Below are positions 1 through 64,000 of a stretch of 64,000 nt of DNA, one piece after another. Origin of the DNA: Bacteroidota bacterium (GTDB lineage Bacteria; Bacteroidota; Ignavibacteria; UBA10030; SZUA-254). A program made the translations under genes and the position numbers. The notes under the pieces were generated by a model. That model ran no database searches, had not been told where the DNA came from, and worked only from the letters and a program-made list of their open reading frames with translations. How positions within the stretch are numbered: position 1 is the stretch's first letter; each line of letters opens with the position of its first letter. The DNA is taken from assembly GCA_033854175.1 (NCBI GenBank), contig JAWOKN010000056.1, forward strand, positions 3,736 to 67,735, written 5' to 3'.

Positions 1-434
1 ACTAAGACCATGTTTCCTGCGGAATTGTTTGATTTGATCCCCTATAATGGCAACGCAACCCTGGTTCTGTGGAGATTTCACAGATCCATCGAAGGAGCGT
101 ACATGCACTCCATTACAGATTCAAAAATATATGGGGAGGATCCGGGCGCACGACTTGATCGAATCGACCTTCATAGTGAAGTTCCTGCAGTCAAGTCCTG
201 GAACCTTCAAGCAAAGAAAGCGGTGAGCCGTCAGTCCAAATTCGTGAGCGAGTAAATGGTGTGAGAGAGGATCAAAGAAAAAGATTTCATGGACAAATAG
301 AAGCCTGGACAGGAATTTATAGCAGACATTGTAGAAGTTTTTCGCATACTGGATGTTATCCAAACATTGACAGATCATTGGCTTTTGAGAAACGGATCGA
401 TTATCTTGAATATGAAATCGGAAAGGTACCTGCT

Positions 435-1430
435 TTGACAAAGTATATTATCAGCATTCTTGTGGCTCTCTCCTCGATGAGCACTGACGAACGGGCCTAT
501 GCGAGCTGCGGAGCTGCGAGCTGCCCACTCAATTCATTCTCGCCGCTTCGTGGTGGCTGGCTGCAATTCGGTCTGGCGTATGAGTACATCAATCAGGATC
601 GCATATTTCTTGGATCGTCGGAATCGTACCCTGGAGCAATTCCGGAGGTTCATGACGAGCTCCGCACAATCAATCGGCGGACTCTTTTTCACGCACAGTA
701 CGGACTCTTCGATGGACTCGGCTTAGAAGTGCATGTCCCATTCATCAATCGTGAGCATAGCCACATTGCTCACGATGCAGAAGGCGACAAGGTGGAGTCA
801 TGGGCGTTTAGCGCAGTTGGCGATGTAATCATAAACGGGCAATATGCGCTACTCGTCCCACCAGAGGAGTTCGAGCCGTATCTCAGCGTGGTTGCCGGGA
901 TAAAGCTTCCGACCGGTGCGACTCATGAAGTGAATTCAGGTGGCGAAGAGGCAGAAGTTACAATTCAGCCCGGAACTGGGTCGACAGACGCATTCTTCGG
1001 ACTCAATTACCAACAAACTCTTGCGTCTCTTCCGATGCTCTCTGGTAAATACAGTGCACTGCCGATTATCGCGAATATAACCTTCCAGTTACCGGGACAT
1101 GGAACGCATGATTATCGATTCGGAAATTCTCTCCTTGCACATGTTGGAACCGCATACCGGTTCAGTAATTTTACCAGCATTCTCTTGCAGGTTAACGGAA
1201 AAGTTCAGGATTATGCTGATGTCGGGACGACCGGGGAACCGCGCGAGAACACCGGCGGAACATGGATTTTCCTTAGCCCGGGTCTCGGCCTCCACATATC
1301 CGATGCCTTTGTCGGCAACGCATACCTGCAAATTCCTTTATACCAGAACGTACACGGCATACAGCAAACAGCGGCATACAATTTGGCGTTCAACCTGACG
1401 TATTCGCTCAGTCTCGTTGGGGCCGATTGA
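435..1430 (+). CDS. Signal-peptide-bearing beta-barrel-like (outer-membrane?) protein, family not recognised
   Basis: The ORF track gives 261..1430. An in-frame TTG at 435, preceded by GGAAAGG, gives the N-terminus MTKYIISILVALSSMSTDERAYA, which looks like a signal peptide. The rest is G/Y/F-rich with alternating strands and ends ...AYNLAFNLTYSLSLVGAD, like porin-type barrels. The start is uncertain. Confidence 0.45.
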   Translation: MTKYIISILVALSSMSTDERAYASCGAASCPLNSFSPLRGGWLQFGLAYEYINQDRIFLGSSESYPGAIPEVHDELRTINRRTLFHAQYGLFDGLGLEVHVPFINREHSHIAHDAEGDKVESWAFSAVGDVIINGQYALLVPPEEFEPYLSVVAGIKLPTGATHEVNSGGEEAEVTIQPGTGSTDAFFGLNYQQTLASLPMLSGKYSALPIIANITFQLPGHGTHDYRFGNSLLAHVGTAYRFSNFTSILLQVNGKVQDYADVGTTGEPRENTGGTWIFLSPGLGLHISDAFVGNAYLQIPLYQNVHGIQQTAAYNLAFNLTYSLSLVGAD

Positions 1431-1669
1431 GAAATTCGCCGTTGGGAAATTAAATCCGGAATGGTTTCCGGACGCATGAATCTGCCAATAAAGGGACACG
1501 GCCATCATTGTGAGAGGTTTTTGTTCCATATGGCTGCCCGCATGTTCAAAAGGTGTGACGGACAAATGCTGGAGAGAGGGTAAAGGTGCACCGAGGGGTT
1601 ATTTACCCGGCGCCTATTTGATTACGTCGACTTTCTCGTGGCAGTCAGGCGTTCGTCACCGTCGGTTTG

Positions 1670-1948
1670 TCATCCCTCAATAATGTTCTGCACGGGAAAT
1701 ACTTTGGGTTCGACCGGAGTCACTCCTGCCTTATGAAGAACAGGTATCAAGGTCTTGCCAAATTCCTCAAGCAAGGCTTTCGATTCCCATATATCCGTCA
1801 CAACGATACTCCCGTCTTCCTGAAGGGAAGCGACATGGTACAAACGCCCTTTTGGCATTCCCTGGCCTGCGGCTTCCAATCCACGTATGGCTTTGTTGTA
1901 TTTTTCGGTATTCATGGTCGGCAGGTTAAACACGGTGATAACTGACAT
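1670..1948 (-). CDS. Small (92 aa) alpha/beta protein, function unknown
   Basis: Clean ORF (MSVITVFNLPTMNTEKYNKAIRGLEAAG...) with the size and pattern of dimeric ferredoxin-like small proteins. Its mirror + strand ORF has poor composition. No family assigned. Confidence 0.5.
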   Translation of the reverse strand: MSVITVFNLPTMNTEKYNKAIRGLEAAGQGMPKGRLYHVASLQEDGSIVVTDIWESKALLEEFGKTLIPVLHKAGVTPVEPKVFPVQNIIEG

Positions 1949-2229
1949 GGGTCTTTCCTTTCCTCATAGACCGCATAGAAGGCGATGCGGCACGCCGAAG
2001 CAAATGGAGTGAACCTGATTTACTGATCAGGAGTTAACTAAAAGAACGCCATGCGAACAGTCCCTATGCACGCATGTGTGCCCTTGATTGATCAAATGTA
2101 ACAATCCTTCAGAGAAAAAGCAACAGACAGGCAGTGTTGATACTGCCGGCTCGTTTTCGTCGTTTCCAGCCATTACACCTGGAAGTGGAGTTTGCCCACA
2201 AAAGAAGACAGGAAGTTAAGCCAGTGACG

Positions 2230-2705
2230 TTAGGAGATTTTCATATGCACTGGTGGTCTCAAACCGAGTGATGAGTGGCCGCTCGCACGTTTATAAAATA
2301 TTTTCAGATACCGACAAGATTTCGCCGGTGCACTTCCAATATCTGAAACCTCTACGGGAGAACATGTCGTTTCTTAAGCGTTGCAAAGAAGGATTCAGAC
2401 ATTGCGTTATCGAGGCAGTTTCCCGTGCTGCTCATATTCTGTACGATGCCATTAGTGGTCAGGATTTCTTTGACCCGAGCATCAACATATTGTTTCCCGC
2501 GATCACGGTGAAAAACAATCCTGAAGCGGTCTCTCGTCAGTGCAATGCCATCTGCAGTGCTTCGACGACTGCCTCGGCATGCATGTGAATTGGAAGGAAT
2601 GTGCGAACTTGCGACCGATAGGGACAGGTCCCCCCGCCAAGCTGCCGGTTTCCCGGCAGAATAATCTTTGGACAGGCTCCGACCATCATTCTGAATCCAG
2701 ATGGT
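2230..2705 (-). mobile_element. IS3-family transposase (OrfB/DDE integrase core) remnant, multiply frameshifted and internally deleted
   Basis: Minus-strand translations need at least three frames. They give KPAAWRGDLSLSV (W-x-D-I-T region) and HMHAEAVVEALQMAL (alternate frame). They also give IVFHRDRGKQY (HSDRGxQY) and GIVQNMSSTGNCLDNAMSESFFATLKK (SMSxxGNCxDNAxxESFF). After a premature stop comes YLKIFYKRASGHSSLGLRPPVHMKIS-stop (YNxxRxHSSLGYxxP). No orfA and no terminal inverted repeats were identified. Confidence 0.75.
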
Positions 2706-2889
2706 GGCGGCCTGCGCCTCCTGCATGAAACGAGCCCTATCCTGTTCCGACGCCGAGAGATGGGCCGGAAGGAACTTCAGTGCGACGAACCATCTGAGCT
2801 TGAACCCTCGCGGCCTTATAGACCACTCCCATGCCCCCTTCGTCCAGCTTCTCAAGAACTTTATACCGTGACAGAGTTCGTCCGATCAT
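2706..2889 (-). pseudogene. N-terminal fragment of a Ser/Thr protein kinase, frameshifted and truncated at the IS3 remnant
   Basis: ATG at 2889 gives [26 protein letters not shown] (glycine-rich loop). After a 1-nt frame change the sequence reads GFKLRWFVALKFLPAHLSASEQDRARFMQEAQAA (VALK lysine region). This closely parallels the N-terminus of the intact kinase at 29527 ([62 protein letters not shown]). Confidence 0.7.
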
Positions 2890-3453
2890 GAACATCTCTT
2901 GATGAAATATTGCGATATTCGGCTATTGCGAGAGGCAGGTCGTGAATGAATACCAAATCATCCGCTCTCCGTGATCCTCCCCGGAAACGATTCCCCTAAT
3001 CCACCGAGCGGTGACATAAGTCACCCGGGAATTCCATGATCTTCCGGCAGGACCCTGACGATGTCGGAGTATCCGACCCTTCGGCCCGCCCGAGATGGAT
3101 GACACTGTTGTGCTCCCCCCACAGCCGCGTCATTCTTCCGGCGACCGGAACAAGAAATCAGACAAATGAGTATAGATCGAGTCGTAGCCGTATGATCCAA
3201 CACCCCGGTTTGCCGGCATGAAGAAAACGGGAAGATCTCTGAAGAACGGTGCACGGGGTGCGGCTCTTCACCCAAACAGGTCTCACACTTGAGAGATGTA
3301 GATCCCGATCCCCCCGGAAACCAATCGCACGGGGCAACAGAATATGGTGCGCAATTTGCTCGAACATATGCCGACAGAACCGCGTCCAGATCGGTCGCGG
3401 GTGCGGTCGAAATACCTCATAACATTGCGACCGGAGAGAGAAGGAGTGCGAGT

Positions 3454-5205
3454 ATGGACAAGAATACATATTTTCGCGGAGGCGCCTGTTTTTTTCTGTT
3501 ACCCATTGTTTTCATCCTTTCCCCAACCCACCTACGAGCCCAATCAGCGCTGCCATGCTACGCATGCCACAGCGGGGAGAACGACAACTGGCTGCTCGGC
3601 CGGCATGCAAACACCCAGAAGGACGTCGCAGGCGAGATCGCTGCTAACTGGCAGGGGCAGACGCCAGATTCCGTCATCCACGGCTCGGCTGCGGAGAACT
3701 GTGTAGCATGTCATTCCCCGCTTGCCGTCACGACAAACGGCGGGATGACCGAAACGCAGGTGATGGGACATTACTTCACCACGACCGGCGGTTTCTACAC
3801 TGATTCCACGCAGGCCGCGGATACGGCCAACTGGCCGCATGTCGGCTGCAACACCTGTCATGACGTTCCGTCGAACCATACGAGCCATGTGTTACCGACG
3901 CTTGCGATTTTCAATTCAACGACGGCACAATACGACTCGATGCCGACGACGGCCACGCTCTGCGGACAGTGTCACGGAACGCTGAGATTCGCGGAAACCG
4001 ACCATCGGATATTCGATGCGTGGAAACTCAGCCGGCACGGGCACAGGGGCCAATCGGACGTCGCGGGCGAGCTCGCCGGAAGCTGGGCGGGCAAAACACC
4101 CAATGACGTCATCAACGGGCCCGATGCGGAAAACTGCGTCGCCTGCCATGCTCCGACGGCGGTCGGTCAAAAATCCGGGGACACAACGGAGGTCATGGTC
4201 TTAAGCCGGTTCTTCACGACCTCGGGCGGGCAATTTACTGCAGGAACGGCCCCTTCCGACACGGCCCACTGGCCTGATGTCAGCTGCACCGCATGTCACG
4301 ACCCACATCGGCCGGACACACTTTCGTACTACAACACATCGACGAGGACGTACCAGGTCATGGCCTCATCAAACCAGTTATGCGGCCAATGCCACGGCAA
4401 CCTCAGGTTTGCCGGTACTGACCATTTAAGCTACAACGTGGAAGAAGCCATCGGTGGAGTCGGTGTGGCGGCCCAGGCGACCATGCCCGGCGCCGGGTGC
4501 ACGGATTGTCACATGCACAAGGGTGAAACGGACGGAACAAACTCACTCATGTACAAGGGGCACAGCTGGTCCATCTTCATCCACGAACCGGACAGCAGCA
4601 CAACCGCCTCCTGCACATCATGTCATGCGGGAATGAACGCCGATTCCTCCAAAACGGTCATCGCCGGCTGGAAGGCCGAATTTGCCTCGACGGACTCACT
4701 CGCCCAGTTACGGGTTGCCTCAGCAGACTCGGCGCTGCAGGGAATAACCGATTCCGTCAGGCAGGCATATCTTGCGGAAGCAAAGAGCAACCTGAGTCTT
4801 GCGGAATCGGACGAAAGCGGCGGATTCCACAACCACAAATACAGTATGGCGCTCCTGAACGACGCCATTGCGAAATCGGCACTCATCACCGGAGTAACGA
4901 TGCCGCAGGCGAATCTCCCGCTGCGGTTCGCGTTACATCAGAACTACCCGAATCCCTTCAATCCATCGACCATCATCCGGTATGAGATCCCCCTTGAAAG
5001 CAGAGTGGCCCTGAAGGTCTACAATGTTCTGGGACAGACCGTGGCAATACTGCGGGAGAACGTAGAATCAGCGGGGTACAAAATTGTAGAATGGACTGCG
5101 GCAGGCATGCCAAGCGGCATATACTTCTGTCAGCTCCAGGCAACGAGCACCTCGCATCCCGTCAAGGCCTACAGTCAGGTCATGAAGATGCTTCTTATTA
5201 GATAA
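3454..5205 (+). CDS. Secreted nonaheme c-type cytochrome with T9SS C-terminal sorting domain
   Basis: The ORF is 3289..5205. The best start is ATG 3454, preceded by GAGAGAGAAGGAG, giving the signal peptide MDKNTYFRGGACFFLLPIVFILSPTHLRAQS. There are nine CxxCH motifs: CYACH, CVACH, CNTCH, CGQCH, CVACH, CTACH, CGQCH, CTDCH, CTSCH. The C-terminus reads NYPNPFNPSTIIRYEIP...GIYFCQLQA...MLLIR. Confidence 0.85.
   Translation: MDKNTYFRGGACFFLLPIVFILSPTHLRAQSALPCYACHSGENDNWLLGRHANTQKDVAGEIAANWQGQTPDSVIHGSAAENCVACHSPLAVTTNGGMTETQVMGHYFTTTGGFYTDSTQAADTANWPHVGCNTCHDVPSNHTSHVLPTLAIFNSTTAQYDSMPTTATLCGQCHGTLRFAETDHRIFDAWKLSRHGHRGQSDVAGELAGSWAGKTPNDVINGPDAENCVACHAPTAVGQKSGDTTEVMVLSRFFTTSGGQFTAGTAPSDTAHWPDVSCTACHDPHRPDTLSYYNTSTRTYQVMASSNQLCGQCHGNLRFAGTDHLSYNVEEAIGGVGVAAQATMPGAGCTDCHMHKGETDGTNSLMYKGHSWSIFIHEPDSSTTASCTSCHAGMNADSSKTVIAGWKAEFASTDSLAQLRVASADSALQGITDSVRQAYLAEAKSNLSLAESDESGGFHNHKYSMALLNDAIAKSALITGVTMPQANLPLRFALHQNYPNPFNPSTIIRYEIPLESRVALKVYNVLGQTVAILRENVESAGYKIVEWTAAGMPSGIYFCQLQATSTSHPVKAYSQVMKMLLIR
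3583..4428 (+). repeat. Internal tandem duplication (two ~140-aa triheme units) inside the cytochrome gene
   Basis: The two units align: DNWLLGRHANTQKDVAGEIAANWQGQTPDSVIHGSAAENCVACH... against DAWKLSRHGHRGQSDVAGELAGSWAGKTPNDVINGPDAENCVACH... Each unit carries CVACH, C(N/T)(T/A)CH and CGQCHG(T/N)LRFA(E/G)TDH. Confidence 0.8.
4921..5202 (+). other. T9SS (Por) C-terminal sorting domain of the cytochrome
   Basis: The sequence LRFALHQNYPNPFNPSTIIRYEIPLESRVALKVYNVLGQTVAILRE...SGIYFCQLQA...MKMLLIR matches the pattern of the Por secretion C-terminal domain. Confidence 0.8.
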
Positions 5206-5240
5206 GACGGACACGGGAAAAAAGTCACATTGATATCGAA

Positions 5241-5268
5241 GCAGGCCGGTGCAACAACACCGGCCTGC
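5241..5268. terminator. Bidirectional hairpin between convergent genes
   Basis: GCAGGCCGGTG-caacaa-CACCGGCCTGC forms an 11-bp perfect stem with a 6-nt loop. It lies between the cytochrome stop (5205) and the minus-strand small ORF stop (5288). There is no long T-run. Confidence 0.5.
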
Positions 5269-5287
5269 CTGTCATTCAGGAGACAAT

Positions 5288-5488
5288 TCAGAGCCGGTCA
5301 GGCTTCACCGGGCAGATCGACCGGTAGAAGCAGCCGGTGCATTCAAGCGCCTGGCGGGGAACCACGGTAGTACACCGGGGGCAACGTTCGACGAAAGGAT
5401 TCGTGACCTCGAGATGGCACTGCGGGCAGCGGCGGATTTCCGTGGCAAGTTTCTCCCGGAGGGCCATTTCCGATGCCTTCAGATCCAT
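5288..5488 (-). CDS. Small (66 aa) Cys-rich zinc-ribbon-like protein coupled to feoB
   Basis: ATG 5488 lies 5 nt after the feoB stop. The protein is MDLKASEMALREKLATEIRRCPQCHLEVTNPFVERCPRCTTVVPRQALECTGCFYRSICPVKPDRL (CPxC...CPxC plus CxxC-x5-C). The longer ORF-track version (to 5617) overlaps feoB and is unlikely. Confidence 0.45.
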   Translation of the reverse strand: MDLKASEMALREKLATEIRRCPQCHLEVTNPFVERCPRCTTVVPRQALECTGCFYRSICPVKPDRL

Positions 5489-5493
5489 ACCCG

Positions 5494-7386
5494 TTACATC
5501 ACAAAATGAGACACAACGCCGCCGACAAAAAAGGCCACGACCCAGGTACCGATCCAGATCACCATCCCCTCCCTCCAGCCCCTCTCTTTGAGCATCACCA
5601 TCAGTGAAGCGATGCACGGGACAAAGAGGGTAATGACGATAAGCGAAACGGCAATCTGCATCGGGTTGAGGGACATATGGTACAGACCGGCCGCGCCGAA
5701 ATCTCGGCGGACGACGCCCATAATAAATGCGACAGCGGCCTCCGGGGGCAGCTGGAGCCAGTGGACGACCAGGGGGGTAAGTTCGTGCTCGAGAAGATCC
5801 AGCAAACCGGTAAGCTGTGCGATACCGACCGCGAGTGCGCCCACAAAAAACCAGCCCGAGGCCTCCTTCATGAAATAATATGTCCGGACGGCGGTTTTCC
5901 TGAAGACATTTTCCATACGGGGCAATCTCATCGGCGGGAGATCCAGAAGAAGCGGGGCTGACGAGCCCGGCAGGACCCGGTCGAGCATCGTTCCGATAAG
6001 GACCAGAACGGCAAGGATCACCAGGACATAGACAGCGATCGGGCCCGGGCCCGCACCCGCAAGGAGCGCGGCGATGACGGCCATCTGGGCGGAGCAGGGG
6101 ATGACAAACTGAAGAATTGCGGTGGCAATCGTCTTCTCGCGTTCAGAGCCGAGGAGGCGTGTAGTAATCGTTGCGGAGGTCACGCAGCCGAAGCCGAGAA
6201 TCAGCGGAATGACGGCCCTTCCGTTCAGGCCGAGGTAGGTCAGAATGCGGTCCACCATCGTCGCCAGCCGCGGAAGGTACCCGCTATCCTCCATCAGAGA
6301 AAGAACGATATAGAACGAAATCACGAGCGGAAGCAGAAGAAAAAGAAGATACGTTGTGGTCATGGTCACAACGCCGTAAGGACCGACAAGGAGTGTATAC
6401 CACCATGATGAGGGAGAAATCAGGGTGGCGGTGATCGTGCGGATCCACGGTTCCCAGAGATTGTTACCGATCCGCTGCTCGGTAAAATTCACAACCAGCT
6501 GGGAAACAAACTTTCCGATAAAGAGATAGGCGACATACAATGCGGCGACAAGGATAGGGATCCCCGTGGAGGGCTTCAGGGCCCAGCGGCCGAGCCTGTC
6601 GGAAAACCGTCTTTTCGGGGAAGTATCCTGCATGACCTGGTTCACGAGATAATTCACCCGGTTGCGGCGGCTGATATAAATCTCATCGCGGAGCGTGCCG
6701 GGATTGACGCCGTGGCGCCGGGCGACAAACTGGTCCCCCTCGAGGACCAGCAGGGCCTCGGATTGTGAGCCGACCATGGAAAGGGTCTCATGGAGGTGGC
6801 CGTGGAGTTCCTCGCGCTGGGTCCCCTCGCGGGCGCCCAGGATGGCCTGATCGAGTTTTTCCAGCGTGACGCCGTTCACGGCGGTAACGGGAATGACACT
6901 GACGCCCAAAAAATTCGAAAGCTTCGGAATGTCGATACTGATATGAAAATCCCTCACCTCGTCCATAAAATTCAGCAGCACCGTAATCTTCTTCCCCATA
7001 TCGATCAGCTGCTGGGTCAGAAACAGGTCCCGTTCGAGGTGTGTCGCATCGACAACATTCAGAACAATATCCGCGTCGAGGATGATATCGCGGGCGGCTT
7101 TCTCCTCATCATTAAACGACGAGACCCCATAGATGCCGGGTGTATCGAAGACATCATAATCGCGGTAGGAACCGCAGACAAGTTCGACGGTAGTCCCCGG
7201 ATAATTCGAGACATCGACATTCATACCGGAAAGGGTATTAAAAATGATCGATTTCCCGACATTGGGATTGCCGGCAAGGACAATTTCCACGCGTCCGGTC
7301 TGTTTGCGGGGGGATCTCAGGCCGGGATGCTGGTGTCTATCCGAATGTTCCAGCGGGGGGCGGGATAAAGGATCATCTGGTGTCAT
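5494..7386 (-). CDS. feoB: Ferrous iron transport protein B
   Basis: N-terminal G-domain (GNPNVGKS, DVSNYPGTTVE, DTPG) followed by a long polytopic membrane domain. It overlaps feoA by 14 nt. Confidence 0.95.
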   Translation of the reverse strand: MTPDDPLSRPPLEHSDRHQHPGLRSPRKQTGRVEIVLAGNPNVGKSIIFNTLSGMNVDVSNYPGTTVELVCGSYRDYDVFDTPGIYGVSSFNDEEKAARDIILDADIVLNVVDATHLERDLFLTQQLIDMGKKITVLLNFMDEVRDFHISIDIPKLSNFLGVSVIPVTAVNGVTLEKLDQAILGAREGTQREELHGHLHETLSMVGSQSEALLVLEGDQFVARRHGVNPGTLRDEIYISRRNRVNYLVNQVMQDTSPKRRFSDRLGRWALKPSTGIPILVAALYVAYLFIGKFVSQLVVNFTEQRIGNNLWEPWIRTITATLISPSSWWYTLLVGPYGVVTMTTTYLLFLLLPLVISFYIVLSLMEDSGYLPRLATMVDRILTYLGLNGRAVIPLILGFGCVTSATITTRLLGSEREKTIATAILQFVIPCSAQMAVIAALLAGAGPGPIAVYVLVILAVLVLIGTMLDRVLPGSSAPLLLDLPPMRLPRMENVFRKTAVRTYYFMKEASGWFFVGALAVGIAQLTGLLDLLEHELTPLVVHWLQLPPEAAVAFIMGVVRRDFGAAGLYHMSLNPMQIAVSLIVITLFVPCIASLMVMLKERGWREGMVIWIGTWVVAFFVGGVVSHFVM

Positions 7387-7609
7387 GGGGAACTTCGTCG
7401 ATGACCGTCACGAGAATACTCCGTGCAAGTGTGTGGCCGATAGCGATCTGCTGTCGGTTTTTCTGGAGAACGATGGTTCCGCCCGGGAGGCGTTCCAGGC
7501 ATTTGACGCGCTGCCCTTCATGGATCCCCAGCCGGACGAACTGGGGGTAATAATCGCCGCCGGGGACCGAATGAATCTTCAACAATTGACCGACCTTGGT
7601 TTCGCTCAT
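7373..7609 (-). CDS. feoA: Ferrous iron transport protein A (FeoA domain)
   Basis: MSETKVGQLLKIHSVPGG...RLGIHEGQRVKCLERLPGGTIVLQKNRQQIAIGHTLARSILV is a FeoA SH3-like domain. The ORF-track start (GTG 7678) coincides with the predicted sigma54 transcription start, so ATG 7609 is preferred. ATG 7645 and 7672 are alternatives. Confidence 0.8.
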   Translation of the reverse strand: MSETKVGQLLKIHSVPGGDYYPQFVRLGIHEGQRVKCLERLPGGTIVLQKNRQQIAIGHTLARSILVTVIDEVPHDTR

Positions 7610-7686
7610 AGAGACGGGTTTCTTGCGGCTCTTCTTGTCAGTCATGATATCATATCGATTAAATTCAAACATACTCACCTATTATC

Positions 7687-7702
7687 GGCAATTATTGTGC
7701 CA
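7687..7702 (-). promoter_or_regulatory. Sigma54-type promoter (-24 TGGCAC / -12 TTGCC) upstream of feoAB
   Basis: The minus strand reads TGGCAC-AATAA-TTGCC, with correct GG-N10-GC spacing. It is oriented toward feoA, with a predicted TSS near 7676. Confidence 0.6.
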
Positions 7703-7703
7703 C

Positions 7704-7727
7704 AAATCGGATAAATCTATCCAATAT
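7704..7727. promoter_or_regulatory. Palindromic operator (10-4-10) abutting the feo sigma54 promoter
   Basis: The minus strand reads ATATTGGATA-GATT-TATCCGATTT, followed by one nt and then TGGCAC. It is near-identical to the perfect palindrome at 45232-45255. Confidence 0.55.
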
Positions 7728-7810
7728 TTCAGATAAGGATTCCGCAAATCCGCAGACGGGGGAGGGAATGCCTATCATCTTTGATAAAACGAAAATCACA
7801 CGGAAACCGA

Positions 7811-9139
7811 TCAGAGTAAAGAGAGTGCTTTCTGAAGATCATAAATGATATCCTCGGGATCCTCGAGGCCGATGGAAAGGCGCAGACCGCCCGGATCGAG
7901 TCCCCTTTCGAGCTGTTCGTCGAGCGGGAAAGCCGAATGCGTCATCGAGCTCGGATGTTCGACCAGAGTTCTGATCTGGCCGAGGCTGACTGCAAGGGTA
8001 ATCGTATAGGCATTATGGGCGAGGGCATTAATAAACCTTTCGCCCTGGTCGTGCCGTTCCTTCGGTGTAGAACCGTGGAGGACAAAATAGAGGAGTGTGC
8101 CGGGGGAGAAATTCCCCTTATAGTCGCGCATCTGTTTCCGGGCAAGTTTAAACTGCGGAAACGAGGGTAATCCGGGATACCGGACGAAGGCGACGCGGGG
8201 CTCCTTCCGCAGGAATTCAGCCACCCGGTAGGTGCTCTCGATCTGCTGGCGGATACGGGTTGAAAGACTCGGGAGGCCATAGACCAGTATAGGCCAGGCG
8301 CTCTTAGCTGACAGTGTGCCGCCGAAATCCTTCCGGTAAAGGAGGAGCCGGTCATAGGACCAGCGGGGACCGACAACGACGCCCCCCATATCGGTGCCGA
8401 AACCGCAGATCCCCTTTGTAAGAGAATCGACGACAAAATCGGCACCCAATGTCAGGGGACGCTGGCAGAAGGGGGTGGCGAAGGTATTATCGATGACCAG
8501 ATAGATCTTCCTTTCGGGGGATCTCCGGCGGTTCGCGCGGCGGATAATGCCGGCAATCGCGCCGATATCGATAAGATCCAGAGTCGGGTTCACGGGGGAC
8601 TCAAAATAGACGACGCGGGTGCGGTCGGTGATCTTCCGTTCAAGGTTTGCGGGTTTTCTCAGATCGACATAGGCCGTAGTGATCGTATACCGCGGGTACC
8701 AGTTAAGGAGAAGCGAATAGGTACAGCCGTACAAAACGGGGTGGGCGATAATTTCATCGGCGGTGCCGGTAAGTGTGCCGAGGACGGCCGAGATGGCTGC
8801 CATACCGGTCGCAAAAGTCACGGCCACCTCGCCCTGTTCGGCGTCGGCGAGGTTTTCCTCGAGGATCTCCTTATTCGGTTCGCCGAGGCGGTCATAGATA
8901 TAGATCGGGGCGCACGATGCAATCTTTCTGATTCCGTCGTGGTGGGCGAACTCTGCGAACCCCTGAGCGCCGCGCCGGGCGGTATCGAGGCGGAACGTCG
9001 AGGAGGAGGAAAGGGGCGGGACGACATGGTGGTTATAGTCCCACTTCTTGCTCGAGGCCTTTCCATAAATAAGGCGCGTCTGCATTGAATACGGGCGCGC
9101 CTGATGTTTTTTACCTTTCTTCGGGCGTAAGGATTTCAT
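7811..9139 (-). CDS. Cys/Met-metabolism PLP-dependent enzyme (methionine gamma-lyase / cystathionine gamma-synthase / O-acylhomoserine sulfhydrylase family)
   Basis: Family motifs are present: FESPVNPTL, VVDSLTKGICGFGTDMGG (S-x-T-K PLP lysine) and RLSIGLEDPEDII. An ATGA start/stop overlap links it to the upstream gene. Confidence 0.85.
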   Translation of the reverse strand: MKSLRPKKGKKHQARPYSMQTRLIYGKASSKKWDYNHHVVPPLSSSSTFRLDTARRGAQGFAEFAHHDGIRKIASCAPIYIYDRLGEPNKEILEENLADAEQGEVAVTFATGMAAISAVLGTLTGTADEIIAHPVLYGCTYSLLLNWYPRYTITTAYVDLRKPANLERKITDRTRVVYFESPVNPTLDLIDIGAIAGIIRRANRRRSPERKIYLVIDNTFATPFCQRPLTLGADFVVDSLTKGICGFGTDMGGVVVGPRWSYDRLLLYRKDFGGTLSAKSAWPILVYGLPSLSTRIRQQIESTYRVAEFLRKEPRVAFVRYPGLPSFPQFKLARKQMRDYKGNFSPGTLLYFVLHGSTPKERHDQGERFINALAHNAYTITLAVSLGQIRTLVEHPSSMTHSAFPLDEQLERGLDPGGLRLSIGLEDPEDIIYDLQKALSLL

Positions 9140-10125
9140 TTTTTCGTCTCATGTTGTTCCGGAACGGGATCTGACAGAAGCAGTTCCCTGACCGTAGGGC
9201 AGGAGAGAACCTCCGATCGGAGTTTGGCCAGAACCTCCGAGTTATACCAGATCTCCCTGAAATTATAATTATTCTCGCGGAGTTCGCCGCACGGGGTGCC
9301 GAGTGAGGCGCAGGGCTGGACCGAGCCTGTAGGCGAGATGAAGATAAAGCTCCTTCCGGCGAGGCACCAGTGGGTCCACTCGACGCGGACCTTATGATTC
9401 TCCTGTTCCCCGTTTCCCTCACCCGGTGCCGCAACATCATGGAGGCCGTATTTGATGCACTGGGGAGAAAAATACATCCCCTTCGGGCTCAGGCGTTTAA
9501 TCTGGGCGATCTTCGATATGAACTGGCCGATAAACTGGTCGGTATCGGCGTCCTGATCCTTCTCCGGAAGGAGGGCGGCGTCCCACGCCAGGTGGCAGTA
9601 GAGACCGTTTGCGGACTTCTGGAGTGCAAAGTCATGTTCAAAGGCCAGCTGGCGGGTATCGGGCTTATGGATACTGCTCCCGAGGTGGATTTCGTAGCCC
9701 GCCTTCTTGAGCCGCCGGATGCTGTTTTCCAGCGCCTGAAACTGCGTCGATTGCTTGAAACGGGTATCCATATCCTCGGTGATCGCGCCATCCAGGAGAA
9801 GGCGGAAAACCTTGGGGCCGAAGATGACATACTTCTCGATCATTTCGTCGGTCAGCTCCTGGGGTGCGACCTCGATAATCATCTTCAGGCCGAGGGCGAA
9901 CCCGTATTCGACAATCTGAAAAAGATCGGGGCGTTCGGCGACCTTTCTGCCGGTGAGGACGATAATCGGTTTTGCGATGCGGGCGATGCTGTCGATGATC
10001 AGGAGGCATTCATGGGTAGTAAGGACATCGGGCTCTCCGGGTGTTTTTTTCCTTGAAAGCTGCCAGACGATCATCCTGGGGAAAAAATCCTCTTCTTCGC
10101 GGTGGCTGTGTGCTGGACCCTGCAT
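9136..10125 (-). CDS. Radical-SAM/SPASM-like protein lacking the CX3CX2C cluster motif (probable pseudoenzyme or non-radical homologue)
   Basis: It has a TIM-barrel-like core (IIVLTGRKVAERPDLFQIVEYGFALGLKMIIE...RLLLDGAI...ENSIRRLKKAGYEIHLGSSI). The C-terminus is SPASM/twitch-like (CLAGRSFIFISPTGSVQPCASLGTPCGELRENNYNFREIWYNSEVLAKLR...C). The N-terminus MIVWQLSRKKTPGEPDVLTTHE has no cysteine where CxxxCxxC belongs, and GGEP is replaced by TGRK. Confidence 0.6.
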   Translation of the reverse strand: MQGPAHSHREEEDFFPRMIVWQLSRKKTPGEPDVLTTHECLLIIDSIARIAKPIIVLTGRKVAERPDLFQIVEYGFALGLKMIIEVAPQELTDEMIEKYVIFGPKVFRLLLDGAITEDMDTRFKQSTQFQALENSIRRLKKAGYEIHLGSSIHKPDTRQLAFEHDFALQKSANGLYCHLAWDAALLPEKDQDADTDQFIGQFISKIAQIKRLSPKGMYFSPQCIKYGLHDVAAPGEGNGEQENHKVRVEWTHWCLAGRSFIFISPTGSVQPCASLGTPCGELRENNYNFREIWYNSEVLAKLRSEVLSCPTVRELLLSDPVPEQHETKK

Positions 10126-10146
10126 AAAAAATCTCCTAAGAACGAG

Positions 10147-10533
10147 TTATGATGAACGTGATCTGGAACGGCGTGAAGCATGATGAACCGCTTCGATAGT
10201 TTCGACGACAAGGGGAAAATAGCGTTCGAGGGCGCACTCCTCGTCCTCGCGCAGCTGGCAATGCCCCGAGGCGGACTGGAACGTGCATTCGGTGCAGACG
10301 ATCATATGCAGTTCGCGGAGATACCTCTCCATCGAATCCGCCTGCAGGTTTCCGACGATCTGGACGATGCGGGGAAGCTGGGTCTGGAGGGGGCAGTCGA
10401 ACTCGGCATCCAGCCGGCAGTTCCCGTGCCCGTCGCCGTCGAGGCAGACCCTGCAGACCTTCTCGCGGACGGCCTGCCAGTAGGCGTGTGCATCCTGGCG
10501 GGGGCGTTTTTCAGACCGCAATTTTCTTGCCAT
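10147..10533 (-). CDS. Cys-rich protein, paralogue B (two C-x2-C-x8-C-x7-C modules)
   Basis: VCRVCLDGDGHGNCRLDAEFDCPLQTQLPRIVQIV ... VCTECTFQSASGHCQLREDEECALERYFPLVVETIEAV. It is a paralogue of 10511..10852 and overlaps it by 23 nt. Confidence 0.6.
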   Translation of the reverse strand: MARKLRSEKRPRQDAHAYWQAVREKVCRVCLDGDGHGNCRLDAEFDCPLQTQLPRIVQIVGNLQADSMERYLRELHMIVCTECTFQSASGHCQLREDEECALERYFPLVVETIEAVHHASRRSRSRSS

Positions 10534-10852
10534 TATTCTTCACCGTCTCGATAATTTCGACAACAAGGGGGAAGTAGCGGTCGAGGGCGCACTCCAGTTT
10601 ACTCCTCTTCCCGCAGAAAAGGTCGGGGGTCTGGAAATCGCAGTTTGCGCAGACAGTTTTCCTCAGGGCCGTGACATAGTCCCGGATATCGGGGGAATCG
10701 ACGGCAGTGACCGACTGGACAATCTCGGGTAAAAAGTGTTTCAGGGGACATTCCTCACCGGCGGGGAGGCGGCAAAGGCCCGTGCCGTCGCCGTCCACGC
10801 ACTTCCTGCAAATCCGGTTTTGGATCACCGGCCACAACTGATCGAGTTTCAT
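10511..10852 (-). CDS. Cys-rich protein, paralogue A (two C-x2-C-x8-C-x7-C modules)
   Basis: ATG 10852 is preceded by AAGGTGGTG. The protein is MKLDQLWPVIQNRICRKCVDGDGTGLCRLPAGEECPLKHFLPEIVQSV...VCANCDFQTPDLFCGKRSKLECALDRYFPLVVEIIETV. The ORF-track start 10951 is an upstream extension. Confidence 0.65.
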   Translation of the reverse strand: MKLDQLWPVIQNRICRKCVDGDGTGLCRLPAGEECPLKHFLPEIVQSVTAVDSPDIRDYVTALRKTVCANCDFQTPDLFCGKRSKLECALDRYFPLVVEIIETVKNNGKKIAV

Positions 10853-10901
10853 ACGCACCACCTTTCGCAAAAACGTGATATAAGAACAATAACAGTGTGA
10901 A

Positions 10902-11171
10902 TTATGATTGTACATCGTCAAAACGGGCCCTGATCTGATCGAGGACCTCAAACTTGCCCCGCAGGGTTTCCTTAGTCTTCTCGAGCAGTTCGATCGACTT
11001 CTTCTTATTAATGATCAGCTCATTGAGGATAGCCTTGACATCGGGGTAGGTGCAAGCGTCGCGATAAAAGGCATACTGGAGGATCGCCTCCTTTTCCGTC
11101 GTACTTGCAAATTCCAGGGCATTGCACAACTCCCTGCATGATTGAACACAGTTCGGTTTTGTTTGCGGCAT
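10902..11171 (-). CDS. Small (89 aa) helical protein, function unknown
   Basis: ATG 11171 is preceded by AGGAGGATCAC and lies 10 nt after the gamma-subunit stop. The protein is MPQTKPNCVQSCRELCNALEFASTTEKEAILQYAFYRDACTYPDVKAILNELIINKKK..., a helical sequence with an E-x-x-A-x-x-x-Y ferritin-like flavour. No family assigned. Confidence 0.5.
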   Translation of the reverse strand: MPQTKPNCVQSCRELCNALEFASTTEKEAILQYAFYRDACTYPDVKAILNELIINKKKSIELLEKTKETLRGKFEVLDQIRARFDDVQS

Positions 11172-11181
11172 AGTGATCCTC

Positions 11182-11739
11182 CTAGACAATAGGTGTAGCT
11201 GCTTCGATAACGAGTTTTTCACCGCAGGAGAGGGCGCGCCGGTTGACGTCGAGGAGATGGTGATACCGTTCCGGCAGGACGCTCTCGAGCGCCTTCATCA
11301 CGGAAGAAAGCTGGACGACCTGGCAGACATTCAAAAACGCGCCAAGCATGACCATATTCTTCACCTTGAGGTTCTTCAGCTTAATAGCCTCCTTCTCGAT
11401 ATCAACCGGAAGGACGGTGATATCGGTGCGGGTGGGGGGGATGATGACATTGGAGCTGTCATAAATCAGGATGCCGTTCGGTTTGATGGCCTTCTCGAAC
11501 TTGTCCACGGACGGCTGGTTCATCGCGACGACGGCATCATAGCGGGTAACGATCGGTGAACTGATCTCCTGGTTCGAAATGATGACGATACAATTGGCTG
11601 TGCCGCCCCGCATCTCGGGGCCATACGACGGCATCCATGAGACATGTTTTCCTTCAATCATCCCTGCATAGGTGAGGGTCATCCCCATCGAGAGAACCCC
11701 CTGCCCGCCAAAACCTGAGAACAAAATCTCGTGTGTCAT
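11182..11739 (-). CDS. 2-oxoacid:ferredoxin oxidoreductase, gamma subunit
   Basis: MTHEILFSGFGGQGVLSMGMTLTYAGMIEGKHVSWMPSYGPEMRGGTANC is the typical OFOR gamma N-terminus. Confidence 0.9.
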   Translation of the reverse strand: MTHEILFSGFGGQGVLSMGMTLTYAGMIEGKHVSWMPSYGPEMRGGTANCIVIISNQEISSPIVTRYDAVVAMNQPSVDKFEKAIKPNGILIYDSSNVIIPPTRTDITVLPVDIEKEAIKLKNLKVKNMVMLGAFLNVCQVVQLSSVMKALESVLPERYHHLLDVNRRALSCGEKLVIEAATPIV

Positions 11740-11790
11740 GTTCTGTTATCCTTTACGCTGTCAAAATGAATTACCCTGACCGATCGTTGC

Positions 11791-12576
11791 TTATTTATGT
11801 TCGACGACTTTTCCGTCAACCTTGAGATCCCCGAGAGGGAAAACCGGGAGCATATTCTGTTCAAGCCATTTATTCGCCTCGACGGGGGTCATCTTCCAGC
11901 CCGAGGGGCAATTCGAGACGACCTCGATGAGGCAATAGCCCTTCTTTTCCTTCTGTGCCTGGAGGGCCTTCGTGATGGATTTCTTCAGGTGCCGGATCGC
12001 ATTGGGTGTATGCACGGCCTGGCGGGTGACATAATAGGCGCCGGGGAGCATTGCGATAAGGTCTGTGACTTTTATCGGAAACCCGCAGTTGGCGACATCC
12101 CTCCCCTCGGGGGAGGTTGTGGTTTTCATGCCGAGGATAGTGGTGGGGGCCATCTGGCCTCCGGTCATGCCATAGATCGCGTTATTGATAAAAATCACGA
12201 GAATATTCTCGCCGCGGTTCGCTGCATGGATCGTCTCATTGGTGCCTATTGCCGCCAGGTCGCCGTCGCCCTGGTACGAGAAGACGATCTTATCGGGCCA
12301 CATCCGTTTAATGCCGGTGGCGACTGCGGAGGCGCGGCCGTGGGCCGCCTCCTGCATATCGACATCCAGGTAATGATAGGCGAAGACGGAGCACCCGACG
12401 GGAGCCACGCCGATCGTCTCGCTCTGGATGCCCATCTCCTGGACAACCTCCATCAGCACCTTATGGACGGCGCCGTGGCCGCAGCCCGGGCAATAGTGCA
12501 TCGGTGTATCGGTCAGAGTTGCCGGTTTCGACCAAACGATTTCCATACCTTCGATACTTGTCTGAACCTGGTTCAT
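11791..12576 (-). CDS. 2-oxoacid:ferredoxin oxidoreductase, beta (TPP-binding) subunit
   Basis: ATG 12576 lies 4 nt after the alpha-subunit stop. Motifs: HYCPGCGHG, GDGDLAAIGTNE, NNAIYGMTGGQ. The ORF-track start 12702 overlaps the alpha gene. Confidence 0.9.
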   Translation of the reverse strand: MNQVQTSIEGMEIVWSKPATLTDTPMHYCPGCGHGAVHKVLMEVVQEMGIQSETIGVAPVGCSVFAYHYLDVDMQEAAHGRASAVATGIKRMWPDKIVFSYQGDGDLAAIGTNETIHAANRGENILVIFINNAIYGMTGGQMAPTTILGMKTTTSPEGRDVANCGFPIKVTDLIAMLPGAYYVTRQAVHTPNAIRHLKKSITKALQAQKEKKGYCLIEVVSNCPSGWKMTPVEANKWLEQNMLPVFPLGDLKVDGKVVEHK

Positions 12577-12580
12577 CGCA

Positions 12581-13723
12581 TTATCTTTCAATGATTTCGG
12601 ATAATTCGGATTTCGCGCCCTCGCGCTGGTTTTCCCCCTTTGGAGCCGGTGACTGCGCGGCGGGTGTCTGGATGAGGTGAAGCATCTGCTCGAGGATCTC
12701 ATCCGGGGGAGGAATCATACCGCCCAGGCGTCCGTAAAAATTCACCGTAGTCTTACCTTCGACGGCCAGCCGGACATCCTCGACCATCTGTCCCGCATTG
12801 AGTTCAATAACCAGGATATTCCGCACCTTCGGAGCTAGTTCCCGGAGGATCTGGTAGGGATACGGAAACAGAGTAATCGGGCGGACGAGGCCGGCCTTGA
12901 TGCCGCGGTGGCGTGCCAGTTCGACGGCGCGGGCGCAGATCCTTGCGGCAAGTCCGTAGGCGACGAGGATCATATCGGCGTCGTCGCACGACGTAAGCTG
13001 ACAGCGGACCTCACTCTCGCGGACCTTCCGGTACTTCTCCTGGAGCTGTTTATTGATCCCCTCCATCTTTTCAGGCTGGATAAACAATGACGTGACGATA
13101 TTCCGTTCGCGGTCGGGGGTTTTGCCGGTGGTAGCCCACGGTTTATCGACCCTGTGCTTATTCGGGTCATACTCCCTGAAGGTGACAGCCTCCATCATCT
13201 GGCCGAGGGCACCGTCGGCGAGGATCATGACGGGATTGCGGTATTTGTCGGCGAGGTCGAAGCCGTCGAAGACAAAATCGGCCATCTCCTGGACGCTGTT
13301 GGGGGCAAGGACGATAAGGTGATAATCGCCGTGTCCGCCCCCCTTGGTCGCCTGGAAATAATCCCCCTGTGAGGGCTGGATCGTGCCGAGGCCCGGGCCG
13401 CCGCGGTTGACGTTGACCACGAGGCAGGGCAGCTGAGCCGATGCGATATAGGAAAGGCCCTCCTGCATGAGGCTGATACCGGGGCTTGAGGACGAGGTCA
13501 TTGCCCGTTTGCCTGCGCCTGCGGCGCCGTAGACCATATTGATGGCCGCAAGCTCGCTTTCCGACTGCATGACGACCATACCCCGTTTCCTCCCCTCCTC
13601 GGCCAGATACTCGATGACCTCAGACTGGGGGGTAATGGGATAACCGAAATACCCGTCGCAACCCGCCCGGATGGCGGCTTCCGCGAGGGCTTCGTTGCCC
13701 TTCATCAATTTCGCTTCGCTCAT
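12581..13723 (-). CDS. 2-oxoacid:ferredoxin oxidoreductase, alpha subunit
   Basis: MSEAKLMKGNEALAEAAIRAGCDGYFGYPITPQSEV... is the typical OFOR alpha N-terminus. An ATGA overlap links it to the delta gene. Confidence 0.9.
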   Translation of the reverse strand: MSEAKLMKGNEALAEAAIRAGCDGYFGYPITPQSEVIEYLAEEGRKRGMVVMQSESELAAINMVYGAAGAGKRAMTSSSSPGISLMQEGLSYIASAQLPCLVVNVNRGGPGLGTIQPSQGDYFQATKGGGHGDYHLIVLAPNSVQEMADFVFDGFDLADKYRNPVMILADGALGQMMEAVTFREYDPNKHRVDKPWATTGKTPDRERNIVTSLFIQPEKMEGINKQLQEKYRKVRESEVRCQLTSCDDADMILVAYGLAARICARAVELARHRGIKAGLVRPITLFPYPYQILRELAPKVRNILVIELNAGQMVEDVRLAVEGKTTVNFYGRLGGMIPPPDEILEQMLHLIQTPAAQSPAPKGENQREGAKSELSEIIER

Positions 13724-14046
13724 ATATCTATTCCTCCTTGGGGTTGTTCATCGAGGACGACCCTGACATTGCTTTTCACGTTGGAGATAACGGCGACCGG
13801 TTCCTTCTTCGCGGCGCTCTTGCCGTCCTTGCGGGAGCGGTAGACGGTTATGACGGCATCGGGGCAGACAAGGGCGCAGTTGACGCAGCCGGTGCAGTTA
13901 TCCTGGACAAGCACGGCATAGTGATATCCTTTTGCGTTGATTTCCTTCGAAAGCGCCAGACTCTCCTGCGGGCACGAGTCGATACAGATCTCGCACCCCT
14001 TGCAGGTTTCCACCTGAATCTGGACAGTTCCATGGACTGTAGCCAT
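13720..14046 (-). CDS. 2-oxoacid:ferredoxin oxidoreductase, delta (2x[4Fe-4S] ferredoxin) subunit
   Basis: Two cluster motifs are present: CKGCEICIDSCP and CTGCVNCALVCP. Confidence 0.85.
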   Translation of the reverse strand: MATVHGTVQIQVETCKGCEICIDSCPQESLALSKEINAKGYHYAVLVQDNCTGCVNCALVCPDAVITVYRSRKDGKSAAKKEPVAVISNVKSNVRVVLDEQPQGGIDI

Positions 14047-14057
14047 AGGTACTCCTT

Positions 14058-14363
14058 TTAAGTTGAAAACAAAACCTGATTACTCCCGGCCGACATCGCG
14101 ATCTGCAATTCCTCTTCGATCCACGTTTCGAACTCATACACGCTCGGTATCCTGCCGGCGGACTTGAGTTTCTCATTGACAAGTATCGTCGGAACCACGA
14201 GGGCCCCCATCGAGGCGATTTGCTGGATATCATTGATCCACTGGACGCGCGGTTTGGTTTCAAAGCGCGAGACCGAGGCGGTGGCATTCGTGACGGCATG
14301 ACGGACCTTAGCCGTCGGCAGGCCGATGATTTTGATTCGAACGGGATTAGGTCGCGGTTTCAT
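14058..14363 (-). CDS. Thioredoxin-fold protein of the small 'redox-active disulfide protein 2'-like type but without the CxxC
   Basis: IKIIGLPTAKVRHAVTNATA...WINDIQQIASMGALVVPTILVNEKLKSAGRIPSVYEFETWI parallels MKI-x-V-LG-x-GC-x-x-C...TD-x-x-x-I-x-x-x-G-V-M-x-TPALVING. No cysteine is present in the protein. ATG 14363 lies 5 nt after the maeB stop. Confidence 0.55.
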   Translation of the reverse strand: MKPRPNPVRIKIIGLPTAKVRHAVTNATASVSRFETKPRVQWINDIQQIASMGALVVPTILVNEKLKSAGRIPSVYEFETWIEEELQIAMSAGSNQVLFST

Positions 14364-14368
14364 TGCTG

Positions 14369-16669
14369 TCAATTCACTTTCACTGGTTCTCTCAGCACCT
14401 GTTTGACTGTTTGGCCGGTCTGTGACTGCTGGGCTTCATGGACGGCCATGGCGGTAATATTGACGATATCGCTCACATCGTTCCCCGGCACCAGGAGGTA
14501 GACCGGTTTCCGGATCCCCATAAGGATCGGGCCGATGGCGGTTGCGCCGCCAAGGCGCCAGAGAAGCTTATAGGAAACGTTGGCCGATGTGAGGTCCGGG
14601 AAGATCAGCACATTTGCGCGGGTTTTGAGCGTATTGAACGGGTAAAGCTCGTTGAGGATCTCCGGAACTGTCGCCGTATCGGCCATCATCTCGCCGTCGA
14701 TCGTGAGGTCGGGCGCCTGTCGTTTCACGATTGCGACAGCTCGTGCGACCTTCTCCGAAAGCGGGTGGCGGGTGCTGCCGAAATTCGAGAACGAGAGCAT
14801 GGCCAGCCGCGGTTCGATATCAAACCGTTTCACCCGTTCCGCGGTCAGCATGGCAATCTCGGCCAGTTCCTCGGCTGATGGTTCGATATTCACCGTGGCG
14901 TCGGCGATAAAGACGGTCTGGTTCTTGAAGACCATCATATAGAGGCCGGCGATCCTGTTGACGCCGTCCTTCTTTCCGATGATCTGAAGTGCCGGTCTCA
15001 CGGTTTCGGGGTACTGCTGGGTAAGGCCGGAGATGAGGCCGTCGGCGTCCCCCTGGCGGACCATGAGCATGCCGAAGATATTATGAGTTTTCAGATGGCG
15101 TTCCGCGTCGAACTTCGTCACGCCGTGGCGCTGCCGGATGTTATAGAACGTGGTAATATACTCATCGAGCTTCGCCGATTTCGAGGGATTGATAATCTCG
15201 ATCCCCTCGAGGTCGAGGCCCAGGTCGGCGATCCGCTGCTGGATCAGGGTGCGGCTCCCCAGGAGTATTGGACGTGCGATCTTTTCGTCGACGATGATAT
15301 GGGCGGCGCGGAGAATCTTCTCCTCCTCGCCCTCCGGGAAGACGATGCGTTTGGGTTCGCTCTGCGCCTTATGGATAAAGAAGCGCATAATCTCGCGCGA
15401 CTTGCCCAACCGAGCCTCGAGCGAATCGCGGTAGGCCTCGATATCCTTGATCGGATTGCGGGCGACGCCGGAATCCATGGCGGCCTTGGCGACGGCGACG
15501 GCTTCCCACAAAAGAACGCGCGGATCGAACGGTTTCGGGATGATATATTCCCGGCCGAACTCAATCCTCTTGGCGCCATAGGCCTTGATGACGGAGTCGG
15601 GGACATCCTCCTTGGTCAGGCGTGCGAGTGCATTGGAAGCTGCGACCTTCATCTCGTCGTTGATCGCCATTGCGCGCACATCGAGGGCGCCGCGGAAGAT
15701 AAAGGGGAATCCGAGGACATTATTCACCTGGTTCGGGTAATCGGACCGGCCGGTGGCCATAATGACATCATCGCGGGCTGCGACGGCGTCGTTATAGGTA
15801 ATCTCGGGATCGGGGTTGGCCATAGCGAAGACGATCGGTTTGTCGGCCATCGAGCGGAGCATCTCCTTCGAGACAATATCCTTGGCGGAGACGCCGCAGA
15901 AAACATCGGCCCCCTTCATGGCATCGGCGAGAGTCCGTTTATCGGTTACGGCGGCAAAATACTCCTTATAGGGGTTCATCCCCTCGGTTCTCCCCTTATA
16001 GACGACGCCCTTGGTATCGACGAGGGTAATATTCTCCCGTTTCACGCCGAGGCGTTCATAGAACTTCGCGCAGGCGATCCCGGCCGCGCCGGCGCCGCTG
16101 AAGACCACCCGGACCTCGCCGATCTTCTTCTTCACCAGTTCAAGGGCGTTCATCAGGGCGGCGCCGCTGATGATGGCGGTACCGTGCTGGTCGTCGTGGA
16201 AGACGGGGATATTCATCGTCTTCTTGAGCGTCTCCTCGATATAGAAGCACTCGGGGGCCTTGATATCCTCCAGGTTGATCCCGCCGAATGTGGGTTCAAG
16301 CATCTGGACGGTCTTGATGATGGCGTCGGGGTCGTGGGAATTCAGTTCGATATCGAACACGTCGACATCGGCGAAGCGTTTGAAGAGGACCCCTTTCCCC
16401 TCCATGACCGGTTTACCGGCCAGAGCGCCGATATCGCCGAGACCCAAGACGGCGGTGCCGTTACTGACGACGGCGACGAGGTTGCCTTTGGCGGTATAGC
16501 GGTAGACATCCTCGGGGTTGGCTTCAATTTCCTTGCACGGGTCGGCGACGCCTGGCGTATAGGCCAGGGAAAGGTCGCGCTGAGTGGCGCACGGCTTCGT
16601 GGAGATGACTTCAATCTTGCCATGACGGCCTTGCGAATGATAATCGAGGGCTTCCTGTTTGCGTACCAT
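14369..16669 (-). CDS. maeB: NADP-dependent malic enzyme with C-terminal phosphotransacetylase-like domain
   Basis: [42 protein letters not shown]... At 766 aa it has the MaeB-type two-domain architecture. Confidence 0.95.
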
Positions 16670-16727
16670 AATATTATCCCTTTCACATTGATACCTGACG
16701 AGCGGGGTATCAGATTTTTAGTCGAGT

Positions 16728-17156
16728 TTATCTACCGGGCACATCGCCGCCCTCATGCCTCAGGCGCCAGCAACCGACATCCGACGGTGGCGAGAGAAAC
16801 GGCCCGGTCAAATCAAGATGTTTGACGCTTCCCCAGGAGGGAAGAATGTCGTGAGTTAAGAACTTTTTCGTATAATCGGCCAGATCGAGATCATCCTCGA
16901 CATCCTCATCCACGCAGACATAGACATCGACGATGCCGTGTGTTCCCTGAATGGAGCGCGGGCAGAGGGCATAGGCAATAAACCCCGTATCGCGCCATTC
17001 GTAGGCCTTCAGGATATGGTCGTAGGTATTCGGGAGTTCCAGCAGCATATCGATCTCTTTATGCAGCTCCAGTTCGAGGACAAATTTTTCACAATACTTG
17101 CACCGCTGTTCCGCAGTTTGCATATCCTCCTCCTCTATGATTGGACGCTTGACCAT
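16728..17156 (-). CDS. Hypothetical protein (142 aa)
   Basis: ORF tightly packed between the CoA-transferase gene (3-nt gap) and maeB. No family recognised. Confidence 0.5.
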   Translation of the reverse strand: MVKRPIIEEEDMQTAEQRCKYCEKFVLELELHKEIDMLLELPNTYDHILKAYEWRDTGFIAYALCPRSIQGTHGIVDVYVCVDEDVEDDLDLADYTKKFLTHDILPSWGSVKHLDLTGPFLSPPSDVGCWRLRHEGGDVPGR

Positions 17157-17159
17157 AGT

Positions 17160-18533
17160 TCAGGAATGAACTGCCGTAGTTAGGGTTTTACCATGCATCC
17201 GGCGGCCGGAGGCCGATGGACACAAAATCTTCTGCTGGCACGCATCGCGTTCGAGCCCCTCCTGGAACTTCGGGTGGGCGATATCGATCAGGGCGCGTGC
17301 GCGCTCGCGGACCGTTCTGCCGTAGAGATCGGCAACGCCGAACTCCGTGACGACAAAATGGACATCGCCGCGTGTGGTGGTAACGCCCGCACCTTCGGAG
17401 AGCGTGGCGACAATGCGCGAGCACTCCCCGTCCCTGGCGGTGGAGGGGAGGGCGATGATCGGTTTTCCACCCTTACTCTTCGCGGCGCCGCGGATAAAAT
17501 CGAGCTGACCGCCGAAACCGCTATAGAACCTCCGTCCGATCGAGTCCGCGCAGACCTGGCCGGTATAATCGACCTCGATTGCCGAATTGATCGCGACCAT
17601 ATTATCGTTCTTGGCGATAATAAACGGATCGTTCACATAATGCGAAGGATGGAATTCGATGAGCGGATTATTGTCGATAAAATTGAACAGCGGCCGGGTC
17701 GCAAGGACGAACGAGGCGATCATTTTCCCCGGATGGAGGGATTTCCTCTCGTTGGTGATCACGCCGTCGTCGACAAGCTTCATGACGCCGTCGGCGAACA
17801 TCTCGGTATGCATGCCGAGGTGTTTCTTCCCGTGGAGGTAATGGAGGACCGCGTCGGGGATAGCGCCGATGCCGAGCTGGAGAGTGGATCCGTCCTCGAT
17901 CAGTTCCGAGATATTCTTCCCGATCTTCTCAAAGACCTCGAGTTCGTCCTTCGAGATTTCCTTATTGACCTGGGGCAGCTCCTTCAGGGGGACATCGGTT
18001 TCGATGCAGTAGGTAAACTTATCGACATGAATAAAGCAATCCCCCAGTGTGCGGGGCATATTGGGATTCACCTGGGCGATGATGACCTTGGCGACCTCGG
18101 TCGCCGGTTTCGTGCACTCGACGCCGACGCCGAAGCTGCAGAAGCCGTGTTCGTCGGGCGGGGAGACATGAACGAGCGCGACATCGATCGGCAGGATACC
18201 GCGGTAAAAGAGATGGGGGATTTCAGAAAGAAAGATCGGAGTAAAATCGGCCTTCCCCTCGTTCACCGCCTGGCGGACATTCTTCCCCATAAAGAGAGCG
18301 TTATGCCTTATGTGCCCTTCCATCTCCGGATCGGAGTAGCGCGATTTGCCGACAGTCAGGAGATGGATCACCTCGACATCCTCCAGTTCGAAGGCCCTGT
18401 CGCACATTGCATCGACAAGGACAGCCGGGACGGCGCATCCCGGGTGAACATAGACGCGCTGACCCGACCCGATGATACTGACGGCCTCCTGGGGAGTCCG
18501 TAATTTCGATTTATACCGATCGATCCACACCAT
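17160..18533 (-). CDS. Acetyl-CoA hydrolase/transferase family protein (4-hydroxybutyrate CoA-transferase-like)
   Basis: ATG 18533 follows the ald stop. MVWIDRYKSKLRTPQEAVSIIGSGQRVYVHPGCAVPAVLVDAM... with FGGQLDFIRGA is typical of Cat/AbfT-type CoA transferases. Confidence 0.85.
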   Translation of the reverse strand: MVWIDRYKSKLRTPQEAVSIIGSGQRVYVHPGCAVPAVLVDAMCDRAFELEDVEVIHLLTVGKSRYSDPEMEGHIRHNALFMGKNVRQAVNEGKADFTPIFLSEIPHLFYRGILPIDVALVHVSPPDEHGFCSFGVGVECTKPATEVAKVIIAQVNPNMPRTLGDCFIHVDKFTYCIETDVPLKELPQVNKEISKDELEVFEKIGKNISELIEDGSTLQLGIGAIPDAVLHYLHGKKHLGMHTEMFADGVMKLVDDGVITNERKSLHPGKMIASFVLATRPLFNFIDNNPLIEFHPSHYVNDPFIIAKNDNMVAINSAIEVDYTGQVCADSIGRRFYSGFGGQLDFIRGAAKSKGGKPIIALPSTARDGECSRIVATLSEGAGVTTTRGDVHFVVTEFGVADLYGRTVRERARALIDIAHPKFQEGLERDACQQKILCPSASGRRMHGKTLTTAVHS

Positions 18534-18541
18534 GCTGGTTA

Positions 18542-19660
18542 TCAGGATAAGAGTTTTGAAACTTCGCACGCATTGACTTCAAACCTCCGGGCGATCTCCC
18601 CGCGGGTACACATCCCCTTGAACGTACAGACGCCCTTTGCGAGGCCGGCATTTTCCTGGAGCGCGCCGTCGACGCCCTTCAGTGTAATAAGCTGAAGGTA
18701 AGGCAGAAGGGCGTTGGTCAATCCATAGGTAGCGGTACGGGCGACATTGGCCGGCATATTCGGGACGCAGTAATGAATCACGTCATGCCAGACATAGGTC
18801 GGGGATTCAAGCGTCGTGGGCCGGCTCGTGGCGCAGCAGCCCCCCTGATCGATCGAAGCATCGATAATAATCGAGCCCGGTTTCATGGAAGCGACCATAT
18901 CCTCGCTGATGACATGTGGTGCCCGTTCGGCCTTAATGAGAATCGCGCCGATGACCACATCGGCAAACTGGAGCGCCTTCCGCAAGTTATACTCATTGGC
19001 AACATAGGTCACGACGCGGTAATTGAACCTGTTCTCGAGAGCGCGGAGCTTATTAATATCCTTATCCAGGACGATGACCTCGGCACCTGTGCCGAGGGCC
19101 ATACGGGCGGCGGCCTGGCCCACGGTACCGGCCCCGATGATGACGACAGTAGCGGGCGGGATACCGGTAATACCGCCCATGACAATACCGCGGCCGTTAT
19201 TATGGCTCTCGAGGAACCGTGCGGCGATATTCAGCGTCATCTGGCCCGCGATTTCGCCCATAATCTGGGAAATCGGGACATTGCCGGATTCATCCTCGAT
19301 GAGTTCATACCCGAAGGCGCAGATCCTTTTCTGGAGAAGCTGTTCGAAGACCCTGGTCGGTGAAACGGCCAGATGGAGAAAGCAAAAGACCGACTGACCG
19401 TCGACAAGTTTCTGGCAATCGTTTTCCGTCAGGGAAGAAATTTTCAGGAGAAGGTTGGAGCGGCCGAACACCTCGTCGTTTGAATAGACGATATGAGCGC
19501 CCACCGCCTGGTATTTCTCATCTGAAAAGTGTGACGCCTCGCCGGCATTCTTCTGGATAAACACCTGGTGGCCGCCGCTGGCAAGCGTCTGGACGCCTGC
19601 CGGAGTCAGAGCCACTCTCCGCTCACGCCGCGGATCTTCACTCAAAATGCCAATGTTCAT
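18542..19660 (-). CDS. ald: Alanine dehydrogenase family protein
   Basis: MNIGILSEDPRRERRVALTPAGVQTLASGGHQVFIQKNAG... with the NAD fingerprint VVIIGAGTVGQAAA. The ORF-track start 19714 would lie inside the predicted promoter. Confidence 0.85.
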   Translation of the reverse strand: MNIGILSEDPRRERRVALTPAGVQTLASGGHQVFIQKNAGEASHFSDEKYQAVGAHIVYSNDEVFGRSNLLLKISSLTENDCQKLVDGQSVFCFLHLAVSPTRVFEQLLQKRICAFGYELIEDESGNVPISQIMGEIAGQMTLNIAARFLESHNNGRGIVMGGITGIPPATVVIIGAGTVGQAAARMALGTGAEVIVLDKDINKLRALENRFNYRVVTYVANEYNLRKALQFADVVIGAILIKAERAPHVISEDMVASMKPGSIIIDASIDQGGCCATSRPTTLESPTYVWHDVIHYCVPNMPANVARTATYGLTNALLPYLQLITLKGVDGALQENAGLAKGVCTFKGMCTRGEIARRFEVNACEVSKLLS

Positions 19661-19709
19661 GATCTTGAACGCCAATAAAATGATGAGTCCCAGTACCAGT
19701 TTGTGGGGC

Positions 19710-19725
19710 GTCAATTAACATGCCA
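19710..19725 (-). promoter_or_regulatory. Sigma54-like promoter (TGGCAT-N5-TTGAC) upstream of the ald-to-PLP-enzyme operon
   Basis: The minus strand reads TGGCAT-GTTAA-TTGAC. The predicted TSS is ~19699, 39 nt upstream of ald ATG 19660. The -12 has GA instead of GC. Confidence 0.4.
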
Positions 19726-20060
19726 GTTCTTTGAGGGTTTTAGGCTGGTTACAAATGAAATTTGAGGAAATGCGGGATTCAAGCTTTCAAGAGTGAGAAT
19801 CGCTCCTGACGGGGCTTTCAGCGGTGATAATCAAAAAACGGCATGAATCAGAAAGATCGGATATCACGCCGGAAGGGATGAAAGAAGGGGAAAAATCCGG
19901 ATACTGGACCTTGGGAAAATTTTCCCGGATGGAAACAAAACAGTGTCTTTCATCGTTTAAAAGTAACAAACCGAAGGATGAAATTTTCAACACCGGGTGT
20001 TTGGAAATGCATCAAAAAAAACAGTACATTGAAAAAATTCTGAACCAGGAGATCCACTAC

Positions 20061-20783
20061 ATGCACAGGGCAGACGCACCACGCACCATAGTCACGACAG
20101 CAATTCTCACACTCATCCTCCTCGTAACAGTGCCTGCGGCGGCACAACTGGGGAGTCCATACAGCATCAACATCTTCGCAGGCTTCTCGCTCCCGGTGGG
20201 AGACTATTCATCCACCTCCGCCAGCTCGGCAAATGATTTTCTCAACGCAAGCGGCAACACGCCCGGTTTCGCGCAACTGGGGTTCAACGGGGGGATAGAG
20301 TACACGCTCCGCATCCACTCGCCCTACGAGATAGGGATACTCGGCAGCGTCAGCGTCAACGGAACCGACGAGGGAGCATTGCGGCGGATATCCTCGGATG
20401 TCAGCTCGAACACCAGCGGCGGGACATGGTACCTTTACAGTGCCCTACTGAGCGGCGGTGTAGGGACCGATTTGACGCCCGAATTGGGCATCCACGGGAG
20501 GATCTACGCGGGATTCACGGGAGGAAGCTCGGCGGAATTCAGCTTCTACAATCTCAACGGGAGCGGCGGGTATGTGATCCAGAAATCGACCTGGGCATCC
20601 ACATTCGGATACGGCATAGGGACGGGGATAACATTGAGCAACTCCTGGGACATCAATCTCCGGTATCTGGCCTCGAATCCGGAATACACATCGAACTGGA
20701 CTGACGGGCGGCAGATCACCGACAAAAAATTCACGCAGCCATCCGGCATCCTGACACTCACGCTGGGATTGATTCTGAAATAG
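20061..20783 (+). CDS. Small outer-membrane beta-barrel (porin-family-like) protein
   Basis: ATG 20061 gives MHRADAPRTIVTTAILTLILLVTVPAAAQ, a signal peptide. The protein has G/S/Y-rich strands and ends ...GILTLTLGLILK. The ORF-track start 19824 is an upstream extension. Confidence 0.55.
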   Translation: MHRADAPRTIVTTAILTLILLVTVPAAAQLGSPYSINIFAGFSLPVGDYSSTSASSANDFLNASGNTPGFAQLGFNGGIEYTLRIHSPYEIGILGSVSVNGTDEGALRRISSDVSSNTSGGTWYLYSALLSGGVGTDLTPELGIHGRIYAGFTGGSSAEFSFYNLNGSGGYVIQKSTWASTFGYGIGTGITLSNSWDINLRYLASNPEYTSNWTDGRQITDKKFTQPSGILTLTLGLILK

Positions 20784-20844
20784 AGAGAAGGACACCCACC
20801 GCGTCTGACCTTCCCAAAACGCGGGGAAGGCGCCACACCTCATG

Positions 20845-23826
20845 TCAGGTCTTCCTGGCAGGTTTCAGTATCACGCCGGAATTCTTATGGCCGTTCATCT
20901 TCACCACAAGAGGATCCGGGAACTGCAGGTGCCGTGTAAACTTTTTCTCCTCGACGGCCGGCTGGGCGTGGATCCAATCCCAATCGATAAACCCCTTCCC
21001 GTCGTGCTCATTGACGGTAAAGTAACCGACCATAAAGGCGGTCAGGTTCTGGAAGAAATGCGACCCTTGAGAGGGGGCCACGATAAAATCCTTGAACCCC
21101 GTTTCGACGATCGTCTTCGCGCCGGAGATCTGGTCCCAGGCCACGGGGATGCCGAGCCATGGATCCAGCGTGCCCCATCGGCCCACGCCGATGAGAACAT
21201 ACTGACGGTTCTCCGCGACCAGGTGCGCATTAAACTCCCCCACTTCGCGGGCGACCTCATGGCTCTGCGAGCGGTCGAACCGGCGGATATCCACCACGAC
21301 AAGATCGCGCAAGTCCGCATACGATCCGTTCCCGAGCACCTGCGAGCTATGGCAGATCATCTCCTCCTGGCTGATCTTCTCGAGTGAGAGCTCATCGAAC
21401 TCCCGGCTCACGACGAGCGGGCGGATCTGGAGAATGCCGAACTGTTTCCGCACCTCGGGCGGCAGGGAGAGGTTCACGGCAAACTCCATCTCCACTGCGG
21501 TACCCATGCCGCCGCTCCCCAACGAAAGAAGGAGATCAAGAATTTCCGCAATAGGAAACAATTTATTCTTCAGAACCGGTGCAAACGTCACCAGGCGCAT
21601 CCCGTTACGGGAAATGCCGTCATAGACCGCATCATTCTCCGGCGAATAGGTCGAACCCACCACCGATAGGGTGCCATCGAGCTCCGAAACGCTCAGCGGG
21701 AAGCTCCGGGTGAGGACATCAAACGTCTCGGTCTTGGTATCGAACGAAGCGGACATATCGAGTGCAAAAAACTCGTGTTGGTTATTTGCCAGTGTATCGG
21801 AGATCGAGGAAAGCTGCTGGAGGTGGAGCGGATATTTCGGGCAGAACCTCACCGATGGCCCCCCGTCGACAACCATCTTGCCGAGACCAAGAGCAACCGA
21901 GACGATGCCGTCGGAGGAATTCTGCGGAGGCGAGGGATAAAAATTGTACGACTTTGCGACGCCGGAGATCTCGGGATAAAAACGGTCATGGTGGCGGGCC
22001 CCGATCATCTTCTGGATAATGACGGCCATCTTCTCCTCCTCCAGCCGGTAGGAGGTCGCCCTGATATAGTTCTTCGTCCGCTGGTAGAAGGTCGAGGCAT
22101 AGACGCGCCTGATGGCATCCAGGAGCTCCTCGAGCCTCGCGTGGTCGTTCGGATTGGAGTTCGGGACCATATAGGTCTCATAGACGCCGGCGAACGGCTG
22201 GTACTGGGAATCCTCCAAAAGGCTTGAGGAGCGGACCGCCAGGGGCTCGCGGATCAGGTCGAGGAACGTTTCAAGCTGGTGGCGGATATGCTGGGGGAAA
22301 TAGCCGGCATCGAGGAACTTCTGGGTAATCACCTTATCGTCGGTTTCCGAGAGGGCGATCTCGCGCAAGGAATTTTCGTCGAGAAACTGGTCGAAGACAT
22401 CGGTGCCGAGGACGACGCCTGCGGGGATAAAAATCTCCGTGCCGTCGAACTTCTCCCGCAGGTTGAAATCGTTGATCATCCGGTTAAAGAACCCGAGGCC
22501 GCGGGCCTTCCCGCCTATGGAGCCGCCGCCGATGCGGGCGAAGGAGGCAGCCGGGTCGAACGATTCCCGGTTATAATCGGTGATAAGGCCGCGCTGCTGT
22601 GAAAGCCTGTAGGTATGGAGTGCTGAAATGAGCGCCGACCGGAGTTCGTTCGTGGACGAAAAATCGGACACCTTCCTCGGGCGGAGCTGGTGGGCGAGCC
22701 AGAACTCCGTCCGGGCCTTCAGCCAGTTGGAGAAGTGATTCCGTTCGCCGTGGTAGAGGAGGCTTTCGGCCGGGACGACGAGGAGCTGTTCCTCGAGCGA
22801 CCGGAGGTCGGTGGCCCGGCCGACCTCGGTGCCGTCAGGTTTCCGGAAGACGAAATCGCCGAAGCTGAAATACTGGTTCATGAAATTCTGCACCTGGTGC
22901 AGCAGCAGCGGCGAATCCTTCACAACGAACGACACCCCGAGGTTTTCCGCCTTCCCGGCATTCTTCGCGATCGACGACTGGAGGAGGACCGGCATATCGG
23001 GGGCGATACCTCTTATATCATTTGTAAAATGGATGCCGGCTTCGGCGTCGGGCCTGCCATTGCGGAGGAAATCGACATCGGAGATGACACCGAGGATATG
23101 TTCCCGGTAGCGTTCGAAATACTCCCAGGCCTCCTCATAGCTCGTGCAGAGGAGAATTTTCGGGCGGGCCTTCATCCGGAGGTACCGGTGGGCGATATTG
23201 ACCCCCTCGGAGATAAGCCGCTGGGACTGTTTCAGAATCTCCGAATACATGAACGGAAGAAAGGAGGAATAAAACCGGATGTTGTCCTCGATGAGAAGGA
23301 TCGACTGGACGCCGAAGGTCATCGTGTCGTGTTCGACATTCTTCTTATCCTCGATCTGGTTGACCATGGCGATAATGAGGCGATAATCCCCCTGCCAGAT
23401 GAAGATGCGGTCAAAATCGGACGTATCGTGGCGGGAGATCAGGTCGGCGAGTTCGCGGTTATCGAACGCCAGAAGGACAATGGGTGTCGTAACGCCGCTT
23501 CGCCGGGCCTGCCGGGCGAATTCCAAGGGATGCATATCCTCGATATGCATCGTAGTCACGATCATGTCGAAGCGCCGCTCTTCTGTAACGAGGTCGATGG
23601 CGCCTTTTCCGCTCGAGACGCGCGTGAGTTCGGGTGAATGGGAGAGGTTGAGCCCCTGGTATTCGCTCCGGATCAGTTCATAAAGCCGTCCGTCCTCCTC
23701 GAAGATATACGAATCATAGAGGCTGGAGACGACAAGGATATCGCGGATCCGGAACTTCATGAGATTCTGAAATCCCTGGAAGCGGGTACTATCGGCCACT
23801 TCTAACGGGGGTTCATTATGCGGCAT
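20845..23826 (-). CDS. PEP/pyruvate-binding (PPDK_N ATP-grasp) domain protein with two N-terminal receiver-like domains
   Basis: The central region (GGKARGLGFFNRMIN...VRSSSLLEDSQYQPFAGVYETY) matches the nucleotide-binding domain of PEP synthase/PPDK. Two CheY-like domains sit at the N-terminus (DMIVTTMHIEDM; ILGVISDVDF). No phosphohistidine swivel motif was seen. Confidence 0.8.
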   Translation of the reverse strand: MPHNEPPLEVADSTRFQGFQNLMKFRIRDILVVSSLYDSYIFEEDGRLYELIRSEYQGLNLSHSPELTRVSSGKGAIDLVTEERRFDMIVTTMHIEDMHPLEFARQARRSGVTTPIVLLAFDNRELADLISRHDTSDFDRIFIWQGDYRLIIAMVNQIEDKKNVEHDTMTFGVQSILLIEDNIRFYSSFLPFMYSEILKQSQRLISEGVNIAHRYLRMKARPKILLCTSYEEAWEYFERYREHILGVISDVDFLRNGRPDAEAGIHFTNDIRGIAPDMPVLLQSSIAKNAGKAENLGVSFVVKDSPLLLHQVQNFMNQYFSFGDFVFRKPDGTEVGRATDLRSLEEQLLVVPAESLLYHGERNHFSNWLKARTEFWLAHQLRPRKVSDFSSTNELRSALISALHTYRLSQQRGLITDYNRESFDPAASFARIGGGSIGGKARGLGFFNRMINDFNLREKFDGTEIFIPAGVVLGTDVFDQFLDENSLREIALSETDDKVITQKFLDAGYFPQHIRHQLETFLDLIREPLAVRSSSLLEDSQYQPFAGVYETYMVPNSNPNDHARLEELLDAIRRVYASTFYQRTKNYIRATSYRLEEEKMAVIIQKMIGARHHDRFYPEISGVAKSYNFYPSPPQNSSDGIVSVALGLGKMVVDGGPSVRFCPKYPLHLQQLSSISDTLANNQHEFFALDMSASFDTKTETFDVLTRSFPLSVSELDGTLSVVGSTYSPENDAVYDGISRNGMRLVTFAPVLKNKLFPIAEILDLLLSLGSGGMGTAVEMEFAVNLSLPPEVRKQFGILQIRPLVVSREFDELSLEKISQEEMICHSSQVLGNGSYADLRDLVVVDIRRFDRSQSHEVAREVGEFNAHLVAENRQYVLIGVGRWGTLDPWLGIPVAWDQISGAKTIVETGFKDFIVAPSQGSHFFQNLTAFMVGYFTVNEHDGKGFIDWDWIHAQPAVEEKKFTRHLQFPDPLVVKMNGHKNSGVILKPARKT

Positions 23827-23936
23827 TGCAGAAACAGAGCATATTCAGACACGTGTGAATCAGGATTGATTCAATATACACGTTCGGCGGTAATAATTCC
23901 ATTAAGAAGGGGAGTACATAAAGCCGGGGCAGCGAG

Positions 23937-23973
23937 AAAAAAAATCGGAGCAACGTGTGAAACGTCACTCCGA
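23937..23973 (-). terminator. Rho-independent terminator of gdhA
   Basis: The minus strand reads TCGGAG-TG-ACGT-ttcac-ACGT-TG-CTCCGA followed by T8. Confidence 0.75.
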
Positions 23974-24002
23974 CTTTTAAACAGCTTCAGGGAACAGCGC
24001 GG

Positions 24003-25370
24003 CTAGACCAGGCCCTGATCCATCATAGCATCAGCGACCTTCAGGAAGCCGGCGATATTGGCACCGTTCACATAATTGCCCGGTGTGCCAAAGCGTTCGG
24101 CCGTCTCAAAGGCAGCCTTATGGATACTCTTCATGATGCCATGGAGGCGCTGATCGACCTCTTCGCGCGTCCAGGACAGGCGCATGCTGTTCTGGGACAT
24201 CTCCAGGCCGGATGTGGCAACACCGCCCGCATTGGCGGCCTTGCCCGGACCATAGAGGATCTTGGCATCGATGAACTGCTTCACGCCCTCGATCGTCGTC
24301 GGCATATTCGCGCCTTCGGCGACCACATAAACGCCGTTCTTCAGAAGATTCGCGGCATCCTTGCCGTTGATCTCATTCTGCGTGGCGCTGGGGAACGCGC
24401 AATCAGCCTTATGATTCCAGAGCGGGTTGTAATCGAGCTTCGGATCGACCGGAGTATAGGTGGAGCCTTTAAAGGCGTCGGTATATTCCTTGATCCTGCC
24501 GCGGCGAACATTCTTCAGGTCCATGATGAACTTCAGCTTCTTATCGTCGATACCTGCTTCATCGTAGATATAGCCTGCCGAATCCGACGCCGTGACGGCT
24601 TTTCCGCCGAGCTGGTTGATCTTCTGGATCGTATACTGCGCGACATTGCCGCTTCCGGAGACGAGGCATTTTTTACCCTGGAGGGTCTGCTTGCGCGTGG
24701 TGAGCATTTCCGCCGCGAAGTAGACCGCGCCGTAGCCCGTGGCCTCTGGCCGTATGAGGGAGCCGCCCCAGTTGAGGCCCTTGCCCGTAAGGACGCCGGT
24801 GAACTCGTTGCGGAGGCGTTTATACTGGCCGAACAGAAAACCTATCTCGCGGCCGCCGACGCCGATATCGCCTGCCGGAACATCGGTATCAGGGCCGATA
24901 TGGCGCTGCAGCTCGGTCATAAAGCTCTGGCAGAACCGCATGACCTCGGCATCGCTCTTGCCCTTGGGATCAAAATCGGAACCGCCCTTGCCGCCGCCCA
25001 TGGGAAGGGTGGTCAGGGAGTTTTTGAAAACCTGTTCGAACGCCAGAAACTTCAGGATGCCGAGATTCACCGATGGATGGAACCGCAGGCCGCCCTTATA
25101 CGGGCCGAGGGCGCTATTCATCTCGATACGGAAACCGCGGTTGACCTGGATCTCACCGCGATCATCCGACCAGGGAATGCGGAACATCAGAACGCGTTCC
25201 GGTTCGACGATACGTTCCATAATTTTCGCCGAACGATATTCCGGATACCGGTCGAAGACAAGCGACAACGACTCGACGACCTCCTCGACTGCCTGGAGGA
25301 ATTCCGGCTCGTTGGGATTTTTTGCTTTAACCATTGCCATGAGGTTCGCTGCATAACCTGACATGAACAT
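24003..25370 (-). CDS. gdhA: NADP-specific glutamate dehydrogenase
   Basis: NPNEPEFLQAVEEV, LPMGGGKGGSDFDPKGKS and GANMPTT. At 455 aa it is a typical hexameric GDH. Confidence 0.95.
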   Translation of the reverse strand: MFMSGYAANLMAMVKAKNPNEPEFLQAVEEVVESLSLVFDRYPEYRSAKIMERIVEPERVLMFRIPWSDDRGEIQVNRGFRIEMNSALGPYKGGLRFHPSVNLGILKFLAFEQVFKNSLTTLPMGGGKGGSDFDPKGKSDAEVMRFCQSFMTELQRHIGPDTDVPAGDIGVGGREIGFLFGQYKRLRNEFTGVLTGKGLNWGGSLIRPEATGYGAVYFAAEMLTTRKQTLQGKKCLVSGSGNVAQYTIQKINQLGGKAVTASDSAGYIYDEAGIDDKKLKFIMDLKNVRRGRIKEYTDAFKGSTYTPVDPKLDYNPLWNHKADCAFPSATQNEINGKDAANLLKNGVYVVAEGANMPTTIEGVKQFIDAKILYGPGKAANAGGVATSGLEMSQNSMRLSWTREEVDQRLHGIMKSIHKAAFETAERFGTPGNYVNGANIAGFLKVADAMMDQGLV

Positions 25371-25818
25371 AAACTTTCTCCTCTGTTGATGGTGAATTAA
25401 CTCTGTAATTTATTGCCGATGACAAACCCCCGACCAGAAAAACCGGAAAGACCTGATGAACTCCGGAACACACTTTCTCAACGGCAAGGTACAACCGATG
25501 ACGCGCAAATTCGATTCAACTTTTATGCCATGGGCCCCTTTGGAGGACTGATTTTAAACTTTACTTCCATGATACGGAATTTCCCCCACTCTCGAAAATG
25601 AGAAATCGGGGAAAGGCTCTTCTTATCTCTGAGAATGAAGATCAGGTGTAAATCCAACTATTGATGTATGTTATGTCAATGCCGGGCGACGGATACCCGC
25701 TACCCACTTCCCGGCGGGAAGACCGCTGAGAAGTCACCGGGAGCGTCAGAAGATCCGCGGTCATTTGACACTGGCATGATTTTAGACGTTTAATCCCGGA
25801 AACCGAAAAGGACCAGAC

Positions 25819-26253
25819 ATGGAAACGAAACAGGCAACCATTGTCCAGCTTCAGGGACTCACGCTGGCTGCGCGGGCAACGACAAATCACTGGATCATGA
25901 TGGACGGGGAGGAAAAGTTCGGTGGGAGCGACGCGGCCTCGACGCCCAAGGAACTGCTTTTGATGGCGCTCGGGGGATGCACGGCGATGGACGTCATATC
26001 GCTCATGAAAAAGATGCATGTCCCCTATACGGGATTCGAAATCCACCTGAGCGGCACGGCACGAGACGAACACCCGAAAATCTTCACCGGGATCCAAGTC
26101 GAATACATCGTCCGCGGGGAGAACATCCGGAAAGACGATGTCGGGCGGGCAATAGAGTTATCCATGACAAAATACTGCGCCGTTTCGGCCATGCTCGGTG
26201 CAAGCGTCAAGATCACGCATACATTGCGGATCGAACCCTCCAAGGAGCGGTAA
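25819..26253 (+). CDS. OsmC/Ohr family peroxiredoxin-like protein
   Basis: SPKELLLMALGGCTAMDV...MTKYCAVSAML carries the two conserved Cys. It is a paralogue of 47453..47917. Confidence 0.9.
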   Translation: METKQATIVQLQGLTLAARATTNHWIMMDGEEKFGGSDAASTPKELLLMALGGCTAMDVISLMKKMHVPYTGFEIHLSGTARDEHPKIFTGIQVEYIVRGENIRKDDVGRAIELSMTKYCAVSAMLGASVKITHTLRIEPSKER

Positions 26254-26305
26254 CATCCCTGGTGCAACTCTCCCGGGAAATTAGTATCTTCACCCCCGGA
26301 CTCGG

Positions 26306-26332
26306 GTGCTCCCCCCCGGGGTGGGGGGGCAC
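26306..26332 (+). terminator. GC-rich hairpin after osmC-like gene
   Basis: GTGC(T)CCCCCC-cggggt-GGGGGGGCAC forms a ~10-bp stem. There is no T-run, so its role as a terminator is uncertain. Confidence 0.35.
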
Positions 26333-26375
26333 AGGTGTACACTCGTGGTATAAATAATACCGGAGTCAAAAGTAC

Positions 26376-27713
26376 ATGAACAACGCACTGACCATTGACC
26401 GTCTGCAGTTCGCCTTCACGGTCTCCTTCCACTATCTCTTCCCGCAGCTGACGATGGGGCTGGCGCTTTTCATCGTGATCCTGAAGTGGCTCGGTTTCAG
26501 GAACAACGACGAAACCTACGACAAGGCGGCAAGGTTCTGGGGGAAGATCTTCGCATTGAATTTCTTCGCCGGTGTCATCACCGGCATACCGATGGAATTC
26601 CAGTTCGGGACCAACTGGGCGCGGTTCTCGAAAATCACCGGCGGCGTGATCGGGCAGACGCTGGCGATGGAGGGGGTATTCTCCTTTTTCCTCGAATCGA
26701 GTTTCCTCGGGCTCTTCCTTTTCGGCGAGAAGAGGCTCGGACCAAGGAAGCACTTCCTCTCGGCGCTTCTCGTCTTCATCGGCTCGTGGTTATCGGGGTA
26801 CATGATCGTGCAGACAGACGCCTGGATGCAGCACCCCGTGGGGTACGAACTCACGGCTGACGGCACCATTCAGCTCACCGACTGGTTTGCCTTGCTCTTC
26901 AACCCGTGGGGATTGTGGCAGTACGCGCACACAATGGCCGGGGCGGTCGTGACTGCCTCGTTCGTGATGATGGCGGTGGGGGCTTATTACCTCTTATCGG
27001 AGAGGGAGAGCGGGCATGCCAGAATCTACCTGCGACACGGCGTCGTGGTGGGGATCGTGGCGTCGGTCATCCTCATTTTTCCGACGGGGGACCAGCAGGG
27101 GAAAAACGTGGCCTACAACCAGCCCGCGACTCTTGCCGCGATGGAATGCGTGTTCAAGTCGAAGGAGGGGGCGGAGCTGATCCTCATCGGGCAGCCCGAC
27201 ATGGAAAAGGAGCGGATGGACAACCCGCTGCACATACCGAAGATGCTCAGCTTCCTCACCTACAACAGGTGGAACGCACGCGTGGTGGGGCTGGACGAGA
27301 TACCGGCGGAGTTACGGCCCGACAACATACCGCTTCTCTATTACACCTATCACATCATGGTGGGGCTGGGGACAATCTTCGTGGCCATACTGGTAACGAG
27401 CATCCTTCTCTTATGGAAGAAAAAACTCTTCACCTCGCGATGGATGCAATGGATACTCCTCTTGAGCTTCCCGTTCCCCTACATTGCCAACACGGCGGGC
27501 TGGATGACGGCTGAACTGGGGCGGCAGCCGTGGCTGGTCTACAATCTCCTCAGGACGGCGGAAGGGACATCGCCGACCGTGGCGGCGGGGAACGCGCTCT
27601 TCACGCTCCTCGGGTTTCTGGGGATGTACCTTGTCGTGGGGGTCGTCTTCATCATGCTGGTCGTCAACATCATCAACGGGGGACCGGAAAAAGTGTCCCG
27701 GGCCGGATACTGA
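26376..27713 (+). CDS. cydA: Cytochrome bd-type quinol oxidase subunit I
   Basis: MNNALTIDRLQFAFTVSFHYLFPQLTMGLALFIV..., GWMTAELGRQPW. Confidence 0.95.
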   Translation: MNNALTIDRLQFAFTVSFHYLFPQLTMGLALFIVILKWLGFRNNDETYDKAARFWGKIFALNFFAGVITGIPMEFQFGTNWARFSKITGGVIGQTLAMEGVFSFFLESSFLGLFLFGEKRLGPRKHFLSALLVFIGSWLSGYMIVQTDAWMQHPVGYELTADGTIQLTDWFALLFNPWGLWQYAHTMAGAVVTASFVMMAVGAYYLLSERESGHARIYLRHGVVVGIVASVILIFPTGDQQGKNVAYNQPATLAAMECVFKSKEGAELILIGQPDMEKERMDNPLHIPKMLSFLTYNRWNARVVGLDEIPAELRPDNIPLLYYTYHIMVGLGTIFVAILVTSILLLWKKKLFTSRWMQWILLLSFPFPYIANTAGWMTAELGRQPWLVYNLLRTAEGTSPTVAAGNALFTLLGFLGMYLVVGVVFIMLVVNIINGGPEKVSRAGY

Positions 27714-27732
27714 TCTTTCAAAGGAACTAGCC

Positions 27733-28767
27733 ATGGAAGCACTCTGGTTCTGGATCATCGCCCTGATGATCGTCGTCTACGTGATCCTGGACGGGTTCGA
27801 TCTCGGGATAGGGGTCATATACTTCCTGATAACCAAAAACGACAGCGAGCGGTCGCTGTTATTGAAGACCATCGCGCACGTATGGGACGGAAACGAAGTC
27901 TGGCTTCTGGCCGGGGGCGGCGTATTATTCCTGGCATTCCCGGCGGTCTATGCGGCATCGTTCAGCGGATTCTACCTCCCCCTGATGATCGTCCTATGGC
28001 TTCTGATGCTGCGCGGCGGAGGAATCGAACTCCGGCATTACGTCCATCATCCGCTCTGGAGAAAATTCTGGGACAGAACATTTTCCGTCTCGAGCCTTCT
28101 TCTGGCGATATTTCTGGGCGCCGCACTGGGTAATGTCGTACGGGGAGTCCCGCTGACACGTGAGGGATACTTCTTCGAGCCGCTCTGGACGACCTTCACG
28201 GTTGTGCCGGAGGCGGGGATACTCGACTGGTTCACGGTCATGATGGGACTGGTGGCGCTGGCGACGCTGACACTGCACGGGGCCGTCTATGTCAGCATGA
28301 AAACGACGGGAGAAATCCAGGCACGGGCGCGGACAATCGGACAGTGGGTCTGGTGGATTGCGTTATTCATGTCCGTCGACATGTTCATCGCGACCTGGAC
28401 CATTCACCCGGATCTCTGGGCGAACTACGCCGAGCATGCGGGGGGATTCATCCTCCCGGTGGGCGGGGTGGCGGGGATACTCGCGACCTATATCGCCATC
28501 GTGCGGAAAAAGGACACGGCTGCATTTTGTTTCTCGACGCTCTACATCATTTCCATGCTGGCGGCGACGGCATTTGCGGTCTATCCGAACCTGTTATTGG
28601 CATCCACGCAGAAGGAATACTCGCTCACGATCTACAACTCGGCCGCCCGGAGTTACGGACTGGGGGCAGCGCTCTACTGGTGGATACCGGGAATTCTGCT
28701 CGCCGCGCTCTACTTCACATATCTTTTCAGGACATTCCGGGGGAAGGTACAACCCTCGGAGGAATAA
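27733..28767 (+). CDS. cydB: Cytochrome bd-type quinol oxidase subunit II
   Basis: ATG 27733 gives MEALWFWIIALMIVVYVILDGFDLGIG... The ORF-track start 27631 overlaps cydA. Confidence 0.9.
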   Translation: MEALWFWIIALMIVVYVILDGFDLGIGVIYFLITKNDSERSLLLKTIAHVWDGNEVWLLAGGGVLFLAFPAVYAASFSGFYLPLMIVLWLLMLRGGGIELRHYVHHPLWRKFWDRTFSVSSLLLAIFLGAALGNVVRGVPLTREGYFFEPLWTTFTVVPEAGILDWFTVMMGLVALATLTLHGAVYVSMKTTGEIQARARTIGQWVWWIALFMSVDMFIATWTIHPDLWANYAEHAGGFILPVGGVAGILATYIAIVRKKDTAAFCFSTLYIISMLAATAFAVYPNLLLASTQKEYSLTIYNSAARSYGLGAALYWWIPGILLAALYFTYLFRTFRGKVQPSEE

Positions 28768-29090
28768 TCCCGGGAGAACAGGCATCAACATCCGGTGGCC
28801 GGCATGCCGGTGGGTGGTGCTTCTTACAAATGAGATTAAAAAATTCCCCTCTTTTCAGGCGTGATAGCTTCCCCGTGTAAATCAAAAAAAAGCGGGACAA
28901 TTTCCATGAATCAGACGACTGAAGGGTGGAATAGTTCTTGCAGATATCGTGGAATTGCGACACTGGCATCCGAGTGGGAACTTCAAAGAAGAAGCACCAT
29001 TCCCGCTCATCGTGGTTACGGATTGAAAACGAACAGATCCGCAGAAGCATAACAGACAGGCACCAAGATACAACAGTGAAGGAACATCGT

Positions 29091-29306
29091 ATGGATCATC
29101 GAATGAACGGGGAAATCGTGGAAATCTACATCAGGGACGGGTCGACGCTTGCGAAAGTGCGCGTGGACGGCACCTATTTTCACGTTCCGCTTCTTCTCCT
29201 GATGAACGCCCATGTGGGCGACCACATCATCATCGACGCCGGAATCGCATTAACAAGGATCGAACGGAAGGCAAAGAGCCGGCAGGCTGCAGAACCGGCG
29301 CTGTAG
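29091..29306 (+). CDS. HypC/HupF-like small OB-fold protein lacking the N-terminal Cys
   Basis: MDHRMNGEIVEIYIRDGSTLAKVRVDGTYFHVPLLLLMNAHVGDHIIIDAGIALTRIE parallels MCL-x-IPG-x-I/V-x-EI...A-x-VD-x-G-G-x-x-x-V-x-L...GD-x-V-L-V-H-x-G-x-A-I. The essential Cys2 is absent. Confidence 0.55.
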   Translation: MDHRMNGEIVEIYIRDGSTLAKVRVDGTYFHVPLLLLMNAHVGDHIIIDAGIALTRIERKAKSRQAAEPAL

Positions 29307-29526
29307 AAAGACGTCTGATCGACGGAGAGGATCCGGCAGGAGGCTGTTTCCGAACACCCGGGAAAGCATGAAGCTATCCCACCATCCAGAAGAGTAACCC
29401 CCCCTTGAGGATGCACACCCGTTTTTTTACCCTAAATTCCGGACAGATATTCACGCGGAGGCAGGCAGAGAAATCAGACAAAAAGCGCGAATTTGCGATT
29501 CGGCCGAATAATGGCTAATATGCTGC

Positions 29527-32202
29527 ATGATGATCGGCACGCTCATATCCCATTACAAAATACTTGAAAAACTCGGCGAGGGAGGAATGGGTGTGGTATA
29601 CAAGGCGCACGACACAAAGCTCGAGCGCGTGGTTGCGCTGAAATTCCCCCCTCAGGCGCTCACGGCCGACCCGGAGGAGAGGGAGCGGTTTTACCAGGAG
29701 GCCCGATCGGCATCGCAGCTTCTCCACCCGAACGTCTGCACGATCTTTGAGATCAACGAATCGGAGAAGCAAATCTATATTGCCATGGAGTATGTCGACG
29801 GCCCGACCCTCAAGAAACGGATTCAGGCAGACAATCCGATGCCCCTGGGAAAATCCCTTGACATCGCCATCCAGATCTGCAACGGGCTTGTTGCCGCCCA
29901 TGAAAAGGGGATCGTGCACCGGGACATCAAATCCGAGAACATACTGCTGACGGCCAGGGGGGAGGTAAAAATCACCGATTTCGGACTCGCCAAGCTCAAA
30001 GGTGCGGAGAAGCTCACGAAAACAGGAAGTACATTGGGCACTGCCGCCTACATGTCCCCCGAGCAGGCGCGTGGTGAGGATGTCGATGCGAGAAGCGACA
30101 TATTCTCCTGCGGGGTGGTACTGTATGAACTCTTCGCCGGCAGGCTTCCTTTCCGCGGAGAACACCAGGCTGCGATACTCTACTCACTGGTGAACGAAGA
30201 GCCCGCGCCCCTGGCGAGGTTCAATGAGCACGTGTCGCCGGACCTGCAGCATATTGTTTCAAAGGCGCTCGCCAAAGACAGGGAGGACCGTTATCAGCAT
30301 GCCGACGAAATGCTTGCCGACTTGAGGCGGGAACGCAAACGCATGGAGTACGCGCGAACCGGTGTAATCATACAGCCAAAAGTGGTTTCCTCCACGCAAG
30401 AAGTCCAAGCGCAGGAAGCCTCAGACCGTTCGGGAGGCACCAAGCGAGTGATATGGGGCGTCGCCGGTGCTGTCATTCTTCTTGTCGCAGCCGGTATTTA
30501 TCTCACGGTCTGGAAACCCGGACCCAATCAGAGCGCGACAAATTCCGCAATCAGCAAGATTGCGGTACTCCCATTCGAGAACATCGGACCATCCGACAAG
30601 GAATATTTTGCGGACGGTCTCACCGACGAGATACGGACAAAGCTCAGTGGGCTTTCGAATCTGGCCGTCATTGCCCGTGCAAGTTCGATGCAGTACAAAA
30701 AGACCACGAAATCCATCTCGGAAATCGGCACCGAACTCAGTGTCGGTTACCTGTTGCAGGGGACCATACGATGGGAGGAAGGAGGATCGTCCCAGAGTGC
30801 TGTTCACCTTTTGGTAAATCCTTCCCTGGTGAAAATCACCGACGGGACGCAGGTCTGGTCGCAGTCATTCGAAGGGACCCTGTCGAGCGTCTTTCAGATG
30901 CAATCCGACATCGCGCAGCAGGTCGCACGCGCGCTCGAGGTGGCATTGAATCCCAGCGACCAGCAAGTCATCACCTCGAGGCCGACCAACAACGCCGAAG
31001 CGTACGATTACTTTTTACAGGGGCAGCAAAAATTGTATTTGCCGACCTCGGCGGACATGAAAGAGGCGCTTCCGATGTTTGAGAAAGCGATCAAACTTGA
31101 TCCAAAATTTGTCGCCGCCTATGCGGATTTATCCCGTGCGTACGCTTTCGCGACATTTCAGGGAATGAGCCCTGACAGCCTCCTTGTGTTATCGAAGAAA
31201 TCGCTTGACAAGGTCAAAGAACTGGAACCAAATTCGTTTCTGGCAAACTGGTCGGAAGGCTACTACTATTATTACGGGTTCAGAGATTACGACCAGGCAT
31301 TACGGCACTTCACCACGGCACTGAATCTCCAGCCCAACAATGTGGACATCATATCCGCGATCGGGTATGTCAAGCGGAGGCAGGGAAAATTCCAGGAAAG
31401 CCGCGATCTCCTCGCCAGGAGCTGTGATCTTGACCCGCAGGCGTGGCGCAACTGGTTCGAGCTCGGCTATGTAGAGCTCGTCATGCGTCAATATCCTCTG
31501 GCGGACGAACACATGAAGCGGGCGCTCCTGGTTTTCGGCAAGGGAAATGTCGCGGTAGCGGCATATCATTCGCAGGCCATCTTCTCCATGAACGGCGACG
31601 TCAGGGGGGCGCAGGAACTCTTCGACCGGGAGGCCGGCGAAAACAGATCGTGGTTATACAAGATGAGGAGTGCTCAACTCCATCTTGCGGGCGGGAATGT
31701 CGGCGCCGCCATAAATGATCTTTCCCGTGCGGTGCTCTCGGAGCCGGACGTGGATTCCACGGTCTACTACATGTTCTCAGGGCTCCTGCATGAACAATCC
31801 GGGCCCCGTAGTGCAGGGCGTGCTTATTTCGATAGTGCAAGAATTCTCGCAGAAAGAACAGTACACAACGCCCCCAATCAGGCCGTGGCTCACATGAATC
31901 TGGGAATCATCCTGGCTCATCTCGGACAAAAAGCCCGTGCAATTGAGGAGGGGGAAAAGGGGGTACGACTGATGCCGCTGGAAAAGGACGCGCTTGATGA
32001 AGGGCCGAACGCACTCTATGAGTTAGCTCAGATTTACGCTCTCACGGGAGAATCTGACGCTGCAATCGACAAGCTTGAACAGATATTGAGCATTCCAAAC
32101 ATGTACTCGGTCTATTTTGTGCAATCCGATCAGGAGCTTGCATCACTTGCGACGCTGCCCCGGTTTCAGAAATTGCTGGAAAAGTACAAAACTGCGCGGT
32201 AA
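29527..32202 (+). CDS. Ser/Thr protein kinase with TM helix, TolB-N-like periplasmic module and C-terminal TPR repeats
   Basis: Kinase motifs: GEGGMGVVYKA, VALK, HRDIKSENILL, DFGLAK, SPEQ. The TM helix is VIWGVAGAVILLVAAGIYLTVW. The extracytoplasmic part has IAVLPFENIGPSDKEYFADGLTDEI followed by multiple TPR-like repeats. Confidence 0.9.
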   Translation: MMIGTLISHYKILEKLGEGGMGVVYKAHDTKLERVVALKFPPQALTADPEERERFYQEARSASQLLHPNVCTIFEINESEKQIYIAMEYVDGPTLKKRIQADNPMPLGKSLDIAIQICNGLVAAHEKGIVHRDIKSENILLTARGEVKITDFGLAKLKGAEKLTKTGSTLGTAAYMSPEQARGEDVDARSDIFSCGVVLYELFAGRLPFRGEHQAAILYSLVNEEPAPLARFNEHVSPDLQHIVSKALAKDREDRYQHADEMLADLRRERKRMEYARTGVIIQPKVVSSTQEVQAQEASDRSGGTKRVIWGVAGAVILLVAAGIYLTVWKPGPNQSATNSAISKIAVLPFENIGPSDKEYFADGLTDEIRTKLSGLSNLAVIARASSMQYKKTTKSISEIGTELSVGYLLQGTIRWEEGGSSQSAVHLLVNPSLVKITDGTQVWSQSFEGTLSSVFQMQSDIAQQVARALEVALNPSDQQVITSRPTNNAEAYDYFLQGQQKLYLPTSADMKEALPMFEKAIKLDPKFVAAYADLSRAYAFATFQGMSPDSLLVLSKKSLDKVKELEPNSFLANWSEGYYYYYGFRDYDQALRHFTTALNLQPNNVDIISAIGYVKRRQGKFQESRDLLARSCDLDPQAWRNWFELGYVELVMRQYPLADEHMKRALLVFGKGNVAVAAYHSQAIFSMNGDVRGAQELFDREAGENRSWLYKMRSAQLHLAGGNVGAAINDLSRAVLSEPDVDSTVYYMFSGLLHEQSGPRSAGRAYFDSARILAERTVHNAPNQAVAHMNLGIILAHLGQKARAIEEGEKGVRLMPLEKDALDEGPNALYELAQIYALTGESDAAIDKLEQILSIPNMYSVYFVQSDQELASLATLPRFQKLLEKYKTAR

Positions 32203-32210
32203 CACCGGAC

Positions 32211-32227
32211 CTGAGGAAGATCCTCAG
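32211..32227 (+). terminator. Short hairpin after the kinase gene
   Basis: CTGAGGA-aga-TCCTCAG forms a 7-bp stem 9 nt after the stop. It is followed by a C/T-rich tract, not a clean T-run. Confidence 0.35.
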
Positions 32228-32339
32228 CCTCCTTCCTGATCATCCCTCCCCCTGGAACCCCCGCATGGGACAGATTCAAAGTCCTGCCTCAATTTTCGAA
32301 AAGAAATTCAAATGAGGCAACGAATCCCGCGATAAAAAC

Positions 32340-32380
32340 CTTCATTTATGATGAAGAATTATTCAACAGTACGTGTTGAA
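32340..32380. promoter_or_regulatory. Two adjacent palindromes in an AT-rich region (candidate activator binding sites)
   Basis: CTTCAT-ttatg-ATGAAG (32340-32356) and TTCAACA-gtacg-TGTTGAA (32362-32380) lie ~180-220 bp upstream of the sigma54-like element at 32560. Confidence 0.3.
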
Positions 32381-32559
32381 TAAATAAACGCATTCATAAA
32401 TACTTGTTTTGAAATTATTTACACATCTTCAGCAGCCTTCGCCCGGTTTTCTGTAAAATAATTCATCAACTCTTCTTCATCTCAATCCTGAAAAAAAGTT
32501 TCACTCCCCCATCTTCTTACATATTCACCACTTAGCATCACGGTTTTTTCCATAGTTAC

Positions 32560-32575
32560 TGGCATGATATTTACA
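32560..32575 (+). promoter_or_regulatory. Sigma54-like promoter (TGGCAT-N5-TTACA) upstream of the GcvH-like/NrfCD-like operon
   Basis: TGGCAT-GATAT-TTACA, with a predicted TSS ~40 nt upstream of ATG 32626, so the GAAGGAG RBS falls in the leader. The -12 GC is AC, which makes this a weak match. Confidence 0.3.
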
Positions 32576-32625
32576 TAAGTGATGGGTGAATAAATAAGCA
32601 CGCAAGGACAGAAGGAGCAGTGAAA

Positions 32626-33303
32626 ATGACAGTCATATTCGTAATAGCGACGATTATATTCTTCCTCACGCTTGATTGGGTTGTGAGGCGGATAAGGGCA
32701 AGAAAAGCAGCACCGGTAACTGCGGTACACCCGTCGGCATATCCGATACGTGTACCGGAGGGGATATTCTTCACCAGATCGCACACCTGGCTCAATCTTT
32801 TCCCCTCGGGGAAAGTACGGCTCGGAATCGATGATTTTGTGGGCCGCATGGTAGAAAACCCGCAGATCATTTTCCTCAAGAAAAGCGGCGAGAGTATCTC
32901 CCGTGGAGAGCCCCTGTTGACGATGAAGGAAGACGAGCATCTGCTGACCGTCAGATCGCCGATCGACGGGGAGATCGAATCGATCAACGAGGAACTCCCG
33001 CGGCATCCCGACCTTTTGAAGGACCTCCTTTTCAGTGACGGCTGGGCATACACGATCAAGCCGAGAAAGTTCTCTGAAATCAAGGGCTTACTTCTCGGGA
33101 CAGAGACGAGGGAATGGATGCGGGCGGAATTCGGCCGTCTGCGTGATTTCTTTGCGGGGATCTCTCACAACGGCACAATAGCCCCGGCCCTCCTGCAGGA
33201 CGGCGGGCCGCCGATGGCGGGCGTCATGAAAACGATGGACGACGCGGTGTGGCAGAATTTCGAGCATGAGTTCCTCACGATCGAAGAATCTGAAAGGGCA
33301 TAG
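32626..33303 (+). CDS. Membrane-anchored GcvH-fold protein (no lipoyl-lysine), paralogue 1
   Basis: ATG 32626 lies 8 nt after GAAGGAG. The N-terminal TM helix is MTVIFVIATIIFFLTLDWVVRRIRARK. The GcvH-like core is FFTRSHTWLNLFPSGKVRLGIDDFVGRMVENPQIIFLKKSGESISRGEPLLTMKEDEHLLTVRSPIDGEIESINEELPRHPDLLKDLLFSDGWAYTIKP. The C-terminal extension contains LQDGG. Confidence 0.7.
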   Translation: MTVIFVIATIIFFLTLDWVVRRIRARKAAPVTAVHPSAYPIRVPEGIFFTRSHTWLNLFPSGKVRLGIDDFVGRMVENPQIIFLKKSGESISRGEPLLTMKEDEHLLTVRSPIDGEIESINEELPRHPDLLKDLLFSDGWAYTIKPRKFSEIKGLLLGTETREWMRAEFGRLRDFFAGISHNGTIAPALLQDGGPPMAGVMKTMDDAVWQNFEHEFLTIEESERA

Positions 33304-33305
33304 CG

Positions 33306-34124
33306 ATGGCGAGTGCGAAGGCGATGTTAATCGACCTCACGATGTGCATCGGGTGCAATTCGTGTCAGGATGCCTGCAAGAAGGCAAACGGTTTACCCGA
33401 AGGGGAGGAACAGCAGTTATCGGCAACCGCCTATACGGCGCTCAATGAATACAACGGCGTCTATGTCCGGAGGATGTGTCAGCACTGCATCCAGCCGACC
33501 TGTGCATCGGTCTGTCCCGTTGGTGCGTTGAAAAAGACGCCCGAGGGGCCTGTCCTCTACGACGAATCGAAGTGTATCGGCTGCCGGTACTGCATGCAGG
33601 CATGTCCGTTCCAGGTGCCTAGGTACGAGTGGAGCAGCACCTATCCGAGAATCCAGAAATGCCGCTTCTGTGCGGAGAGGCTTGCGAAGGGGATGCCCAC
33701 GGCATGTTCGGAGGCATGTCCGACGGGTGCGACAAAATTCGGCGACCGGGACGAACTGGTGCGCGAGGCCTACCAGCGGATATCCGCGGAACCGGGGAAA
33801 TACATCGACAAGGTCTACGGCCTCCAGGAAGTCGGAGGGACGTCAATACTGTACCTCTCCTCGGTTCCGTTCGAGCAGCTGGGATTCAAGACCCAGCTGG
33901 AGTCCAACGCGCTGCCGCTCCTCACGTGGAACGTGCTGTCGAAGATTCCGAACGTGGTCAGTGTCGGCGGAGTGGCGCTCTTCGGCATCTGGTGGATCAC
34001 CAACCGCCGGATGGAACTCGAGAAAGAGCGAAAAAACGGCCGGGCAAACGGTACGGCGCCGGGGGATGACCATCATTCCCGGAAAGAACAAACCCAACAA
34101 ACCGAGAATGGAGAGAGAGTATGA
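33306..34124 (+). CDS. NrfC/HybA/PsrB/DsrO-type 4x[4Fe-4S] ferredoxin subunit with C-terminal TM anchor, no Tat/Sec signal
   Basis: Four cluster motifs: CIGCNSCQDAC, CQHCIQPTCASVCP, CIGCRYCMQACP and CRFC...CSEACP. The C-terminal helix is VVSVGGVALFGIWWITN. The protein starts MASAKAMLIDLTMCIGC, with no RRxFLK. Confidence 0.9.
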   Translation: MASAKAMLIDLTMCIGCNSCQDACKKANGLPEGEEQQLSATAYTALNEYNGVYVRRMCQHCIQPTCASVCPVGALKKTPEGPVLYDESKCIGCRYCMQACPFQVPRYEWSSTYPRIQKCRFCAERLAKGMPTACSEACPTGATKFGDRDELVREAYQRISAEPGKYIDKVYGLQEVGGTSILYLSSVPFEQLGFKTQLESNALPLLTWNVLSKIPNVVSVGGVALFGIWWITNRRMELEKERKNGRANGTAPGDDHHSRKEQTQQTENGERV

Positions 34125-35323
34125 AACGCAGACTTCAGCAACTGACACTCTGGAAGGTCGTCGCCGGGCTGATCATCCTCAGCGGCCTCATATCAACCTA
34201 CGTCCGTTTCGCAAAAGGGCTGGGGGCGGCGACGCACCTGAGCGATCAATTCCCGTGGGGATTATGGATCGGGTTTGACATCCTGTGCGGCGTGGGGCTT
34301 GCGGCCGGGGGGTTCACGCTGGCTGCGATCGTCTACATCTTCAACATCAGGCGGTTTGAAGCGATCATCCGGCCGACCATCTTGACGGCATTCCTCGGCT
34401 ATCTCCTTGTGATTGCCGCGCTGATGTTCGATCTCGGGCGGCCGCTGCAGATATGGCATGCGATCATCATGTGGAACCATCACTCGGTCATGTTCGAGGT
34501 CGCGTGGTGCGTCATGCTCTACACGACAGTTCTCGCCCTTGAATTTTCGCCGATGCTCTTTGAAAAATTCAGGATGAACAACACGCTGAAGACATTCCAC
34601 AAAATCAGCATACCGCTCATTATCCTCGGGGTGATCCTCTCGACGCTGCACCAGTCGTCGCTCGGCTCGCTCTACCTCATCGTGCCCGAGAAGCTCTACG
34701 GCCTCTGGTATTCCGCCTATCTGCCGGTATTCTTCTACGTCTCGGCGATCGCGGTCGGCTGTGCGATGGTCATCTTCGAATCCATCCTGAGTTCCCGGGC
34801 GTTCCGGAAGAGCCTGGAAACGAACCTCCTTGCGGAGCTGGCCCGCATCAGCGTCGTGGCGCTCGCCGTTTACGCCACGATGAAGATCGTCGACTTGAAG
34901 GACCGCGACGTCATCAGCCTCCTCTTCCTCCCCCGCGCCGAGACCTATTTTTACTGGGCTGAGATCACCGTCGGGGTCATCGCACCGATCATACTTTTCT
35001 CCATCAGAAAAGCCCGTGAGAGTCAGACGGGGTTATTCGCCGGGGCCACGATGATCATCACCGGGTTCATCATGAACCGTCTCAACATCAGTCTGACGGG
35101 GATGGAAGGCTGGGCCGGTCTTTCCTACTTCCCGTCATGGATGGAAATTTCCGTCACCCTCACCATCGTCACGGTGGGGTTCATTGCATTCCGGCTTGCG
35201 GCCAAATATCTGCCGGTGTTCAAGCCCGAACTGAACGTTCCCGAAAAGGAATTCGCACACCCGATCGTCGAGGATCTCCACAGCGTCTCATCGTCGCGGG
35301 AACGCTCGATGATACTGGAATAA
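34121..35323 (+). CDS. NrfD/HybB/PsrC/DsrP-type polytopic quinone-interacting membrane subunit (~10 TM)
   Basis: ATGA overlap with the FeS gene. LSDQFPWGLWIGFDILCGVGLAAGGFTLAAIVYIF is the NrfD-family signature region. About 10 hydrophobic helices are visible. Confidence 0.9.
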   Translation: MKRRLQQLTLWKVVAGLIILSGLISTYVRFAKGLGAATHLSDQFPWGLWIGFDILCGVGLAAGGFTLAAIVYIFNIRRFEAIIRPTILTAFLGYLLVIAALMFDLGRPLQIWHAIIMWNHHSVMFEVAWCVMLYTTVLALEFSPMLFEKFRMNNTLKTFHKISIPLIILGVILSTLHQSSLGSLYLIVPEKLYGLWYSAYLPVFFYVSAIAVGCAMVIFESILSSRAFRKSLETNLLAELARISVVALAVYATMKIVDLKDRDVISLLFLPRAETYFYWAEITVGVIAPIILFSIRKARESQTGLFAGATMIITGFIMNRLNISLTGMEGWAGLSYFPSWMEISVTLTIVTVGFIAFRLAAKYLPVFKPELNVPEKEFAHPIVEDLHSVSSSRERSMILE

Positions 35324-35328
35324 TTGTC

Positions 35329-36087
35329 ATGAACGAGAATCAAAAAAATTACACAATCATCCCTGAAGGAGACTCCCGGTGTGTCTGGATGTCGGCCGGG
35401 ATCCTCAGCTACCAGCTCTGCAACCGCGCATTCGACTGCGACGCATGTCCGCTCGACATGGCGATGCGGCAGCACTTCCCGCGACCCGAGGGGGAGAAGG
35501 ATGAGGCGGCGCCAGGCAGGGAGCGTGAGGAAACAGAACTCCGCGGCGCGTACAGTTACACGGCAACGCATTTCTGGGTAAAGTCGATCTCCACCTCGCT
35601 CTACCGTGTGGGACTTGAACCGGGGATAGCCCACGCATTATTCGTCCCGCGGACCATCGTCTTGCCCGCCTCGGGTGAAACGCTCCAGGCATCGCAGCCC
35701 TGTCTCTGGTTCGTGATGGAGGCCGCGACCGTCCCCTTCGACGCATTCGCCGACGGCGTGGTTGTGACGCAGAATGTGCTCTTGCCGGAGCGGCCCTACA
35801 AAGTCCATTACCATCCGTACGACCAGGGATGGCTCTTTGACATGAAGTTCGACGCAGCGGGGGGTGAGCCGGATCTCCTGACCGCGGTCCAGGCGGAGAA
35901 ACTCTACGGCAGGGACCAGAAACTCTTCCGTGACAGGCTCCGCGACACGCTACAGACCGCGCCGGCTGGAGCGACACTCCAGGACGGCGGACAGCTTTTG
36001 AAAAATCTCCCTGAAATGCTCGGACCGAAGAAATACTTCGATCTCATCGAGGAGATCTTTCTGAAAAGGGGTGTCACAAAAAAATAA
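35329..36087 (+). CDS. Cys4-motif + GcvH-fold protein (no lipoyl-lysine), paralogue 2
   Basis: ATG 35329 lies 5 nt after the nrfD-like stop. The N-terminus has CVWMSAGILSYQLCNRAFDCDACP (C-x12-C-x5-C-x2-C). The GcvH-like core is YTATHFWVKSISTSLYRVGLEPGIAHALF...ADGVVVTQNVLLPERPYKVHYHPYDQGWLFDMKF. The C-terminal extension contains LQDGG, as in 32626..33303. Confidence 0.65.
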   Translation: MNENQKNYTIIPEGDSRCVWMSAGILSYQLCNRAFDCDACPLDMAMRQHFPRPEGEKDEAAPGREREETELRGAYSYTATHFWVKSISTSLYRVGLEPGIAHALFVPRTIVLPASGETLQASQPCLWFVMEAATVPFDAFADGVVVTQNVLLPERPYKVHYHPYDQGWLFDMKFDAAGGEPDLLTAVQAEKLYGRDQKLFRDRLRDTLQTAPAGATLQDGGQLLKNLPEMLGPKKYFDLIEEIFLKRGVTKK

Positions 36088-36252
36088 CCCGCCGCGAACA
36101 GGCTGGACGGGGGTACCGCTCACCCGGGGGTGTACAGGGGTGGGCGGTAGTTATTCGGGGTGGGGGTGATCCGGTAAAACCACCTTTAACCATTTTGTGA
36201 TAAAATCCCCGAATTCATTTCAAATCTGATAACTCCGGGGGAAAAGACGGGC

Positions 36253-36278
36253 CGGAGAGAAGCCAAATCTCCGTTTTT
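36253..36278 (+). terminator. Rho-independent terminator of the four-gene operon
   Basis: CGGAGA-gaagccaaa-TCTCCG followed by T5. Confidence 0.6.
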
Positions 36279-36301
36279 CAGTATCATCTCAACCCCCTTT
36301 A

Positions 36302-36317
36302 TGGCACGAGAATTGAC
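36302..36317 (+). promoter_or_regulatory. Sigma54-like element (TGGCACG-N4-TTGAC) just upstream of the sensor kinase gene
   Basis: The -24 half (TGGCACG) is perfect, and this is the only promoter-like element in the 54 nt between the terminator and ATG 36333. The -12 is TTGA, and the predicted TSS (~36328) leaves only a ~5-nt leader, so it is doubtful. Confidence 0.3.
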
Positions 36318-36332
36318 GATAACGGAAATGGT

Positions 36333-37982
36333 ATGAAGGCATTCCGTTCGCTCAGTGTGAGGGTATTTGCGGGGTCATTTCTCCTCCTTGTGACCCTCCT
36401 GGGGCTCTATTCCTATTTTGCGATAAAGTTTCACACCGAACAGATGATGGAGATCGTCCTGGGAAACGCAAGCCGCATCAGCGACATCATCAAGAACTCG
36501 ACCCACTACAGCATGCTCCTCAACAGGAAGGAGGACGTCTACCAGACGATCCTCACCATCGGCAAGGAAAAGGGGGTTGAAGGGATACGGATTTACAACA
36601 AGCGGGGAGAAATCATGGCCTCCTCCCGCACCGAAGAAAAACTGCAGATTGTCGACATGCATGCTGAAGCCTGTTACGTCTGCCATGAGAAGGGAAAACC
36701 CCTGGAATCGCTCGCATCGGACAACAGGATGCGGATCTACACCTCCCCGAAGGGGTACAGGGTACTGGGTTTGATCAACCCCATCCACAACGAGCCAAGC
36801 TGTTCGAATGCCGATTGCCATGCTCATCCGCCTGATAAAACCATACTCGGTGTACTCGACGTTCGGATGTCGCTGGAAAACGTCGACACGGCAATCGCCG
36901 AAGCGCACGCCAAGATGATCAGCTGGGCGGTCGGGGGAGTTCTCCTTGCATCGCTCCTCATCTCGGTCCTCCTCTACAGAACCGTGCATCGGCCCGTCAA
37001 GCGGCTCACGCTGGGGACGCATGAAGTCTCCTCCGGCAACCTCGATCTCCGGATACCCATACACTCGAAGGACGAACTGGGGCAGCTTGCCGAATCGTTC
37101 AATTCGATGACGACCTCATTGCGCAACCTCATTGAAGAGAAAAACACCTGGTCGCGCGAGCTGGAGGAGCGGGTCCGTGAAAAAACCGCCGAGTTGAAGC
37201 ACATTCACGAGCAGATCCTGCAGATTGAAAAGATGACATCGCTCGGGAAGCTCGCGGCGACCGTTGCGCACGAACTGAACAACCCCCTGGAAGGGATCCT
37301 GACCTACGCGAAGCTCCTGGCGAAGCAGCTCAGGAAAGCCGAATTCTCTGCGGACCGGTCAAAGGAATTTCTCGAGGAACTCAATCTCATCATCCAGGAA
37401 ACGGACCGGTGCGGAACGATCGTGAAGAACCTCCTCCTCTTTTCCCGGAAGCAGGTCGGCGAATTCGCGCTTGCGCCTGCGCGGCAGATCGTGGAGAAGG
37501 CCCAGCGTCTCGTGGATCACCACTTCCACATCTCCAACGTGAAATTCGAGGCCACGTACGCGCCTGAGGACGTGTCGCTCATGTGCGACGAAATGCAGAT
37601 CCAGCAGGCCTTGATTGCGCTCTTTGTCAACGCGGTTGAAGCCATGCCGGGGGGCGGCACACTGCGCGTCGATGTCTCGCAGCGTTCGAAGGATGACAAC
37701 ATCATCCTCCGCATTTCGGACACCGGTACGGGGATAGCGGAGGAGGATCTCCACAACATCTTCGAACCATTTTTCACAACAAAAAAGGAGGGTCAGGGTG
37801 TCGGCCTCGGCCTCTCGGTTGTCTACGGCATCGTCGTCCGTCACGGCGGCACGATCAGTGTGGAGTCGAGTCTCAACAAGGGAACGGCATTCACGCTGAC
37901 CTTCCCGGCGCTTGAGCGGAGCACCAAGGGAATCCCGGAGCCGGAGGCGAAAAAATCACCCATTGATCCACACTATGCATAA
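36333..37982 (+). CDS. Sensor histidine kinase with periplasmic domain carrying two heme-c-type motifs
   Basis: Two TM helices flank a ~165-aa periplasmic domain with CYVCH (aa 114-118) and CSNADCH (aa 157-163). It also has a HAMP domain, an H-box (VAHELNNPLEG) and an HATPase domain (NAVEAM, DTGTGI, GVGLGLS). Confidence 0.9.
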   Translation: MKAFRSLSVRVFAGSFLLLVTLLGLYSYFAIKFHTEQMMEIVLGNASRISDIIKNSTHYSMLLNRKEDVYQTILTIGKEKGVEGIRIYNKRGEIMASSRTEEKLQIVDMHAEACYVCHEKGKPLESLASDNRMRIYTSPKGYRVLGLINPIHNEPSCSNADCHAHPPDKTILGVLDVRMSLENVDTAIAEAHAKMISWAVGGVLLASLLISVLLYRTVHRPVKRLTLGTHEVSSGNLDLRIPIHSKDELGQLAESFNSMTTSLRNLIEEKNTWSRELEERVREKTAELKHIHEQILQIEKMTSLGKLAATVAHELNNPLEGILTYAKLLAKQLRKAEFSADRSKEFLEELNLIIQETDRCGTIVKNLLLFSRKQVGEFALAPARQIVEKAQRLVDHHFHISNVKFEATYAPEDVSLMCDEMQIQQALIALFVNAVEAMPGGGTLRVDVSQRSKDDNIILRISDTGTGIAEEDLHNIFEPFFTTKKEGQGVGLGLSVVYGIVVRHGGTISVESSLNKGTAFTLTFPALERSTKGIPEPEAKKSPIDPHYA

Positions 37983-37997
37983 CCTCACAGAAAACGT

Positions 37998-39344
37998 ATG
38001 AACAACGATATATCCATACTCATTGTCGACGATGAAAAGGTCGTCCGCGAATCCCTCTCGAAGTGGTTCAAGGAAGACGACTTCATCGTGGGCGCATCAG
38101 AAAACGCGGCTGAAGCCCTGAAACAGCTCCAGGTGCGGAAATGGGACATCATTCTCCTCGACATCAAAATGCCGGGGATGGACGGGATGGAGTTACAGCA
38201 GCGAATCCGGGAGATCGACCCCGGAGCGACGATCATCTTCATCACGGCGCACGCCTCGGTCGACACGGCGGTCCAGGCCCTGAAGGCGGGGGCGTTCGAT
38301 TACATCGCGAAGCCGATCGACCCCGACTACCTGTCGCATCTGATCCAGAACGCCATCAAGCAGCGGATCCTGACGGGAGAAAACATCCGTCTGAAGGAGC
38401 AGATCACCGAATTCGCGAAAGTCGATGAGATCATCGGCGACTCCCCGCAGATGAAGAAGGTCTTCGAACTGATCGAAACGGTGGCAAAGACCGACACGAC
38501 GGTCATGATCCGGGGCGAAAGCGGAACGGGGAAGGAGCTCATCGCGCGGGCGATTCACGGCAACAGCGAACGGCGGTATTTTCCCATCGTCGCCATCAAC
38601 TGCGGGGCATTGCCGGAGGGAATACTGGAAAGCGAACTCTTCGGTCATGAGCGGGGTGCGTTTACCGGGGCGCAGTACAGGAGAAAGGGAAAAATCGAGC
38701 TGGCCGACGGCGGCACATTATTTCTTGACGAGGTCGGCAACATCGGGATGAAGACCCAGATGGACCTCCTCCGTGTAATCGAGACAAAGCAATTTTCGCG
38801 TGTCGGGGGAAACGAGCTGATCAAGGTGGACTTCAGGACCATCTGCGCGACAAACAGGGATCTCGAGAAGGCCGTTCAGGAGGGCACCTTCCGTGAAGAC
38901 CTCTATTACCGTCTCAACGTCTTCTCCGTCCTCGTCCCCCCCTTGCGCGAGCGGAAGTCGGACATCCCCCTGCTGGCAAATTACTTTTTGAAAAAATACT
39001 CGCGATCGATGGGGAAGCCGATCGTGACCATCTCCTCGGACGCGATGGATCTGATGGTCAAATACAACTGGCCCGGGAACATCCGCGAGCTGGAAAACGC
39101 GATAGAGCGGGCGATGGTGGTCGGAAAGCCCCCCTGCATCAAGGCGGTGGATCTGCCGATACAGTTCTCCGATCTCATTGCGGCACCTTCGCTCGGATCT
39201 CTGGCATCGATGGAAAAAAGCCACATCGCCGAGATCCTCCGGATGAACAACTGGAACATCTCCCGGTCCGCGGAAGTCCTGCAGATCGACCGGGTCACTC
39301 TCTACAACAAGATCGAAAAATATGGCCTGAAAAAGCCGCAGTGA
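37998..39344 (+). CDS. Sigma54-dependent response regulator (NtrC/AtoC family enhancer-binding protein)
   Basis: Receiver domain (ILIVDDE...ILLDIKMPGMDG), AAA+ domain (GESGTGKE, ERGAFTGA, GTLFLDEV) and a C-terminal Fis-type HTH (RSAEVLQIDRVTLYNKIEKYGL). Confidence 0.95.
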   Translation: MNNDISILIVDDEKVVRESLSKWFKEDDFIVGASENAAEALKQLQVRKWDIILLDIKMPGMDGMELQQRIREIDPGATIIFITAHASVDTAVQALKAGAFDYIAKPIDPDYLSHLIQNAIKQRILTGENIRLKEQITEFAKVDEIIGDSPQMKKVFELIETVAKTDTTVMIRGESGTGKELIARAIHGNSERRYFPIVAINCGALPEGILESELFGHERGAFTGAQYRRKGKIELADGGTLFLDEVGNIGMKTQMDLLRVIETKQFSRVGGNELIKVDFRTICATNRDLEKAVQEGTFREDLYYRLNVFSVLVPPLRERKSDIPLLANYFLKKYSRSMGKPIVTISSDAMDLMVKYNWPGNIRELENAIERAMVVGKPPCIKAVDLPIQFSDLIAAPSLGSLASMEKSHIAEILRMNNWNISRSAEVLQIDRVTLYNKIEKYGLKKPQ

Positions 39345-39880
39345 CGACAGCCATCCACATCATGACGACGGCGTCGCACCCGGTAACCGATCTCGGACAC
39401 ATTTCACACACCATACAGAGGATATTCAGCCTACCGGTCGACGTGGTCAAGGGGAGTTTAAACCCGGAGCGTGCGTTCGACAGCTCCCGCCGTCAGTACA
39501 ATTCCACAGCACTCATTGCGCACATCCTCTCCTCCAACGGGGGTGACGGGAGGAAAATCCTCGGGCTTGTGGATGTCGATCTCTTCATCCCGATCCTCAC
39601 CTTTGTCTTCGGCGAGGCACAATTCACCGGCTGTGTTGCTGTCGTCTCCTCCTTCCGTCTTGCGAACCAGTTCTACGGGCTTGAACACGATCCGATCTTA
39701 CTCCGTGACCGGGTCGAAAAGGAAATCGTGCATGAGCTCGGCCACACATTCGGTCTCCACCACTGCAGGCATTTTGACTGTGTCATGCGCTCCTCGACCT
39801 ATGTGGAGGAGATCGACTTAAAAAAGGTGGAGATGTGCGGCACATGTTCGGAAAAACTCCAGCTCATCACCGCGCACTAG
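39341..39880 (+). CDS. amzA: Archaemetzincin-family zinc metalloprotease
   Basis: RRQYNSTALIAHIL, DLFIPILTFVFGEAQ and the signature VHELGHTFGLHHCRHFDCVMRSS...CGTC (HExxHxxGxxHC-x4-CxM...CxxC). A GTGA start/stop overlap links it to the response regulator gene; ATG 39362 is an alternative start. Confidence 0.85.
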   Translation: MTTAIHIMTTASHPVTDLGHISHTIQRIFSLPVDVVKGSLNPERAFDSSRRQYNSTALIAHILSSNGGDGRKILGLVDVDLFIPILTFVFGEAQFTGCVAVVSSFRLANQFYGLEHDPILLRDRVEKEIVHELGHTFGLHHCRHFDCVMRSSTYVEEIDLKKVEMCGTCSEKLQLITAH

Positions 39881-39929
39881 ACGATGCGCGAGCGAGCGCG
39901 CGCGGGTGCGGAAAAACAGAGATTTCACC

Positions 39930-39965
39930 CCTGCAAAAATCACATTGCAGGCTTTCATTTTTGAT
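39930..39965 (+). terminator. Rho-independent terminator after amzA
   Basis: CCTGCAA-aaatcaca-TTGCAGG followed by CTTTCATTTTTG. Confidence 0.65.
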
Positions 39966-40027
39966 AAAAACGCATCCGTTTTTTGAGGTTTCAGAGTTGA
40001 TTCGGCACATTTTGGCTTATGCCTCAA

Positions 40028-40043
40028 TGGAATGATTCTTGCA
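40028..40043 (+). promoter_or_regulatory. Sigma54-like promoter (TGGAAT-N5-TTGCA) upstream of PFOR
   Basis: TGGAAT-GATTC-TTGCA has correct GG-N10-GC spacing. The predicted TSS (~40054) lies 44 nt upstream of ATG 40098, with GAAAGGA in the leader. Confidence 0.45.
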
Positions 40044-40097
40044 TTTTACTTTGCGGTTTACTTCAATCTTTTACTTTCTCGAAAGGACATTTGAGCC

Positions 40098-43000
40098 ATG
40101 CCAGATGTAGCGGCAGGAAGAACATTACGGCAGAAGGTCACGCTTGACGGCAACGAAGCGGCTGCCTTCTCCGCGCACAAATTAAACGAAGTCATAGCAA
40201 TCTACCCCATCACCCCCTCCTCCAACATGGGGGAATGGTCGGACGAATGGTCGTCGCTCGGGAGAAAAAACCTCTGGGGGACGGTACCTCTTGTCGTCGA
40301 AATGCAGAGTGAAGGGGGAGCTTCGGGGGCGGTCCACGGGGCGCTGCAGGCCGGCGCGCTCTCGACCACGTTCACATCGTCACAGGGACTCCTCCTGATG
40401 ATCCCGAACATGTTCAAGATCGCGGGCGAACTGACCTCGACCGTCTTCCACATCGCGGCGCGCACGGTAGCGACCCACGCCCTCTCCATATTCGGCGATC
40501 ACAGCGACGTCATGGCGGTCCGGTCGGCGGGCTGGGCGATGCTGGCTTCGAACTCGATACAGGAGATCATGGACTTTGCCCTGATTGCGACGGCGGCGAC
40601 GCTTGAATCGCGTGTTCCGTTTGTCCATTTCTTTGACGGATTCCGGTCATCGCACGAGGTGATGAAAATCGAACAGCTTTGCGAGGACGACTTCCGGGCG
40701 ATGATGGATGACAAGCTCATCTTCCAGCACCGGGCGCGGGGGCTCTCGCCGGAGCATCCCGTCATGCGCGGATCGGCGCAGAACCCCGACGTCTTCTTCC
40801 AGGCCCGGGAAACCGTGAACCCCTACTATCTCGCATGTCCCGCGATCGTCCAGAAAACGATGGACAAATTCGCGCGTGTTGTCGGCCGGAAATACGAGCT
40901 CTTCCAGTACGTCGGTGCGGCCGATGCTGAGCGGATCATCATCATGATGGGATCCGGTGCGGAAACCGCCGAGGAGACGGTGGAGTATTTGAACCGGAAA
41001 GGCGGCAAGGTGGGATTACTCAAGGTCCGGCTCTTCCGGCCCTTCTCCATCGAGCATTTTTTGAAGGCGCTCCCCTCCTCGACCAAGTCGATTGCGGTAC
41101 TCGACCGGACGAAGGAGCCGGGAAGCACAGGGGAACCGCTCTACCAGGACGTTACCACAGCATTAAGCGAAGCCTTTGCCGGCGGCACGTCGCCCCTCAC
41201 GTCGTTCCCGAAAATCATCGGCGGCCGATACGGCCTCTCGTCGAAAGAATTCACACCGGCGATGGTGAAAGCGGTCTACGACGAACTTCAGAAGCCGGCC
41301 CCCAAAAACCACTTCACCGTCGGGATCAAGGATGACGTCACCCACACGAGTCTGTCGTACGACGCGAGTTTCACGACCGAAGCGGACGATGTGATCCGGG
41401 CCATCTTCTACGGTCTCGGAGCGGACGGGACCGTGAGTGCGAACAAAAATTCAATCAAGATCATCGGCGAGGACACCGACAATTTTGCGCAGGGGTATTT
41501 CGTCTACGACTCCAAGAAATCCGGATCGACGACCGTCTCCCATCTGCGTTTCGGACCCCGTCCGATCCACTCGACCTATCTGATCTCGCAGGCAAATTTC
41601 GTCGCATGTCATCAGTGGTTCTTCCTCGAAAAATACGACGTTTTGCAGCCCGTCATCCAGGGCGGAACGTTCCTTCTGAACAGCTCGTTCGGGCCCCAGG
41701 AAGTCTGGGACAACCTGCCGGTCAACATCCAGAAGCACATCATCGAGAAGAAGCTCAAATTCTACGTCATCGACGCCTACAACGTGGCGAAAGAAACAGG
41801 GATGGGCGGAAGGATCAACACCATCATGCAGACATGTTTCTTCGCCATATCCGGTGTACTCCCCCGGGAGGACGCCATCAAGGCGATCAAGCACTCCGTC
41901 GAAAAGACCTACGGCAAGAAGGGGGAGGATGTTGTCAGGCAGAACTTCATGGCCATCGACAAGACGCTGGCCAACCTCTTCGAGGTCAAGGTACCCTCGA
42001 AGGTCACGAGCACGATAACGATGCCCGACACCGTATCACCGAAGGCGCCCAAATACATCCGGGAAGTCACGGCGGAAATCATCGCGGGTTTCGGTGACAG
42101 GCTCCCGGTGAGTTCGATGCCCGTCGACGGGACATTCCCGGTCGGATCGGCGCAGTGGGAAAAGCGAAACATTGCTTTGGAGATTCCGGTATGGGAACCC
42201 GAAATCTGCATACAGTGCAACAAGTGCATCCTGGTCTGTCCGCACGCAACCATACGGACCAAGGTCTTCGATCCGAAACTCCTTGGGGGCGCGCCCGCGA
42301 CATTCAAGTCGATCGACTTCAAGGGGATGGAATACAAGGGTATGAAATACTCCATCCAGGTCGCCCCGGAAGACTGTACGGGGTGCGGGCTCTGTGTGGA
42401 CATCTGTCCTGCGAAGAGCAAGACCATGACCAAGGTCAAGGCCATCAACATGAAACCGCAGCCACCGATACGCGAGGCCGAGCGTGACAACTACGACTAC
42501 TTCCTGTCGCTTCCGGAAGTCGACCGGCGGACCGTCAAGGTTGACAACATCAAAGGATCGCAGTTCCTGCAGCCGCTCTTTGAATACTCCGGGGCATGTT
42601 CGGGCTGTGGCGAGACACCCTACGTAAAACTCGTCAGCCAGCTTTTCGGCGACAGGTGTGTTGTAGCAAATGCGACCGGTTGTTCCTCCATCTACGGCGG
42701 CAACCTCCCGACCACACCATGGACGGCGAACAAGGACGGAAGGGGGCCGGCATGGTCGAATTCACTCTTTGAAGACAATGCGGAATTCGGGCTCGGCATG
42801 CGGCTGACCATTGACAAGCACACCGAGATGGCGCGGGAGCTCGTGAAAAAGCTCTCAACATCGATCGGTGAAAACCTTGCCACGGCGATCCTCAATGCCA
42901 ATCAATCCGACGAAGCCGGCATCCACGAGCAGCGCGAGCGGGTACAGTTCCTGAAGGACAAGCTGCGCGAGCTTGCCACCCCTGATGGCAACAATCTCCT

Positions 43001-43733
43001 CACCATCGCCGACAATCTTGTCAAGCGGAGCGTCTGGATCATGGGTGGGGACGGCTGGGCATATGACATCGGGTACGGCGGGTTGGATCACGTGCTTGCC
43101 TCGGGGCGGAACGTCAACATCCTCGTCCTCGACACGGAAGTCTACTCGAACACAGGCGGTCAGATGTCGAAGGCCACATTCCGGTCGGCGATTGCGAAAT
43201 TCGCGGCCGCAGGAAAACCGACGGCAAAGAAAGACCTGGCGATGCTCGCCATGACCTATGGAAACGTCTACGTGGCGAAGGTCGCGATGGGGAGCAACGA
43301 TCTGCAGACCGTCCGGGCATTTCTGGAAGCGGAAGCCTATGACGGACCCTCGATCATCATCGCCTACAGCCACTGCATCGCGCACGGGATCAACATGACA
43401 CGGGGAATGCAGAACCAGAAGCTTGCGGTTGAGAGCGGTTACTGGCCGATCTTCCGGTACAATCCGATGCTGGAGCGGGAAGGAAAGAACCCGTTCAAGC
43501 TCGACTCCAAGGCACCCCGGATACCACTGCAGGAATTCACGCAGCTGGAGACCCGGTTCAAGATGCTCGAGAAGAGCTATCCCGAACGCGCAAAGCAACT
43601 GAGCGCGCTTGCCCAGAAAGACGTCTATCTCCGCTGGAAAGTCTACGAGCATCTGGCAAAAGAAGACGGCGATGGTGCGGCGCCGGAGGGGCAGCAGACA
43701 AAGAAACCCACAACCATGGGAGAGACGGTCTAG
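40098..43733 (+). CDS. nifJ: Pyruvate:ferredoxin (flavodoxin) oxidoreductase, single-polypeptide type
   Basis: 1211 aa. Motifs: [25 protein letters not shown], the ferredoxin domain [12 protein letters not shown] / [12 protein letters not shown], and the TPP domain [17 protein letters not shown]. Confidence 0.97.
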
Positions 43734-43768
43734 GCCGTCGTACCCCGACTGATCTCAAGGACAGACAC

Positions 43769-44758
43769 ATGGATCTCTCAACCACATACCTCGGACTCAA
43801 ACTCAAAAACCCGATCGTCCCGTCGGCCGGGCCGCTGTCGCGCTCGCTCGACAGCATGAGAAGGCTGGAGGAAGCGGGAGCCTCTGCGATTGTCATTCAC
43901 TCCCTCTTCGAGGAGCAGATCGCGCACGAGACGGCGGAATTGTACCACTACCTCTCGTACGGAACGGAAAGCTTTGCGGAAGCGCTGACCTATTTCCCCG
44001 AGCTGCAGCAATACGACCGGGGGCCGGAAGAATACGTCGAGTTCATCCACACGGCAAAGAACTCGCTGACGATTCCGGTGATCGGCAGTCTCAACGGGAT
44101 CTCGGTGGGCGGTTGGATCAAGTATGCGAGAAAGATCCAGGAGGCGGGAGCAGATGCGATCGAGCTGAACATCTATTACATCCCGACCGATCCCGAGCTG
44201 CGGGGGATCGATGTGGAGGACCGGTATCTCGAGGTCCTCTACGCGGTAAAGGAAACCGTGACAATCCCGGTGGCGGTCAAGCTCAGCCCGTTTTTCAGTT
44301 CGCTCGCGCATTTCGCGAAGCGGCTCGACCATGCGGGGGCGAACGGGCTCGTCCTCTTCAACCGGTTCTACCAGCCCGACATCGACCTCGAATCACTTGA
44401 AGTAACGCCCAACGTCATCCTCAGCACCCCCCATGCACTGCGGCTTCCCATGCGGTGGATAGCGATACTCTCGGGGAACATCAAGGCGAGTCTTGCCGCG
44501 ACGAGCGGGATCCACACGGCGGAGGACGTCCTCAAGATGCTCCTTGTCGGGGCCGATGTGACCATGATGTGTTCGGCCCTCTTAAAAAACGGGCCGTCGT
44601 ACCTGGCCGATGTCCTCCAGAGCGTGGAACGGTGGATGATCGAGCGGGAATACCTCTCCCTGCAGCAGATGAAGGGAAGCATGAACCAGCGGTCCATTGC
44701 AGATCCCTCGGCCTTTGAACGCGCCAATTACATGAAAGCACTCCACAGTTACAAATAA
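43769..44758 (+). CDS. Dihydroorotate dehydrogenase-like (class 1 PyrD-fold, FMN TIM-barrel) protein
   Basis: [24 protein letters not shown]..., [22 protein letters not shown]. Confidence 0.8.
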
Positions 44759-44772
44759 CCAATGGAAAATCT

Positions 44773-45228
44773 ATGAGCATATTTTTTAGCCGTCAATGCG
44801 AGTACGCCCTTCAGGCGGTCATGTACATCGCCCTCAAACCGGAGAACGAGATGAGTTCGATCCGCGAGCTGTCGCGGACGCTCGGCATCCCGTATCATTT
44901 CCTTGCAAAAATCCTCCAGGACCTCACGCGGAAAGGATTGCTGACATCCCTGAAAGGTTCCACCGGCGGGTACATGCTTGCGATGCCGAAGGAAACCATC
45001 ACACCGTTCCACATCGTCGATGCCATTGACGGATCAAGTTTTCTGAACAATTGTCTCCTCGGTTTTTCATCCTGCTCAAGCGAAAAACCGTGCGCGTTGC
45101 ATTCCCAATGGGAGGGTATGCGGGAGAAACTCAATACCATGCTGAAATCGACCAACATCTATGAGGCGGCGCTCAGCATGAAGAAACCGCAATATCTCCA
45201 TAATCAACCCGGGCCAAGCACCACCTGA
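44773..45228 (+). CDS. Rrf2-family transcriptional regulator with three-Cys putative Fe-S ligand set
   Basis: Its wHTH region is FSRQCEYALQAVMYIALKPENEMSSIRELSRTLGIPYHFLAKILQDLTRKGLLTSLKGSTGGY. The Cys spacing is NNCLLGFSSCSSEKPCALH (C-x6-C-x5-C), like IscR/NsrR-type cluster ligands. Confidence 0.9.
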   Translation: MSIFFSRQCEYALQAVMYIALKPENEMSSIRELSRTLGIPYHFLAKILQDLTRKGLLTSLKGSTGGYMLAMPKETITPFHIVDAIDGSSFLNNCLLGFSSCSSEKPCALHSQWEGMREKLNTMLKSTNIYEAALSMKKPQYLHNQPGPSTT

Positions 45229-45231
45229 TGA

Positions 45232-45255
45232 ATATCGGATAAATCTATCCGATAT
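45232..45255. promoter_or_regulatory. Perfect 10-4-10 palindromic operator
   Basis: ATATCGGATA-AATC-TATCCGATAT starts 4 nt after the rrf2 stop and directly abuts the -24 element at 45256. A second, slightly imperfect copy lies at 7704-7727. Confidence 0.6.
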
Positions 45256-45271
45256 TGGCACAGATGTTGCA
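45256..45271 (+). promoter_or_regulatory. Consensus sigma54 promoter (TGGCAC-N5-TTGCA)
   Basis: TGGCAC-AGATG-TTGCA matches the -24/-12 consensus fully. It is oriented toward the NapH-like gene, with a predicted TSS ~45282. Confidence 0.7.
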
Positions 45272-45522
45272 CTACTAGAGCTGAAGAAATACAAAGGCCG
45301 GTTCTTCCCTCTGTATTAGAGACCTTTTTGATCATCAGAAGAATCCCTTTTTTAAGAATGAGAAATCAGCAGTTTACGGCTATAAGAAGTGACACCGTGC
45401 CCCCTCCTTCCGCTGCATTTGCCGTTGCACCGCAAAATGGACTATCCCCGTATAAAGCCGAAGGCGCCAGGTCCGGGCGTCTGAGTATAAAAAAGCTCTC
45501 ACCCGCGCTCCGCAAACCGAAA

Positions 45523-46578
45523 ATGGGTTACCGGAACGAAACAGGCATACGCCGAATCCTCCTGAGGCTCAGGGAAGATTCACAGTTCCTCCGTTCGGTC
45601 ATACAGACAGCGTTCCTGCTGCTTTGCATCTGGATCGGGATAGAGTTCTATTTATTCGTGAAATGGGGTGCCTCGGGAGGTGTGGAGGCCTATCATATGC
45701 GGCCTCCCGGTGTGGAAGGATTTCTGCCGATCAGCGCTCTGATCAGCCTGAAATATTTCCTGCAGACCGGCATCATCAACAGCGTCCATCCCTCGGGATT
45801 ATTCATCTTCGCAGCGATTCTGGTAATAGGATTTTTCTTTAAAAAAGCCTTCTGCAGCTGGCTCTGTCCGATCGGCACAATAAGTGAATCCCTCTGGACC
45901 TTCGGCCGGAAACTCTTCGGGAAAAATATCGTCCTACCCCGATGGCTCGATTATCCGCTCCGTTCCATCAAATACCTGCTCCTGTTGTTTTTTGCCTACA
46001 TCATCTGGAGCATGAGCATCGATGGCCTCCAGTTTTTCATACAAAGCCCGTACAACCAGGTAGCAGACGTCAAGATGTACTACTTTTTCGCACGGATCAG
46101 CACCTTTGCCCTCTGGACCATCATCATCCTTGCGATCCTGTCGGTCTTCATCAAAAACTTCTGGTGCCGGTATCTCTGTCCCTACGGAGCGCTCCTGGGC
46201 ATCACCGGATTATTCAGTCCGTTAAAGATCACGCGGAATACGACAACATGCATCGACTGCGAACTCTGCACGAAAGTCTGTCCGGCCAGCATCAGGGTCC
46301 ACGCGCTGAAGAAGGTGAGAAGTGATGAATGCATGAGCTGTCTTGAATGCGTGCAGATCTGTCCGGTAAAAAACACACTTGAAGTTCAGCCCCCCGCGGG
46401 GAACGCGAAAGTCCCCGGATGGATCTTCGGGCTTCTCGTCGCCGGGGTATTCGTCGGGATCACCGGTCTTGCGATGCTCGCCGGGCACTGGCAGAATTCA
46501 ATCACAAAGGCAGAATACCTGAACCACTTCCGGAACATCGAATCCCACGTCTATTCCCATGAAGACGCGATCCGATAA
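45523..46578 (+). CDS. NapH/YccM-type membrane polyferredoxin (4Fe-4S binding protein)
   Basis: Membrane CxxxCP motifs (FCSWLCPIG, WCRYLCPYG) plus two ferredoxin motifs (CIDCELCTKVCP, CMSCLECVQICP). ATG 45523 gives ~25 aa before the first TM helix. The ORF-track TTG 45328 would add a low-complexity extension, so the start is uncertain. Confidence 0.75.
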   Translation: MGYRNETGIRRILLRLREDSQFLRSVIQTAFLLLCIWIGIEFYLFVKWGASGGVEAYHMRPPGVEGFLPISALISLKYFLQTGIINSVHPSGLFIFAAILVIGFFFKKAFCSWLCPIGTISESLWTFGRKLFGKNIVLPRWLDYPLRSIKYLLLLFFAYIIWSMSIDGLQFFIQSPYNQVADVKMYYFFARISTFALWTIIILAILSVFIKNFWCRYLCPYGALLGITGLFSPLKITRNTTTCIDCELCTKVCPASIRVHALKKVRSDECMSCLECVQICPVKNTLEVQPPAGNAKVPGWIFGLLVAGVFVGITGLAMLAGHWQNSITKAEYLNHFRNIESHVYSHEDAIR

Positions 46579-47365
46579 ATCTCTCCGGGCGTTTTACGAC
46601 ACTCTGGCGCCGGACTACGACCTGATGACGGCATTCAACGATCGCGTCGCGAGAGAGGAGGAATTCTTCCGTTTCCTTGCAAAAAAATATCACATTCGCA
46701 CCGCAATCGATGCAGGCTGCGGGACGGGAGTTCACTCGATACTTCTTGCCAGGCTGGGCGTGAAGGTCACTGCTGTGGACATATCGCGGAAAATGATCAC
46801 GGCGACGAGAGCCAATGCACAAAAATTTCACCTCCCGATAAGAGGAGTAGAATCGTCATTCGGTGAAATGGCAAAAAAATTGGATACCGTCGCCGACGCC
46901 CTCTTTTGCATGGGAAATTCCCTGGCGCACATGCTGACGGAGGAGGAATTACTCGACAGCCTGGCAAATTTCCGTGCACTCCTCAGGCCGAAGGGACTTT
47001 TGGTACTCCAGCTGGGAAATTACGACCGAATACTCAAAGAGAGGGCACGTCTGCAGCATGTGAGGGATTCCGGAGGAAAAAGCTTCGTGCGATCGTACTG
47101 CTACCTTCAATCTTTAATATCCTTCAGTATAGATATCAAGACTTCAGCCAGGGGGAGAACATTGAAGAACATCAGAATAAAGCTGAACCCAATCCGCAGC
47201 GGATATCTTCAAAGGCTCCTCATCCGGTCAGGATTCACAGTGATGGCAGAATACGGAAGCCTGCAAAAGGAGCCATTTTCGAAGGGTAGGTCGCGCGATG
47301 TAATCATCCTGGCCAAAAAGGCATACATGCGAATCTTTTCCTCATTTCCTGCATCATATAGATGA
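46559..47365 (+). CDS. Class I SAM-dependent methyltransferase
   Basis: AIDAGCGTGVHSILLARLGVKVTAVDISRKMI (motif I plus the acidic residue). It overlaps the upstream gene by 20 nt. Confidence 0.85.
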   Translation: MKTRSDKSLRAFYDTLAPDYDLMTAFNDRVAREEEFFRFLAKKYHIRTAIDAGCGTGVHSILLARLGVKVTAVDISRKMITATRANAQKFHLPIRGVESSFGEMAKKLDTVADALFCMGNSLAHMLTEEELLDSLANFRALLRPKGLLVLQLGNYDRILKERARLQHVRDSGGKSFVRSYCYLQSLISFSIDIKTSARGRTLKNIRIKLNPIRSGYLQRLLIRSGFTVMAEYGSLQKEPFSKGRSRDVIILAKKAYMRIFSSFPASYR

Positions 47366-47452
47366 ATGGGCAGAGTATTTTCCCGAAACGGCGATGAAGT
47401 GAAAAATCGGGCAATTAGACACCAGACATGAAATGAAACGGAGCAAGTAATC

Positions 47453-47917
47453 ATGAGCACAAAGCAGGCAACAATACATCAGCTTCAGGGAACAACGCTT
47501 CTGGCAAAAAGCGATTCAAATCACTGGGTTGTCATGGACGGGTCTCCGACCTTCGGGGGAAGCAGTGCCGGATCGAGTCCCAAGGAATTACTTCTCATGG
47601 CACTCGGGGGTTGCACTGCCAACGACGTGATCCCGATTCTGAAGAAAAAGCGTGTCCCCCTTCAAAAACTTGAAATACGGGTAACAGGAAACACGCGGGA
47701 CGAACACCCGCAGATCTTCACCAACATCAACATCGAATATATATTTTACGGTAATGGCCTGGACACAGAAGCGCTCGAACGGGCGATAGAACTCTCAACG
47801 ACAAAATACTGTTCAATTTCCGCGATGCTCCGGAGCTCAGTAGAAATAACGCATTCATACCGGCAGGTCGGTGTGCAGGAAGAAGCACCCGCCGAAATGC
47901 TCGTGGAGAACAACTGA
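47453..47917 (+). CDS. OsmC/Ohr family peroxiredoxin-like protein (second paralogue)
   Basis: SPKELLLMALGGCTANDV...TTKYCSISAML aligns end to end with 25819..26253. Confidence 0.9.
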   Translation: MSTKQATIHQLQGTTLLAKSDSNHWVVMDGSPTFGGSSAGSSPKELLLMALGGCTANDVIPILKKKRVPLQKLEIRVTGNTRDEHPQIFTNINIEYIFYGNGLDTEALERAIELSTTKYCSISAMLRSSVEITHSYRQVGVQEEAPAEMLVENN

Positions 47918-48006
47918 TACCTGAGGGATCTCACAAATCCCTGAGCGTGAGATGGACAACAACCACAGGAATACACCACAAACACAGAACGGAGCTGCAT
48001 CACCCT

Positions 48007-48240
48007 ATGCCTATTTTTGAATACCGCTGCACGCACTGCGATCAAGTCTTCGATATCCTCCACAAAGGCCGTGAAATTACCGCCGACGTCATCTGTCCGT
48101 CGTGCGGATCGACGGAGTACAAAAAACTCATCTCCGCTCCATCGGTTTCCGTGGGGCAGTCATCGGGAACCGATTCCTTTTCCGGGCCTTCATGCGGAGC
48201 CGACGGAGGATGTTGCGGAGGCTCATGCCAGGTAAATTAA
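48007..48240 (+). CDS. FmdB-family zinc-ribbon protein
   Basis: MPIFEYRCTHCDQVFDILHKGREITADVICPSCGSTEYKKLIS (CxxC...CxxC) with a Gly/Cys-rich tail. The ORF-track start 47947 is an extension. Confidence 0.8.
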   Translation: MPIFEYRCTHCDQVFDILHKGREITADVICPSCGSTEYKKLISAPSVSVGQSSGTDSFSGPSCGADGGCCGGSCQVN

Positions 48241-48256
48241 CCGGCCAGGAAACAGT

Positions 48257-48634
48257 ATGAGCCCCACACTTCTTATCATCCTATCAGTCATCGCATTATT
48301 CCTGGTTTTCAGAATCCGCCGATGGTTCGTCCAGCGGTCGGTAAAGCAATATACACCGGCGGAGGCGCAGCAATCCCCGAATAAAATATTTCTCGACGTC
48401 CGGACGGGTGCGGAGCGGGCCCAGGGGTCGATCAGGGGATCGATCCACATTCCGCTCCACGAACTCTCCCGTCGGATCAACGAACTGCGGCCACACATGA
48501 ACCGAGAAATCATCTGTTACTGTCAATCGGGGAGCAGAAGCATCGCAGCCTCGTCGATTCTCCAGCGTCACGGATACACTGTGGCAAACCTCAAAGGAGG
48601 GATAGCCGAATGGAATTTCCAAAACCTCCGGTAA
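48257..48634 (+). CDS. Membrane-anchored rhodanese-domain sulfurtransferase
   Basis: N-terminal TM helix, FLDVRTGAERAQGSIRGSIHIP, and the active-site loop CYCQSGSRS. Confidence 0.85.
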   Translation: MSPTLLIILSVIALFLVFRIRRWFVQRSVKQYTPAEAQQSPNKIFLDVRTGAERAQGSIRGSIHIPLHELSRRINELRPHMNREIICYCQSGSRSIAASSILQRHGYTVANLKGGIAEWNFQNLR

Positions 48635-48837
48635 TTTTAATAAAATCAGCCGCCCCGATCGTCGGCGGGATCATGGGTTTCGCGTACTACAAATTTGTCG
48701 GATGCACAACGGGAGCCTGTCCGATAACGGGTAACCCGTTTATCAGCACACTCTATGGGGCGCTTCTCGGGTATCTCATCGGATCCCAGTTTACCAGAAC
48801 ATCACCACCGGACAGCAAACAAACGGACACTTTATGA
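48610..48837 (+). CDS. Small two-TM membrane protein with GC-x-x-GACP motif
   Basis: PIVGGIMGFAYYKFVGCTTGACPITGNPFISTLYGALLGYLIG. It overlaps the rhodanese gene by 25 nt and the DUF302-like gene by 4 nt (ATGA). The start is uncertain. Confidence 0.5.
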   Translation: MEFPKPPVILIKSAAPIVGGIMGFAYYKFVGCTTGACPITGNPFISTLYGALLGYLIGSQFTRTSPPDSKQTDTL

Positions 48838-49217
48838 ACTACGGAATCTCAAAAACGGTCCACCTGTCGTACGACCAGGCAGTTGCAAAAGTAACTGAAA
48901 CCTTACAGAAGGAAGGTTTTGGCATCCTCACATCGATCGACGTCAAAGAAACCCTCAAAAAGAAACTGAACGTTGATTTCAAGCGGTACGTCATCCTGGG
49001 AGCCTGCAACCCGCACTTTGCCCATCAGACCCTTCAGATGGAAGAAAACATCGGGCTACTCCTCCCCTGCAACGTCATCGTGTACGAGAAGGACAATGCC
49101 ACAGTTGTGGCTGCATTCAATCCGATGGCCATGACGGAGCTGATCGGGAACCGGTCGCTCGAAAAAATTGCCCGGGAGGTAGCCGACCGGCTTGAGCGGG
49201 CAATTAACGCCGTATAA
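48834..49217 (+). CDS. DUF302-like protein
   Basis: MNYGISKTVHLSYDQAVAKVTETLQKEGFGILTSIDVKETLKKKLNVDFKRYVILGACNPHFAHQ...LLPCNVIVYE is the pattern I recognise as DUF302. Confidence 0.8.
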   Translation: MNYGISKTVHLSYDQAVAKVTETLQKEGFGILTSIDVKETLKKKLNVDFKRYVILGACNPHFAHQTLQMEENIGLLLPCNVIVYEKDNATVVAAFNPMAMTELIGNRSLEKIAREVADRLERAINAV

Positions 49218-49558
49218 TCCCCGGAAGAGAAAACTTTTCCCGTGTCTCCGGGTGTGAGAAGACAAACCATCCCCATCTCCCGGCGGAGACAATCCACGCA
49301 ATCCGGCTGAGTCTCAGAAAATTGACCCAGAACGTCACTCGAGACTAAAACCAAGTACTGGAAGAATAGTTACATCACCTCCCCCGGATCGAGCGGTGAC
49401 TTCAGAGTTTCCGCAGAATGAAACCCCGAACGATGCGCTGAAATTCTTAATCTTCTTCACTTCCCACACACTAGTCTATAAATATTCATCGGCATGGAAA
49501 GCAACACCGCTCCTGCAATCAAATGTGAAACAGCAGGTGGCAAACCATGTTGCCCGGC

Positions 49559-50110
49559 CTATCTCAGTACGCCACACTGCAGACTGAACAGCATGGCGAC
49601 ATATGATCGATCTCTATTAAGGTTCGCCGGAATATCTACACCGAGACCGAAGTATGGAAGGGGTGTCCAAAAAAACTGCCCGTCCAGGGCAAGACCCACC
49701 GTACGATAGGTGAGCTTTTCATATTCGGCCGAGCTATAGAAGTACCGGCCACGAAGGATCACGCCGACAAAACTGACGCCTGCGGATATTGAGGCAAGAT
49801 CCGTCTGTGTCTTCTTGAGGATGAGCCCATAAAGAGCACCGAGGTCCCTGACGGATTCGGGGGGATCGGGACCCATGATGCGCATTTCCTCATTATACAC
49901 AAAACGGATCGAAACGACATGCATACCGGTTTGATAGGAAACGTTTACGCCGGCAGATCCGCCGGCTGAACCGAGTCCAATTCCCCCATTGATCCAATAA
50001 TGATTTCCCGCGGCATCGCCCGAACTATCCCCGGGCGGAGAGGGAACCATTCCGGACGTTATTGTCAAAGAAAGAAGACAAACGATAAATATGAAATTCA
50101 ATCGAACCAT
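49559..50110 (-). CDS. Secreted protein, probably a small beta-barrel; function unknown
   Basis: MVRLNFIFIVCLLSLTITSG is a signal peptide. The protein is G/S/Y-rich and ends ...YVAMLFSLQCGVLR. ATG 50125 is an alternative start. Confidence 0.5.
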   Translation of the reverse strand: MVRLNFIFIVCLLSLTITSGMVPSPPGDSSGDAAGNHYWINGGIGLGSAGGSAGVNVSYQTGMHVVSIRFVYNEEMRIMGPDPPESVRDLGALYGLILKKTQTDLASISAGVSFVGVILRGRYFYSSAEYEKLTYRTVGLALDGQFFWTPLPYFGLGVDIPANLNRDRSYVAMLFSLQCGVLR

Positions 50111-50130
50111 TTCGCCCAGACGCATTGACT

Positions 50131-50700
50131 CTATGATGACGGCCGTTTCGATTTCAACTTCGGTTGAATGACATAATCCACCTGCCGCTGGAAAGAGTGC
50201 TTATTTTCATTAAAGACAGATTTGTACATCACACTTTTCTCATCGATCGCACGGTCGACTGCAAGTATCCCGTCAAGATGGTCGATCTCATGCTGCAGGA
50301 GTTCAGACCGGGCACGACCGAGTTTCTCCCATTTCCGGATATTGCCTGATTCATCCCGGAAGGTCAAACTGATCGAAGTACAGCGTCTGACCTTCACCAG
50401 GAGGTCGGGAAATGACATGCAGTCATCCCAGAGGGTGAATGTTTCCTTCGAATGCCAGGTAATGAGCGGATTGACGACCATGAACGGACCATTTCCAAGG
50501 TTCAGGGCAATGAAACGTTTATTGATGCCGATCTGGGGAGCAGCGATCCCCCGGCCGAATCCCATCTCCCGTCTGAATCTTTCGAGTGCACTCTTCAAGG
50601 AACTCATTTCCCTGTGTAACTGCGGATCCTTGAAATCCTTTACTTCCCGGGATATCTTTCGCAGACGCGGATCACCGAGTAACAAGACCTTCTTCAACAT
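50131..50700 (-). CDS. def: Peptide deformylase
   Basis: The three Def motifs are present: GIAAPQIG, CMSFPD, HEIDHLDG. Confidence 0.9.
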   Translation of the reverse strand: MLKKVLLLGDPRLRKISREVKDFKDPQLHREMSSLKSALERFRREMGFGRGIAAPQIGINKRFIALNLGNGPFMVVNPLITWHSKETFTLWDDCMSFPDLLVKVRRCTSISLTFRDESGNIRKWEKLGRARSELLQHEIDHLDGILAVDRAIDEKSVMYKSVFNENKHSFQRQVDYVIQPKLKSKRPSS

Positions 50701-50915
50701 AGTGACAGTCCATCAATGGTTATCGACAGGCAGCTGCACAAAGGTAATAATCTTTGGCAGGAGGTGCAATACAGTATCCCTTCCGGTAATCTGATAAGGA
50801 CCGGGTAAAGGCCCTCCGACCATCAAATCTTCGTACAATCCATTTTGCGCACTGGCTTTTCACGATCATGATTATTACATTCTGCTGAATTTTCAACCTC
50901 GTGAGGTTGCTTGAT

Positions 50916-52562
50916 ATGTCAGGTCCGGGAATATCCCTGTTTTTTAAAAAAGCGCATCTCATTGTAGAGATCCTCCTCCTCCACCTAGTCGGGTATCCCG
51001 CATTAGCTGGTCCTCAGCAGAAGACAGAGTACAACACCGGCATCCGGCCGTTCCATGTAAGTTACTACCGGCTCAATCTGCGAATTGCCACCTCACCAAA
51101 CAGAATACACGGGCAGGTTCTCGCAAAGATCGTCGGCACAGGAGACAGCCTGCGCACCATCAAGCTTGATCTCATCCGCTCCACAATGCTCATCGACTCA
51201 GTCACTGTCGCCGGCCGAAAGTCCACGTTTGTCCAGGACTCGGCAACATTCACGATCATGCTCGACAGAGTCTATCATCGTGGTGAGGCGGTCACAACCG
51301 GGATTTTCTATCATAACACGTATGATGGCCGGCGTTTTGGTGATTTCGTCTTTGCGACCTTCGGAACCGATAATCCTTGGATCTGGAGTACAAGTGAAAC
51401 CGAGATGGCGCGATTCTGGTGGCCCTGCAATGACCATCCCTCGGATAAAGCTGACTCAGTCGACATGATTGTCACCGTCGACCGGAACCTCAAGGTAGGC
51501 TCAAACGGAATACTTGTATCGGTCACCGACAATCCGGACCGCACCCGGACATATCACTGGCACGAAAGCTATCCCATCGCGACATATCTCGTCTCTGTGG
51601 CCATAGCCGATTATGCAGCGTACTCGGACTGGTGGAAGTACACCGACCGCGATTCGATGGAGATACTCAACTATGTATTTCCTGCGGATCTGGAGGATGC
51701 AAAGGAAAATTTTAGTTGTGTGCGTGATGGACTCACCATCTTTTCAAGATTATTTGGCCGTTATCCGTTCGCAAAGGAAAAATACGGCGTTGCTGAATGC
51801 GGTGCCGGTCTGGAAAACCAGACCATGATCTCCTTGGCATTGCGTCATTGGAGCGAGAGAAACATCATCCACGAGCTCGCACATCAATGGTTCGGTGATA
51901 TGATCACCTGCAGAACGTGGAGCGAACTTTGGCTCAACGAGGGATTTACGGAATATTGCAATGCCCTTTACCTCGAACAGAAGCACGGGGCGTCAGAATA
52001 CCGGGCATTCATCAATGATCACATGGCTCAAGCTCGGAACGCATCCGGATCGCTCCATCTCACAGATACAACGGATCCGGCAAAGATGTTCGAAGGACCC
52101 CTTGTTTATTTCAAGGGTGCATCGGTGCTCCACATGCTCAGGCGCATTCTCGGTGACAGCTTGTTCTTCAAAGTACTGTATGAATACGCAAACGATCCTC
52201 ATCTGAAATATGCCACAGCAACAACCGAAGACTTCCGCGCTGTCTGTGAGCGCACATCGGGCAAAGACCTCGGATATTTCTTCGATGAATGGGTCTATGG
52301 GGAGGGCCACCCTACGTATAAATATTCCTGGACCTCGGAGCATTCCGGAAACGGAGAGAGCCTGACCGTTCGAATACGCCAGTTCAATTACCACTCAAAA
52401 CCCGATTATTTTATCATGCCGGTAGATTTGAAGATCTGGGCTGGCGGGAAGGACAGCATCATCACACTTTGGAACGACAAACCCGATCAAATATTCCAAA
52501 TTCAATGGCATCGCAAACCGAGCTTGATGATTCTCGATCCCGGGAACTGGATATTGAAATAG
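50916..52562 (+). CDS. M1-family zinc aminopeptidase
   Basis: HELAHQWFGDMITCRTWSELWLNEGFTEY (HExxH-x18-E) with a signal-like N-terminus. Confidence 0.9.
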   Translation: MSGPGISLFFKKAHLIVEILLLHLVGYPALAGPQQKTEYNTGIRPFHVSYYRLNLRIATSPNRIHGQVLAKIVGTGDSLRTIKLDLIRSTMLIDSVTVAGRKSTFVQDSATFTIMLDRVYHRGEAVTTGIFYHNTYDGRRFGDFVFATFGTDNPWIWSTSETEMARFWWPCNDHPSDKADSVDMIVTVDRNLKVGSNGILVSVTDNPDRTRTYHWHESYPIATYLVSVAIADYAAYSDWWKYTDRDSMEILNYVFPADLEDAKENFSCVRDGLTIFSRLFGRYPFAKEKYGVAECGAGLENQTMISLALRHWSERNIIHELAHQWFGDMITCRTWSELWLNEGFTEYCNALYLEQKHGASEYRAFINDHMAQARNASGSLHLTDTTDPAKMFEGPLVYFKGASVLHMLRRILGDSLFFKVLYEYANDPHLKYATATTEDFRAVCERTSGKDLGYFFDEWVYGEGHPTYKYSWTSEHSGNGESLTVRIRQFNYHSKPDYFIMPVDLKIWAGGKDSIITLWNDKPDQIFQIQWHRKPSLMILDPGNWILK

Positions 52563-52648
52563 CCGCGGTTTTATCCGGAAATGACGGGAGATCGATTCCA
52601 TCAATGTCCCGTACTCTGCGGTTGTTAGTAGGGTAGTACTCGACGGAT

Positions 52649-53068
52649 CTATCCGAGTGAGCGGAATTTTTCCCTAAGAGAAGCAATCCGTTCGCGATGA
52701 CCGCAATAAGGACGGGCATACCTCTCGAAATCACCTGCCGGCAAGTTCGCACAGATATCTGGAACCTCATCCCACTGCAACTGGGCCCTCTCCAGAAGCG
52801 GGCACGATTCCACCGGACACTCCCCGCAATTCTTGAGGCCCTTCTCAAGGCAGCACCGGCGCGCGGTGCACCGGATGCTCGTATGGAACACCTGATCATC
52901 GGGACTCAGGCATCCTCCGCAGGATATGTTGGCAGTTTTCTCATCGAGTCCATAGATTCTCCGCCAGGCCTCGGCGACCTCCTGCTGAAACGATGACCCC
53001 TTCGAGGCAGCACGATACGCCCCGCATTTGGAGCATATCACTCCGCAGGCTGACACCACATCATTCAT
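52649..53068 (-). CDS. DUF3795-like Cys-rich protein
   Basis: MNDVVSACGVICSKCGAY...CGGC...CCLEKGLKNCGECPVESCP. Confidence 0.7.
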   Translation of the reverse strand: MNDVVSACGVICSKCGAYRAASKGSSFQQEVAEAWRRIYGLDEKTANISCGGCLSPDDQVFHTSIRCTARRCCLEKGLKNCGECPVESCPLLERAQLQWDEVPDICANLPAGDFERYARPYCGHRERIASLREKFRSLG

Positions 53069-53105
53069 AAAGATTCCTTCAAGTCATTCTGCCACATATC
53101 CGGAT

Positions 53106-53561
53106 TCAGGATTGTTCCTGCCGGTTCTTCCAATCGGTCACATGATCACACGTGTAGCACATCCTGTTGTGGACGCTCACAACATCCTTTCCGCATCTTC
53201 GGCAAAGGAACCGCTGTGTTTGCTTCCGGAGAAACACCTCCAGACCGACTTCCTGAATCTGTCTGAGGTTTTCGATGAAGCTTATCCGATATGTTGTCCG
53301 ATAGCGCCTGTCGATGTTTTCCAGATGTTTGCATGGAAAGACGGGGCATTCATAACAGAATGTCACCCGGCCTTTGGAGAGCCGCTGGCACTGACCCTTG
53401 ATATAGGCGCAGTTCTTGGGGCGGATACGGCAGCCGGAGCAATGCGAGATTTTACCCCGTTTCCTCTGGATGCCGTGGGAATACGCCAGAAATGCACTGC
53501 AGACTCCGCAGTTCATTCCGCATGGTGCAATCTGATCCTGTGTGAAGACATTTACTGACAT
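53106..53561 (-). CDS. DUF3795-like Cys-rich protein (second copy)
   Basis: ATG 53561 gives MSVNVFTQDQIAPCGMNCGVCSAFLAY...CSGC...CYECPVFPCKHL...CRRCG. Confidence 0.65.
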   Translation of the reverse strand: MSVNVFTQDQIAPCGMNCGVCSAFLAYSHGIQRKRGKISHCSGCRIRPKNCAYIKGQCQRLSKGRVTFCYECPVFPCKHLENIDRRYRTTYRISFIENLRQIQEVGLEVFLRKQTQRFLCRRCGKDVVSVHNRMCYTCDHVTDWKNRQEQS

Positions 53562-53617
53562 CGGCAACCCTTCCAAAAATCGGACGACAGCGGTCCGCAA
53601 TAGTCAACGATACAACA

Positions 53618-54436
53618 TCACATAAACCATTTTTTCTGATTATGCACCGCGTCGCCGAACTCGCGCATGAACGCCATATCCTCCGCATCCAGCGGACCCT
53701 TGTGCACCGCGGCGATATTCTCCCGCAGCTGGCGTTCGTTTCTTGGGGCCGTCAGGACAACCTGAACGTTCGGGTTCGAGAGAACAAACCGATAGCACTC
53801 CCCTGCCGTCGGAACGCGCCCGTCCTTCGGCCAGGATTTCGGGCGCCTCAGGAGATAAGTCCAGCGCGTGGCCGTATAGCTGATCACACCCGGATTGTGC
53901 GGCGCAAGATGAGGAAAGATATCCCGTTCGGCACCGCGATGGGCTGCATTATAGCGCAGCATCAATGCATCAACGGAGCCGTTGGCGGCAAGCGTGCCGA
54001 GCAACACCCGATTATGGCTTGAAAGCCCTACAGCCCGAACCTTCCCTTCCTCCTTGAGTTTCAGCAGGTCCTCATGGACTTTCGGTGTAAACTCGGCCGG
54101 TTTCATCACCCCCAGAAAGAGAAAGACATCGATGTAATCCGTCTTAAACTGGCGCAATCGCTTCTCCAGTGCCGACCGGACATTCTGTGACCACCAGATA
54201 TAATTATACGCCCCGGTCACCAGGACGAACTTATCGCGTCGGGGAGGTATCAGCTTCCGGAGCGCCCTTGTCATCTGCAGATCAATCCCGAATCCGAAGA
54301 AGAGGTTGATGCCCTCCTCCACTGCGGCATAGACAGTTTTCTGGCCCGGGTAATAGGAGGCTGAGGCACCGAGCGGGGTTACACTGATGCCTGTATTACC
54401 GAAGGATCGAAGCTGAAAAGACGTCGACATAGGCAC
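53618..54436 (-). CDS. Aldo/keto reductase family oxidoreductase
   Basis: FGNTGISVTPLGASA, YIDVFLFLG, GKVRAVGLSSHN. Confidence 0.8.
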   Translation of the reverse strand: MPMSTSFQLRSFGNTGISVTPLGASASYYPGQKTVYAAVEEGINLFFGFGIDLQMTRALRKLIPPRRDKFVLVTGAYNYIWWSQNVRSALEKRLRQFKTDYIDVFLFLGVMKPAEFTPKVHEDLLKLKEEGKVRAVGLSSHNRVLLGTLAANGSVDALMLRYNAAHRGAERDIFPHLAPHNPGVISYTATRWTYLLRRPKSWPKDGRVPTAGECYRFVLSNPNVQVVLTAPRNERQLRENIAAVHKGPLDAEDMAFMREFGDAVHNQKKWFM

Positions 54437-54511
54437 CTCTCCTAATCTTGTAGACTATGAAAAAACCAGGTTCATCGGTATTATATCCGTTATGGGGTAC
54501 AATCTTCATTC

Positions 54512-55588
54512 TCATTCCAAAGGTTTTCTCTTTCGCACCTCTTTCAGGGCAGCCTTGACCATTTTACCAAACTGCTTATCCTTCCTACGCCGTTCGGCAT
54601 AGGACATCTGATAAAACGCCGACTCCTTCATCAATTTGAGATAATTCTGGTATCGTTCTTTATCCAGCGCCCCCTCTTCGACAGCCTTAAGAACTGCGCA
54701 GCCGGCTTCCCTCGTATGCGTGCAATCCCTGTATTTGCAGTTCGCGGCGAGTTCGCTTATTTCAGAGAAGCTCGAATCGATGCCCGCGTCGGCTGCCATC
54801 ACGCCCAATTCGCGCATCCCGGGAGTATCGATGAGAAGGGCGCCGGTATCAAGTACGCTGAGCTGGCGCCGGGCGGTGGTATGCCTTCCCCTCCCGTCCT
54901 TCTCGCGGACGGGATGAGTTTCAAACTCATCACGGCCCAGCAGATGGTTCAAAAGTGTCGTTTTGCCGACCCCTGAGGAGCCAAGCATACAATAGGTCCT
55001 TGACCGCTCGAGCAATTCCCGGATCGTCCCCAGCCCGTCGCCCGTGGTGTTACTAAATGCAATAACCGGGGCACTGATATGAGCGTTCTTGATCTCCAGA
55101 GCATATTGTTCCAGTTCTCCGGCCTGAACGAGATCCGATTTACTCAAGAGAATCACCGGTCTGATCCGGCCTTCATGAACCATGACAAGATACCGTTCCA
55201 TCCGCCGGACATTAAAATTTGCATCACACGATTGCATGATAAACGCAACGTCGATATTCGAAGCAATCATCTGATATTCAACTTTTTTCCCGGCCGCTTT
55301 CCGGCGCAGGAAAGACTTCCTCGGCAACACTTCATGGATGATTGCGAGTGAATCCTCATTATAATAATCCGCAAGCACCCAATCCCCCACACACGGGAGG
55401 TCCTGGCCCGAGTCCGCCGAAAAAAGAAGATTCCCCGTCACCTCCGCCTGAACCTCCGATCGTTCGTTCAGGACAAGGTACCGATCACGGTCGACCCTCG
55501 TTACGCGCGCAACATGTAAATCAGGCTTCTTCAGCGCATCCCTTCGCTCCCGAAACCAGCCATCAAATCCGAGTTCAGACAGTTTCAT
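54512..55588 (-). CDS. rsgA: Ribosome small-subunit-dependent GTPase A
   Basis: Circularly permuted GTPase: LLSKSDL, GSSGVGKTTLLNHL, RGRHTT, IDTPGMRE. It has the C-terminal zinc motif C-x-YRDCTHTREAGCAV. Confidence 0.92.
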   Translation of the reverse strand: MKLSELGFDGWFRERRDALKKPDLHVARVTRVDRDRYLVLNERSEVQAEVTGNLLFSADSGQDLPCVGDWVLADYYNEDSLAIIHEVLPRKSFLRRKAAGKKVEYQMIASNIDVAFIMQSCDANFNVRRMERYLVMVHEGRIRPVILLSKSDLVQAGELEQYALEIKNAHISAPVIAFSNTTGDGLGTIRELLERSRTYCMLGSSGVGKTTLLNHLLGRDEFETHPVREKDGRGRHTTARRQLSVLDTGALLIDTPGMRELGVMAADAGIDSSFSEISELAANCKYRDCTHTREAGCAVLKAVEEGALDKERYQNYLKLMKESAFYQMSYAERRRKDKQFGKMVKAALKEVRKRKPLE

Positions 55589-55653
55589 AGGTTGTTCTCA
55601 CGATCGGACCAAAGAATATACGGTGCACATACTTGCCGGGGCAAGATGCTATA

Positions 55654-56076
55654 TCAGAAATACTTGACTTTGAAATCGAGGACCTCCAACCGCGAAGGAC
55701 GTCCCCTGTTGTTTCGAGCATTTTCCATTTCCCGGGAAAAGAAATCCTTATCGAGGCCATTCTTCTCAACTATGGATATCAGCCATTGCTCTTCATCCGC
55801 ATGGATTACTTCATGATCGACGAAAGCGAGATGGAGCCCGTCCTTGACAAACTTGACAGCCAATTCCTTCGAAGAGAACGCCGGCGGTGCATCCTCGATA
55901 TAGGGATTGTCAAGAATCTCATGGATGGCATTGTCGCAAAACTCCTTTTCGAAACCGAGGGATTTGCCGATGCTTTTCATCAGATCGATCTCAGGCTGAG
56001 TGATTTGCCGGTCCTTTCTTATGAGTAAGAGAAGACCTCTGAAATAATTACTCGCGTCAATAATATCAAGTTTCAT
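55654..56076 (-). CDS. TerB-like helical protein
   Basis: ASNYFRGLLLLIRKDRQITQPEIDLMKSIGKSLGFEKEF...FVDHEVIHADEEQWLISIVEKNGL shows two pseudo-repeats typical of TerB-like co-chaperone domains. The assignment is tentative. Confidence 0.5.
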   Translation of the reverse strand: MKLDIIDASNYFRGLLLLIRKDRQITQPEIDLMKSIGKSLGFEKEFCDNAIHEILDNPYIEDAPPAFSSKELAVKFVKDGLHLAFVDHEVIHADEEQWLISIVEKNGLDKDFFSREMENARNNRGRPSRLEVLDFKVKYF

Positions 56077-56381
56077 TGCGCACCCGACCCACGGAATTGA
56101 CGGTCACCGGTCTTTTCACCTGCAATACCAGACACCTTTCGAAAACTTTAACGTCATCCCGATCGTCTCAGTTATGATTCCGGGAAATTAGATACATGGA
56201 AAGAACGCCCGCCCCCGATGATAGGCTAATTTACAAAATCGTTAAGGGAAAAGAAACCCCGGATCAGGCATAAAGACATCCCGGGCAGAGATAAGTATCT
56301 GTTGTTCTACGATATGCGCGGTAACGATATTGATGAAAATAAGGGTGTAAATCATTATCCTCCCGGCGAGGAAAATCCATA

Positions 56382-58472
56382 TTATTTCACGAGCAGCATT
56401 GTTTCTGTCTTCGTATACTCTCCCGCCTGCAAGCGGTAGAAATAAGGTCCACTCGGCAACTCCGCGGCACTGAATGTTCTCGCATAGACCCCGGCCGCCA
56501 ACCTCTCCCTGTCGATCATCGTCCCCACCAGCTGACCCAGCAGATTAAACACCTTCAACGTAACGACCGATTGTTTCGGAAGGCCAAACGCAATTGTGGT
56601 TGATGGGTTAAAGGGATTGGGATAATTTCGCGACAGATAAAATCGCGCTGGCAGGGGATCGTGGGCGGGTTCAATCCCCGTCATCATCTCCGACAATGGA
56701 CGTCTCCACACCCCGCTCGTCACCGTTCCTGCGAAAAGGTTTCCATTATTCACAGCAAAAGCATAAACCGTCGTATTCGGCATTCCCAGATTGACCTGGG
56801 TCCAGTACACCCCGTCGTTCGTCGAAAGAAAAATCCCGCTGTCACTTCCCGCAAAGATATTCAACACGCCCCCTCCCTGAATCGTCAAGAGCGACCTTAT
56901 GTTGAAATTTGTCAGGCCTGAATCGGCAGGAACCCAGCTCCCACCGTTATTCGTTGAACAAAAAACCCCCCCGCCCAGTGTGCCGGCAAAAAGGCGTGTT
57001 TCGGTACCGGCAAGAGCGCGCACGTCCAGATTCGACAGATTTGAACTGACATCGGTCCAGCTCGTTCCATTATTTGTGGAGAGGAAAACGCCACCGCCGG
57101 ATGTCCCTGTAAACAAATTTGTCCCCCCGCCCCCGTCGGGGACAACGGCAAACGAGCGTATTATGGAATTCGTCAGGCCAGAATCGGCCGCACTCCAGCT
57201 CGTTCCATTATTCGTCGAGAGAAACACGCCGCCTCCGGAGCTACCCGCAAAGACAGTGCCACCGCTCACAGCGAGGGAACTGAAGAGGGGATAGATCAGG
57301 CCCGAATCAACAGGGATCCATTCCGTCCCATTATTGGTGGAGAGAAAAACCCCGCTGCGCGCTGCGGCAAAGAGATTCGTACCGCTCGACGCAAGGGCGG
57401 AGATATACACGTCGTACAGTCCGGAACTCGCCGGGGACCAGTTCAACCCGCCGTCGGTGGTGCGAAATACGCCGTTACCGGATGTTCCCGCGAAAACATT
57501 TATTCCATCGGAGGAAAGAGCCCTCACCGAGGTATTCGTCAGACCTGAGCTGGCAGAGCTCCAGCTTGTCCCATCATCCGTGGAAAGATAGACCCCACCG
57601 CCATACGTGCCGGCAAAAAGATTCGTTCCGTTGACGGCAATCGAATAGACCGAACCGTTGATCAAACCCGAATCCACCGACACCCAGTTTTTCCCGCTGT
57701 TTGTTGACCGGAAGACGCCAGTACCGCCGCCTGCGTACAACGCCGTCCCTTTTGAAGCAAGAGTTCTAACATACGGATTCCATAAATCTGAATCGGCGCG
57801 GGTCCAATTTTGACCGTTATTGGTGGAAACACATACACCGCCGCCCCAGGTACCGGCAAAAAGATATGAACCGCTGACGGTCAGGGTACCCACTTGGGAA
57901 TTTGTCAGTCCGGAGTTAACAGCAGTCCAGGCGGATCCGTTGTTCGTAGAACGAAAAACCCCATTGTTCATCGTCCCGGCAAATATGTTCACCCCGTTGA
58001 CACCGAGGGCAAGAATGGATGAATCGGTCAATCCTCCGCTCGCAGACGTCCAGGTAAGCCCATTATTGGTCGACCGGAAGACTCCGCTCCCGGATGTTCC
58101 CGCGAAGATACTCGTTCCATTCACAGCCAGGGACGATACAAACATGTTCCAGAGGCCGGAATTCCGTCCGGTCCATGTCGCCCCGTTATCCGTGGAAAGA
58201 AAAACACCGCCTCCGCGGGTACCCGCAAAGATATTCGTGCCGCTCAGGGCGAATGAATAGACATACATACTGCTCAGACCAGAGGGAGTCCACGTCGAGC
58301 CGGTATTTGTGGAATGAAAAATCCCGTTATCAGTCCCCGCGAAAAGATCTGCACCATTAACGGCTATGGCATACACATCGCCGCCAAAGGGACCGTTCGT
58401 CTGCACCCATTGAGCTTCAAGCTGATTCACCACAAAAGAGAATAAACACAGAAATGATACCATTCGCAGCAT
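56382..58472 (-). CDS. Secreted 13-repeat BNR/Asp-box-like beta-propeller protein with T9SS C-terminal sorting domain
   Basis: ATG 58472 is preceded by AAGGAGGG and gives the signal peptide MLRMVSFLCLFSFVVNQLEAQ. There are thirteen units of the type GVF-x-STNNG-x-x-W-x(6)-GL-x(10)-G-x-x-(L/I)FAGT. The C-terminus reads NYPNPFNPSTTIAFGLP...GPYFYRLQAG...MLLVK. Confidence 0.85.
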   Translation of the reverse strand: MLRMVSFLCLFSFVVNQLEAQWVQTNGPFGGDVYAIAVNGADLFAGTDNGIFHSTNTGSTWTPSGLSSMYVYSFALSGTNIFAGTRGGGVFLSTDNGATWTGRNSGLWNMFVSSLAVNGTSIFAGTSGSGVFRSTNNGLTWTSASGGLTDSSILALGVNGVNIFAGTMNNGVFRSTNNGSAWTAVNSGLTNSQVGTLTVSGSYLFAGTWGGGVCVSTNNGQNWTRADSDLWNPYVRTLASKGTALYAGGGTGVFRSTNSGKNWVSVDSGLINGSVYSIAVNGTNLFAGTYGGGVYLSTDDGTSWSSASSGLTNTSVRALSSDGINVFAGTSGNGVFRTTDGGLNWSPASSGLYDVYISALASSGTNLFAAARSGVFLSTNNGTEWIPVDSGLIYPLFSSLAVSGGTVFAGSSGGGVFLSTNNGTSWSAADSGLTNSIIRSFAVVPDGGGGTNLFTGTSGGGVFLSTNNGTSWTDVSSNLSNLDVRALAGTETRLFAGTLGGGVFCSTNNGGSWVPADSGLTNFNIRSLLTIQGGGVLNIFAGSDSGIFLSTNDGVYWTQVNLGMPNTTVYAFAVNNGNLFAGTVTSGVWRRPLSEMMTGIEPAHDPLPARFYLSRNYPNPFNPSTTIAFGLPKQSVVTLKVFNLLGQLVGTMIDRERLAAGVYARTFSAAELPSGPYFYRLQAGEYTKTETMLLVK
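56385..56645 (-). other. T9SS C-terminal sorting domain of the repeat protein
   Basis: RFYLSRNYPNPFNPSTTIAFGLPKQSVVTLKVFNLLGQLVGTMID...SGPYFYRLQAGEYTKTETMLLVK. Confidence 0.8.
56690..58400 (-). repeat. Tandem coding repeats (~41-47 aa period, 13 copies)
   Basis: The motif S-T-(N/D)-(N/D/G)-G-x-x-W recurs 13 times at a regular spacing of roughly 125-140 nt. Confidence 0.8.
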
Positions 58473-58629
58473 AAACCCTCCTTGCACCATGCATTTGACC
58501 CATGAGATCGGAAATAAACAGTAACCCCTCTGCCCCCGGGAATTTACATCTGCAATCCACCATTATACTACGGGACGAACATGGAAGTTCCACGGATAGG
58601 AAAATATTTTTCACGCCCATGAAGCTTTG

Positions 58630-58660
58630 ATAAAAGGCACGCCTGCCGCCTCTCAGGCGT
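58630..58660 (-). terminator. Rho-independent terminator after the nucleotidyltransferase gene
   Basis: The minus strand reads ACGCCTG-agaggcgg-CAGGCGT followed by GCCTTTTATC. Confidence 0.65.
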
Positions 58661-58665
58661 ATGTG

Positions 58666-59586
58666 TCAGTGGGAAACTATCTTTAATCCCAGCAGCTCGA
58701 CATCCCTGCGGATCCTATGCTCCTCACCCCAATCGCTCCAGAAGACATCGCCCACCTCGAGGACATAAAAATCCCTCTTGATGCGTTCCAGAAACGCAAG
58801 AGAAAAGTTCACCGAGGGAATCATCCTAAATATCCGCTGAAGGACGGCAGTCTCGTCCGGGGTTCCGAGGGCGGATTTCAGTTCAAAGAACGCTTCATAA
58901 ATGTCGGGGAGTAAAATTTCAAAATGCTGGAGAAACGTTCCGACGTTCCCGACGAGCACCATACTATTCCAGAGATGGCCCTTTTCGTGCAGGCGACCGA
59001 CAACATCAATGGAAGGCTTCTCGATAAAATCCCTGACATGGAAGAGGTTTTTATTCCTATGGGTGGCGATTTTTTCCCCCTTCTCGATCCACCCGTAATT
59101 TTCGTCGGGGTACTGCGGAGCAATACCAAGCGCGATCAGGTGATGAGGAAACCTCGCCGCATGCTGCAGGGCATATTCGATATAGCCCATAAAGCGGACC
59201 TCCTCGAGAATAAAATGGTCTGAGGGAAATATCACGACAAACGCATCCGGATCACGGTTATAGACAGCCAGAAGCGGCAAAAGAATACCGGGGCCGGTTT
59301 CCCGGCAGCACGGCTGAATGATGAGAGTTGACGGAGGCTGGTCGCACAAATCACCCTTCACATAGGGAACATGTGCCTGATCGATAATCGTAAGAATCTG
59401 GTTTACGGGAAAAAGAAGGCGCACGCGGTCCAGGGTATGTCGCAGCATCGACCGCTTTCCGATGATGGTGGCAAACTGTTTCGGGCGGTCGTCGCCGTGC
59501 AACGCGCGGATAAAGCCCTTCAGCCTGCGTCCCTCGCCCCCGGCAAGAATGATTGCCCATGAACGTGTGGTATCACTCACTGACAA
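58666..59586 (-). CDS. Sugar-phosphate nucleotidyltransferase (mannose-1-phosphate guanylyltransferase-like)
   Basis: WAIILAGGEGRRLKGFI is the G-x-G-x-R NTP-transferase loop. At 306 aa it has no isomerase/cupin domain. Confidence 0.75.
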   Translation of the reverse strand: MSVSDTTRSWAIILAGGEGRRLKGFIRALHGDDRPKQFATIIGKRSMLRHTLDRVRLLFPVNQILTIIDQAHVPYVKGDLCDQPPSTLIIQPCCRETGPGILLPLLAVYNRDPDAFVVIFPSDHFILEEVRFMGYIEYALQHAARFPHHLIALGIAPQYPDENYGWIEKGEKIATHRNKNLFHVRDFIEKPSIDVVGRLHEKGHLWNSMVLVGNVGTFLQHFEILLPDIYEAFFELKSALGTPDETAVLQRIFRMIPSVNFSLAFLERIKRDFYVLEVGDVFWSDWGEEHRIRRDVELLGLKIVSH

Positions 59587-59728
59587 TGTTCCCTGATTAT
59601 GTTACGGCAACGTTAACCAACCCCCGATCAAACTGCCATTACCCCTTATGCGAGTAAAATATACCATCGCATGCCGAATTTTGCAACTCCCGGGTGAGGA
59701 ACAGCACGGCGTCAACCGCCGAATCCGC

Positions 59729-59759
59729 AAAAAAATAGCCGGTTCAGACATGAACCGGC
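59729..59759 (-). terminator. Rho-independent terminator after the radical SAM gene
   Basis: The minus strand reads GCCGGTTCA-tgtc-TGAACCGGC (9-bp stem) followed by TATTTTTTTG. Confidence 0.75.
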
Positions 59760-59791
59760 CAAGGCGGGGGTTTAGCCCCGGGGGGGACAAC

Positions 59792-61033
59792 CTAGAGAGT
59801 GCTATTCCCGTTCCCCTTCGGGACGCACTGAACCCAGCATCCGAAATTCTTCAATTCCTCAAGGCGGCACGACCAGACAATCTCATTATTCCAGACGGTG
59901 ACATCGGGGCAGCCGTCGCACATATTCTGGCCGCCGTTCGGCATGAAGTCAATAGGCTGGATAATCATGACAGACTGATAGTGGAGACCGCGGAAGAGGA
60001 TTGCAGGACTGGTGAATAATTTCCTGAAAAACCGGCCGGTAATCCTCCGCACGCCCTCATCAAACGGGGAAAGAAGCATCATCGCGCGTCCCCGCCGGGT
60101 ATCCTTCGGTCCGGAATAGGCCAGATAGCGCCCTTTGATCAAATGATGTCCGGTCTGGATAATCTCCATAAACTTCGGGCCGACATAGCCGAGGATGCCG
60201 TCCTTCTTCGTACCGACGCGGCCCGTCAGCAGCCACTTGAACGAATCGGGTTTCTCGGTCCCGTTAAGATACGCGCAGGGGTCGAATTCCGGAAACTTCT
60301 CCCGGATGGTTTTCACCACCTCAGGAGACTGAAGCGCGATATTCCGGGCGGAAGTTTCGGTATAGACCAGTTTCTGCACATCGATTTTCTTGCCCCCGGC
60401 ATACCAGTCAAACGGAAGGGCAGGGATAGCGGCGCGGTAGAGGATAAAGACGATGACATTGACGATATCGATATGCTCCTCGGCCCACTTCACCATTTCC
60501 GGAACATACTGGAGGGTATCCTCATACACGGTCGAATTAAACGCGCAGGAGAAACCGCCCACCTCGGCGAGCATTTCGGCAAGCTGCAGGCGGAATTCAT
60601 TGAGCTCGAGTTCATTCTTATTCTTCCATTTCGGGCGACCCTGTTTGCTGTCGATATGGAAGGTAAAGCCGAACGCCCCGGCGCGTTTCAGATCCAGCAG
60701 GAGCTCCTTCGTCAGCAGCTGACCGTTTGTATTCACAATCGGCTTCATCCCCATCTCGGCGACCATCTCGACGATATCGAGGATCTGGGGATGCATCAGG
60801 GGATCGCCGCCGGCGATCGAAACACCGTCCGCGGTACGGAGGCGGCGGAACGTCTTCAGCTCCTCGCGGACCTCATTGAGCGTCTTGTGGCTGTTCGGTA
60901 CATTCTCCCGGTAGCACCCGTCGCACGCAAGATTGCATGCGGATGTCGGTTCCAGCCAAACGATGGCGTTATCCGGCAGGGTCCAGGGCAAACGGTACAG
61001 GTACCGGTGATCGATAACCGATGGTTCAGTCAT
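59792..61033 (-). CDS. Radical SAM enzyme with long Cys-rich C-terminal extension, function unknown
   Basis: PTSACNLACDGCYREN (CX3CX2C), SIAGGDPLMHP, NTNGQLL. The C-terminal ~200 aa end with C-x2-C-x13-C-x9-C-x3-C (NMCDGCPDVTVWNNEIVWSCRLEELKNFGCWVQC). Confidence 0.85.
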   Translation of the reverse strand: MTEPSVIDHRYLYRLPWTLPDNAIVWLEPTSACNLACDGCYRENVPNSHKTLNEVREELKTFRRLRTADGVSIAGGDPLMHPQILDIVEMVAEMGMKPIVNTNGQLLTKELLLDLKRAGAFGFTFHIDSKQGRPKWKNKNELELNEFRLQLAEMLAEVGGFSCAFNSTVYEDTLQYVPEMVKWAEEHIDIVNVIVFILYRAAIPALPFDWYAGGKKIDVQKLVYTETSARNIALQSPEVVKTIREKFPEFDPCAYLNGTEKPDSFKWLLTGRVGTKKDGILGYVGPKFMEIIQTGHHLIKGRYLAYSGPKDTRRGRAMMLLSPFDEGVRRITGRFFRKLFTSPAILFRGLHYQSVMIIQPIDFMPNGGQNMCDGCPDVTVWNNEIVWSCRLEELKNFGCWVQCVPKGNGNSTL

Positions 61034-61077
61034 GACAACCCCCTTGAAAAAGAATCAGACATACATGATACGAACGC

Positions 61078-61992
61078 TTAATTCATCTGAAGCTGATTAT
61101 GTTCCGCCATGATAATGCCGAGTGCCACTGAGAGGAGCTTTGCATCGGACTTATCCGCCCGTGACGGAATAAGAACGGGAACCCTGCCGCCCACGATAAC
61201 ATGGGCGAGCCGGAGGCCCGCAAAAAACGTAGTACTTTTGGCCAGGCTGTTGGCCGATTCAATATTCGCCGCGATAAGAATCTCCGCGTGGCCGGCGACA
61301 GGTGAATTGATCCTCTTCTCGGCGGCAGCCTCCTCCGAGATCGCGTTATCGAGCGCAAAAGGCCCGTCCACGATGCATCCCTTGATCTGCCCGCGTTCGT
61401 TCATCTTCGAGAGAGCGGCCGCATCAAGCGTCGACGGAAGGTTCGGAAGAACGAACTCCGTAGCCGACAACACGGCCACCTTGGGATTTTCGTTTCCGAG
61501 GGCGTGGGCGACCTCGACGGCGTTGGCGATCAGCTCCATCTTGTTCTTCAGGTCGGGGGCAAGCGTCATACCGCCGTCAGTAATCATAATGAACTTGTTA
61601 TCCCTGCGGGCGGGATACTCCATGATAAAAATATCCGAAAGGAGGCGGCCGGTACGCAGACCCGCATCCTCGTGCAGGACAGCCTTCATCATCGTCGAGG
61701 TATCGATCCCCCCCTTCATCAAGATATCCCCTTTACCGCCCCGGACCAGGTCGACTGTTTTCAGAAGAGCCTCGGACGGATCCGCGGCGGGGACAATCTC
61801 CACGGACCCCTCTCCGTTCAGACCCGCGGAAATCCCGTAGGGGTCACCCACAAGGACAAGATCGGCAAGATGGAGATTCAGGACATCGCGGAGGGCTGCA
61901 AACGTCTCCTCGTTATTCGGATGAACGACAACGACCTTCTTCCGGTCAAGTGTCAGGGCCTTTTTGAGCAGGTCATCAAAATTCTTAATCAT
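61078..61992 (-). CDS. ptb: Phosphate butyryltransferase / phosphate acyltransferase
   Basis: MIKNFDDLLKKALTLDRKKVVVVHPNNEETFAAL... At ~300 aa it is Pta/Ptb-family and lies immediately downstream of buk. ATG 61992 has the best RBS spacing (GGAG 7 nt upstream). Confidence 0.85.
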   Translation of the reverse strand: MIKNFDDLLKKALTLDRKKVVVVHPNNEETFAALRDVLNLHLADLVLVGDPYGISAGLNGEGSVEIVPAADPSEALLKTVDLVRGGKGDILMKGGIDTSTMMKAVLHEDAGLRTGRLLSDIFIMEYPARRDNKFIMITDGGMTLAPDLKNKMELIANAVEVAHALGNENPKVAVLSATEFVLPNLPSTLDAAALSKMNERGQIKGCIVDGPFALDNAISEEAAAEKRINSPVAGHAEILIAANIESANSLAKSTTFFAGLRLAHVIVGGRVPVLIPSRADKSDAKLLSVALGIIMAEHNQLQMN

Positions 61993-63061
61993 CGGCATAC
62001 TCCTTCGCCTTCTCCTCCCCCCGGAGAACCCGCAGGGCCCCGTCGGCGAGAGCCTGCAGTTCATCATTACCCGTCTGGACGAGAACCGGCGCTATAAACT
62101 TCACCCGATCCTCTATCCACGAGGTAAGCAGTTTTGAGTTCGCGATACCCCCGGTGAGGATAATTGCATCGACAGATCCCGACAGGACAGTGGACATGGC
62201 GCCGATCTCCTTGGAAATCTGGTACGCCATCGCGCGCAGCACCTCTTCCGCCCGGGGATCATCCTGGCCGATTCGCCGTTCGATATCGAGGACGGAATTC
62301 GTGCCGAGGTAGGCGGCGAGGCCGCCCTCGCCCATGATCATCCGGCGGACCTCCCCCTCGGAATACTTACCCGAGAAGCAGAGGCGCAGGAAAGGCTGAA
62401 GCGGGAGACCGCCGGTACGTTCGGGGGAAAACGGACCATCGCTTGCTGCATCGTTGACGTCGATAATCCAGCCTGCGAGGACGGGAGCGATGGAAATACC
62501 GCCGCCCAGGTGGCAGACGATAAACGAGGTGGAGGCGATGGGACGTTGAAACGCCCGGGCAGCCCTATAGGCGGCCGCATGGATGCTCAGGGCATGTGAA
62601 AGGCTGCTCCGCCGGATAAGAGGGTGGCCGGAATAGAAGGAGAGCGGTTCAAACTCATCGGTGGAGACAGGGTCGACCACAAACGACGGGCAGGAAAATT
62701 CCCTGCCGAGGTGATGCGCCAGTGCGCAGCCAAGGTTTGAGGCATGTTCCCCCTGAATATTCTTCCTGGCATCTGTGAGCATAGATTCGGAAACCCTATA
62801 GGTCCCTCCCGGGACAGGGCGAAGAAGGCCGCCCAGGGAAACGACAGCGGAGCAGGCCCGGGCATGTTTTTTTGCCCAGGCAGTGCAGAGGGCAAGCCGG
62901 TCCGCGAACTGGCCCCAGACAGAATCATACTTCTTCAGAAAAGCGGCGTCATGGGAAAAAGTCTCCTTTTCCGTGATGACGCCATTTGCACACAGGGCGA
63001 TCTTTGTCGAGGTAGAACCAGGGTTGACGACCAGGACTATGAGCGCTTCCGCAGGTTCCAT
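61985..63061 (-). CDS. buk: Butyrate (short/branched-chain fatty acid) kinase
   Basis: ATG 63061 gives MEPAEALIVLVVNPGSTSTKIAL... Also HASNLG and CHLGGGISI (ASKHA acetate/butyrate kinase motifs). Confidence 0.9.
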   Translation of the reverse strand: MEPAEALIVLVVNPGSTSTKIALCANGVITEKETFSHDAAFLKKYDSVWGQFADRLALCTAWAKKHARACSAVVSLGGLLRPVPGGTYRVSESMLTDARKNIQGEHASNLGCALAHHLGREFSCPSFVVDPVSTDEFEPLSFYSGHPLIRRSSLSHALSIHAAAYRAARAFQRPIASTSFIVCHLGGGISIAPVLAGWIIDVNDAASDGPFSPERTGGLPLQPFLRLCFSGKYSEGEVRRMIMGEGGLAAYLGTNSVLDIERRIGQDDPRAEEVLRAMAYQISKEIGAMSTVLSGSVDAIILTGGIANSKLLTSWIEDRVKFIAPVLVQTGNDELQALADGALRVLRGEEKAKEYADD

Positions 63062-63068
63062 AAGAATT

Positions 63069-64000
63069 TCAGGCCACGCTGTTGACGGGCTCAAAAACTT
63101 TTTGTGTTTCCTTCAGATCCTTCGACTGCAGGTACTTATGAATCGCAGCGGCTGCCGTCTTGCCGTCGCGCATGGCAAGGATAACCGTAGCACCGCCACG
63201 GGAAAGGTCACCGCCGGCGAAAATACCCTCTCGGCTCGTACCCTGTTCCTCATTGATCACGACCGTGCCCCGTTTGCTCGTTTCGAGGCCGGGGGTGGTG
63301 GCCTGGATAATGGGATTCGGTTTCTGGCCGACCGCCTCGATGACGGTCTGGACCTGGATGACATACTCCGAACCCTTGATGGGGACGGGGCGTCTGCGGC
63401 CGGATTCATCCGGTTCCCCGAGTTCCATCTTCTGGCATTCCATACCGCACACCCAGTTATTCTTATCCGCGAGGATGCGGGTAGGATTCGTGAGGAGGAC
63501 AAACTCGACCCCTTCCTCCTCGGCGTGATGAATCTCCTCATCACGTGCGGGCATTTCCTCGCGGGAGCGGCGATAGACCAGATAGGCCTTCTTGGCGCCG
63601 AGGCGGAGAGAGGTTCTCACGGCATCCATGGCGGTATTACCGCCGCCGATGACGGCGACCTCCCTGCCGAATTTGATCGGCGTATCGAACTTCGGAAACT
63701 CATACGCCTTCATCAGGTTGACGCGGGTAAGAAACTCATTGGCTGAATAGACCCCGCTCAGGCTCTCGCCGGGGATACCCATAAAGGTGGGGGTACCGGC
63801 GCCCGTGCCGAGGAAGATCGCGTTAAAGCCCCATTCATCAAAGAACTCATCAATCGTGGCAGTACGGCCGACCACGAAGTTTGTATAAATCTTCACGCCC
63901 AGCGCCTTGATCCGGTCCGTTTCCAGGTCCAGGATCGTGCGTGGAAGGCGGAATTCGGGAATACCATAGCGCAGCACCCCTCCCACGGCGTGCAGCGCTT
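63069..64000 (-). CDS. GltD/NfnB/SudA-type NAD(P)H-dependent FAD oxidoreductase (glutamate synthase small-chain homologue), 5' end beyond window
   Basis: YGIPEFRLP, AVIGGGNTAMDAVRT, FAGGD. The ORF remains open to the window edge. Confidence 0.85.
   Translation of the reverse strand, partial: ALHAVGGVLRYGIPEFRLPRTILDLETDRIKALGVKIYTNFVVGRTATIDEFFDEWGFNAIFLGTGAGTPTFMGIPGESLSGVYSANEFLTRVNLMKAYEFPKFDTPIKFGREVAVIGGGNTAMDAVRTSLRLGAKKAYLVYRRSREEMPARDEEIHHAEEEGVEFVLLTNPTRILADKNNWVCGMECQKMELGEPDESGRRRPVPIKGSEYVIQVQTVIEAVGQKPNPIIQATTPGLETSKRGTVVINEEQGTSREGIFAGGDLSRGGATVILAMRDGKTAAAAIHKYLQSKDLKETQKVFEPVNSVA

Follow-up and report, generated by a model that had tools for sequence, protein, structure and literature searches.

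A nonaheme cytochrome of the OcwA/OmhA branch with a type IX sorting domain: a candidate surface oxidoreductase for extracellular electron transfer

The gene at 3454..5205 (+) of the window, by which we mean the whole 64-kb stretch of DNA that was analysed, encodes a nonaheme c-type cytochrome that profile and fold comparisons place, within the NrfA-type multiheme superfamily, on the OcwA/OmhA branch. Our preferred reading, held with moderate confidence, is that this protein is an OcwA/OmhA-type terminal oxidoreductase that is exposed at the surface and serves extracellular electron transfer, and which reaches its location via secretion by the type IX system (T9SS).

Surface multiheme cytochromes provide the contact between cells and minerals or electrodes, and those that have been characterised come from a few Proteobacteria (the Mtr and Omc proteins, which are exported by the T2SS) and from two Gram-positive thermophiles (OcwA and OmhA).

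Results

Gene start, signal peptide and heme attachment sites

The gene lies within a longer open reading frame (3289..5205, +) and specifies a product of 583 aa. Translation is assigned to ATG 3454 because Met1 is nearly invariant in the family alignment (n = 47), and direct reading of the sequence revealed a Shine-Dalgarno-like AGGAG at 3442..3446 (+), 7 nt 5' of this codon. A scan for promoters and terminators gave nothing above background.

A signal peptide, as had been proposed in the original prediction, was recognised, putatively of the Sec type, at aa 1–29 (3454..3540, +) by inspection, Kyte-Doolittle hydropathy and family conservation. Its n-region carries K3 and R8, its hydrophobic core spans aa 9–22 with hydropathy values of up to 3.1, and its c-region leads into conserved residues around the predicted cleavage site, with A29 retained in 33/47, Q30 in 37/47 and S31 in 38/47 relatives. 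In the structure model aa 4–22 form a helix, the signal-peptide region being of low pLDDT. Judging from these sequence features, the peptide is likely cleaved after A29, between LRA and QS, which would leave an N-terminal Gln.

All nine of the CxxCH motifs that had been claimed were located, at aa 35, 83, 132, 170, 228, 278, 310, 349 and 387, while shuffled versions of the same 583-aa protein averaged 0.03 such motifs and never had more than one. The motif scan of this protein found no CxxCK, CX15CH or CX17CH, and all nine heme sites are canonical.

Domain architecture and internal triheme repeat

The heme 1 motif, CYACH (aa 35–39; 3541..3582, +), precedes the first repeat, and its residues C35, C38 and H39 are invariant. 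It is followed by two triheme units that were delimited by self-alignment and conservation. Unit A (aa 44–184; 3583..4005, +) binds hemes 2–4 (C83, C132 and C170) and contains, in addition, invariant His residues at positions 51 and 142 and the motif LRFxxTDH, which ends at H184; unit B (aa 188–324; 4015..4425, +) binds hemes 5–7 (C228, C278 and C310) and possesses the corresponding His 195 and His 285 together with an LRFxxTDH motif ending at H324. The two units share 50% identity (72/143; pairwise E 3e-51) and three CxxCH motifs each, in agreement with the tandem duplication of about 140 aa that had been noticed earlier. As each triheme unit has exactly three conserved extra His residues, all hemes could be bis-His ligated, to the extent that this can be read from the sequence, a point that counts against the preferred reading.

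Profile alignment and conservation define a diheme segment (aa 325–395; 4426..4638, +) that accommodates hemes 8 and 9 (C349 and C387) and in which M354 and H370 are invariant; comparison of the family profile with OcwA and NrfA identifies this segment as the counterpart of NrfA hemes 4–5. A three-helix bundle (aa 396–479; 4639..4890, +) comes next, its helices being modelled at aa 396–427, 434–451 and 461–479. It contains an invariant ESDESGGFHNH, the two His residues of which are H459 and H461, and aligns with OcwA 430–495 and with the helical bundles of NrfA. A flexible linker (aa 480–497; 4891..4944, +), with pLDDT below 50 at aa 482–486, joins this core to the C-terminal domain.

By virtue of the internal repeat, hemes 2 and 5 are equivalent, and H184 is the repeat equivalent of H324. 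The family profile aligns D323-H324 with a His-His pair of OcwA at SEQRES positions 351/352, which are taken to be the H380/H381 of the OcwA papers on the assumption of a numbering offset of 29; this pair is thus HH in OcwA and DH in the present protein. In OcwA, hemes 2 and 5 are 5-coordinate and lie in near-identical environments (PMC6703420). Each of these 5-coordinate hemes of OcwA has a non-bonding distal His (H282 and H381), and ligation of OcwA heme 9 is His-Met.

OcwA as the nearest characterised relative

Homology and structure comparison, which had been suggested as a check, identified OcwA as the nearest solved structure by both profile and Foldseek. When the family profile was run against PDB sequences, OcwA (6i5b) ranked first (E 6.6e-19, 70.8 bits; profile positions 266–471 against OcwA 301–495), with NrfA (1.5e-9), ONR (2.1e-5) and MccA (4rkm; 0.011) at lower ranks, and Foldseek placed OcwA (E 1.8e-7 over 456 columns) before OmhA (3.1e-6) and then ONR. 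It was the family profile only that reached OcwA, a single-sequence phmmer search of the PDB sequences returning nothing at E<=1.

OcwA is a surface-exposed nonaheme cytochrome that reduces iron oxides and electrodes (PMC6703420), and the idea of extracellular electron transfer, already part of the original prediction, gains weight because this surface terminal reductase is the nearest characterised relative. The in vivo role of OcwA is based on localisation and in vitro activity, with no knockouts (PMC6703420).

OcwA (TherJR_2595 of Thermincola potens, PDB 6I5B) shares with the gene product nine CxxCH motifs and a C-terminal three-helix bundle, although identity over structural alignments amounts to merely about 18–24%. 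The two proteins differ in several further respects. The present protein belongs to a diderm host and carries a C-terminal sorting domain (CTD) for export by the T9SS, whereas OcwA is associated with a Gram-positive cell wall; its triheme halves are still 50% identical, whereas a repeat is not mentioned in the OcwA papers examined. Hemes 1 and 3 are 97 aa apart, compared to about 139 in OcwA, and the model shows nothing beyond short hairpins at aa 149–162. Since the segment between hemes 1 and 3 is about 40 residues shorter, the N-terminal beta-sheet domain of OcwA (OcwA aa 75–156) is probably missing. OmhA (Carboxydothermus ferrireducens, PDB 6QVM) is an S-layer undecaheme protein of a monoderm host that has an unrelated N-terminal diheme extension and does not possess a CTD.

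Comparison with reductases and other multiheme families

The relatives of this protein are often automatically named nitrite reductase (c552). With respect to the earlier question of whether it is a member of a known reductase family, it does fall within the wider NrfA/ONR/MccA/OcwA superfamily, but the defining reductase features are absent.

These features bear on the main alternative, namely that the protein is chiefly a catalytic reductase of soluble nitrite, hydroxylamine, NO, sulfite, tetrathionate or peroxide, with hemes 2 and 5 as active sites, and that the T9SS places this enzyme at the surface to detoxify or respire an external substrate. We regard both parts of this proposal as unlikely, though with a real chance of being correct. 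All characterised members of the superfamily act as reductases of nitrite or NO in vitro (PMC9250108), and OcwA itself reduces nitrite and hydroxylamine (PMC6703420). Moreover, R178/R318, T182/T322, D183/D323 and H184/H324 hardly vary, each being kept in 45 to 47 of 47 relatives, which exceeds what axial ligation alone would require. PF02335 matches above its cut-off (49.8 bits), its best stretch covering only profile positions 78–188 of 438. Against a catalytic role, however, stand the lack of CxxCK and the replacement of the NrfA catalytic Tyr, as the NrfA segment CGQCHVEYYF reads CGQCHG(T/N)LRF here with Leu/Arg at the Tyr position. Where the NrfA equivalog PRK11125 demands 595 bits, the protein attains 12.4, and for NrfB it attains 15.3 of the 166.6 demanded; the CX15CH of MccA is absent, and neither nrfH nor nrfBCD is found near the gene. 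Amplification of the triheme unit to three or four copies, described below, also suits extension of a wire more than a tuned active site.

Identity with NrfA was rejected given the nine hemes, the absent CxxCK, the replaced Tyr and an equivalog score far under its cut-off. While NrfA (pentaheme) and ONR (octaheme) are periplasmic, the nonaheme protein studied here is predicted to be secreted and has no nrf partners; ONR membership was likewise rejected on the features tested. The octaheme sulfite reductase MccA was discarded since CX15CH/CX17CH are lacking and the profile E-value against 4rkm is 0.011. In the case of MtrC, OmcA and UndA, the four-domain, two-beta-barrel architecture of staggered-cross decaheme lipoproteins was not found and membership was dismissed, a PF22113 match of 52.6 bits in the gene product being noted in the same comparison. 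For c7-type proteins, the TIGR04257 score of 15.2 bits fell short of the cut-off of 40.

In Geobacter, triheme c7 polymers of the GSU1996 type increase their heme number by tandem triheme modules, as is the case here; the present module, however, is of the c554/NrfA type and does not have the c7 fold.

Sorting domain and export

The protein terminates in a T9SS type A CTD (aa 498–583 plus the stop codon; 4945..5205, +) that runs from QNYPNPFNPST to KMLLIR. The original assignment of this domain was upheld, as it passes both curated cut-offs (TIGR04183, 33.7 bits against 23; PF18962, 29.2 bits against 27), ends at the stop codon and is modelled as a beta-sandwich that resembles the solved T9SS CTDs 8qb1 and 8glk_D. 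In combining a Sec signal with a terminal beta-sandwich CTD of 70–90 aa, the protein is similar to canonical T9SS type A cargo such as gingipains, mirolase, NucA and CAZymes, yet the passenger here, in place of a hydrolase or adhesin, is a redox protein with covalently bound hemes.

At 56382..58490 (-) the window encodes another type A cargo, a BNR/sortilin-like protein with a length of 702 aa (PF18962, 33.0 bits; TIGR04183, 34.1 bits), which shows this sorting signal to be in use in the organism. Judged by the relatives of its RsgA, the source organism is also related to the Ignavibacteriales, an FCB lineage for which Por-sorted proteins have been documented (PMC3534657), and this relationship was counted in favour of T9SS export.

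It is conceivable that this host makes no use of the CTD for export and that the protein is instead a periplasmic electron carrier, a proposal that we consider very improbable. It is favoured by the absence of the T9SS core genes porK/L/M/N, sov and porU/V from the 64-kb window. To our knowledge, holo-cytochromes have never yet been demonstrated as T9SS cargo. Literature searches likewise retrieved no description of T9SS-sorted multiheme cytochromes, and the word 'cytochrome' is absent from a 2023 review on the effectors of the T9SS (PMC10202324). This proposal is countered by retention of the CTD in 110/121 of the closest family members (the best 120 and one cluster member), by the curated cut-offs that the domain passes, by the second CTD cargo nearby and by the occurrence of other sorting or anchoring devices in those relatives where the CTD is missing.

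Family size, cassette copy number and sorting devices

Grouped at 90% identity, the family falls into more than 3,200 clusters; it is tight (about 50% identity or more) and is hosted mostly by Ignavibacteria, Calditrichota and Bacteroidota. One of its members comes from an isolate, Melioribacteraceae strain 4301-Me (GCA_041538185.1, locus L084). Its members possess two, three or four copies of the triheme unit, corresponding to 9, 12 or 15 hemes. The extra units are recent copies, since they are 74–99% identical within one protein compared to 46–49% between units A and B, the old pair. We read the triheme unit as an evolvable cassette by which the heme wire would be lengthened, and its variable copy number represents a new finding.

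For comparative purposes, 80 loci were obtained from a metagenome scan employing the family alignment. Among the near-complete family ORFs of the fetched loci, a CTD motif was detected in 45/70, a lipobox-like motif, mostly accompanied by a Pro/Thr-rich linker, in 15/70 and a C-terminal domain that ends in FYRLRP in 4/70, and from these counts it follows that the core has repeatedly been combined with a means of sorting or anchoring. The existence of one core with differing devices (CTD, lipobox with linker, and FYRLRP) is also new here. A lipobox alone is no proof of surface exposure.

Genomic neighbourhood

Clustering of 625 neighbouring ORFs did not reveal a conserved operon partner, be it a porin, a periplasmic cytochrome, a quinol oxidase or feoAB, and beside the gene itself there is neither a porin nor a multiheme cytochrome of the periplasm nor a quinol oxidase. 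Across 78 loci there was no conserved partner, and only 10 of them contained a second multiheme cytochrome gene. Two-component regulators, located within three genes in 20/65 loci, were the sole recurring type of neighbour and were heterogeneous; in Melioribacter-type loci the system is a divergent one of the OmpR type. Some family members have respiratory genes of the EET type as neighbours, which counts for the preferred reading. In two related loci (L009 and L010) the family gene is followed by genes for a beta-barrel-like protein and for a cytochrome with 12 hemes, and in two others (L053 and L063) it is situated beside a fusion of a CbcL-like multiheme protein and cytochrome b561. An upstream beta-barrel-like ORF (261–1430, 389 aa) was considered as a partner and rejected, as it has no family match and its adjacency is not conserved.

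Directly downstream of the gene lie feoB (5494–7386) and feoA (7373–7678), an arrangement that invites the suggestion that the cytochrome is an assimilatory extracellular ferric reductase making Fe(II) for the adjoining FeoAB transporter. This suggestion must be deemed the least probable of those considered here, as the adjacency occurs in none of the other fetched loci, and the cytochrome gene and feoBA, being convergent, do not form an operon.

The window also encodes a cytochrome bd oxidase (26376–28767), a potential electron sink were the protein to function in the reverse direction, that is, in electron uptake from Fe(II), reduced minerals or cathodes, or in interspecies transfer from partner cells. 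Such a role is compatible with the reversibility of multiheme chains and with the fact that anode biofilms and communities that cycle iron harbour Ignavibacteria (PMC7399161). We nevertheless consider it improbable: no Cyc2- or MtoAB-type genes are located nearby and the nearest characterised relatives are reductases, while the sequence itself fixes no direction.

The gene had further been described as adjoining a decayed IS element and as a possible horizontal acquisition. An IS3-like transposase remnant that consists only of the C-terminal part of the integrase core is indeed present at 2352..2855 (-), although its PF00665 (rve) match is weak (E 1.1e-4, 22.9 bits) and lies below the cut-off of 32.6. 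The composition of the gene (GC 57.5%, GC3 68.5%, codon-usage distance 0.069) matches the window means (GC 55.2+/-3.1%, GC3 65.9+/-9.3%, codon-usage distance 0.080+/-0.023), and the AT-richer stretch is limited to about positions 1–2300. Recent horizontal acquisition is not supported by composition.

Discussion

Our preferred reading, a surface-exposed terminal oxidoreductase, would entail the following course of events. The precursor would pass through the inner membrane by the Sec pathway and acquire its hemes in the periplasm, after which the folded holoprotein would be recognised via its CTD and conveyed through the T9SS translocon; the CTD would then be removed, and the protein would either become attached to the cell surface or be set free. 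In this extracellular location, electrons would travel along a main heme chain, probably in the order 1-3-4-6-7-8-9, with hemes 2 and 5 as equivalent side branches, each of which would face an invariant R...T-D-H pocket. The putative homologues of these pockets in OcwA are its open distal ones, and hemes 2 and 5 may serve for electron exit or substrate binding. Respiratory electrons would pass to acceptors that are insoluble or bulky, be they Fe(III)/Mn(IV) minerals, humics, shuttles of the flavin type or partner cells, and a side activity on small N- or S-oxides is possible.

The decahemes MtrC, OmcA and UndA of Shewanella are functional analogues that the T2SS exports across the outer membrane as terminal reductases, and by analogy the T9SS would here assume the role of the T2SS for MtrC and OmcA. 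The original prediction had portrayed T9SS delivery as a route unlike the porin-cytochrome systems, a view that conflates export of a protein with passage of electrons across the outer membrane. The T9SS accounts for protein export and not for electron supply, for which an outer-membrane conduit or a shuttle is still required; electrons would arrive via such a separate conduit or shuttle that is not encoded beside the gene.

More tentatively, and with doubt outweighing confidence, we propose that the T9SS may be a general export route for folded, covalently heme-loaded multiheme cytochromes, that OcwA-type nonaheme proteins may form a 'redox skin' on Ignavibacteria, Calditrichota and many Bacteroidota, that the triheme unit may act as a plug-in cassette and that the core may be portable by exchange of its sorting device. 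The variable-copy triheme cassette offers a natural experiment on the lengthening of heme wires.

A 2022 evolutionary study described OcwA and OmhA as 'very poorly represented', with two and four sequences, respectively (PMC9250108); in contrast, the same architecture is represented here by more than 3,200 clusters, mostly from the FCB group and with a T9SS tag. If our reading is correct, redox cofactor proteins would constitute a new class of T9SS cargo, and the gene would serve as a marker by which reduction of iron, manganese or humics could be assigned to Ignavibacteria, Calditrichota and Bacteroidota that live in sediments, aquifers and anode biofilms. It would, furthermore, remedy a widespread mis-annotation as nitrite reductase c552 that inflates the DNRA potential inferred from metagenomes. 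Should the notion of a redox skin also hold true, abundant lineages of sediments and the subsurface would possess a hitherto unrecognised capacity for extracellular electron transfer.

Gene and protein anatomy

The cytochrome gene lies in the single long open frame of its region on the + strand (3289..5205), where an ATG at 3454 stands 7 nt after AGGAG (3442-3446), and its 583-aa product (3454..5205) starts with a Met1 that is almost invariant in the family alignment. Nine CxxCH motifs were located (aa 35, 83, 132, 170, 228, 278, 310, 349 and 387), against a mean of 0.03 in composition-matched shuffles of the same protein, while a motif scan of the product detected neither CxxCK nor long-spacer heme motifs. 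Residues 1-29 resemble a Sec signal peptide with predicted cleavage between LRA and QS, the A-Q-S triplet at this site being the consensus of the 47-sequence alignment. Pairwise comparison of aa 44-184 (unit A) with aa 188-324 (unit B), which carry three heme motifs apiece, gave 50% identity (E 3e-51), and aa 498-583 form a type IX secretion system (T9SS) type A C-terminal sorting domain (CTD), matched by TIGR04183 at 33.7 bits (cut-off 23) and by PF18962 at 29.2 bits (cut-off 27). All elements of the original prediction, namely signal peptide, nine CxxCH motifs, triheme duplication and CTD, are therefore borne out at the positions given there. Three further His residues in each unit (51, 142 and 184 in A; 195, 285 and 324 in B) are conserved in 46 or 47 of the 47 sequences.

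Gln30 (3541-3543) directly follows the predicted cleavage site and is Gln in 37/47 family members, matching the 'Q-rule' (N-terminal pyroglutamate) of Bacteroidetes secreted proteins (PMC5837995).

Relationship to OcwA and predicted heme layout

A confident AlphaFold2 model (mean pLDDT 88.7), built without hemes from the 47-sequence alignment, presents a mainly helical heme-binding region and three long helices at 396-427, 434-451 and 461-479. A disordered linker at 482-486 leads to a beta-sandwich at the C-terminus. Foldseek ranked OcwA first (E 1.8e-7), followed by OmhA, the undecaheme of Carboxydothermus ferrireducens (3.1e-6), and then by the reductases ONR and NrfA. A single-sequence search of PDB sequences returned no match, and the family profile retrieved OcwA (6.6e-19), NrfA (1.5e-9), ONR (2.1e-5) and the sulfite reductase MccA (0.011). 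The comparison with multiheme families that had been proposed to check the cytochrome thus places OcwA nearest by both profile and fold. Pfam PF22113 also matched above threshold; since MtrC- or OmcA-type structures were absent among the listed matches, this is attributed to generic heme packing.

OcwA, a nonaheme exposed at the surface of Thermincola potens, combines a c554-like tetraheme part, an NrfA-like pentaheme part and a three-helix bundle (PMC6703420). Its hemes 2 and 5 are 5-coordinate and occupy near-identical solvent-exposed pockets with a His-His pair over each; besides iron oxides, electrodes and flavins, it can reduce nitrite and hydroxylamine in vitro (PMC6703420). A rival explanation is that the present protein is a catalytic reductase of small molecules. 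Relatives are often labelled 'ammonia-forming cytochrome c nitrite reductase subunit c552' in source annotations. An NrfA-type identity was rejected, as the protein has nine hemes versus five and no CxxCK, the catalytic-Tyr segment CGQCHVEYYF aligns to CGQCHG(T/N)LRF, the score with the equivalog model is 12.4 bits (cut-off 595), and neither nrfH nor nrfBCD was found nearby. Within the Pfam Cytochrom_C552 match, the stretch with the highest score spans only profile positions 78-188 of 438.

Hemes 2 and 5 of the window protein are the first hemes of units A and B and, as they open the two repeats, are equivalent by descent. In the alignment with OcwA, the invariant D323-H324 falls on the HH pair at SEQRES 351/352. 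We equate this pair with H380/H381 of the published numbering, assuming an offset of 29; H184 is the repeat equivalent of H324. The ligation pattern of cytochrome c554 was used as the template for heme assignments. On this template, the His preceding each unit would ligate the middle heme of its own unit and the His after the middle heme would ligate the last heme of the preceding unit; we infer that the main chain runs 1-3-4-6-7-8-9 and that hemes 2 and 5 branch off it, each towards the invariant R...T-D-H. H184 and H324 would be either iron ligands, making all hemes bis-His, or residues above an open site as in OcwA.

Family size and the triheme cassette

A search of 5.8 billion clustered proteins, in which 8,000 candidates were scored, yielded at least 3,208 family matches at E<=1e-3. 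The best 120 share 45-70% identity, and their named sources are Bacteroidota, Ignavibacteria/Chlorobi, Calditrichota and 'FCB group' MAGs. A 50%-identity-clustered library held only 23 representatives at E<=1e-30, many of them fragments, followed by a gap down to matches at ~30% identity, and the family is thus large yet tight. In the set of 121 nearest members, made up of the best 120 and one cluster member, a CTD motif occurs together with 8-9 hemes in 110; the other 11 are without CTD and carry 12 or 15 hemes.

Unit-by-unit comparison between species gave 53-68% identity for A with A and 53-72% for B with B, against 46-49% for A with B inside one protein; this grouping of like units across species indicates an old A/B duplication. 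In the 12- and 15-heme forms, the additional units are recent copies of the B type, with 74-99% identity inside one protein (units 3 and 4 of P0002, 99%; units 2 and 3 of P0084, 90%). Given these two layers of duplication, the triheme unit behaves as an amplifiable cassette.

Sorting devices and proposed mechanism

Sorting and anchoring devices were surveyed in 70 near-complete family ORFs from 84 fetched loci. The CTD motif is present in 45, a lipobox-like motif (LAAC, LVGC, LIGC and similar) replaces it in 15, mostly with a Pro/Thr-rich linker of roughly 20-45 residues after it, and a terminal domain of ~55 aa ending in FYRLRP occurs in four ORFs and in protein P0103; the remaining six have no clear assignment. 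The same device-swap logic holds for a 644-aa gammaproteobacterial form and a 781-aa form. The CTD-less L052, L063, L069, L070 and P0103 share the C-terminal pattern …ISWTG.GTLQ…G.W.DV.GA.NP…FYRLRP, a domain that looks like a different, uncharacterised sorting or anchoring module. A conserved redox core joined to lineage-specific devices argues that placement beyond the periplasm belongs to the core's function, and counts against the rival explanation of a periplasmic electron carrier; a lipobox alone is no proof of surface exposure.

In the proposed mechanism, the precursor would be exported by Sec and receive its hemes in the periplasm, whereupon the T9SS would recognise the CTD, translocate the folded holoprotein and have the CTD cut off, leaving the mature protein attached to the surface or released. 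Outside the cell, the heme chain would pass electrons to minerals, humics, shuttles or partners; electron uptake by the cytochrome is a rival explanation. The T9SS transports folded cargo and the CTD is removed afterwards, and we infer that it accepts a nine-heme holoprotein. The T9SS accounts for the protein's placement, as the T2SS does for MtrC, whereas the electron route across the outer membrane is a separate matter.

No T9SS core genes were found within the 64-kb window, which encodes a second T9SS type A cargo at 56382-58490(-), a 702-aa BNR/sortilin-like beta-propeller protein with a CTD (TIGR04183, 34.1 bits). Melioribacter roseus, an isolate of the Ignavibacteria, has documented Por-sorted CAZymes (PMC3534657).

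Genomic neighbourhood

The gene content of the window is that of an unremarkable chromosomal region from a facultative or strict anaerobe: PFOR, 2-oxoacid:ferredoxin oxidoreductase subunits, a malic enzyme/PTA fusion, cytochrome bd oxidase, glutamate and alanine dehydrogenases, feoAB and regulators. Among the relatives of its RsgA, those with an organism name are all from Ignavibacteriales MAGs (67-68% identity). Clustering of 625 neighbouring ORFs from 84 sources revealed no conserved partner gene. Two-component systems of several kinds lie at most three genes away in 20/65 loci, and a divergent OmpR-type response regulator (222 aa)/histidine kinase (476-477 aa) pair, absent in the window, stands directly upstream in L025, L028, L031-L033, L059 and L084, recurring in Melioribacter-type loci that include Melioribacteraceae strain 4301-Me.

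Another multiheme cytochrome is nearby in 10/78 loci. Fusions of a multiheme part (9-11 c-type hemes) with cytochrome b561 adjoin CTD-less members in L053 (669-2693, -) and L063 (2429-4315, +), and resemble CbcL, the Geobacter inner-membrane quinol oxidase. Downstream of the CTD cytochrome in L009 (7434-9763), and likewise in L010, a 436-aa beta-barrel-like protein (no Pfam match) and a 340-aa 12-heme cytochrome may constitute a porin-cytochrome conduit.

The feoAB genes of the window adjoin the cytochrome gene in convergent orientation. The adjacency would suit the rival explanation of assimilatory iron reduction feeding Feo, but it was not seen at other loci. A 66-aa double zinc-ribbon ORF (5288-5488, -), which starts 6 nt past the feoB stop and ends 83 nt from the cytochrome stop, may encode a small Feo-associated protein.

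Two further regions were noted. At 32620-39344(+), genes for a GcvH-like protein, an HmcB/HybA-like FeS protein, an HmcC/NrfD-like membrane subunit and a second GcvH-like protein precede a HAMP histidine kinase and a sigma-54 response regulator, an unusual cluster that may be a quinone-linked redox module. At 9136-10951(-), two paralogous Cys-rich ORFs (128 and 146 aa; two C..C…C…C repeats each), for which no family match was found, have a radical SAM/SPASM gene and a Cys/Met PLP enzyme gene directly upstream.

Composition and the left end

Horizontal acquisition had been suggested from the position of the gene beside a decayed IS element in an AT-richer left end. The gene is typical of the window in GC (57.5% vs 55.2+/-3.1%), GC3 (68.5% vs 65.9+/-9.3%) and codon-usage distance (0.069 vs 0.080+/-0.023), and recent acquisition is thus not supported. 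A weak IS3-like integrase-core remnant does exist, a 167-aa ORF at 2352-2855(-) with the C-terminus …GNCLDNAMSESFFATLKK… (rve 22.9 bits, below cut-off). Low GC is limited to ~1-2300. In this stretch, a 389-aa ORF at 261-1430(+) has a signal-like segment, a beta-barrel-like pattern, a His-rich EHSHIAHD and 49% GC; it has no Pfam/NCBIfam match and is absent beside the cytochrome at other loci. Variable neighbourhoods among relatives and at least 50% identity across phyla suggest mobility on a longer time scale.

Novelty and significance

Some family members are already auto-annotated as 'T9SS type A sorting domain-containing protein'. One paper assigns OcwA to a subclade of Gram-negative nonahemes (PMC7829351). 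An evolutionary study of the superfamily found no more than two sequences of OcwA and four of OmhA (PMC9250108), and cytochromes go unmentioned in a 2023 review of T9SS effectors (PMC10202324). A full-text literature search, with subscription-only literature outside it, found no paper treating T9SS together with multiheme proteins and, judged largely by titles and abstracts, none linking type IX secretion to extracellular electron transfer. What we rate as new is an OcwA-type, predicted surface cytochrome fitted to diderm FCB bacteria via the T9SS, with a triheme cassette of variable copy number. The claim is directly testable and, if true, would widen both the cargo range of the T9SS and the lineages capable of extracellular electron transfer.

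Follow-up and report, generated by a model that had tools for sequence, protein, structure and literature searches.

A predicted Rrf2 operator next to a σ54-type promoter upstream of feoAB in an uncultivated Bacteroidota lineage

In textbooks, feoAB is controlled by Fur, an iron-responsive repressor acting on σ70 promoters. In the window (the whole stretch of DNA analysed here, 64 kb) feoAB appears to be controlled otherwise. No Fur box (≤3 mismatches) was found anywhere in the window, no σ70-type promoter matched between metY and feoA (7350-8000), and the layout of a Fur-regulated feo operon, a Fur box over a σ70 promoter 5' of feoA, was not found in the window. What precedes feoA is a palindromic dyad followed by a -24/-12 element. 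Both genes lie on the minus strand: feoA (7373..7645; 90 aa from ATG 7645; Pfam FeoA, E = 1.7e-10) and, in the same operon and overlapping the 3' end of feoA, feoB (5494..7386; Pfam FeoB_N, Gate and FeoB_C), whose product is 100% identical to P0121. Also on this strand, genes were assigned to a Cys/Met PLP enzyme (7811-9139) and a SPASM-domain-match protein (9136-10125).

Two dyad and promoter modules and the start of feoA

Read on the minus strand, positions 7727..7687 give ATATTGGATA-GATT-TATCCGATTT-G-TGGCAC-AATAA-TTGCC, with sequence and coordinates as the initial annotation had them. The plus strand at 45232..45271 reads ATATCGGATA-AATC-TATCCGATAT-TGGCAC-AGATG-TTGCA. These had been described as copies of one architecture, and the comparison agrees: the plus-strand dyads, AAATCGGATAAATCTATCCAATAT and ATATCGGATAAATCTATCCGATAT, have 22 of 24 bases in common, the AATC spacer included. 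Because the promoters lie on opposite strands the dyad is flipped relative to them, as expected for the site of a symmetric dimer. The first copy (45232..45255, unstranded) begins 4 nt past the stop codon of an rrf2 gene; the same position 3' of rrf2 is also occupied in the nearest relative (L001) and in 61 related loci. The feo copy (7704..7727, unstranded, with a 20-bp core at 7706-7725) would serve Rrf2 as an operator, its centre lying near -38 in the feoAB promoter. A weight matrix derived from related loci found strong matches in the 64 kb only at 45234-45253 (19.9) and 7706-7725 (15.4), the third-best score being 9.2, and a search of the whole window for further dyad copies (≤3 mismatches) returned none, with 0 expected from 100 shuffles. 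A candidate third site at 46571-46588 (3 mismatches, matrix score <9) was dismissed as a chance match.

The palindrome might instead act as an RNA hairpin, as a terminator or stabiliser at the 3' end of rrf2 or as a leader structure, and the two copies do fold (-14.1 and -11.5 kcal/mol, z-scores -3.9 and -2.4). This explanation is scarcely credible. Because the feo dyad lies upstream of the predicted transcription start, transcripts from that promoter would not include it. The hairpin is not followed by a U-run, and transcription runs past the element in one orientation at one locus and in the other at the second. Across relatives the half-site bases are conserved rather than co-varying, and no Rfam family matched in the window. 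A tRNA scan of the window also gave no matches.

The element beside the feo dyad, TGGCAC-AATAA-TTGC (7688..7702, minus strand), is a perfect consensus at exact spacing, with GG at -24 and GC at -12; with C7688 as -12, the predicted transcription start falls at about 7676. Its counterpart at 45256..45270 (plus strand) belongs to an operon encoding NapH-like, methyltransferase, OsmC, rhodanese and DUF302 proteins, with a start expected at about 45282, and in L001 reads TGGCAT-AATAG-TTGC. Three perfect TGGCAC-N5-TTGC matches are present in the window against 0.15 expected, a number that 0 of 100 shuffles reached; two of the three abut the dyads, and the third (57247-57261, minus strand) lies within a secreted BNR-repeat ORF. 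When seven promoters drawn from the window, L083-L086 and L001 are aligned, TGGCA, TTG and, within the half-sites, GA and TCC prove invariant, whereas the N5 spacer does not. We predict that 7688-7702 is most likely the σ54 (RpoN) promoter of feoAB. An inverted repeat, GGATT-N5-AATCC, is present at 7737-7751.

The predicted start at about 7676 falls within the longest feoA ORF, which opens at GTG 7678, and on these grounds the initial annotation had argued for translation from further downstream, at ATG 7609. A downstream start is upheld by the comparison, but the codon proposed is not, as orthologues carry Leu or Pro at that position. By contrast, the Met at ATG 7645 is aligned in all eight FeoA sequences compared, and the source assembly annotates a FeoA of 90 aa, the length obtained by starting at 7645. 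A further ATG at 7672 (MFEFN; MFELN in relatives) is common to the two closest relatives only. ATG 7645 is thus the best-supported start from sequence comparison; it would give a leader of about 31 nt and removes the clash between transcription start and reading frame.

An Rrf2-family regulator as candidate dyad-binding protein

The rrf2 gene that ends just before the 45232 dyad (44773..45228, plus strand; Pfam Rrf2, E = 1.5e-30) encodes a protein with putative Fe-S ligands C94-x6-C101-x5-C107-x2-H110, all four invariant in 32 homologues. Its best relatives in the PDB are IscR chains (E ~1e-9), and rrf2_super is the only NCBIfam model whose cut-off it passes. Assignments to IscR (71 against 207.55 bits for TIGR02010; 50.5 against 275 for NF008110), RirA (59.3 against the NF008886 cut-off of 193), NsrR (50.8 against 182), the SUF regulator (68.9 against 110.65) and CymR (far below the equivalog cut-off) were all rejected. 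The window Rrf2 belongs to no characterised Rrf2 equivalog. Its neighbours in the window are a DHO_dh-like gene, which precedes it, and a NapH-like gene, with no isc or suf; no dyad lies upstream of the window rrf2. The NapH/MauN-like Fer4_5 protein is encoded on the plus strand from 45328, 3' of the dyad and promoter, and genes assigned to a methyltransferase, OsmC, rhodanese and DUF302 follow further 3' on the same strand. Homologues of this Rrf2 derive from Bacteroidota/Ignavibacteria MAGs. Separately, T9SS sorting tails encoded in the window are consistent with Bacteroidota.

The comparison took in 81 rrf2 loci from Ignavibacteria-like MAGs, 80 from species-representative genomes together with L001, whose Rrf2 is 87% identical to that of the window. 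The weight matrix, trained on 129 sites adjoining rrf2, has the consensus TTCAGACTAATTAGTCTGAA, with ATCGGATAAATCTATCCGAT as the window variant. At the matrix positions left unconstrained by the seed (1-4 and 17-20), strong conservation extends to the bases themselves (TTC...GAA) and is not confined to the pairing. The lineage consensus, ...AGACTAATTAGTCT..., appears to resemble the GACT/AGTC half-sites of IscR type 1 operators, with a spacer 1 bp shorter. CGGA and CAGA variants of the operator do not sort cleanly with Rrf2 protein clades. Over 895 kb, 122 of the 140 dyads scoring ≥13 lie within the 2% of sequence flanking rrf2; block shuffles give 4.4. The count of 122 partly restates the training set, because the matrix was built from rrf2-flanking sites.

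Upstream of rrf2, 63 dyads were found. In 45 of them the distance from TTGAC to the dyad is precisely 27 nt, so that the dyad covers -10 to about +12 of rrf2's own TTGACA-N17-TAAnnT promoter. A dyad at this distance, over the -10 and start region, occupies a repressor position, the classical layout of autorepression. A second dyad, 3' of rrf2, stands ahead of the NapH-like gene in 56 loci. We take Rrf2 as the dyad-binding factor on account of the flanking dyads, the autorepression layout and this second dyad, which together form the pattern usually seen in comparisons of a regulator with its operator; the regulator encoded at 44773-45228 is most likely the protein that would bind both window copies. 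That one factor serves both loci, as had been suggested, is the best reading, and the rrf2 gene adjoins the 45232 copy. The stable core of the predicted regulon is rrf2 together with the NapH-like gene.

Conservation and turnover of the dyad and promoter

In the window and the 81 loci, 21 of 153 dyads (score ≥11) have a -24/-12 element downstream at an offset of 1-3 nt, where 0.25 would be expected. The criterion was TGGCAY-N5-TTGN with GG fixed, the expectation was derived from the background rate, and the 21 include both window sites. These composites precede the NapH-like gene in 14 of 56 loci, the gene for a GltD-like Fe-S flavoprotein (~633 aa) in three (L037, L044, L052), and also a cytochrome c gene (L023) and feoA. 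A candidate composite of Ignavibacterium album lies at about 12353 in the MAG locus L017, where the locus ends soon after. Many have a non-consensus -12 (TTGA or TTGT). Several members of the predicted regulon are iron-rich (NapH-like, GltD-like, cytochrome c and PFOR proteins).

In the other 42 NapH-like loci the dyad stands without a σ54 element, a few nucleotides before the start codon; in relatives of this kind, no fit of a σ70-type or Bacteroidetes-type promoter to the T-run and dyad was found. The σ54 state of the promoter downstream of rrf2 changes at least eight times on a neighbour-joining tree of the Rrf2 proteins. This number of gains and losses implies that the operator was retained through repeated changes of promoter type, with the spacing unaltered each time. 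The arrangement appears to have arisen repeatedly in Ignavibacteria-like bacteria, the same operator serving σ70-type promoters in sister lineages.

A σ54 promoter needs an activator, and the window encodes one. A histidine kinase (36333-37982, plus strand) is paired with a response regulator of the NtrC/AtoC type (37998-39344, plus strand; Pfam Sigma54_activat, E = 9e-71, Response_reg and HTH_8), and 17 nt 5' of the kinase gene lies a σ54-type element, TGGCACGAGAATTGA (36302..36316, plus strand), that has no dyad and uses TTGA at -12. The element is identical in L001 (1514-1528), although the spacer around it has otherwise diverged; equivalents precede the kinase gene in L027 and L041. Orthologues of the activator are linked to rrf2 in eight other loci (L001, L003, L004, L041, L027, L010, L060 and L069). 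Gene linkage and domain content make the response regulator at 37998-39344 most likely the candidate activator of the gated promoters.

This linkage admits another view, in which the dyad is bound by a different protein, either the NtrC-type activator itself through a promoter-proximal enhancer or an unrelated regulator, and its proximity to rrf2 merely reflects gene order. Consistent with such a view, no upstream activator site common to 18 composite promoters was found, shared k-mers occurring in ≤4 of them and mostly in coding sequence. We nevertheless give it little credence. Some 60 loci have the dyad beside rrf2, and in the majority no activator gene is linked; over the σ70 -10 element of rrf2 an enhancer site would make no sense. 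The kinase/activator operon has its own σ54 promoter with no dyad adjacent, and enhancer-binding proteins normally bind some 100-150 bp upstream (PMC3037356). Rrf2 accordingly remains the preferred occupant of the dyad.

At feoA the two parts of the module have different histories. The initial annotation had suggested comparing the module across orthologous feo loci; among ten such loci (FeoB identity 71-81%) the promoter recurs in most but the operator does not. The -24/-12 element before feoA is kept in seven (L083-L086, L169, L171, L172), with a varying 5-nt spacer, and an eighth (L168) has the variant CGGCAC-N5-TTGC. The dyad is strong in two, degraded in two and absent from six. Specifically, L084 and L086 combine a dyad (scores 16.9 and 18.1) with TGGCAT-N5-TTGN; L083 and L085 keep the promoter beside a dyad with one degraded half-site (2.2 and 9.6); L169, L171 and L172 have a good -24/-12 element and no Rrf2 dyad, and L168 likewise lacks the dyad. 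In L167 and L173 feoA is joined to the upstream gene and there is no dyad, the σ54 element of L167 lying ahead of that longer operon. In L083, the closest relative, the feo dyad scores 2.2 against 20.7 for the NapH-like dyad. Two more distant genomes (L023, L058) have a dyad before feoA with no adjacent σ54 element, and in a metagenome scan of FeoB relatives at ≤66% identity (about 12 loci at ≥48% among the matches listed) neither dyad nor σ54 element was found. These upstream regions suggest that a σ54-type feoAB promoter is a fairly broad trait of the lineage. Rrf2 gating of feoAB, as predicted from the dyads, is a trait of a sub-lineage and evolutionarily labile.

Dyad and promoter are therefore separable: the dyad stands alone in the 42 NapH-like loci, and the promoter stands alone before the kinase operon and before feoA in some relatives. 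This bears on a sceptical reading of the feo element, in which TGGCAC-N5-TTGC is no working σ54 promoter but matches by chance or extends the operator, and transcription of feoAB depends on read-through from metY or on some promoter not yet recognised. That one of the perfect matches in the window sits inside an ORF, that feoA directly follows another gene in L167 and L173, and that transcription is predicted to begin within the longest feoA ORF would all fit. Even so, we attach very little credence to it, given the threefold occurrence where 0.15 was expected and the conservation of GG and TTG beside a variable spacer. An operator extension would not persist before feoA without its dyad, and the start at 7645 disposes of the conflict with the reading frame.

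Proposed mechanism and relation to known systems

Sequence and comparison show that the elements exist, are associated beyond chance, are conserved and are linked to rrf2. We infer from them a mechanism. The feoAB control region would be a σ54 promoter preceded by an operator of 20-24 bp that ends 1-3 nt upstream of -24. Counted from the GG at -25/-24, the 20-bp core extends from about -28/-30 to -47/-49, with its centre at about -38. From this geometry, and from what is established about σ54 closed complexes, an Rrf2 dimer on the core would reach the base pairs beside TGG, the contact of the RpoN box. As long as the cluster is intact, Rrf2 would sit on the operator as a dimer and block either the binding of Eσ54 or engagement by the AAA+ activator. 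Loss or alteration of the cluster, through shortage of iron or Fe-S or through oxidative or nitrosative damage, would release Rrf2 and allow the NtrC-type activator, most likely that encoded at 37998-39344, to fire the promoter. feoAB and the NapH-like/OsmC/rhodanese operon would then be induced together.

We think it on balance probable that holo-Rrf2 represses a σ54 feoAB promoter fired by an NtrC-type activator, with binding, direction of control, signal and choice of activator all inferred. Repression is the most likely direction given the family norm, the repressing position at the rrf2 promoter and the dyad just before the NapH-like start codon. DNA binding and repression are the behaviour of the cluster-bound forms of IscR, RsrR, NsrR and RirA (PMC11672702). 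What is sensed may be redox state or damage to the cluster and not iron itself, since it would be odd to co-induce iron-rich proteins with feoAB under iron shortage; the co-regulation of OsmC, rhodanese and Fe-S proteins points to redox stress or a damaged cluster no less than to a lack of iron.

A site at about -38 could also serve a positive co-factor, with Rrf2 recruiting or stabilising Eσ54, or bending the DNA as IHF does to give the activator access. This has points in its favour: (i) the 1-3 nt spacing is fixed in 21 composites, before unrelated genes and after repeated independent gains; (ii) the non-consensus -12 of many composites might need help; (iii) BosR acts positively from a site beside the -24/-12 of the σ54 rpoS promoter (PMC3037356); (iv) apo-IscR can activate transcription (PMC11672702). 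We judge it unlikely all the same. The same type of operator lies over -10 to +12 of the σ70 promoter of rrf2, a repressing position, and in the 42 NapH-like loci without a σ54 element the dyad stands a few nucleotides before the start codon. A weak -12 is not special to the composites, as the dyad-less kinase-operon element also has TTGA, and the role of BosR is itself disputed in the relevant passage of PMC11109971.

Repression by holo-Rrf2 does not by itself require so strict a geometry. Simple occlusion has no need of a fixed 1-3 nt, never over -12 or +1, and a contact-dependent mode fits equally well. Tentatively, and as a possibility we would not bet on, the juxtaposition could mean that an Fe-S Rrf2 dimer and the σ54 holoenzyme interact directly, in a way set by their geometry, with Rrf2 as a cis-acting lock or as a co-activator. 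In the lock form the closed complex may stay in place with the AAA+ activator blocked; in the co-activator form, which would resemble BosR, Rrf2 may recruit Eσ54. If such interplay were real, a cluster-sensing protein would be wired directly into σ54 initiation, and the interest of the arrangement would be higher.

This uncultivated Bacteroidota lineage thus appears to depend on two inputs for ferrous-iron uptake, an ATP-dependent σ54 activator, probably the output of a two-component system, and an Fe-S-sensing Rrf2 protein whose predicted operator touches the -24 element. The promoter design, some 45 bp long and reminiscent of an AND gate, recurs at fixed spacing and is swapped with σ70-type promoters at the same regulated genes. 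It would offer a defined system for the effect of a DNA-bound protein beside -24 on σ54 closed complexes. It also yields a first regulon sketch for an Rrf2 subfamily without a characterised member, comprising rrf2, the NapH-like operon, the GltD-like flavoprotein, cytochrome c and feoAB.

Rrf2 Fe-S regulators, σ54 promoters and iron-responsive control of feo are each already known. Like IscR, RirA, NsrR and RsrR, the window Rrf2 has a winged helix, three Cys (and a His) as putative ligands, a palindromic operator of about 20-25 bp and, by prediction, autoregulation. Its presumed control of an iron-uptake system recalls RirA, a parallel of function only. It differs from IscR and its relatives in being constantly paired with a NapH-like Fe-S membrane protein and not with isc or suf, and in a predicted operator that abuts σ54 promoters. 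In a limited literature search, neither an Rrf2 operator abutting -24 as a recurring module, or lying at any σ54 promoter, nor a σ54-type feoAB promoter came to light. In Enterobacteria, feoABC is controlled by Fur (and by Fnr/ArcA) at σ70 promoters with Fur boxes. The feoAB operon described here would share with it a ferrous-iron transporter under a metal- or cluster-sensing repressor, but has a -24/-12 promoter, with no Fur box or σ70-type promoter found.

Other modulators of σ54 promoters include IHF and the recruitment of α-CTD at Pu, and the anti-activators PspA, NifL and FleN, in the passages of PMC7057263 and PMC8528422 that deal with them. As in those cases, a second input would be layered on an activator-dependent promoter. 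IHF, however, is architectural and senses no signal, and PspA, NifL and FleN bind the activator protein rather than DNA beside -24. A precedent is BosR of Borrelia burgdorferi, which at the σ54 rpoS promoter has its strongest site 'juxtaposed to and partially overlapping' the -24/-12 (PMC3037356). There too the site just upstream of a σ54 -24/-12 element belongs to a metalloregulator outside the class of enhancer-binding proteins, and an NtrC-type activator is also needed (PMC3037356). BosR differs in belonging to the Fur family, in binding direct repeats at three sites and in acting positively, and it is the case of a single promoter, whereas the module described here recurs at fixed spacing.

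Sigma-54-type elements elsewhere in the window

Upstream of the operon encoding a histidine kinase and an NtrC-type regulator, a sigma-54-type element, TGGCACGAGAATTGA, lies on the plus strand (36302-36316, 17 nt before the operon) with no accompanying dyad, the palindrome predicted to be the operator of an Rrf2-family regulator. In L001, the locus of the nearest relative, TGGCACGAGAATTGA is unchanged (1514-1528) while the surrounding spacer has diverged, and counterparts are found in two other loci, L027 (2412) and L041 (2419). This placement and retention suggest that the two-component system is autoregulated via sigma-54. L001 additionally has a good dyad, ATCGGATAAAATTGTCCGCT, at 1370-1389, approximately 125 nt upstream of this element; its counterpart is absent from positions 36090-36300 of the window.

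A sigma-54-like element with one mismatch, TGGCAAGAAAATTGC (10518-10532, minus strand), is located upstream of the SPASM-match and metY genes that precede the ferrous-iron transporter genes feoAB. Since a good TGGCAT-N5-TTGC stands ahead of the equivalent SPASM-metY-feoAB gene string in a related locus (L167, 337-351), the SPASM/metY genes may also be sigma-54 driven. The third perfect TGGCAC-N5-TTGC of the window (57247-57261, minus strand) falls within an ORF for a BNR/sortilin-like T9SS-secreted protein (56382-58490) and would be either an intragenic sigma-54 site or a chance match.

Surroundings of feoAB and a second Rrf2 paralogue

An inverted repeat, GGATT-N5-AATCC (7737-7751), precedes the predicted transcription start of feoAB by approximately 60-75 nt and is a possible extra protein site; the repeat was not found in orthologous spacers. 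On the opposite strand, feoB is adjoined by a gene for a multihaem cytochrome (3289-5205, plus strand) with MtrC/MtrF-like domains, matches to several CXXCH families and a T9SS C-terminal sorting domain, so that the ferrous-iron transporter has as its neighbour a cytochrome that is secreted or sits on the outer surface.

Three related loci encode a second Rrf2-family protein, a paralogue with about 42% identity (L018, 8644-9090; L026, 5855-6301; L168, 280-744). It has a separate operator type, TGGAyAAnnAGGTCTAA, positioned over its own promoter, and in L168 the paralogue lies upstream of feoAB and is preceded by a TGGCAC-N5-TTGT element. A further dyad, TTTAGACTCATTCTAAA, is common to L171 (~2115-2135) and L172 (~2120-2140), about 40 nt upstream of the feoA sigma-54 promoter, and may belong to this second paralogue.

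The rrf2-downstream region and further dyad-like sites

Among L005-L078, 43 of 61 loci carry a stretch of five or more T (often TTTTTTTG) directly past the rrf2 stop codon (~6440-6460 in most loci), which stops 7-8 nt short of the dyad downstream of rrf2. Loci that have a sigma-54 element and loci that lack one share this stretch, and no promoter of sigma-70 or Bacteroidetes type could be fitted to it. The NapH-like gene, the usual partner downstream of rrf2, is without a sigma-54 element in 42 loci.

At the junction of the window's NapH-like and methyltransferase genes, TCCGATAAATCTCTCCGG (46571-46588) has the dyad's GATAAATCT centre. Its three mismatches to the dyad and weight-matrix score below 9 indicate that the likeness is probably due to chance. 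At the edge of the locus from an Ignavibacterium album MAG (L017, 12353-12372), a dyad occurs with a weak -24/-12-like element, CGGCAC-N5-TTGT, a hint that a dyad/sigma-54 composite usable for experiments may exist in a cultivable species.

Follow-up and report, generated by a model that had tools for sequence, protein, structure and literature searches.

The window (the whole 64,000-nucleotide stretch of DNA analyzed) carries, at positions 9136 to 10125 on the minus strand, a gene for a 329-residue protein with a radical SAM/SPASM fold that lacks the radical SAM cluster, the SAM site and the AuxII motif, referred to here as pseudo-AhbD. An earlier sequence-only reading had given the position of this gene correctly, while its strand is corrected here to minus. 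The stop codon of pseudo-AhbD overlaps the start of a gene for a 442-residue methionine-gamma-lyase-like Cys/Met PLP enzyme (7811 to 9139, minus strand; Pfam Cys_Met_Meta_PP, E = 7.5e-91). As had been reported, this translational coupling is read from the sequence as an ATGA at 9136 to 9139 (minus strand). Upstream of pseudo-AhbD on the minus strand lie genes for a Cys-rich two-repeat protein (10147 to 10533; 128 residues, 8 invariant Cys), which is a frequent but not universal neighbor, and for its paralog (10511 to 10951; about 44 to 47% identical to the 128-residue copy, with alignment A2 as further evidence), which probably begins at a Met near 10852 instead. Between these Cys proteins and the gamma subunit of a four-subunit (delta, alpha, beta, gamma) 2-oxoacid:ferredoxin oxidoreductase (OFOR; 11182 to 14046, minus strand; Pfam POR and TPP on orthologs) is a small ferritin/rubrerythrin-like protein (10902 to 11222, minus strand; weak Rubrerythrin and EncB-like matches), the called start of which is probably too far upstream. 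Downstream of the PLP gene, the minus-strand segment 5494 to 7678 encodes FeoA (7373 to 7678) and FeoB (5494 to 7386), assigned by Pfam FeoA and FeoB matches on orthologs and by synteny. The 128-residue Cys-rich protein matched no Pfam or NCBIfam family, its AF2 model is of low confidence (pLDDT 63.5), and a word-indexed homolog search for it returned 3 proteins. A promoter and terminator scan gave no informative signal within the operon, the sigma-70 consensus probably not being applicable to this lineage, and a search with Rfam, covering the window plus three loci, detected no riboswitch or other RNA family.

A Shine-Dalgarno-like AGGAG (10133 to 10137, minus strand), read directly from the sequence, is located 7 nt 5′ of the ATG at 10125 and supports the annotated start of pseudo-AhbD, so that no N-terminal segment is missing. 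The gene upstream ends at 10147, leaving an intergenic gap of 21 nt, and a Cys motif sought in both alternative frames around pseudo-AhbD was not found. The frames, the gap, the Shine-Dalgarno element and the family-wide extent of the loss rule out a frameshift, an upstream exon or a wrong start; the artifact check called for by the sequence-only reading thus uncovered nothing that would restore a CX3CX2C motif. The open reading frame is intact in >50 independent assemblies, and the predicted fold is confident, with a partial (beta/alpha)6 TIM barrel.

The best NCBIfam match of the window protein was AhbD (TIGR04545; 101.1 bits, E = 8.4e-29, below the equivalog cutoff of 500), with further matches to NirJ2 (E = 3.3e-22) and to Pfam SPASM (E = 6e-5, over the gathering score). 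When 1.84 billion representatives were searched with the family profile, about 16 full-length clusters scored between 511 and 321 bits, and the next matches reached at most 149 bits. Just under this score gap, nearly all full-length matches were canonical AhbD-type proteins carrying all three motifs, the exceptions being P0177, from a separate lineage lacking the radical SAM motifs, and matches that start or end inside the motifs. By eye, one of the nearest canonical AhbD relatives has a siroheme-decarboxylase-like C-terminal extension. A sequence search of the PDB with the family profile returned nothing at E ≤0.01. Features common to pseudo-AhbD and the AhbD, NirJ and NirJ2 proteins are the barrel, a beta-1 strand that starts with W-x-L, the LGLK motif and the G-x4-C hairpin; the leading four SPASM Cys, identically spaced, and the W, S and R of the helix that follows are likewise AhbD-like. 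Judged from sequence, the ancestor is an AhbD/NirJ-type heme-pathway enzyme, with AhbD proteins as the nearest canonical relatives, instead of the peptide maturase that had been proposed. Members of the family carry the public labels "radical SAM protein" or "MoaA/NifB/PqqE/SkfB family radical SAM enzyme", and no paper on them was found in the literature; the family is undescribed, although pseudo-radical-SAM proteins are already a known kind.

To compare the CX3CX2C site, pseudo-AhbD was aligned with a genuine AhbD (from locus L033) and with 62 canonical relatives. Where genuine AhbD reads W-E-L-T-R-x-C-x3-C-x2-C, the window protein has WQLSRKKTPGEPDVLTTHE (residues 21-39; 10009 to 10065, minus strand), a Cys-free linker of variable length, and its residues 1-39 contain no Cys at all. 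The motif is missing from 33 of 33 sequences in alignment A1, from all 41 aligned members and from every family representative. The SAM-binding TGGEP site is occupied by TGRKV (residues 58-62; 9940 to 9954, minus strand); the GGEP site is variable across the pseudo-AhbD family and, in the canonical group, conserved at 100% for G, 95% for E and 95% for P. All strings quoted in the sequence-only reading—the Cys-free WQLSRKKTPGEPDVLTTHE, TGRK at the GGEP site, SPTGSVQPC and GELRENNYNFREIWYNS—are present, and its central claim of a radical SAM/SPASM-derived protein without the triad for the SAM-cleaving cluster extends to all 41 aligned members; the ortholog search that it suggested found the same loss in every family representative among the 1.84e9 searched. 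Comparison of these 41 sequences with the 62 canonical ones indicated loss of the three radical SAM Cys, GGEP, S110 and the HDxxR motif, as well as Q147, N149, T151, N156, F178, P182 and G184, with retention of the AuxI-side residues. The AuxII motif CX2CX5CX2C...C is gone, its other Cys having been deleted or replaced, such that C309 is the sole one remaining, and the PF04055 score (18.2 bits) is below the gathering score of 29.5. The combined loss of CX3CX2C, the SAM-site residues and the AuxII motif argues that radical SAM chemistry is impossible for pseudo-AhbD, and it is very probable, on these alignments, that the protein is AhbD-derived and incapable of such chemistry. The loss itself is ancient and conserved, and no artifact.

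Two alternatives bear directly on this loss. That pseudo-AhbD is a still-working radical SAM enzyme whose cluster is held by noncanonical Cys, possibly supplied in part by the Cys-rich neighbor, is highly improbable: noncanonical cluster motifs are known elsewhere in the superfamily, the L024 clade retains a C-x-C remnant at the former CX3CX2C site, and C40 is common, but the loop of the window protein is Cys-free, C40 and C177 occur in just 30 and 27 of the 41 members, respectively, GGEP and other SAM-site residues have been lost as well, and the Cys-rich neighbor is missing at many loci. Even less credible is a decaying, functionless remnant or an assembly or annotation artifact. Pseudo-AhbD is indeed the fastest-evolving gene in the operon, changing 2.5 to 4 times faster than its neighbors (mean distance 0.89 versus 0.21-0.36), and its catalytic motifs are lost; conservation nevertheless effectively refutes decay, given the intact reading frame, the 33 invariant columns of alignment A1, the four invariant Cys, the conserved coupling to the downstream gene, the confident fold prediction and neighboring frames that hide no motif.

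What has been retained of the SPASM domain is a twitch-like remnant (residues 223-313; 9187 to 9459, minus strand), with the Pfam SPASM match spanning residues 254-304. All four Cys of C223-x30-C254-x17-C272-x36-C309 occur in 41 of 41 members, in agreement with the first four SPASM-motif Cys of AhbD (CX20-33CX17CX36-37C). The window protein itself reads C254-x17-C272-x6-C279-x29-C309, whereas the sequence-only reading had counted C-x18-C and had overlooked the further invariant C223. G267-x4-C272 is conserved in the family, and three or four conserved Cys including a C...G-x4-C beta-hairpin, as in twitch domains, would be enough for one cluster. In contrast to the seven or eight Cys (including CX2CX5CX3C) of a two-cluster SPASM domain, just the first four motif Cys are present; the remnant has lost the CX2CX5 segment by deletion and has Thr or Val in place of the fourth motif Cys. 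The two SPASM profiles disagreed: PF13186 scored 23.6, above its threshold of 21.5, over profile positions 1-54 of 67, and TIGR04085 scored 12.5, below its threshold of 27.

In Methanosarcina barkeri AhbD, the AuxI ligands are C223, C256, C274 and C324 (PMC10452713), and the first four AhbD SPASM Cys include three of these four. In the alignment, the counterpart of pseudo-AhbD C309 is the third CX2CX5CX2C Cys, which M. barkeri AhbD uses as an AuxII ligand, and the position of C324 is Thr or Val in the family; a four-Cys AuxI site therefore needs C309 as a substitute. Most likely, the former AuxI site binds one [4Fe-4S] cluster through C223, C254, C272 and C309, and a single AuxI-type cluster in pseudo-AhbD is, on balance, the favored outcome. 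The suggestion in the sequence-only reading that the protein might use only an auxiliary cluster would fit the four Cys shared by all 41 members, their AuxI-type spacing and the deleted AuxII motif. The C-terminal CX2CX5CX2CX17-35C (AuxII) is conserved in all AhbDs, and an engineered M. barkeri "AhbD AuxI" variant with the AuxI site only is stable and holds one [4Fe-4S] cluster (PMC10452713). Since it keeps AuxI alone, this variant is a laboratory analog of the pseudo-AhbD family. It differs in retaining C324 and the whole polypeptide, whereas pseudo-AhbD has deleted segments, Thr or Val at position 324 and C309 three residues earlier.

Foldseek comparison of the predicted model gave SkfB as the top match, with BtrN and MoaA also matched. 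These proteins likewise have one auxiliary cluster site derived from a truncated SPASM domain, but their radical SAM cluster is still in place and they are catalytically active. The "pseudo-SAM/SPASM protein" family TIGR04347 embodies the same concept, namely, a radical SAM/SPASM fold without the canonical cluster motif, but the window protein matches it weakly (E = 0.001; 18.4 bits against a cutoff of 525) and is not a member; compared with TIGR04347, the loss in pseudo-AhbD is independent and occurred in a different lineage and genomic context. No function was found reported for annotated pseudo-radical-SAM/SPASM families such as TIGR04347 either. The P0177 lineage (143 bits against the family profile) is likewise AhbD-like, with its CX3CX2C loop changed to WELAGPMESEVLTTSE and GGEP to TGKELL, but it retains the full SPASM motif (CKQCEYRNVCGGC...C), and its neighbors are squalene/phytoene-synthase-like and amine-oxidase genes, with no PLP lyase.

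The coupling to the Cys/Met PLP gene, which the sequence-only reading had noted, is the most conserved feature of the neighborhood: this gene lies directly downstream of pseudo-AhbD at 24 of the 27 loci from genomes and at 22 of the 23 from metagenomes, for a combined 46 of about 50 informative loci from Ignavibacteriota and Bacteroidota. ATGA or GTGA at the pseudo-AhbD stop, permitting overlap, was recorded in 21 of 38 nonredundant loci, and the estimated gap was ≤55 nt in 37 of them, by a heuristic count in which the PLP start is misplaced in some loci and the window itself is unscored. The closest solved relatives of the PLP enzyme are methionine gamma-lyases (6egr, 7e-78). Comparison with the Citrobacter freundii enzyme 6egr pairs SLTKG with SVTKY, YIYDRLG with YIYTRLG, LYGCTY with IYGCTH and SSMTHS with ASMTHS, such that the PLP lysine, the Tyr and Arg of Y-x-R, Y-G-C with its lyase-typical Cys, K-D and S-x-T-H-S all align. 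The equivalog cutoffs for methionine gamma-lyase were missed (TIGR01328, 304.8 versus 549.7; NF005695, 312 versus 666), and a Lys-rich N-terminal extension and several insertions mark a distinct subfamily. By these sequence comparisons, it looks like a catabolic methionine gamma-lyase in an operon for amino acid and 2-oxoacid fermentation.

The conserved location of pseudo-AhbD directly upstream of the lyase gene suggests that it is probably the lyase's nonradical partner; such a functional partnership, in which the two are linked by gene order alone, is considered somewhat better than an even proposition. Searches starting from PLP orthologs found pseudo-AhbD upstream in two of three loci. 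Counting against partnership, one PLP ortholog (L037; 67% identity) has no pseudo-AhbD neighbor, and at L009 and L050 pseudo-AhbD is present with the PLP gene missing from the operon. The absence of the PLP gene at L005 and L012 is secondary, as the sister loci L011 and L047 have the same context and the PLP gene. Rate covariation between the two proteins (12 genomes, 7 operon proteins) yielded a residual r of 0.21, which did not rise above the background of the other pairs. Furthermore, to our knowledge, methionine gamma-lyases elsewhere act alone.

Many loci, though not all, link pseudo-AhbD to OFOR, Feo and Cys-rich genes. The main-clade order is thioredoxin-like, OFOR, ferritin-like, 8-Cys proteins, pseudo-AhbD, PLP lyase, FeoA, FeoB and a small Cys-rich protein, and the ferritin/rubrerythrin-like gene is syntenic in most OFOR-carrying loci. 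In the clade comprising L024 to L031, alanine dehydrogenase and CoA-transferase genes accompany pseudo-AhbD and the PLP gene, without OFOR, Feo or Cys proteins; in another clade, the module adjoins a heme-c beta-propeller protein and a multiheme cytochrome. Overall, the two-gene module is conserved in Ignavibacteriota and related Bacteroidota MAGs, usually in an operon for alanine, malate and 2-oxoacid fermentation with Feo iron import. The link to the OFOR operon and the Cys-module proteins drawn in the sequence-only reading thus describes a frequent arrangement that does not extend to, for instance, the L024-L031 clade, and the cofactor- or sulfur-handling sub-cluster that it suggested is at this point a conjecture. 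Two clades have the pair but no OFOR, which led to the rejection of an OFOR maturase role for pseudo-AhbD. Separately, a 406-residue true radical SAM gene follows the PLP gene in at least 8 genomes and lies about 50 kb away in the window (59816-61033); it was rejected as a module member since its linkage is inconstant and it matched no characterized family.

The main-clade operon, which joins OFOR, ferritin-like, 8-Cys, lyase, FeoA and FeoB genes, together with the four invariant Cys of pseudo-AhbD, could suggest that pseudo-AhbD is an Fe-S assembly scaffold or sulfide acceptor: with sulfide released from cysteine or homocysteine by the lyase and Fe(II) imported by FeoAB, pseudo-AhbD and the Cys-rich proteins would build clusters for the cluster-rich OFOR or hand them on to it. 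Enzymes of the methionine-gamma-lyase type also desulfhydrate cysteine. This explanation is nevertheless judged improbable, given that the L024-L031 pair lacks OFOR, Feo and Cys proteins, that Cys proteins are absent at many loci, that such lyases yield free sulfide and no protein persulfide, and that a buried four-Cys AuxI-type site suggests a stable rather than a transient cluster.

Descent from AhbD raises another alternative, by analogy with the heme chaperone HemW: tetrapyrrole binding in the barrel may have been kept after catalysis was lost, making pseudo-AhbD a heme or Fe-coproporphyrin binding protein (chaperone or sensor). HemW is likewise a homolog of a radical SAM heme-pathway enzyme in which a binding or transfer role replaced the biosynthetic reaction (PMC10114771); it takes heme from bacterioferritin (PMC10114771), and a small ferritin-like gene lies upstream here. 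In addition, the nearest canonical relatives of pseudo-AhbD are AhbD heme synthases, the auxiliary clusters of AhbD are dispensable for its binding of Fe-coproporphyrin (PMC10452713), and the module of one clade adjoins the heme-c protein and cytochrome genes noted above. Against this, most conserved barrel residues of canonical AhbD have been replaced, the constant neighbor is a methionine lyase and no heme protein, and c-type cytochromes receive heme in the periplasm. HemW also belongs to the HemN/CgdH lineage, not that of AhbD, binds SAM and keeps the [4Fe-4S] radical SAM cluster that pseudo-AhbD lacks. Nor are heme biosynthesis genes found nearby: over a distance of about 10 kb, neither ahbA/B nor ahbC was detected, whether in the window or at some 60 related loci. 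At L033, the positive control with a genuine AhbD, translations read by eye show the AhbD gene together with a HemL-like aminomutase gene and a radical SAM gene resembling AhbC. Pseudo-AhbD has neither ahbA/B/C nor hem neighbors, and it lacks CX3CX2C, GGEP and CX2CX5CX2C...C; its partner gene encodes a PLP lyase. Heme binding is therefore regarded as unlikely, albeit slightly less so than the assembly scaffold.

The barrel offers a third alternative, of a likelihood similarly low and falling between those two, in which pseudo-AhbD is a neofunctionalized nonradical enzyme whose remodeled cavity and remaining cluster would act on a lyase product such as 2-oxobutyrate, its enamine/imine precursor or methanethiol. 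Family-specific invariant polar residues (E85, R108, R158, D165, H178 and K210) stand where canonical AhbD has Ala, Ser or Phe, and E85, R108 and H178 fall in predicted strands beta-3 (81-86), beta-4 (107-110) and beta-6 (174-179), respectively; the tight coupling to the lyase would also suit such an enzyme. However, no known enzyme family was matched, sequence change in pseudo-AhbD far outpaces that in the surrounding true enzymes, and the L024 clade changes H147 to Q, R122 to G and D112 to N.

The best explanation as a whole, with a probability of roughly one-half, is that pseudo-AhbD is an AhbD-derived pseudo-radical-SAM protein that carries one cluster and functions alongside the lyase. 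In this proposal, an AhbD descendant in which the (beta/alpha)6 barrel survives along with the initial half of the SPASM domain would assist the lyase without radical chemistry, as an iron-sulfur accessory subunit or as a partner in the same pathway, heme synthase activity forming no part of its role. It might sense redox or thiol state and thereby modulate the lyase, or it might handle the lyase's thiol product, methanethiol or sulfide. Either specific role, redox or thiol handling, is put forward with considerable doubt. Slightly less doubtful, though still speculative, is the broader idea that the Ignavibacteriota Met/Cys gamma-lyase is an obligate two-protein system, in which an Fe-S pseudoenzyme recycled from AhbD, through its remaining AuxI-type cluster and remodeled barrel, would gate the lyase according to redox or thiol state or else capture its thiol.

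Current annotation wrongly places pseudo-AhbD members among the radical SAM enzymes; a family model of their own would put this right. The family also represents a natural experiment indicating that the AhbD scaffold can survive with the AuxI-side Cys only; conservation among true AhbDs is the other way round, with AuxII as the invariable cluster (PMC10452713). The family could therefore help to show what AuxI alone contributes. The strict pairing with the lyase suggests that Met/Cys breakdown in the hosts, widespread anaerobic bacteria of soil, sediment and groundwater, has a component not known from model organisms, with a possible bearing on methanethiol and sulfide production. If true, the two-protein lyase system would provide the first Fe-S partner described for the gamma-lyase class and a natural "AuxI-only" radical SAM scaffold put to a new job.

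The gene for pseudo-AhbD, a 329-aa AhbD-like protein without a radical-SAM cluster motif, lies on the minus strand (9136..10125), which corrects the earlier reading. The strings quoted in the sequence-only reading, including those replacing the canonical motifs, were all found in the protein, and at 9136-9139 (ATGA) its stop codon runs into the start codon of the downstream gene for a methionine-gamma-lyase-like Cys/Met PLP enzyme (7811..9139, minus strand, 442 aa), as had been proposed. Its ORF is intact, with AGGAG, a Shine-Dalgarno sequence, 7 nt ahead of the ATG. The preceding gene stops at 10147, and the other two frames of the region carry no cysteine motif. All of this argues against a hidden frameshift or a mis-set start; thus, the missing triad is not an artifact of either kind. 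It is very unlikely that this gene is a pseudogene.

The motif loss is also shared by the whole family: CX3CX2C is missing in every aligned sequence, with a linker of variable length in its place. A word-indexed search retrieved 34 clusters (43-100% identity), which derive from metagenome-assembled genomes of Ignavibacteriota and Bacteroidota. When 1.84 billion representatives were searched exhaustively with a profile, ~16 full-length clusters scored 511-321 bits, alongside fragments; below these, scores fall sharply to ≤149 bits. Every representative above this gap lacks CX3CX2C, GGEP, and CX2CX5CX2C, whereas almost every full-length match just below it carries all three; the exceptions are P0177, a protein discussed below, and a few matches that start or end within the motifs. 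When 41 family members were compared to 62 canonical relatives, the residues lost in the family included the three radical-SAM cysteines, G-E-P of GGEP, S110, the H-D-x-x-R motif, Q147, N149, T151, N156, F178, P182, and G184, as well as three of the four cysteines of CX2CX5CX2C and the last cysteine. In contrast, W21, G59, R65, D67, G103, C223, C254, G257, G267, C272, G280, W293, S296, R303, C309, and R313 are kept. Pseudo-AhbD is unable to ligate the SAM-cleaving cluster and, almost certainly, unable to bind SAM; residual radical SAM activity is very unlikely. Pseudo-AhbD is securely assigned as a conserved, AhbD-derived pseudo-radical-SAM protein in which the radical-SAM site and that of AuxII, one of the two auxiliary Fe-S clusters of the SPASM domain, have both been deleted. 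Members of one divergent clade (L024, L027, L028, L030, and L031) keep a C-x-C remnant (e.g., WEIACSCLE) at the old radical-SAM site, carry a 7-residue insertion exactly at the former GGEP position, and have Gln, not His, at position 147.

The nearest NCBIfam model is heme b synthase AhbD (TIGR04545; E = 8.4e-29, 101 bits), followed by a match to NirJ2 (E = 3.3e-22), and the AhbD alignment begins at profile position 27, just past the CX3CX2C site. In Pfam, the SPASM domain scores above threshold and Radical_SAM below it (18.2 versus 29.5 bits). A profile search of the PDB with the family gave no match at E ≤ 0.01. A confident AlphaFold2 model based on 33 homologs (pLDDT 86, pTM 0.84) has six beta/alpha units and, C-terminal to these, beta-hairpins and helices; the fold assignment is considered secure. 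Pseudo-radical-SAM/SPASM proteins are already recognized in NCBIfam, for example by the model TIGR04347; pseudo-AhbD falls outside that family (18 versus 525 bits).

The nearest canonical relatives of pseudo-AhbD are likewise AhbD-type. One of them, P0175 from the profile search, has a long C-terminal extension that resembles a siroheme-decarboxylase (AhbA/B) domain, as read by eye from the translation rather than from a profile match. In a Chitinispirillum metagenome-assembled genome, a textbook AhbD lies between genes for an AhbC-like radical SAM protein and a HemL-like aminomutase (L033:8682-12356; neighbors read by eye from translations). This canonical gene cluster for the siroheme-dependent heme pathway, found within the FCB group, was used as a positive control and hints at a possible source of the pseudo-AhbD ancestor. 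With this ancestry, a rival explanation is that pseudo-AhbD is a HemW-like heme-binding chaperone or sensor (PMC10114771). P0177 (L038:5419-6471) belongs to a separate AhbD-like lineage without CX3CX2C and GGEP that keeps the full SPASM motif (CKQCEYRNVCGGC...C); its neighbors encode a ferredoxin, a GltD-like oxidoreductase, two squalene/phytoene synthases, and an amine oxidase (an HpnCDE-like set). This lineage may have lost its radical-SAM site independently or may represent an intermediate form. Since P0177 is a second, separate motif-less lineage, AhbD-like scaffolds appear to have lost this site more than once.

Four cysteines, C223, C254, C272, and C309, are present in all 41 family sequences, whereas C40, C177, and C279 are only partially conserved. 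The x18 spacing given in the sequence-only reading did not hold, as the actual arrangement is C254-x17-C272-x6-C279-x29-C309, and a further relevant cysteine, C223, lies upstream of C254. In Methanosarcina barkeri, the SPASM motif of AhbD is CX20-33CX17CX36-37CX2CX5CX2CX17-35C, with C223, C256, C274, and C324 as ligands of AuxI, the other auxiliary cluster, and C312, C315, C321, and C342 as ligands of AuxII; a variant in which AuxI alone remains still holds a [4Fe-4S] cluster (PMC10452713). The spacing C223-x30-C254-x17-C272-x36-C309 in pseudo-AhbD corresponds exactly to the first half of this motif, indicating that three AuxI ligands are strictly retained. The position equivalent to C324 is Thr or Val in the family. 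C309 aligns with the third cysteine of the CX2CX5CX2C block; it precedes the C324 position by three residues, where the helix predicted for both begins, and could substitute as the fourth ligand. In the barrel, E85, R108, R158, D165, H178, and K210 are invariant and family-specific, with Ala, Ser, or Phe in canonical AhbDs, which points to a newly formed binding site and not simply to decay; a neofunctionalized enzyme is another rival reading.

Genomic context was surveyed using gene-caller tables (seven loci) together with tblastn counts across 28 loci from genomes and 30 from metagenomes. The Cys/Met PLP gene is the immediate downstream neighbor of pseudo-AhbD in 24 of 27 loci from genomes and, among informative loci from metagenomes, in 22 of 23. 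By a heuristic that misplaces the PLP start in some loci and leaves the window unscored, the gap is ≤55 nt in 37 of 38 non-redundant loci, and ATGA or GTGA at the stop of pseudo-AhbD would permit an overlapping start in 21 of the 38. In the main clade, the pair belongs to an extended run of genes that share one direction: alanine dehydrogenase, CoA-transferase, malic enzyme, thioredoxin-like protein, four-subunit 2-oxoacid:ferredoxin oxidoreductase (OFOR; 11182..14046, minus strand, in the window), small ferritin-like protein, zero to two Cys-rich proteins, pseudo-AhbD, PLP lyase, in some loci a genuine radical SAM gene, and finally FeoA and FeoB with a small Cys-rich protein after them. In the clade L024-L031, OFOR and Feo genes are absent and the pair comes straight after alanine dehydrogenase and CoA-transferase; in a third clade it is upstream of a heme-c beta-propeller protein and a multiheme cytochrome. 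What is conserved as a unit is therefore the pair of genes; links to OFOR, Feo, and Cys-rich proteins are frequent, not defining. The pair can be broken with the pseudo-enzyme kept, since FeoA comes directly after pseudo-AhbD, without an intervening PLP gene, in L009:4528-5511 and L050:324-1211. The absence of the PLP gene from L005 and L012 of the third clade looks like secondary deletion. No RNA family was found with Rfam in the window and three loci, and promoter and terminator scans gave no informative signal in the operon, the sigma-70 consensus probably being inapplicable to this lineage.

Several neighboring genes deserve description. Upstream of pseudo-AhbD on the minus strand, two paralogous small Cys-rich proteins (10147-10533 and 10511-10951) each contain two repeats of C-x2-C-x8-C-x7-C (8 invariant cysteines) and a conserved RYFPLVVE helix; they have no Pfam or NCBIfam match and seem confined to this operon. 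The Cys-rich protein yielded too few homologs, and its AlphaFold2 model is helical and of low confidence. The start of the 146-aa ORF (10511-10951) is probably called too early, a Met near 10852 being more likely. A small ferritin/rubrerythrin-like protein with weak EncB and Rubrerythrin matches (10902-11222, minus strand) has orthologs after OFOR gamma in most related OFOR-bearing loci; its called GTG start reaches 41 nt into OFOR gamma and has probably been placed too early. Just after FeoB and partially overlapping it, a small Cys-rich ORF (CPQC...CPRC...CTGC; 5288-5617, minus strand) may encode a Feo accessory protein; its conservation extends to most related loci (33-65% identity), and it has no family match beyond a sub-threshold DUF7575. 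Outside the conserved block, a 638-aa protein with about nine CxxCH heme-binding motifs is encoded on the plus strand (3289-5205), and its C-terminal region looks like a putative type IX secretion sorting signal. The gene at 59816-61033 (minus strand) encodes a genuine radical SAM protein, with CX3CX2C and Fer4_12 and Radical_SAM domains, that is weakly similar to NirJ2, Tes, and HpnH. It lies 50 kb from the pair, adjoining genes read from context as butyrate kinase and phosphotransbutyrylase; in at least eight related genomes, its ortholog (70-94% identity) is directly after the PLP gene or before pseudo-AhbD.

The best solved relatives of the PLP enzyme are methionine gamma-lyases (6egr, E = 7e-78), with which its PLP lysine and its Y-x-R, Y-G-C, and K-D motifs align; it scores below the methionine gamma-lyase equivalog cut-offs and has a Lys-rich N-terminal extension and several insertions. 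Methionine gamma-lyase produces 2-oxobutyrate, a plausible OFOR substrate, and together with alanine dehydrogenase, malic enzyme, and CoA-transferase the lyase fits an operon for amino-acid and 2-oxoacid fermentation, as inferred from family knowledge. The lyase is much better conserved than its partner (65-87% versus 35-79% identity). Across 12 genomes, the mean pairwise distance of pseudo-AhbD is 0.89, compared to 0.21-0.36 for surrounding enzymes, and its rate covariation with the PLP enzyme is no better than that of other operon pairs.

Pseudo-AhbD probably carries a single cluster, bound at the AuxI site, and is likely to act together with the lyase, the two forming a conserved and translationally coupled pair. 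The favored mechanism, which is speculative, is that of a non-radical Fe-S accessory of the lyase that would act in redox or thiol sensing, or in handling of thiol products. Alternatively, the protein might be an Fe-S assembly scaffold supplied with lyase-derived sulfide and with iron from FeoA/FeoB (5494..7678, minus strand), genes that accompany the pair in the main clade and not in L024-L031. A literature search found no paper describing this family. Its recognition corrects a systematic misannotation and provides a natural candidate for an "AuxI-only" scaffold, one that is apparently partnered with a PLP lyase.
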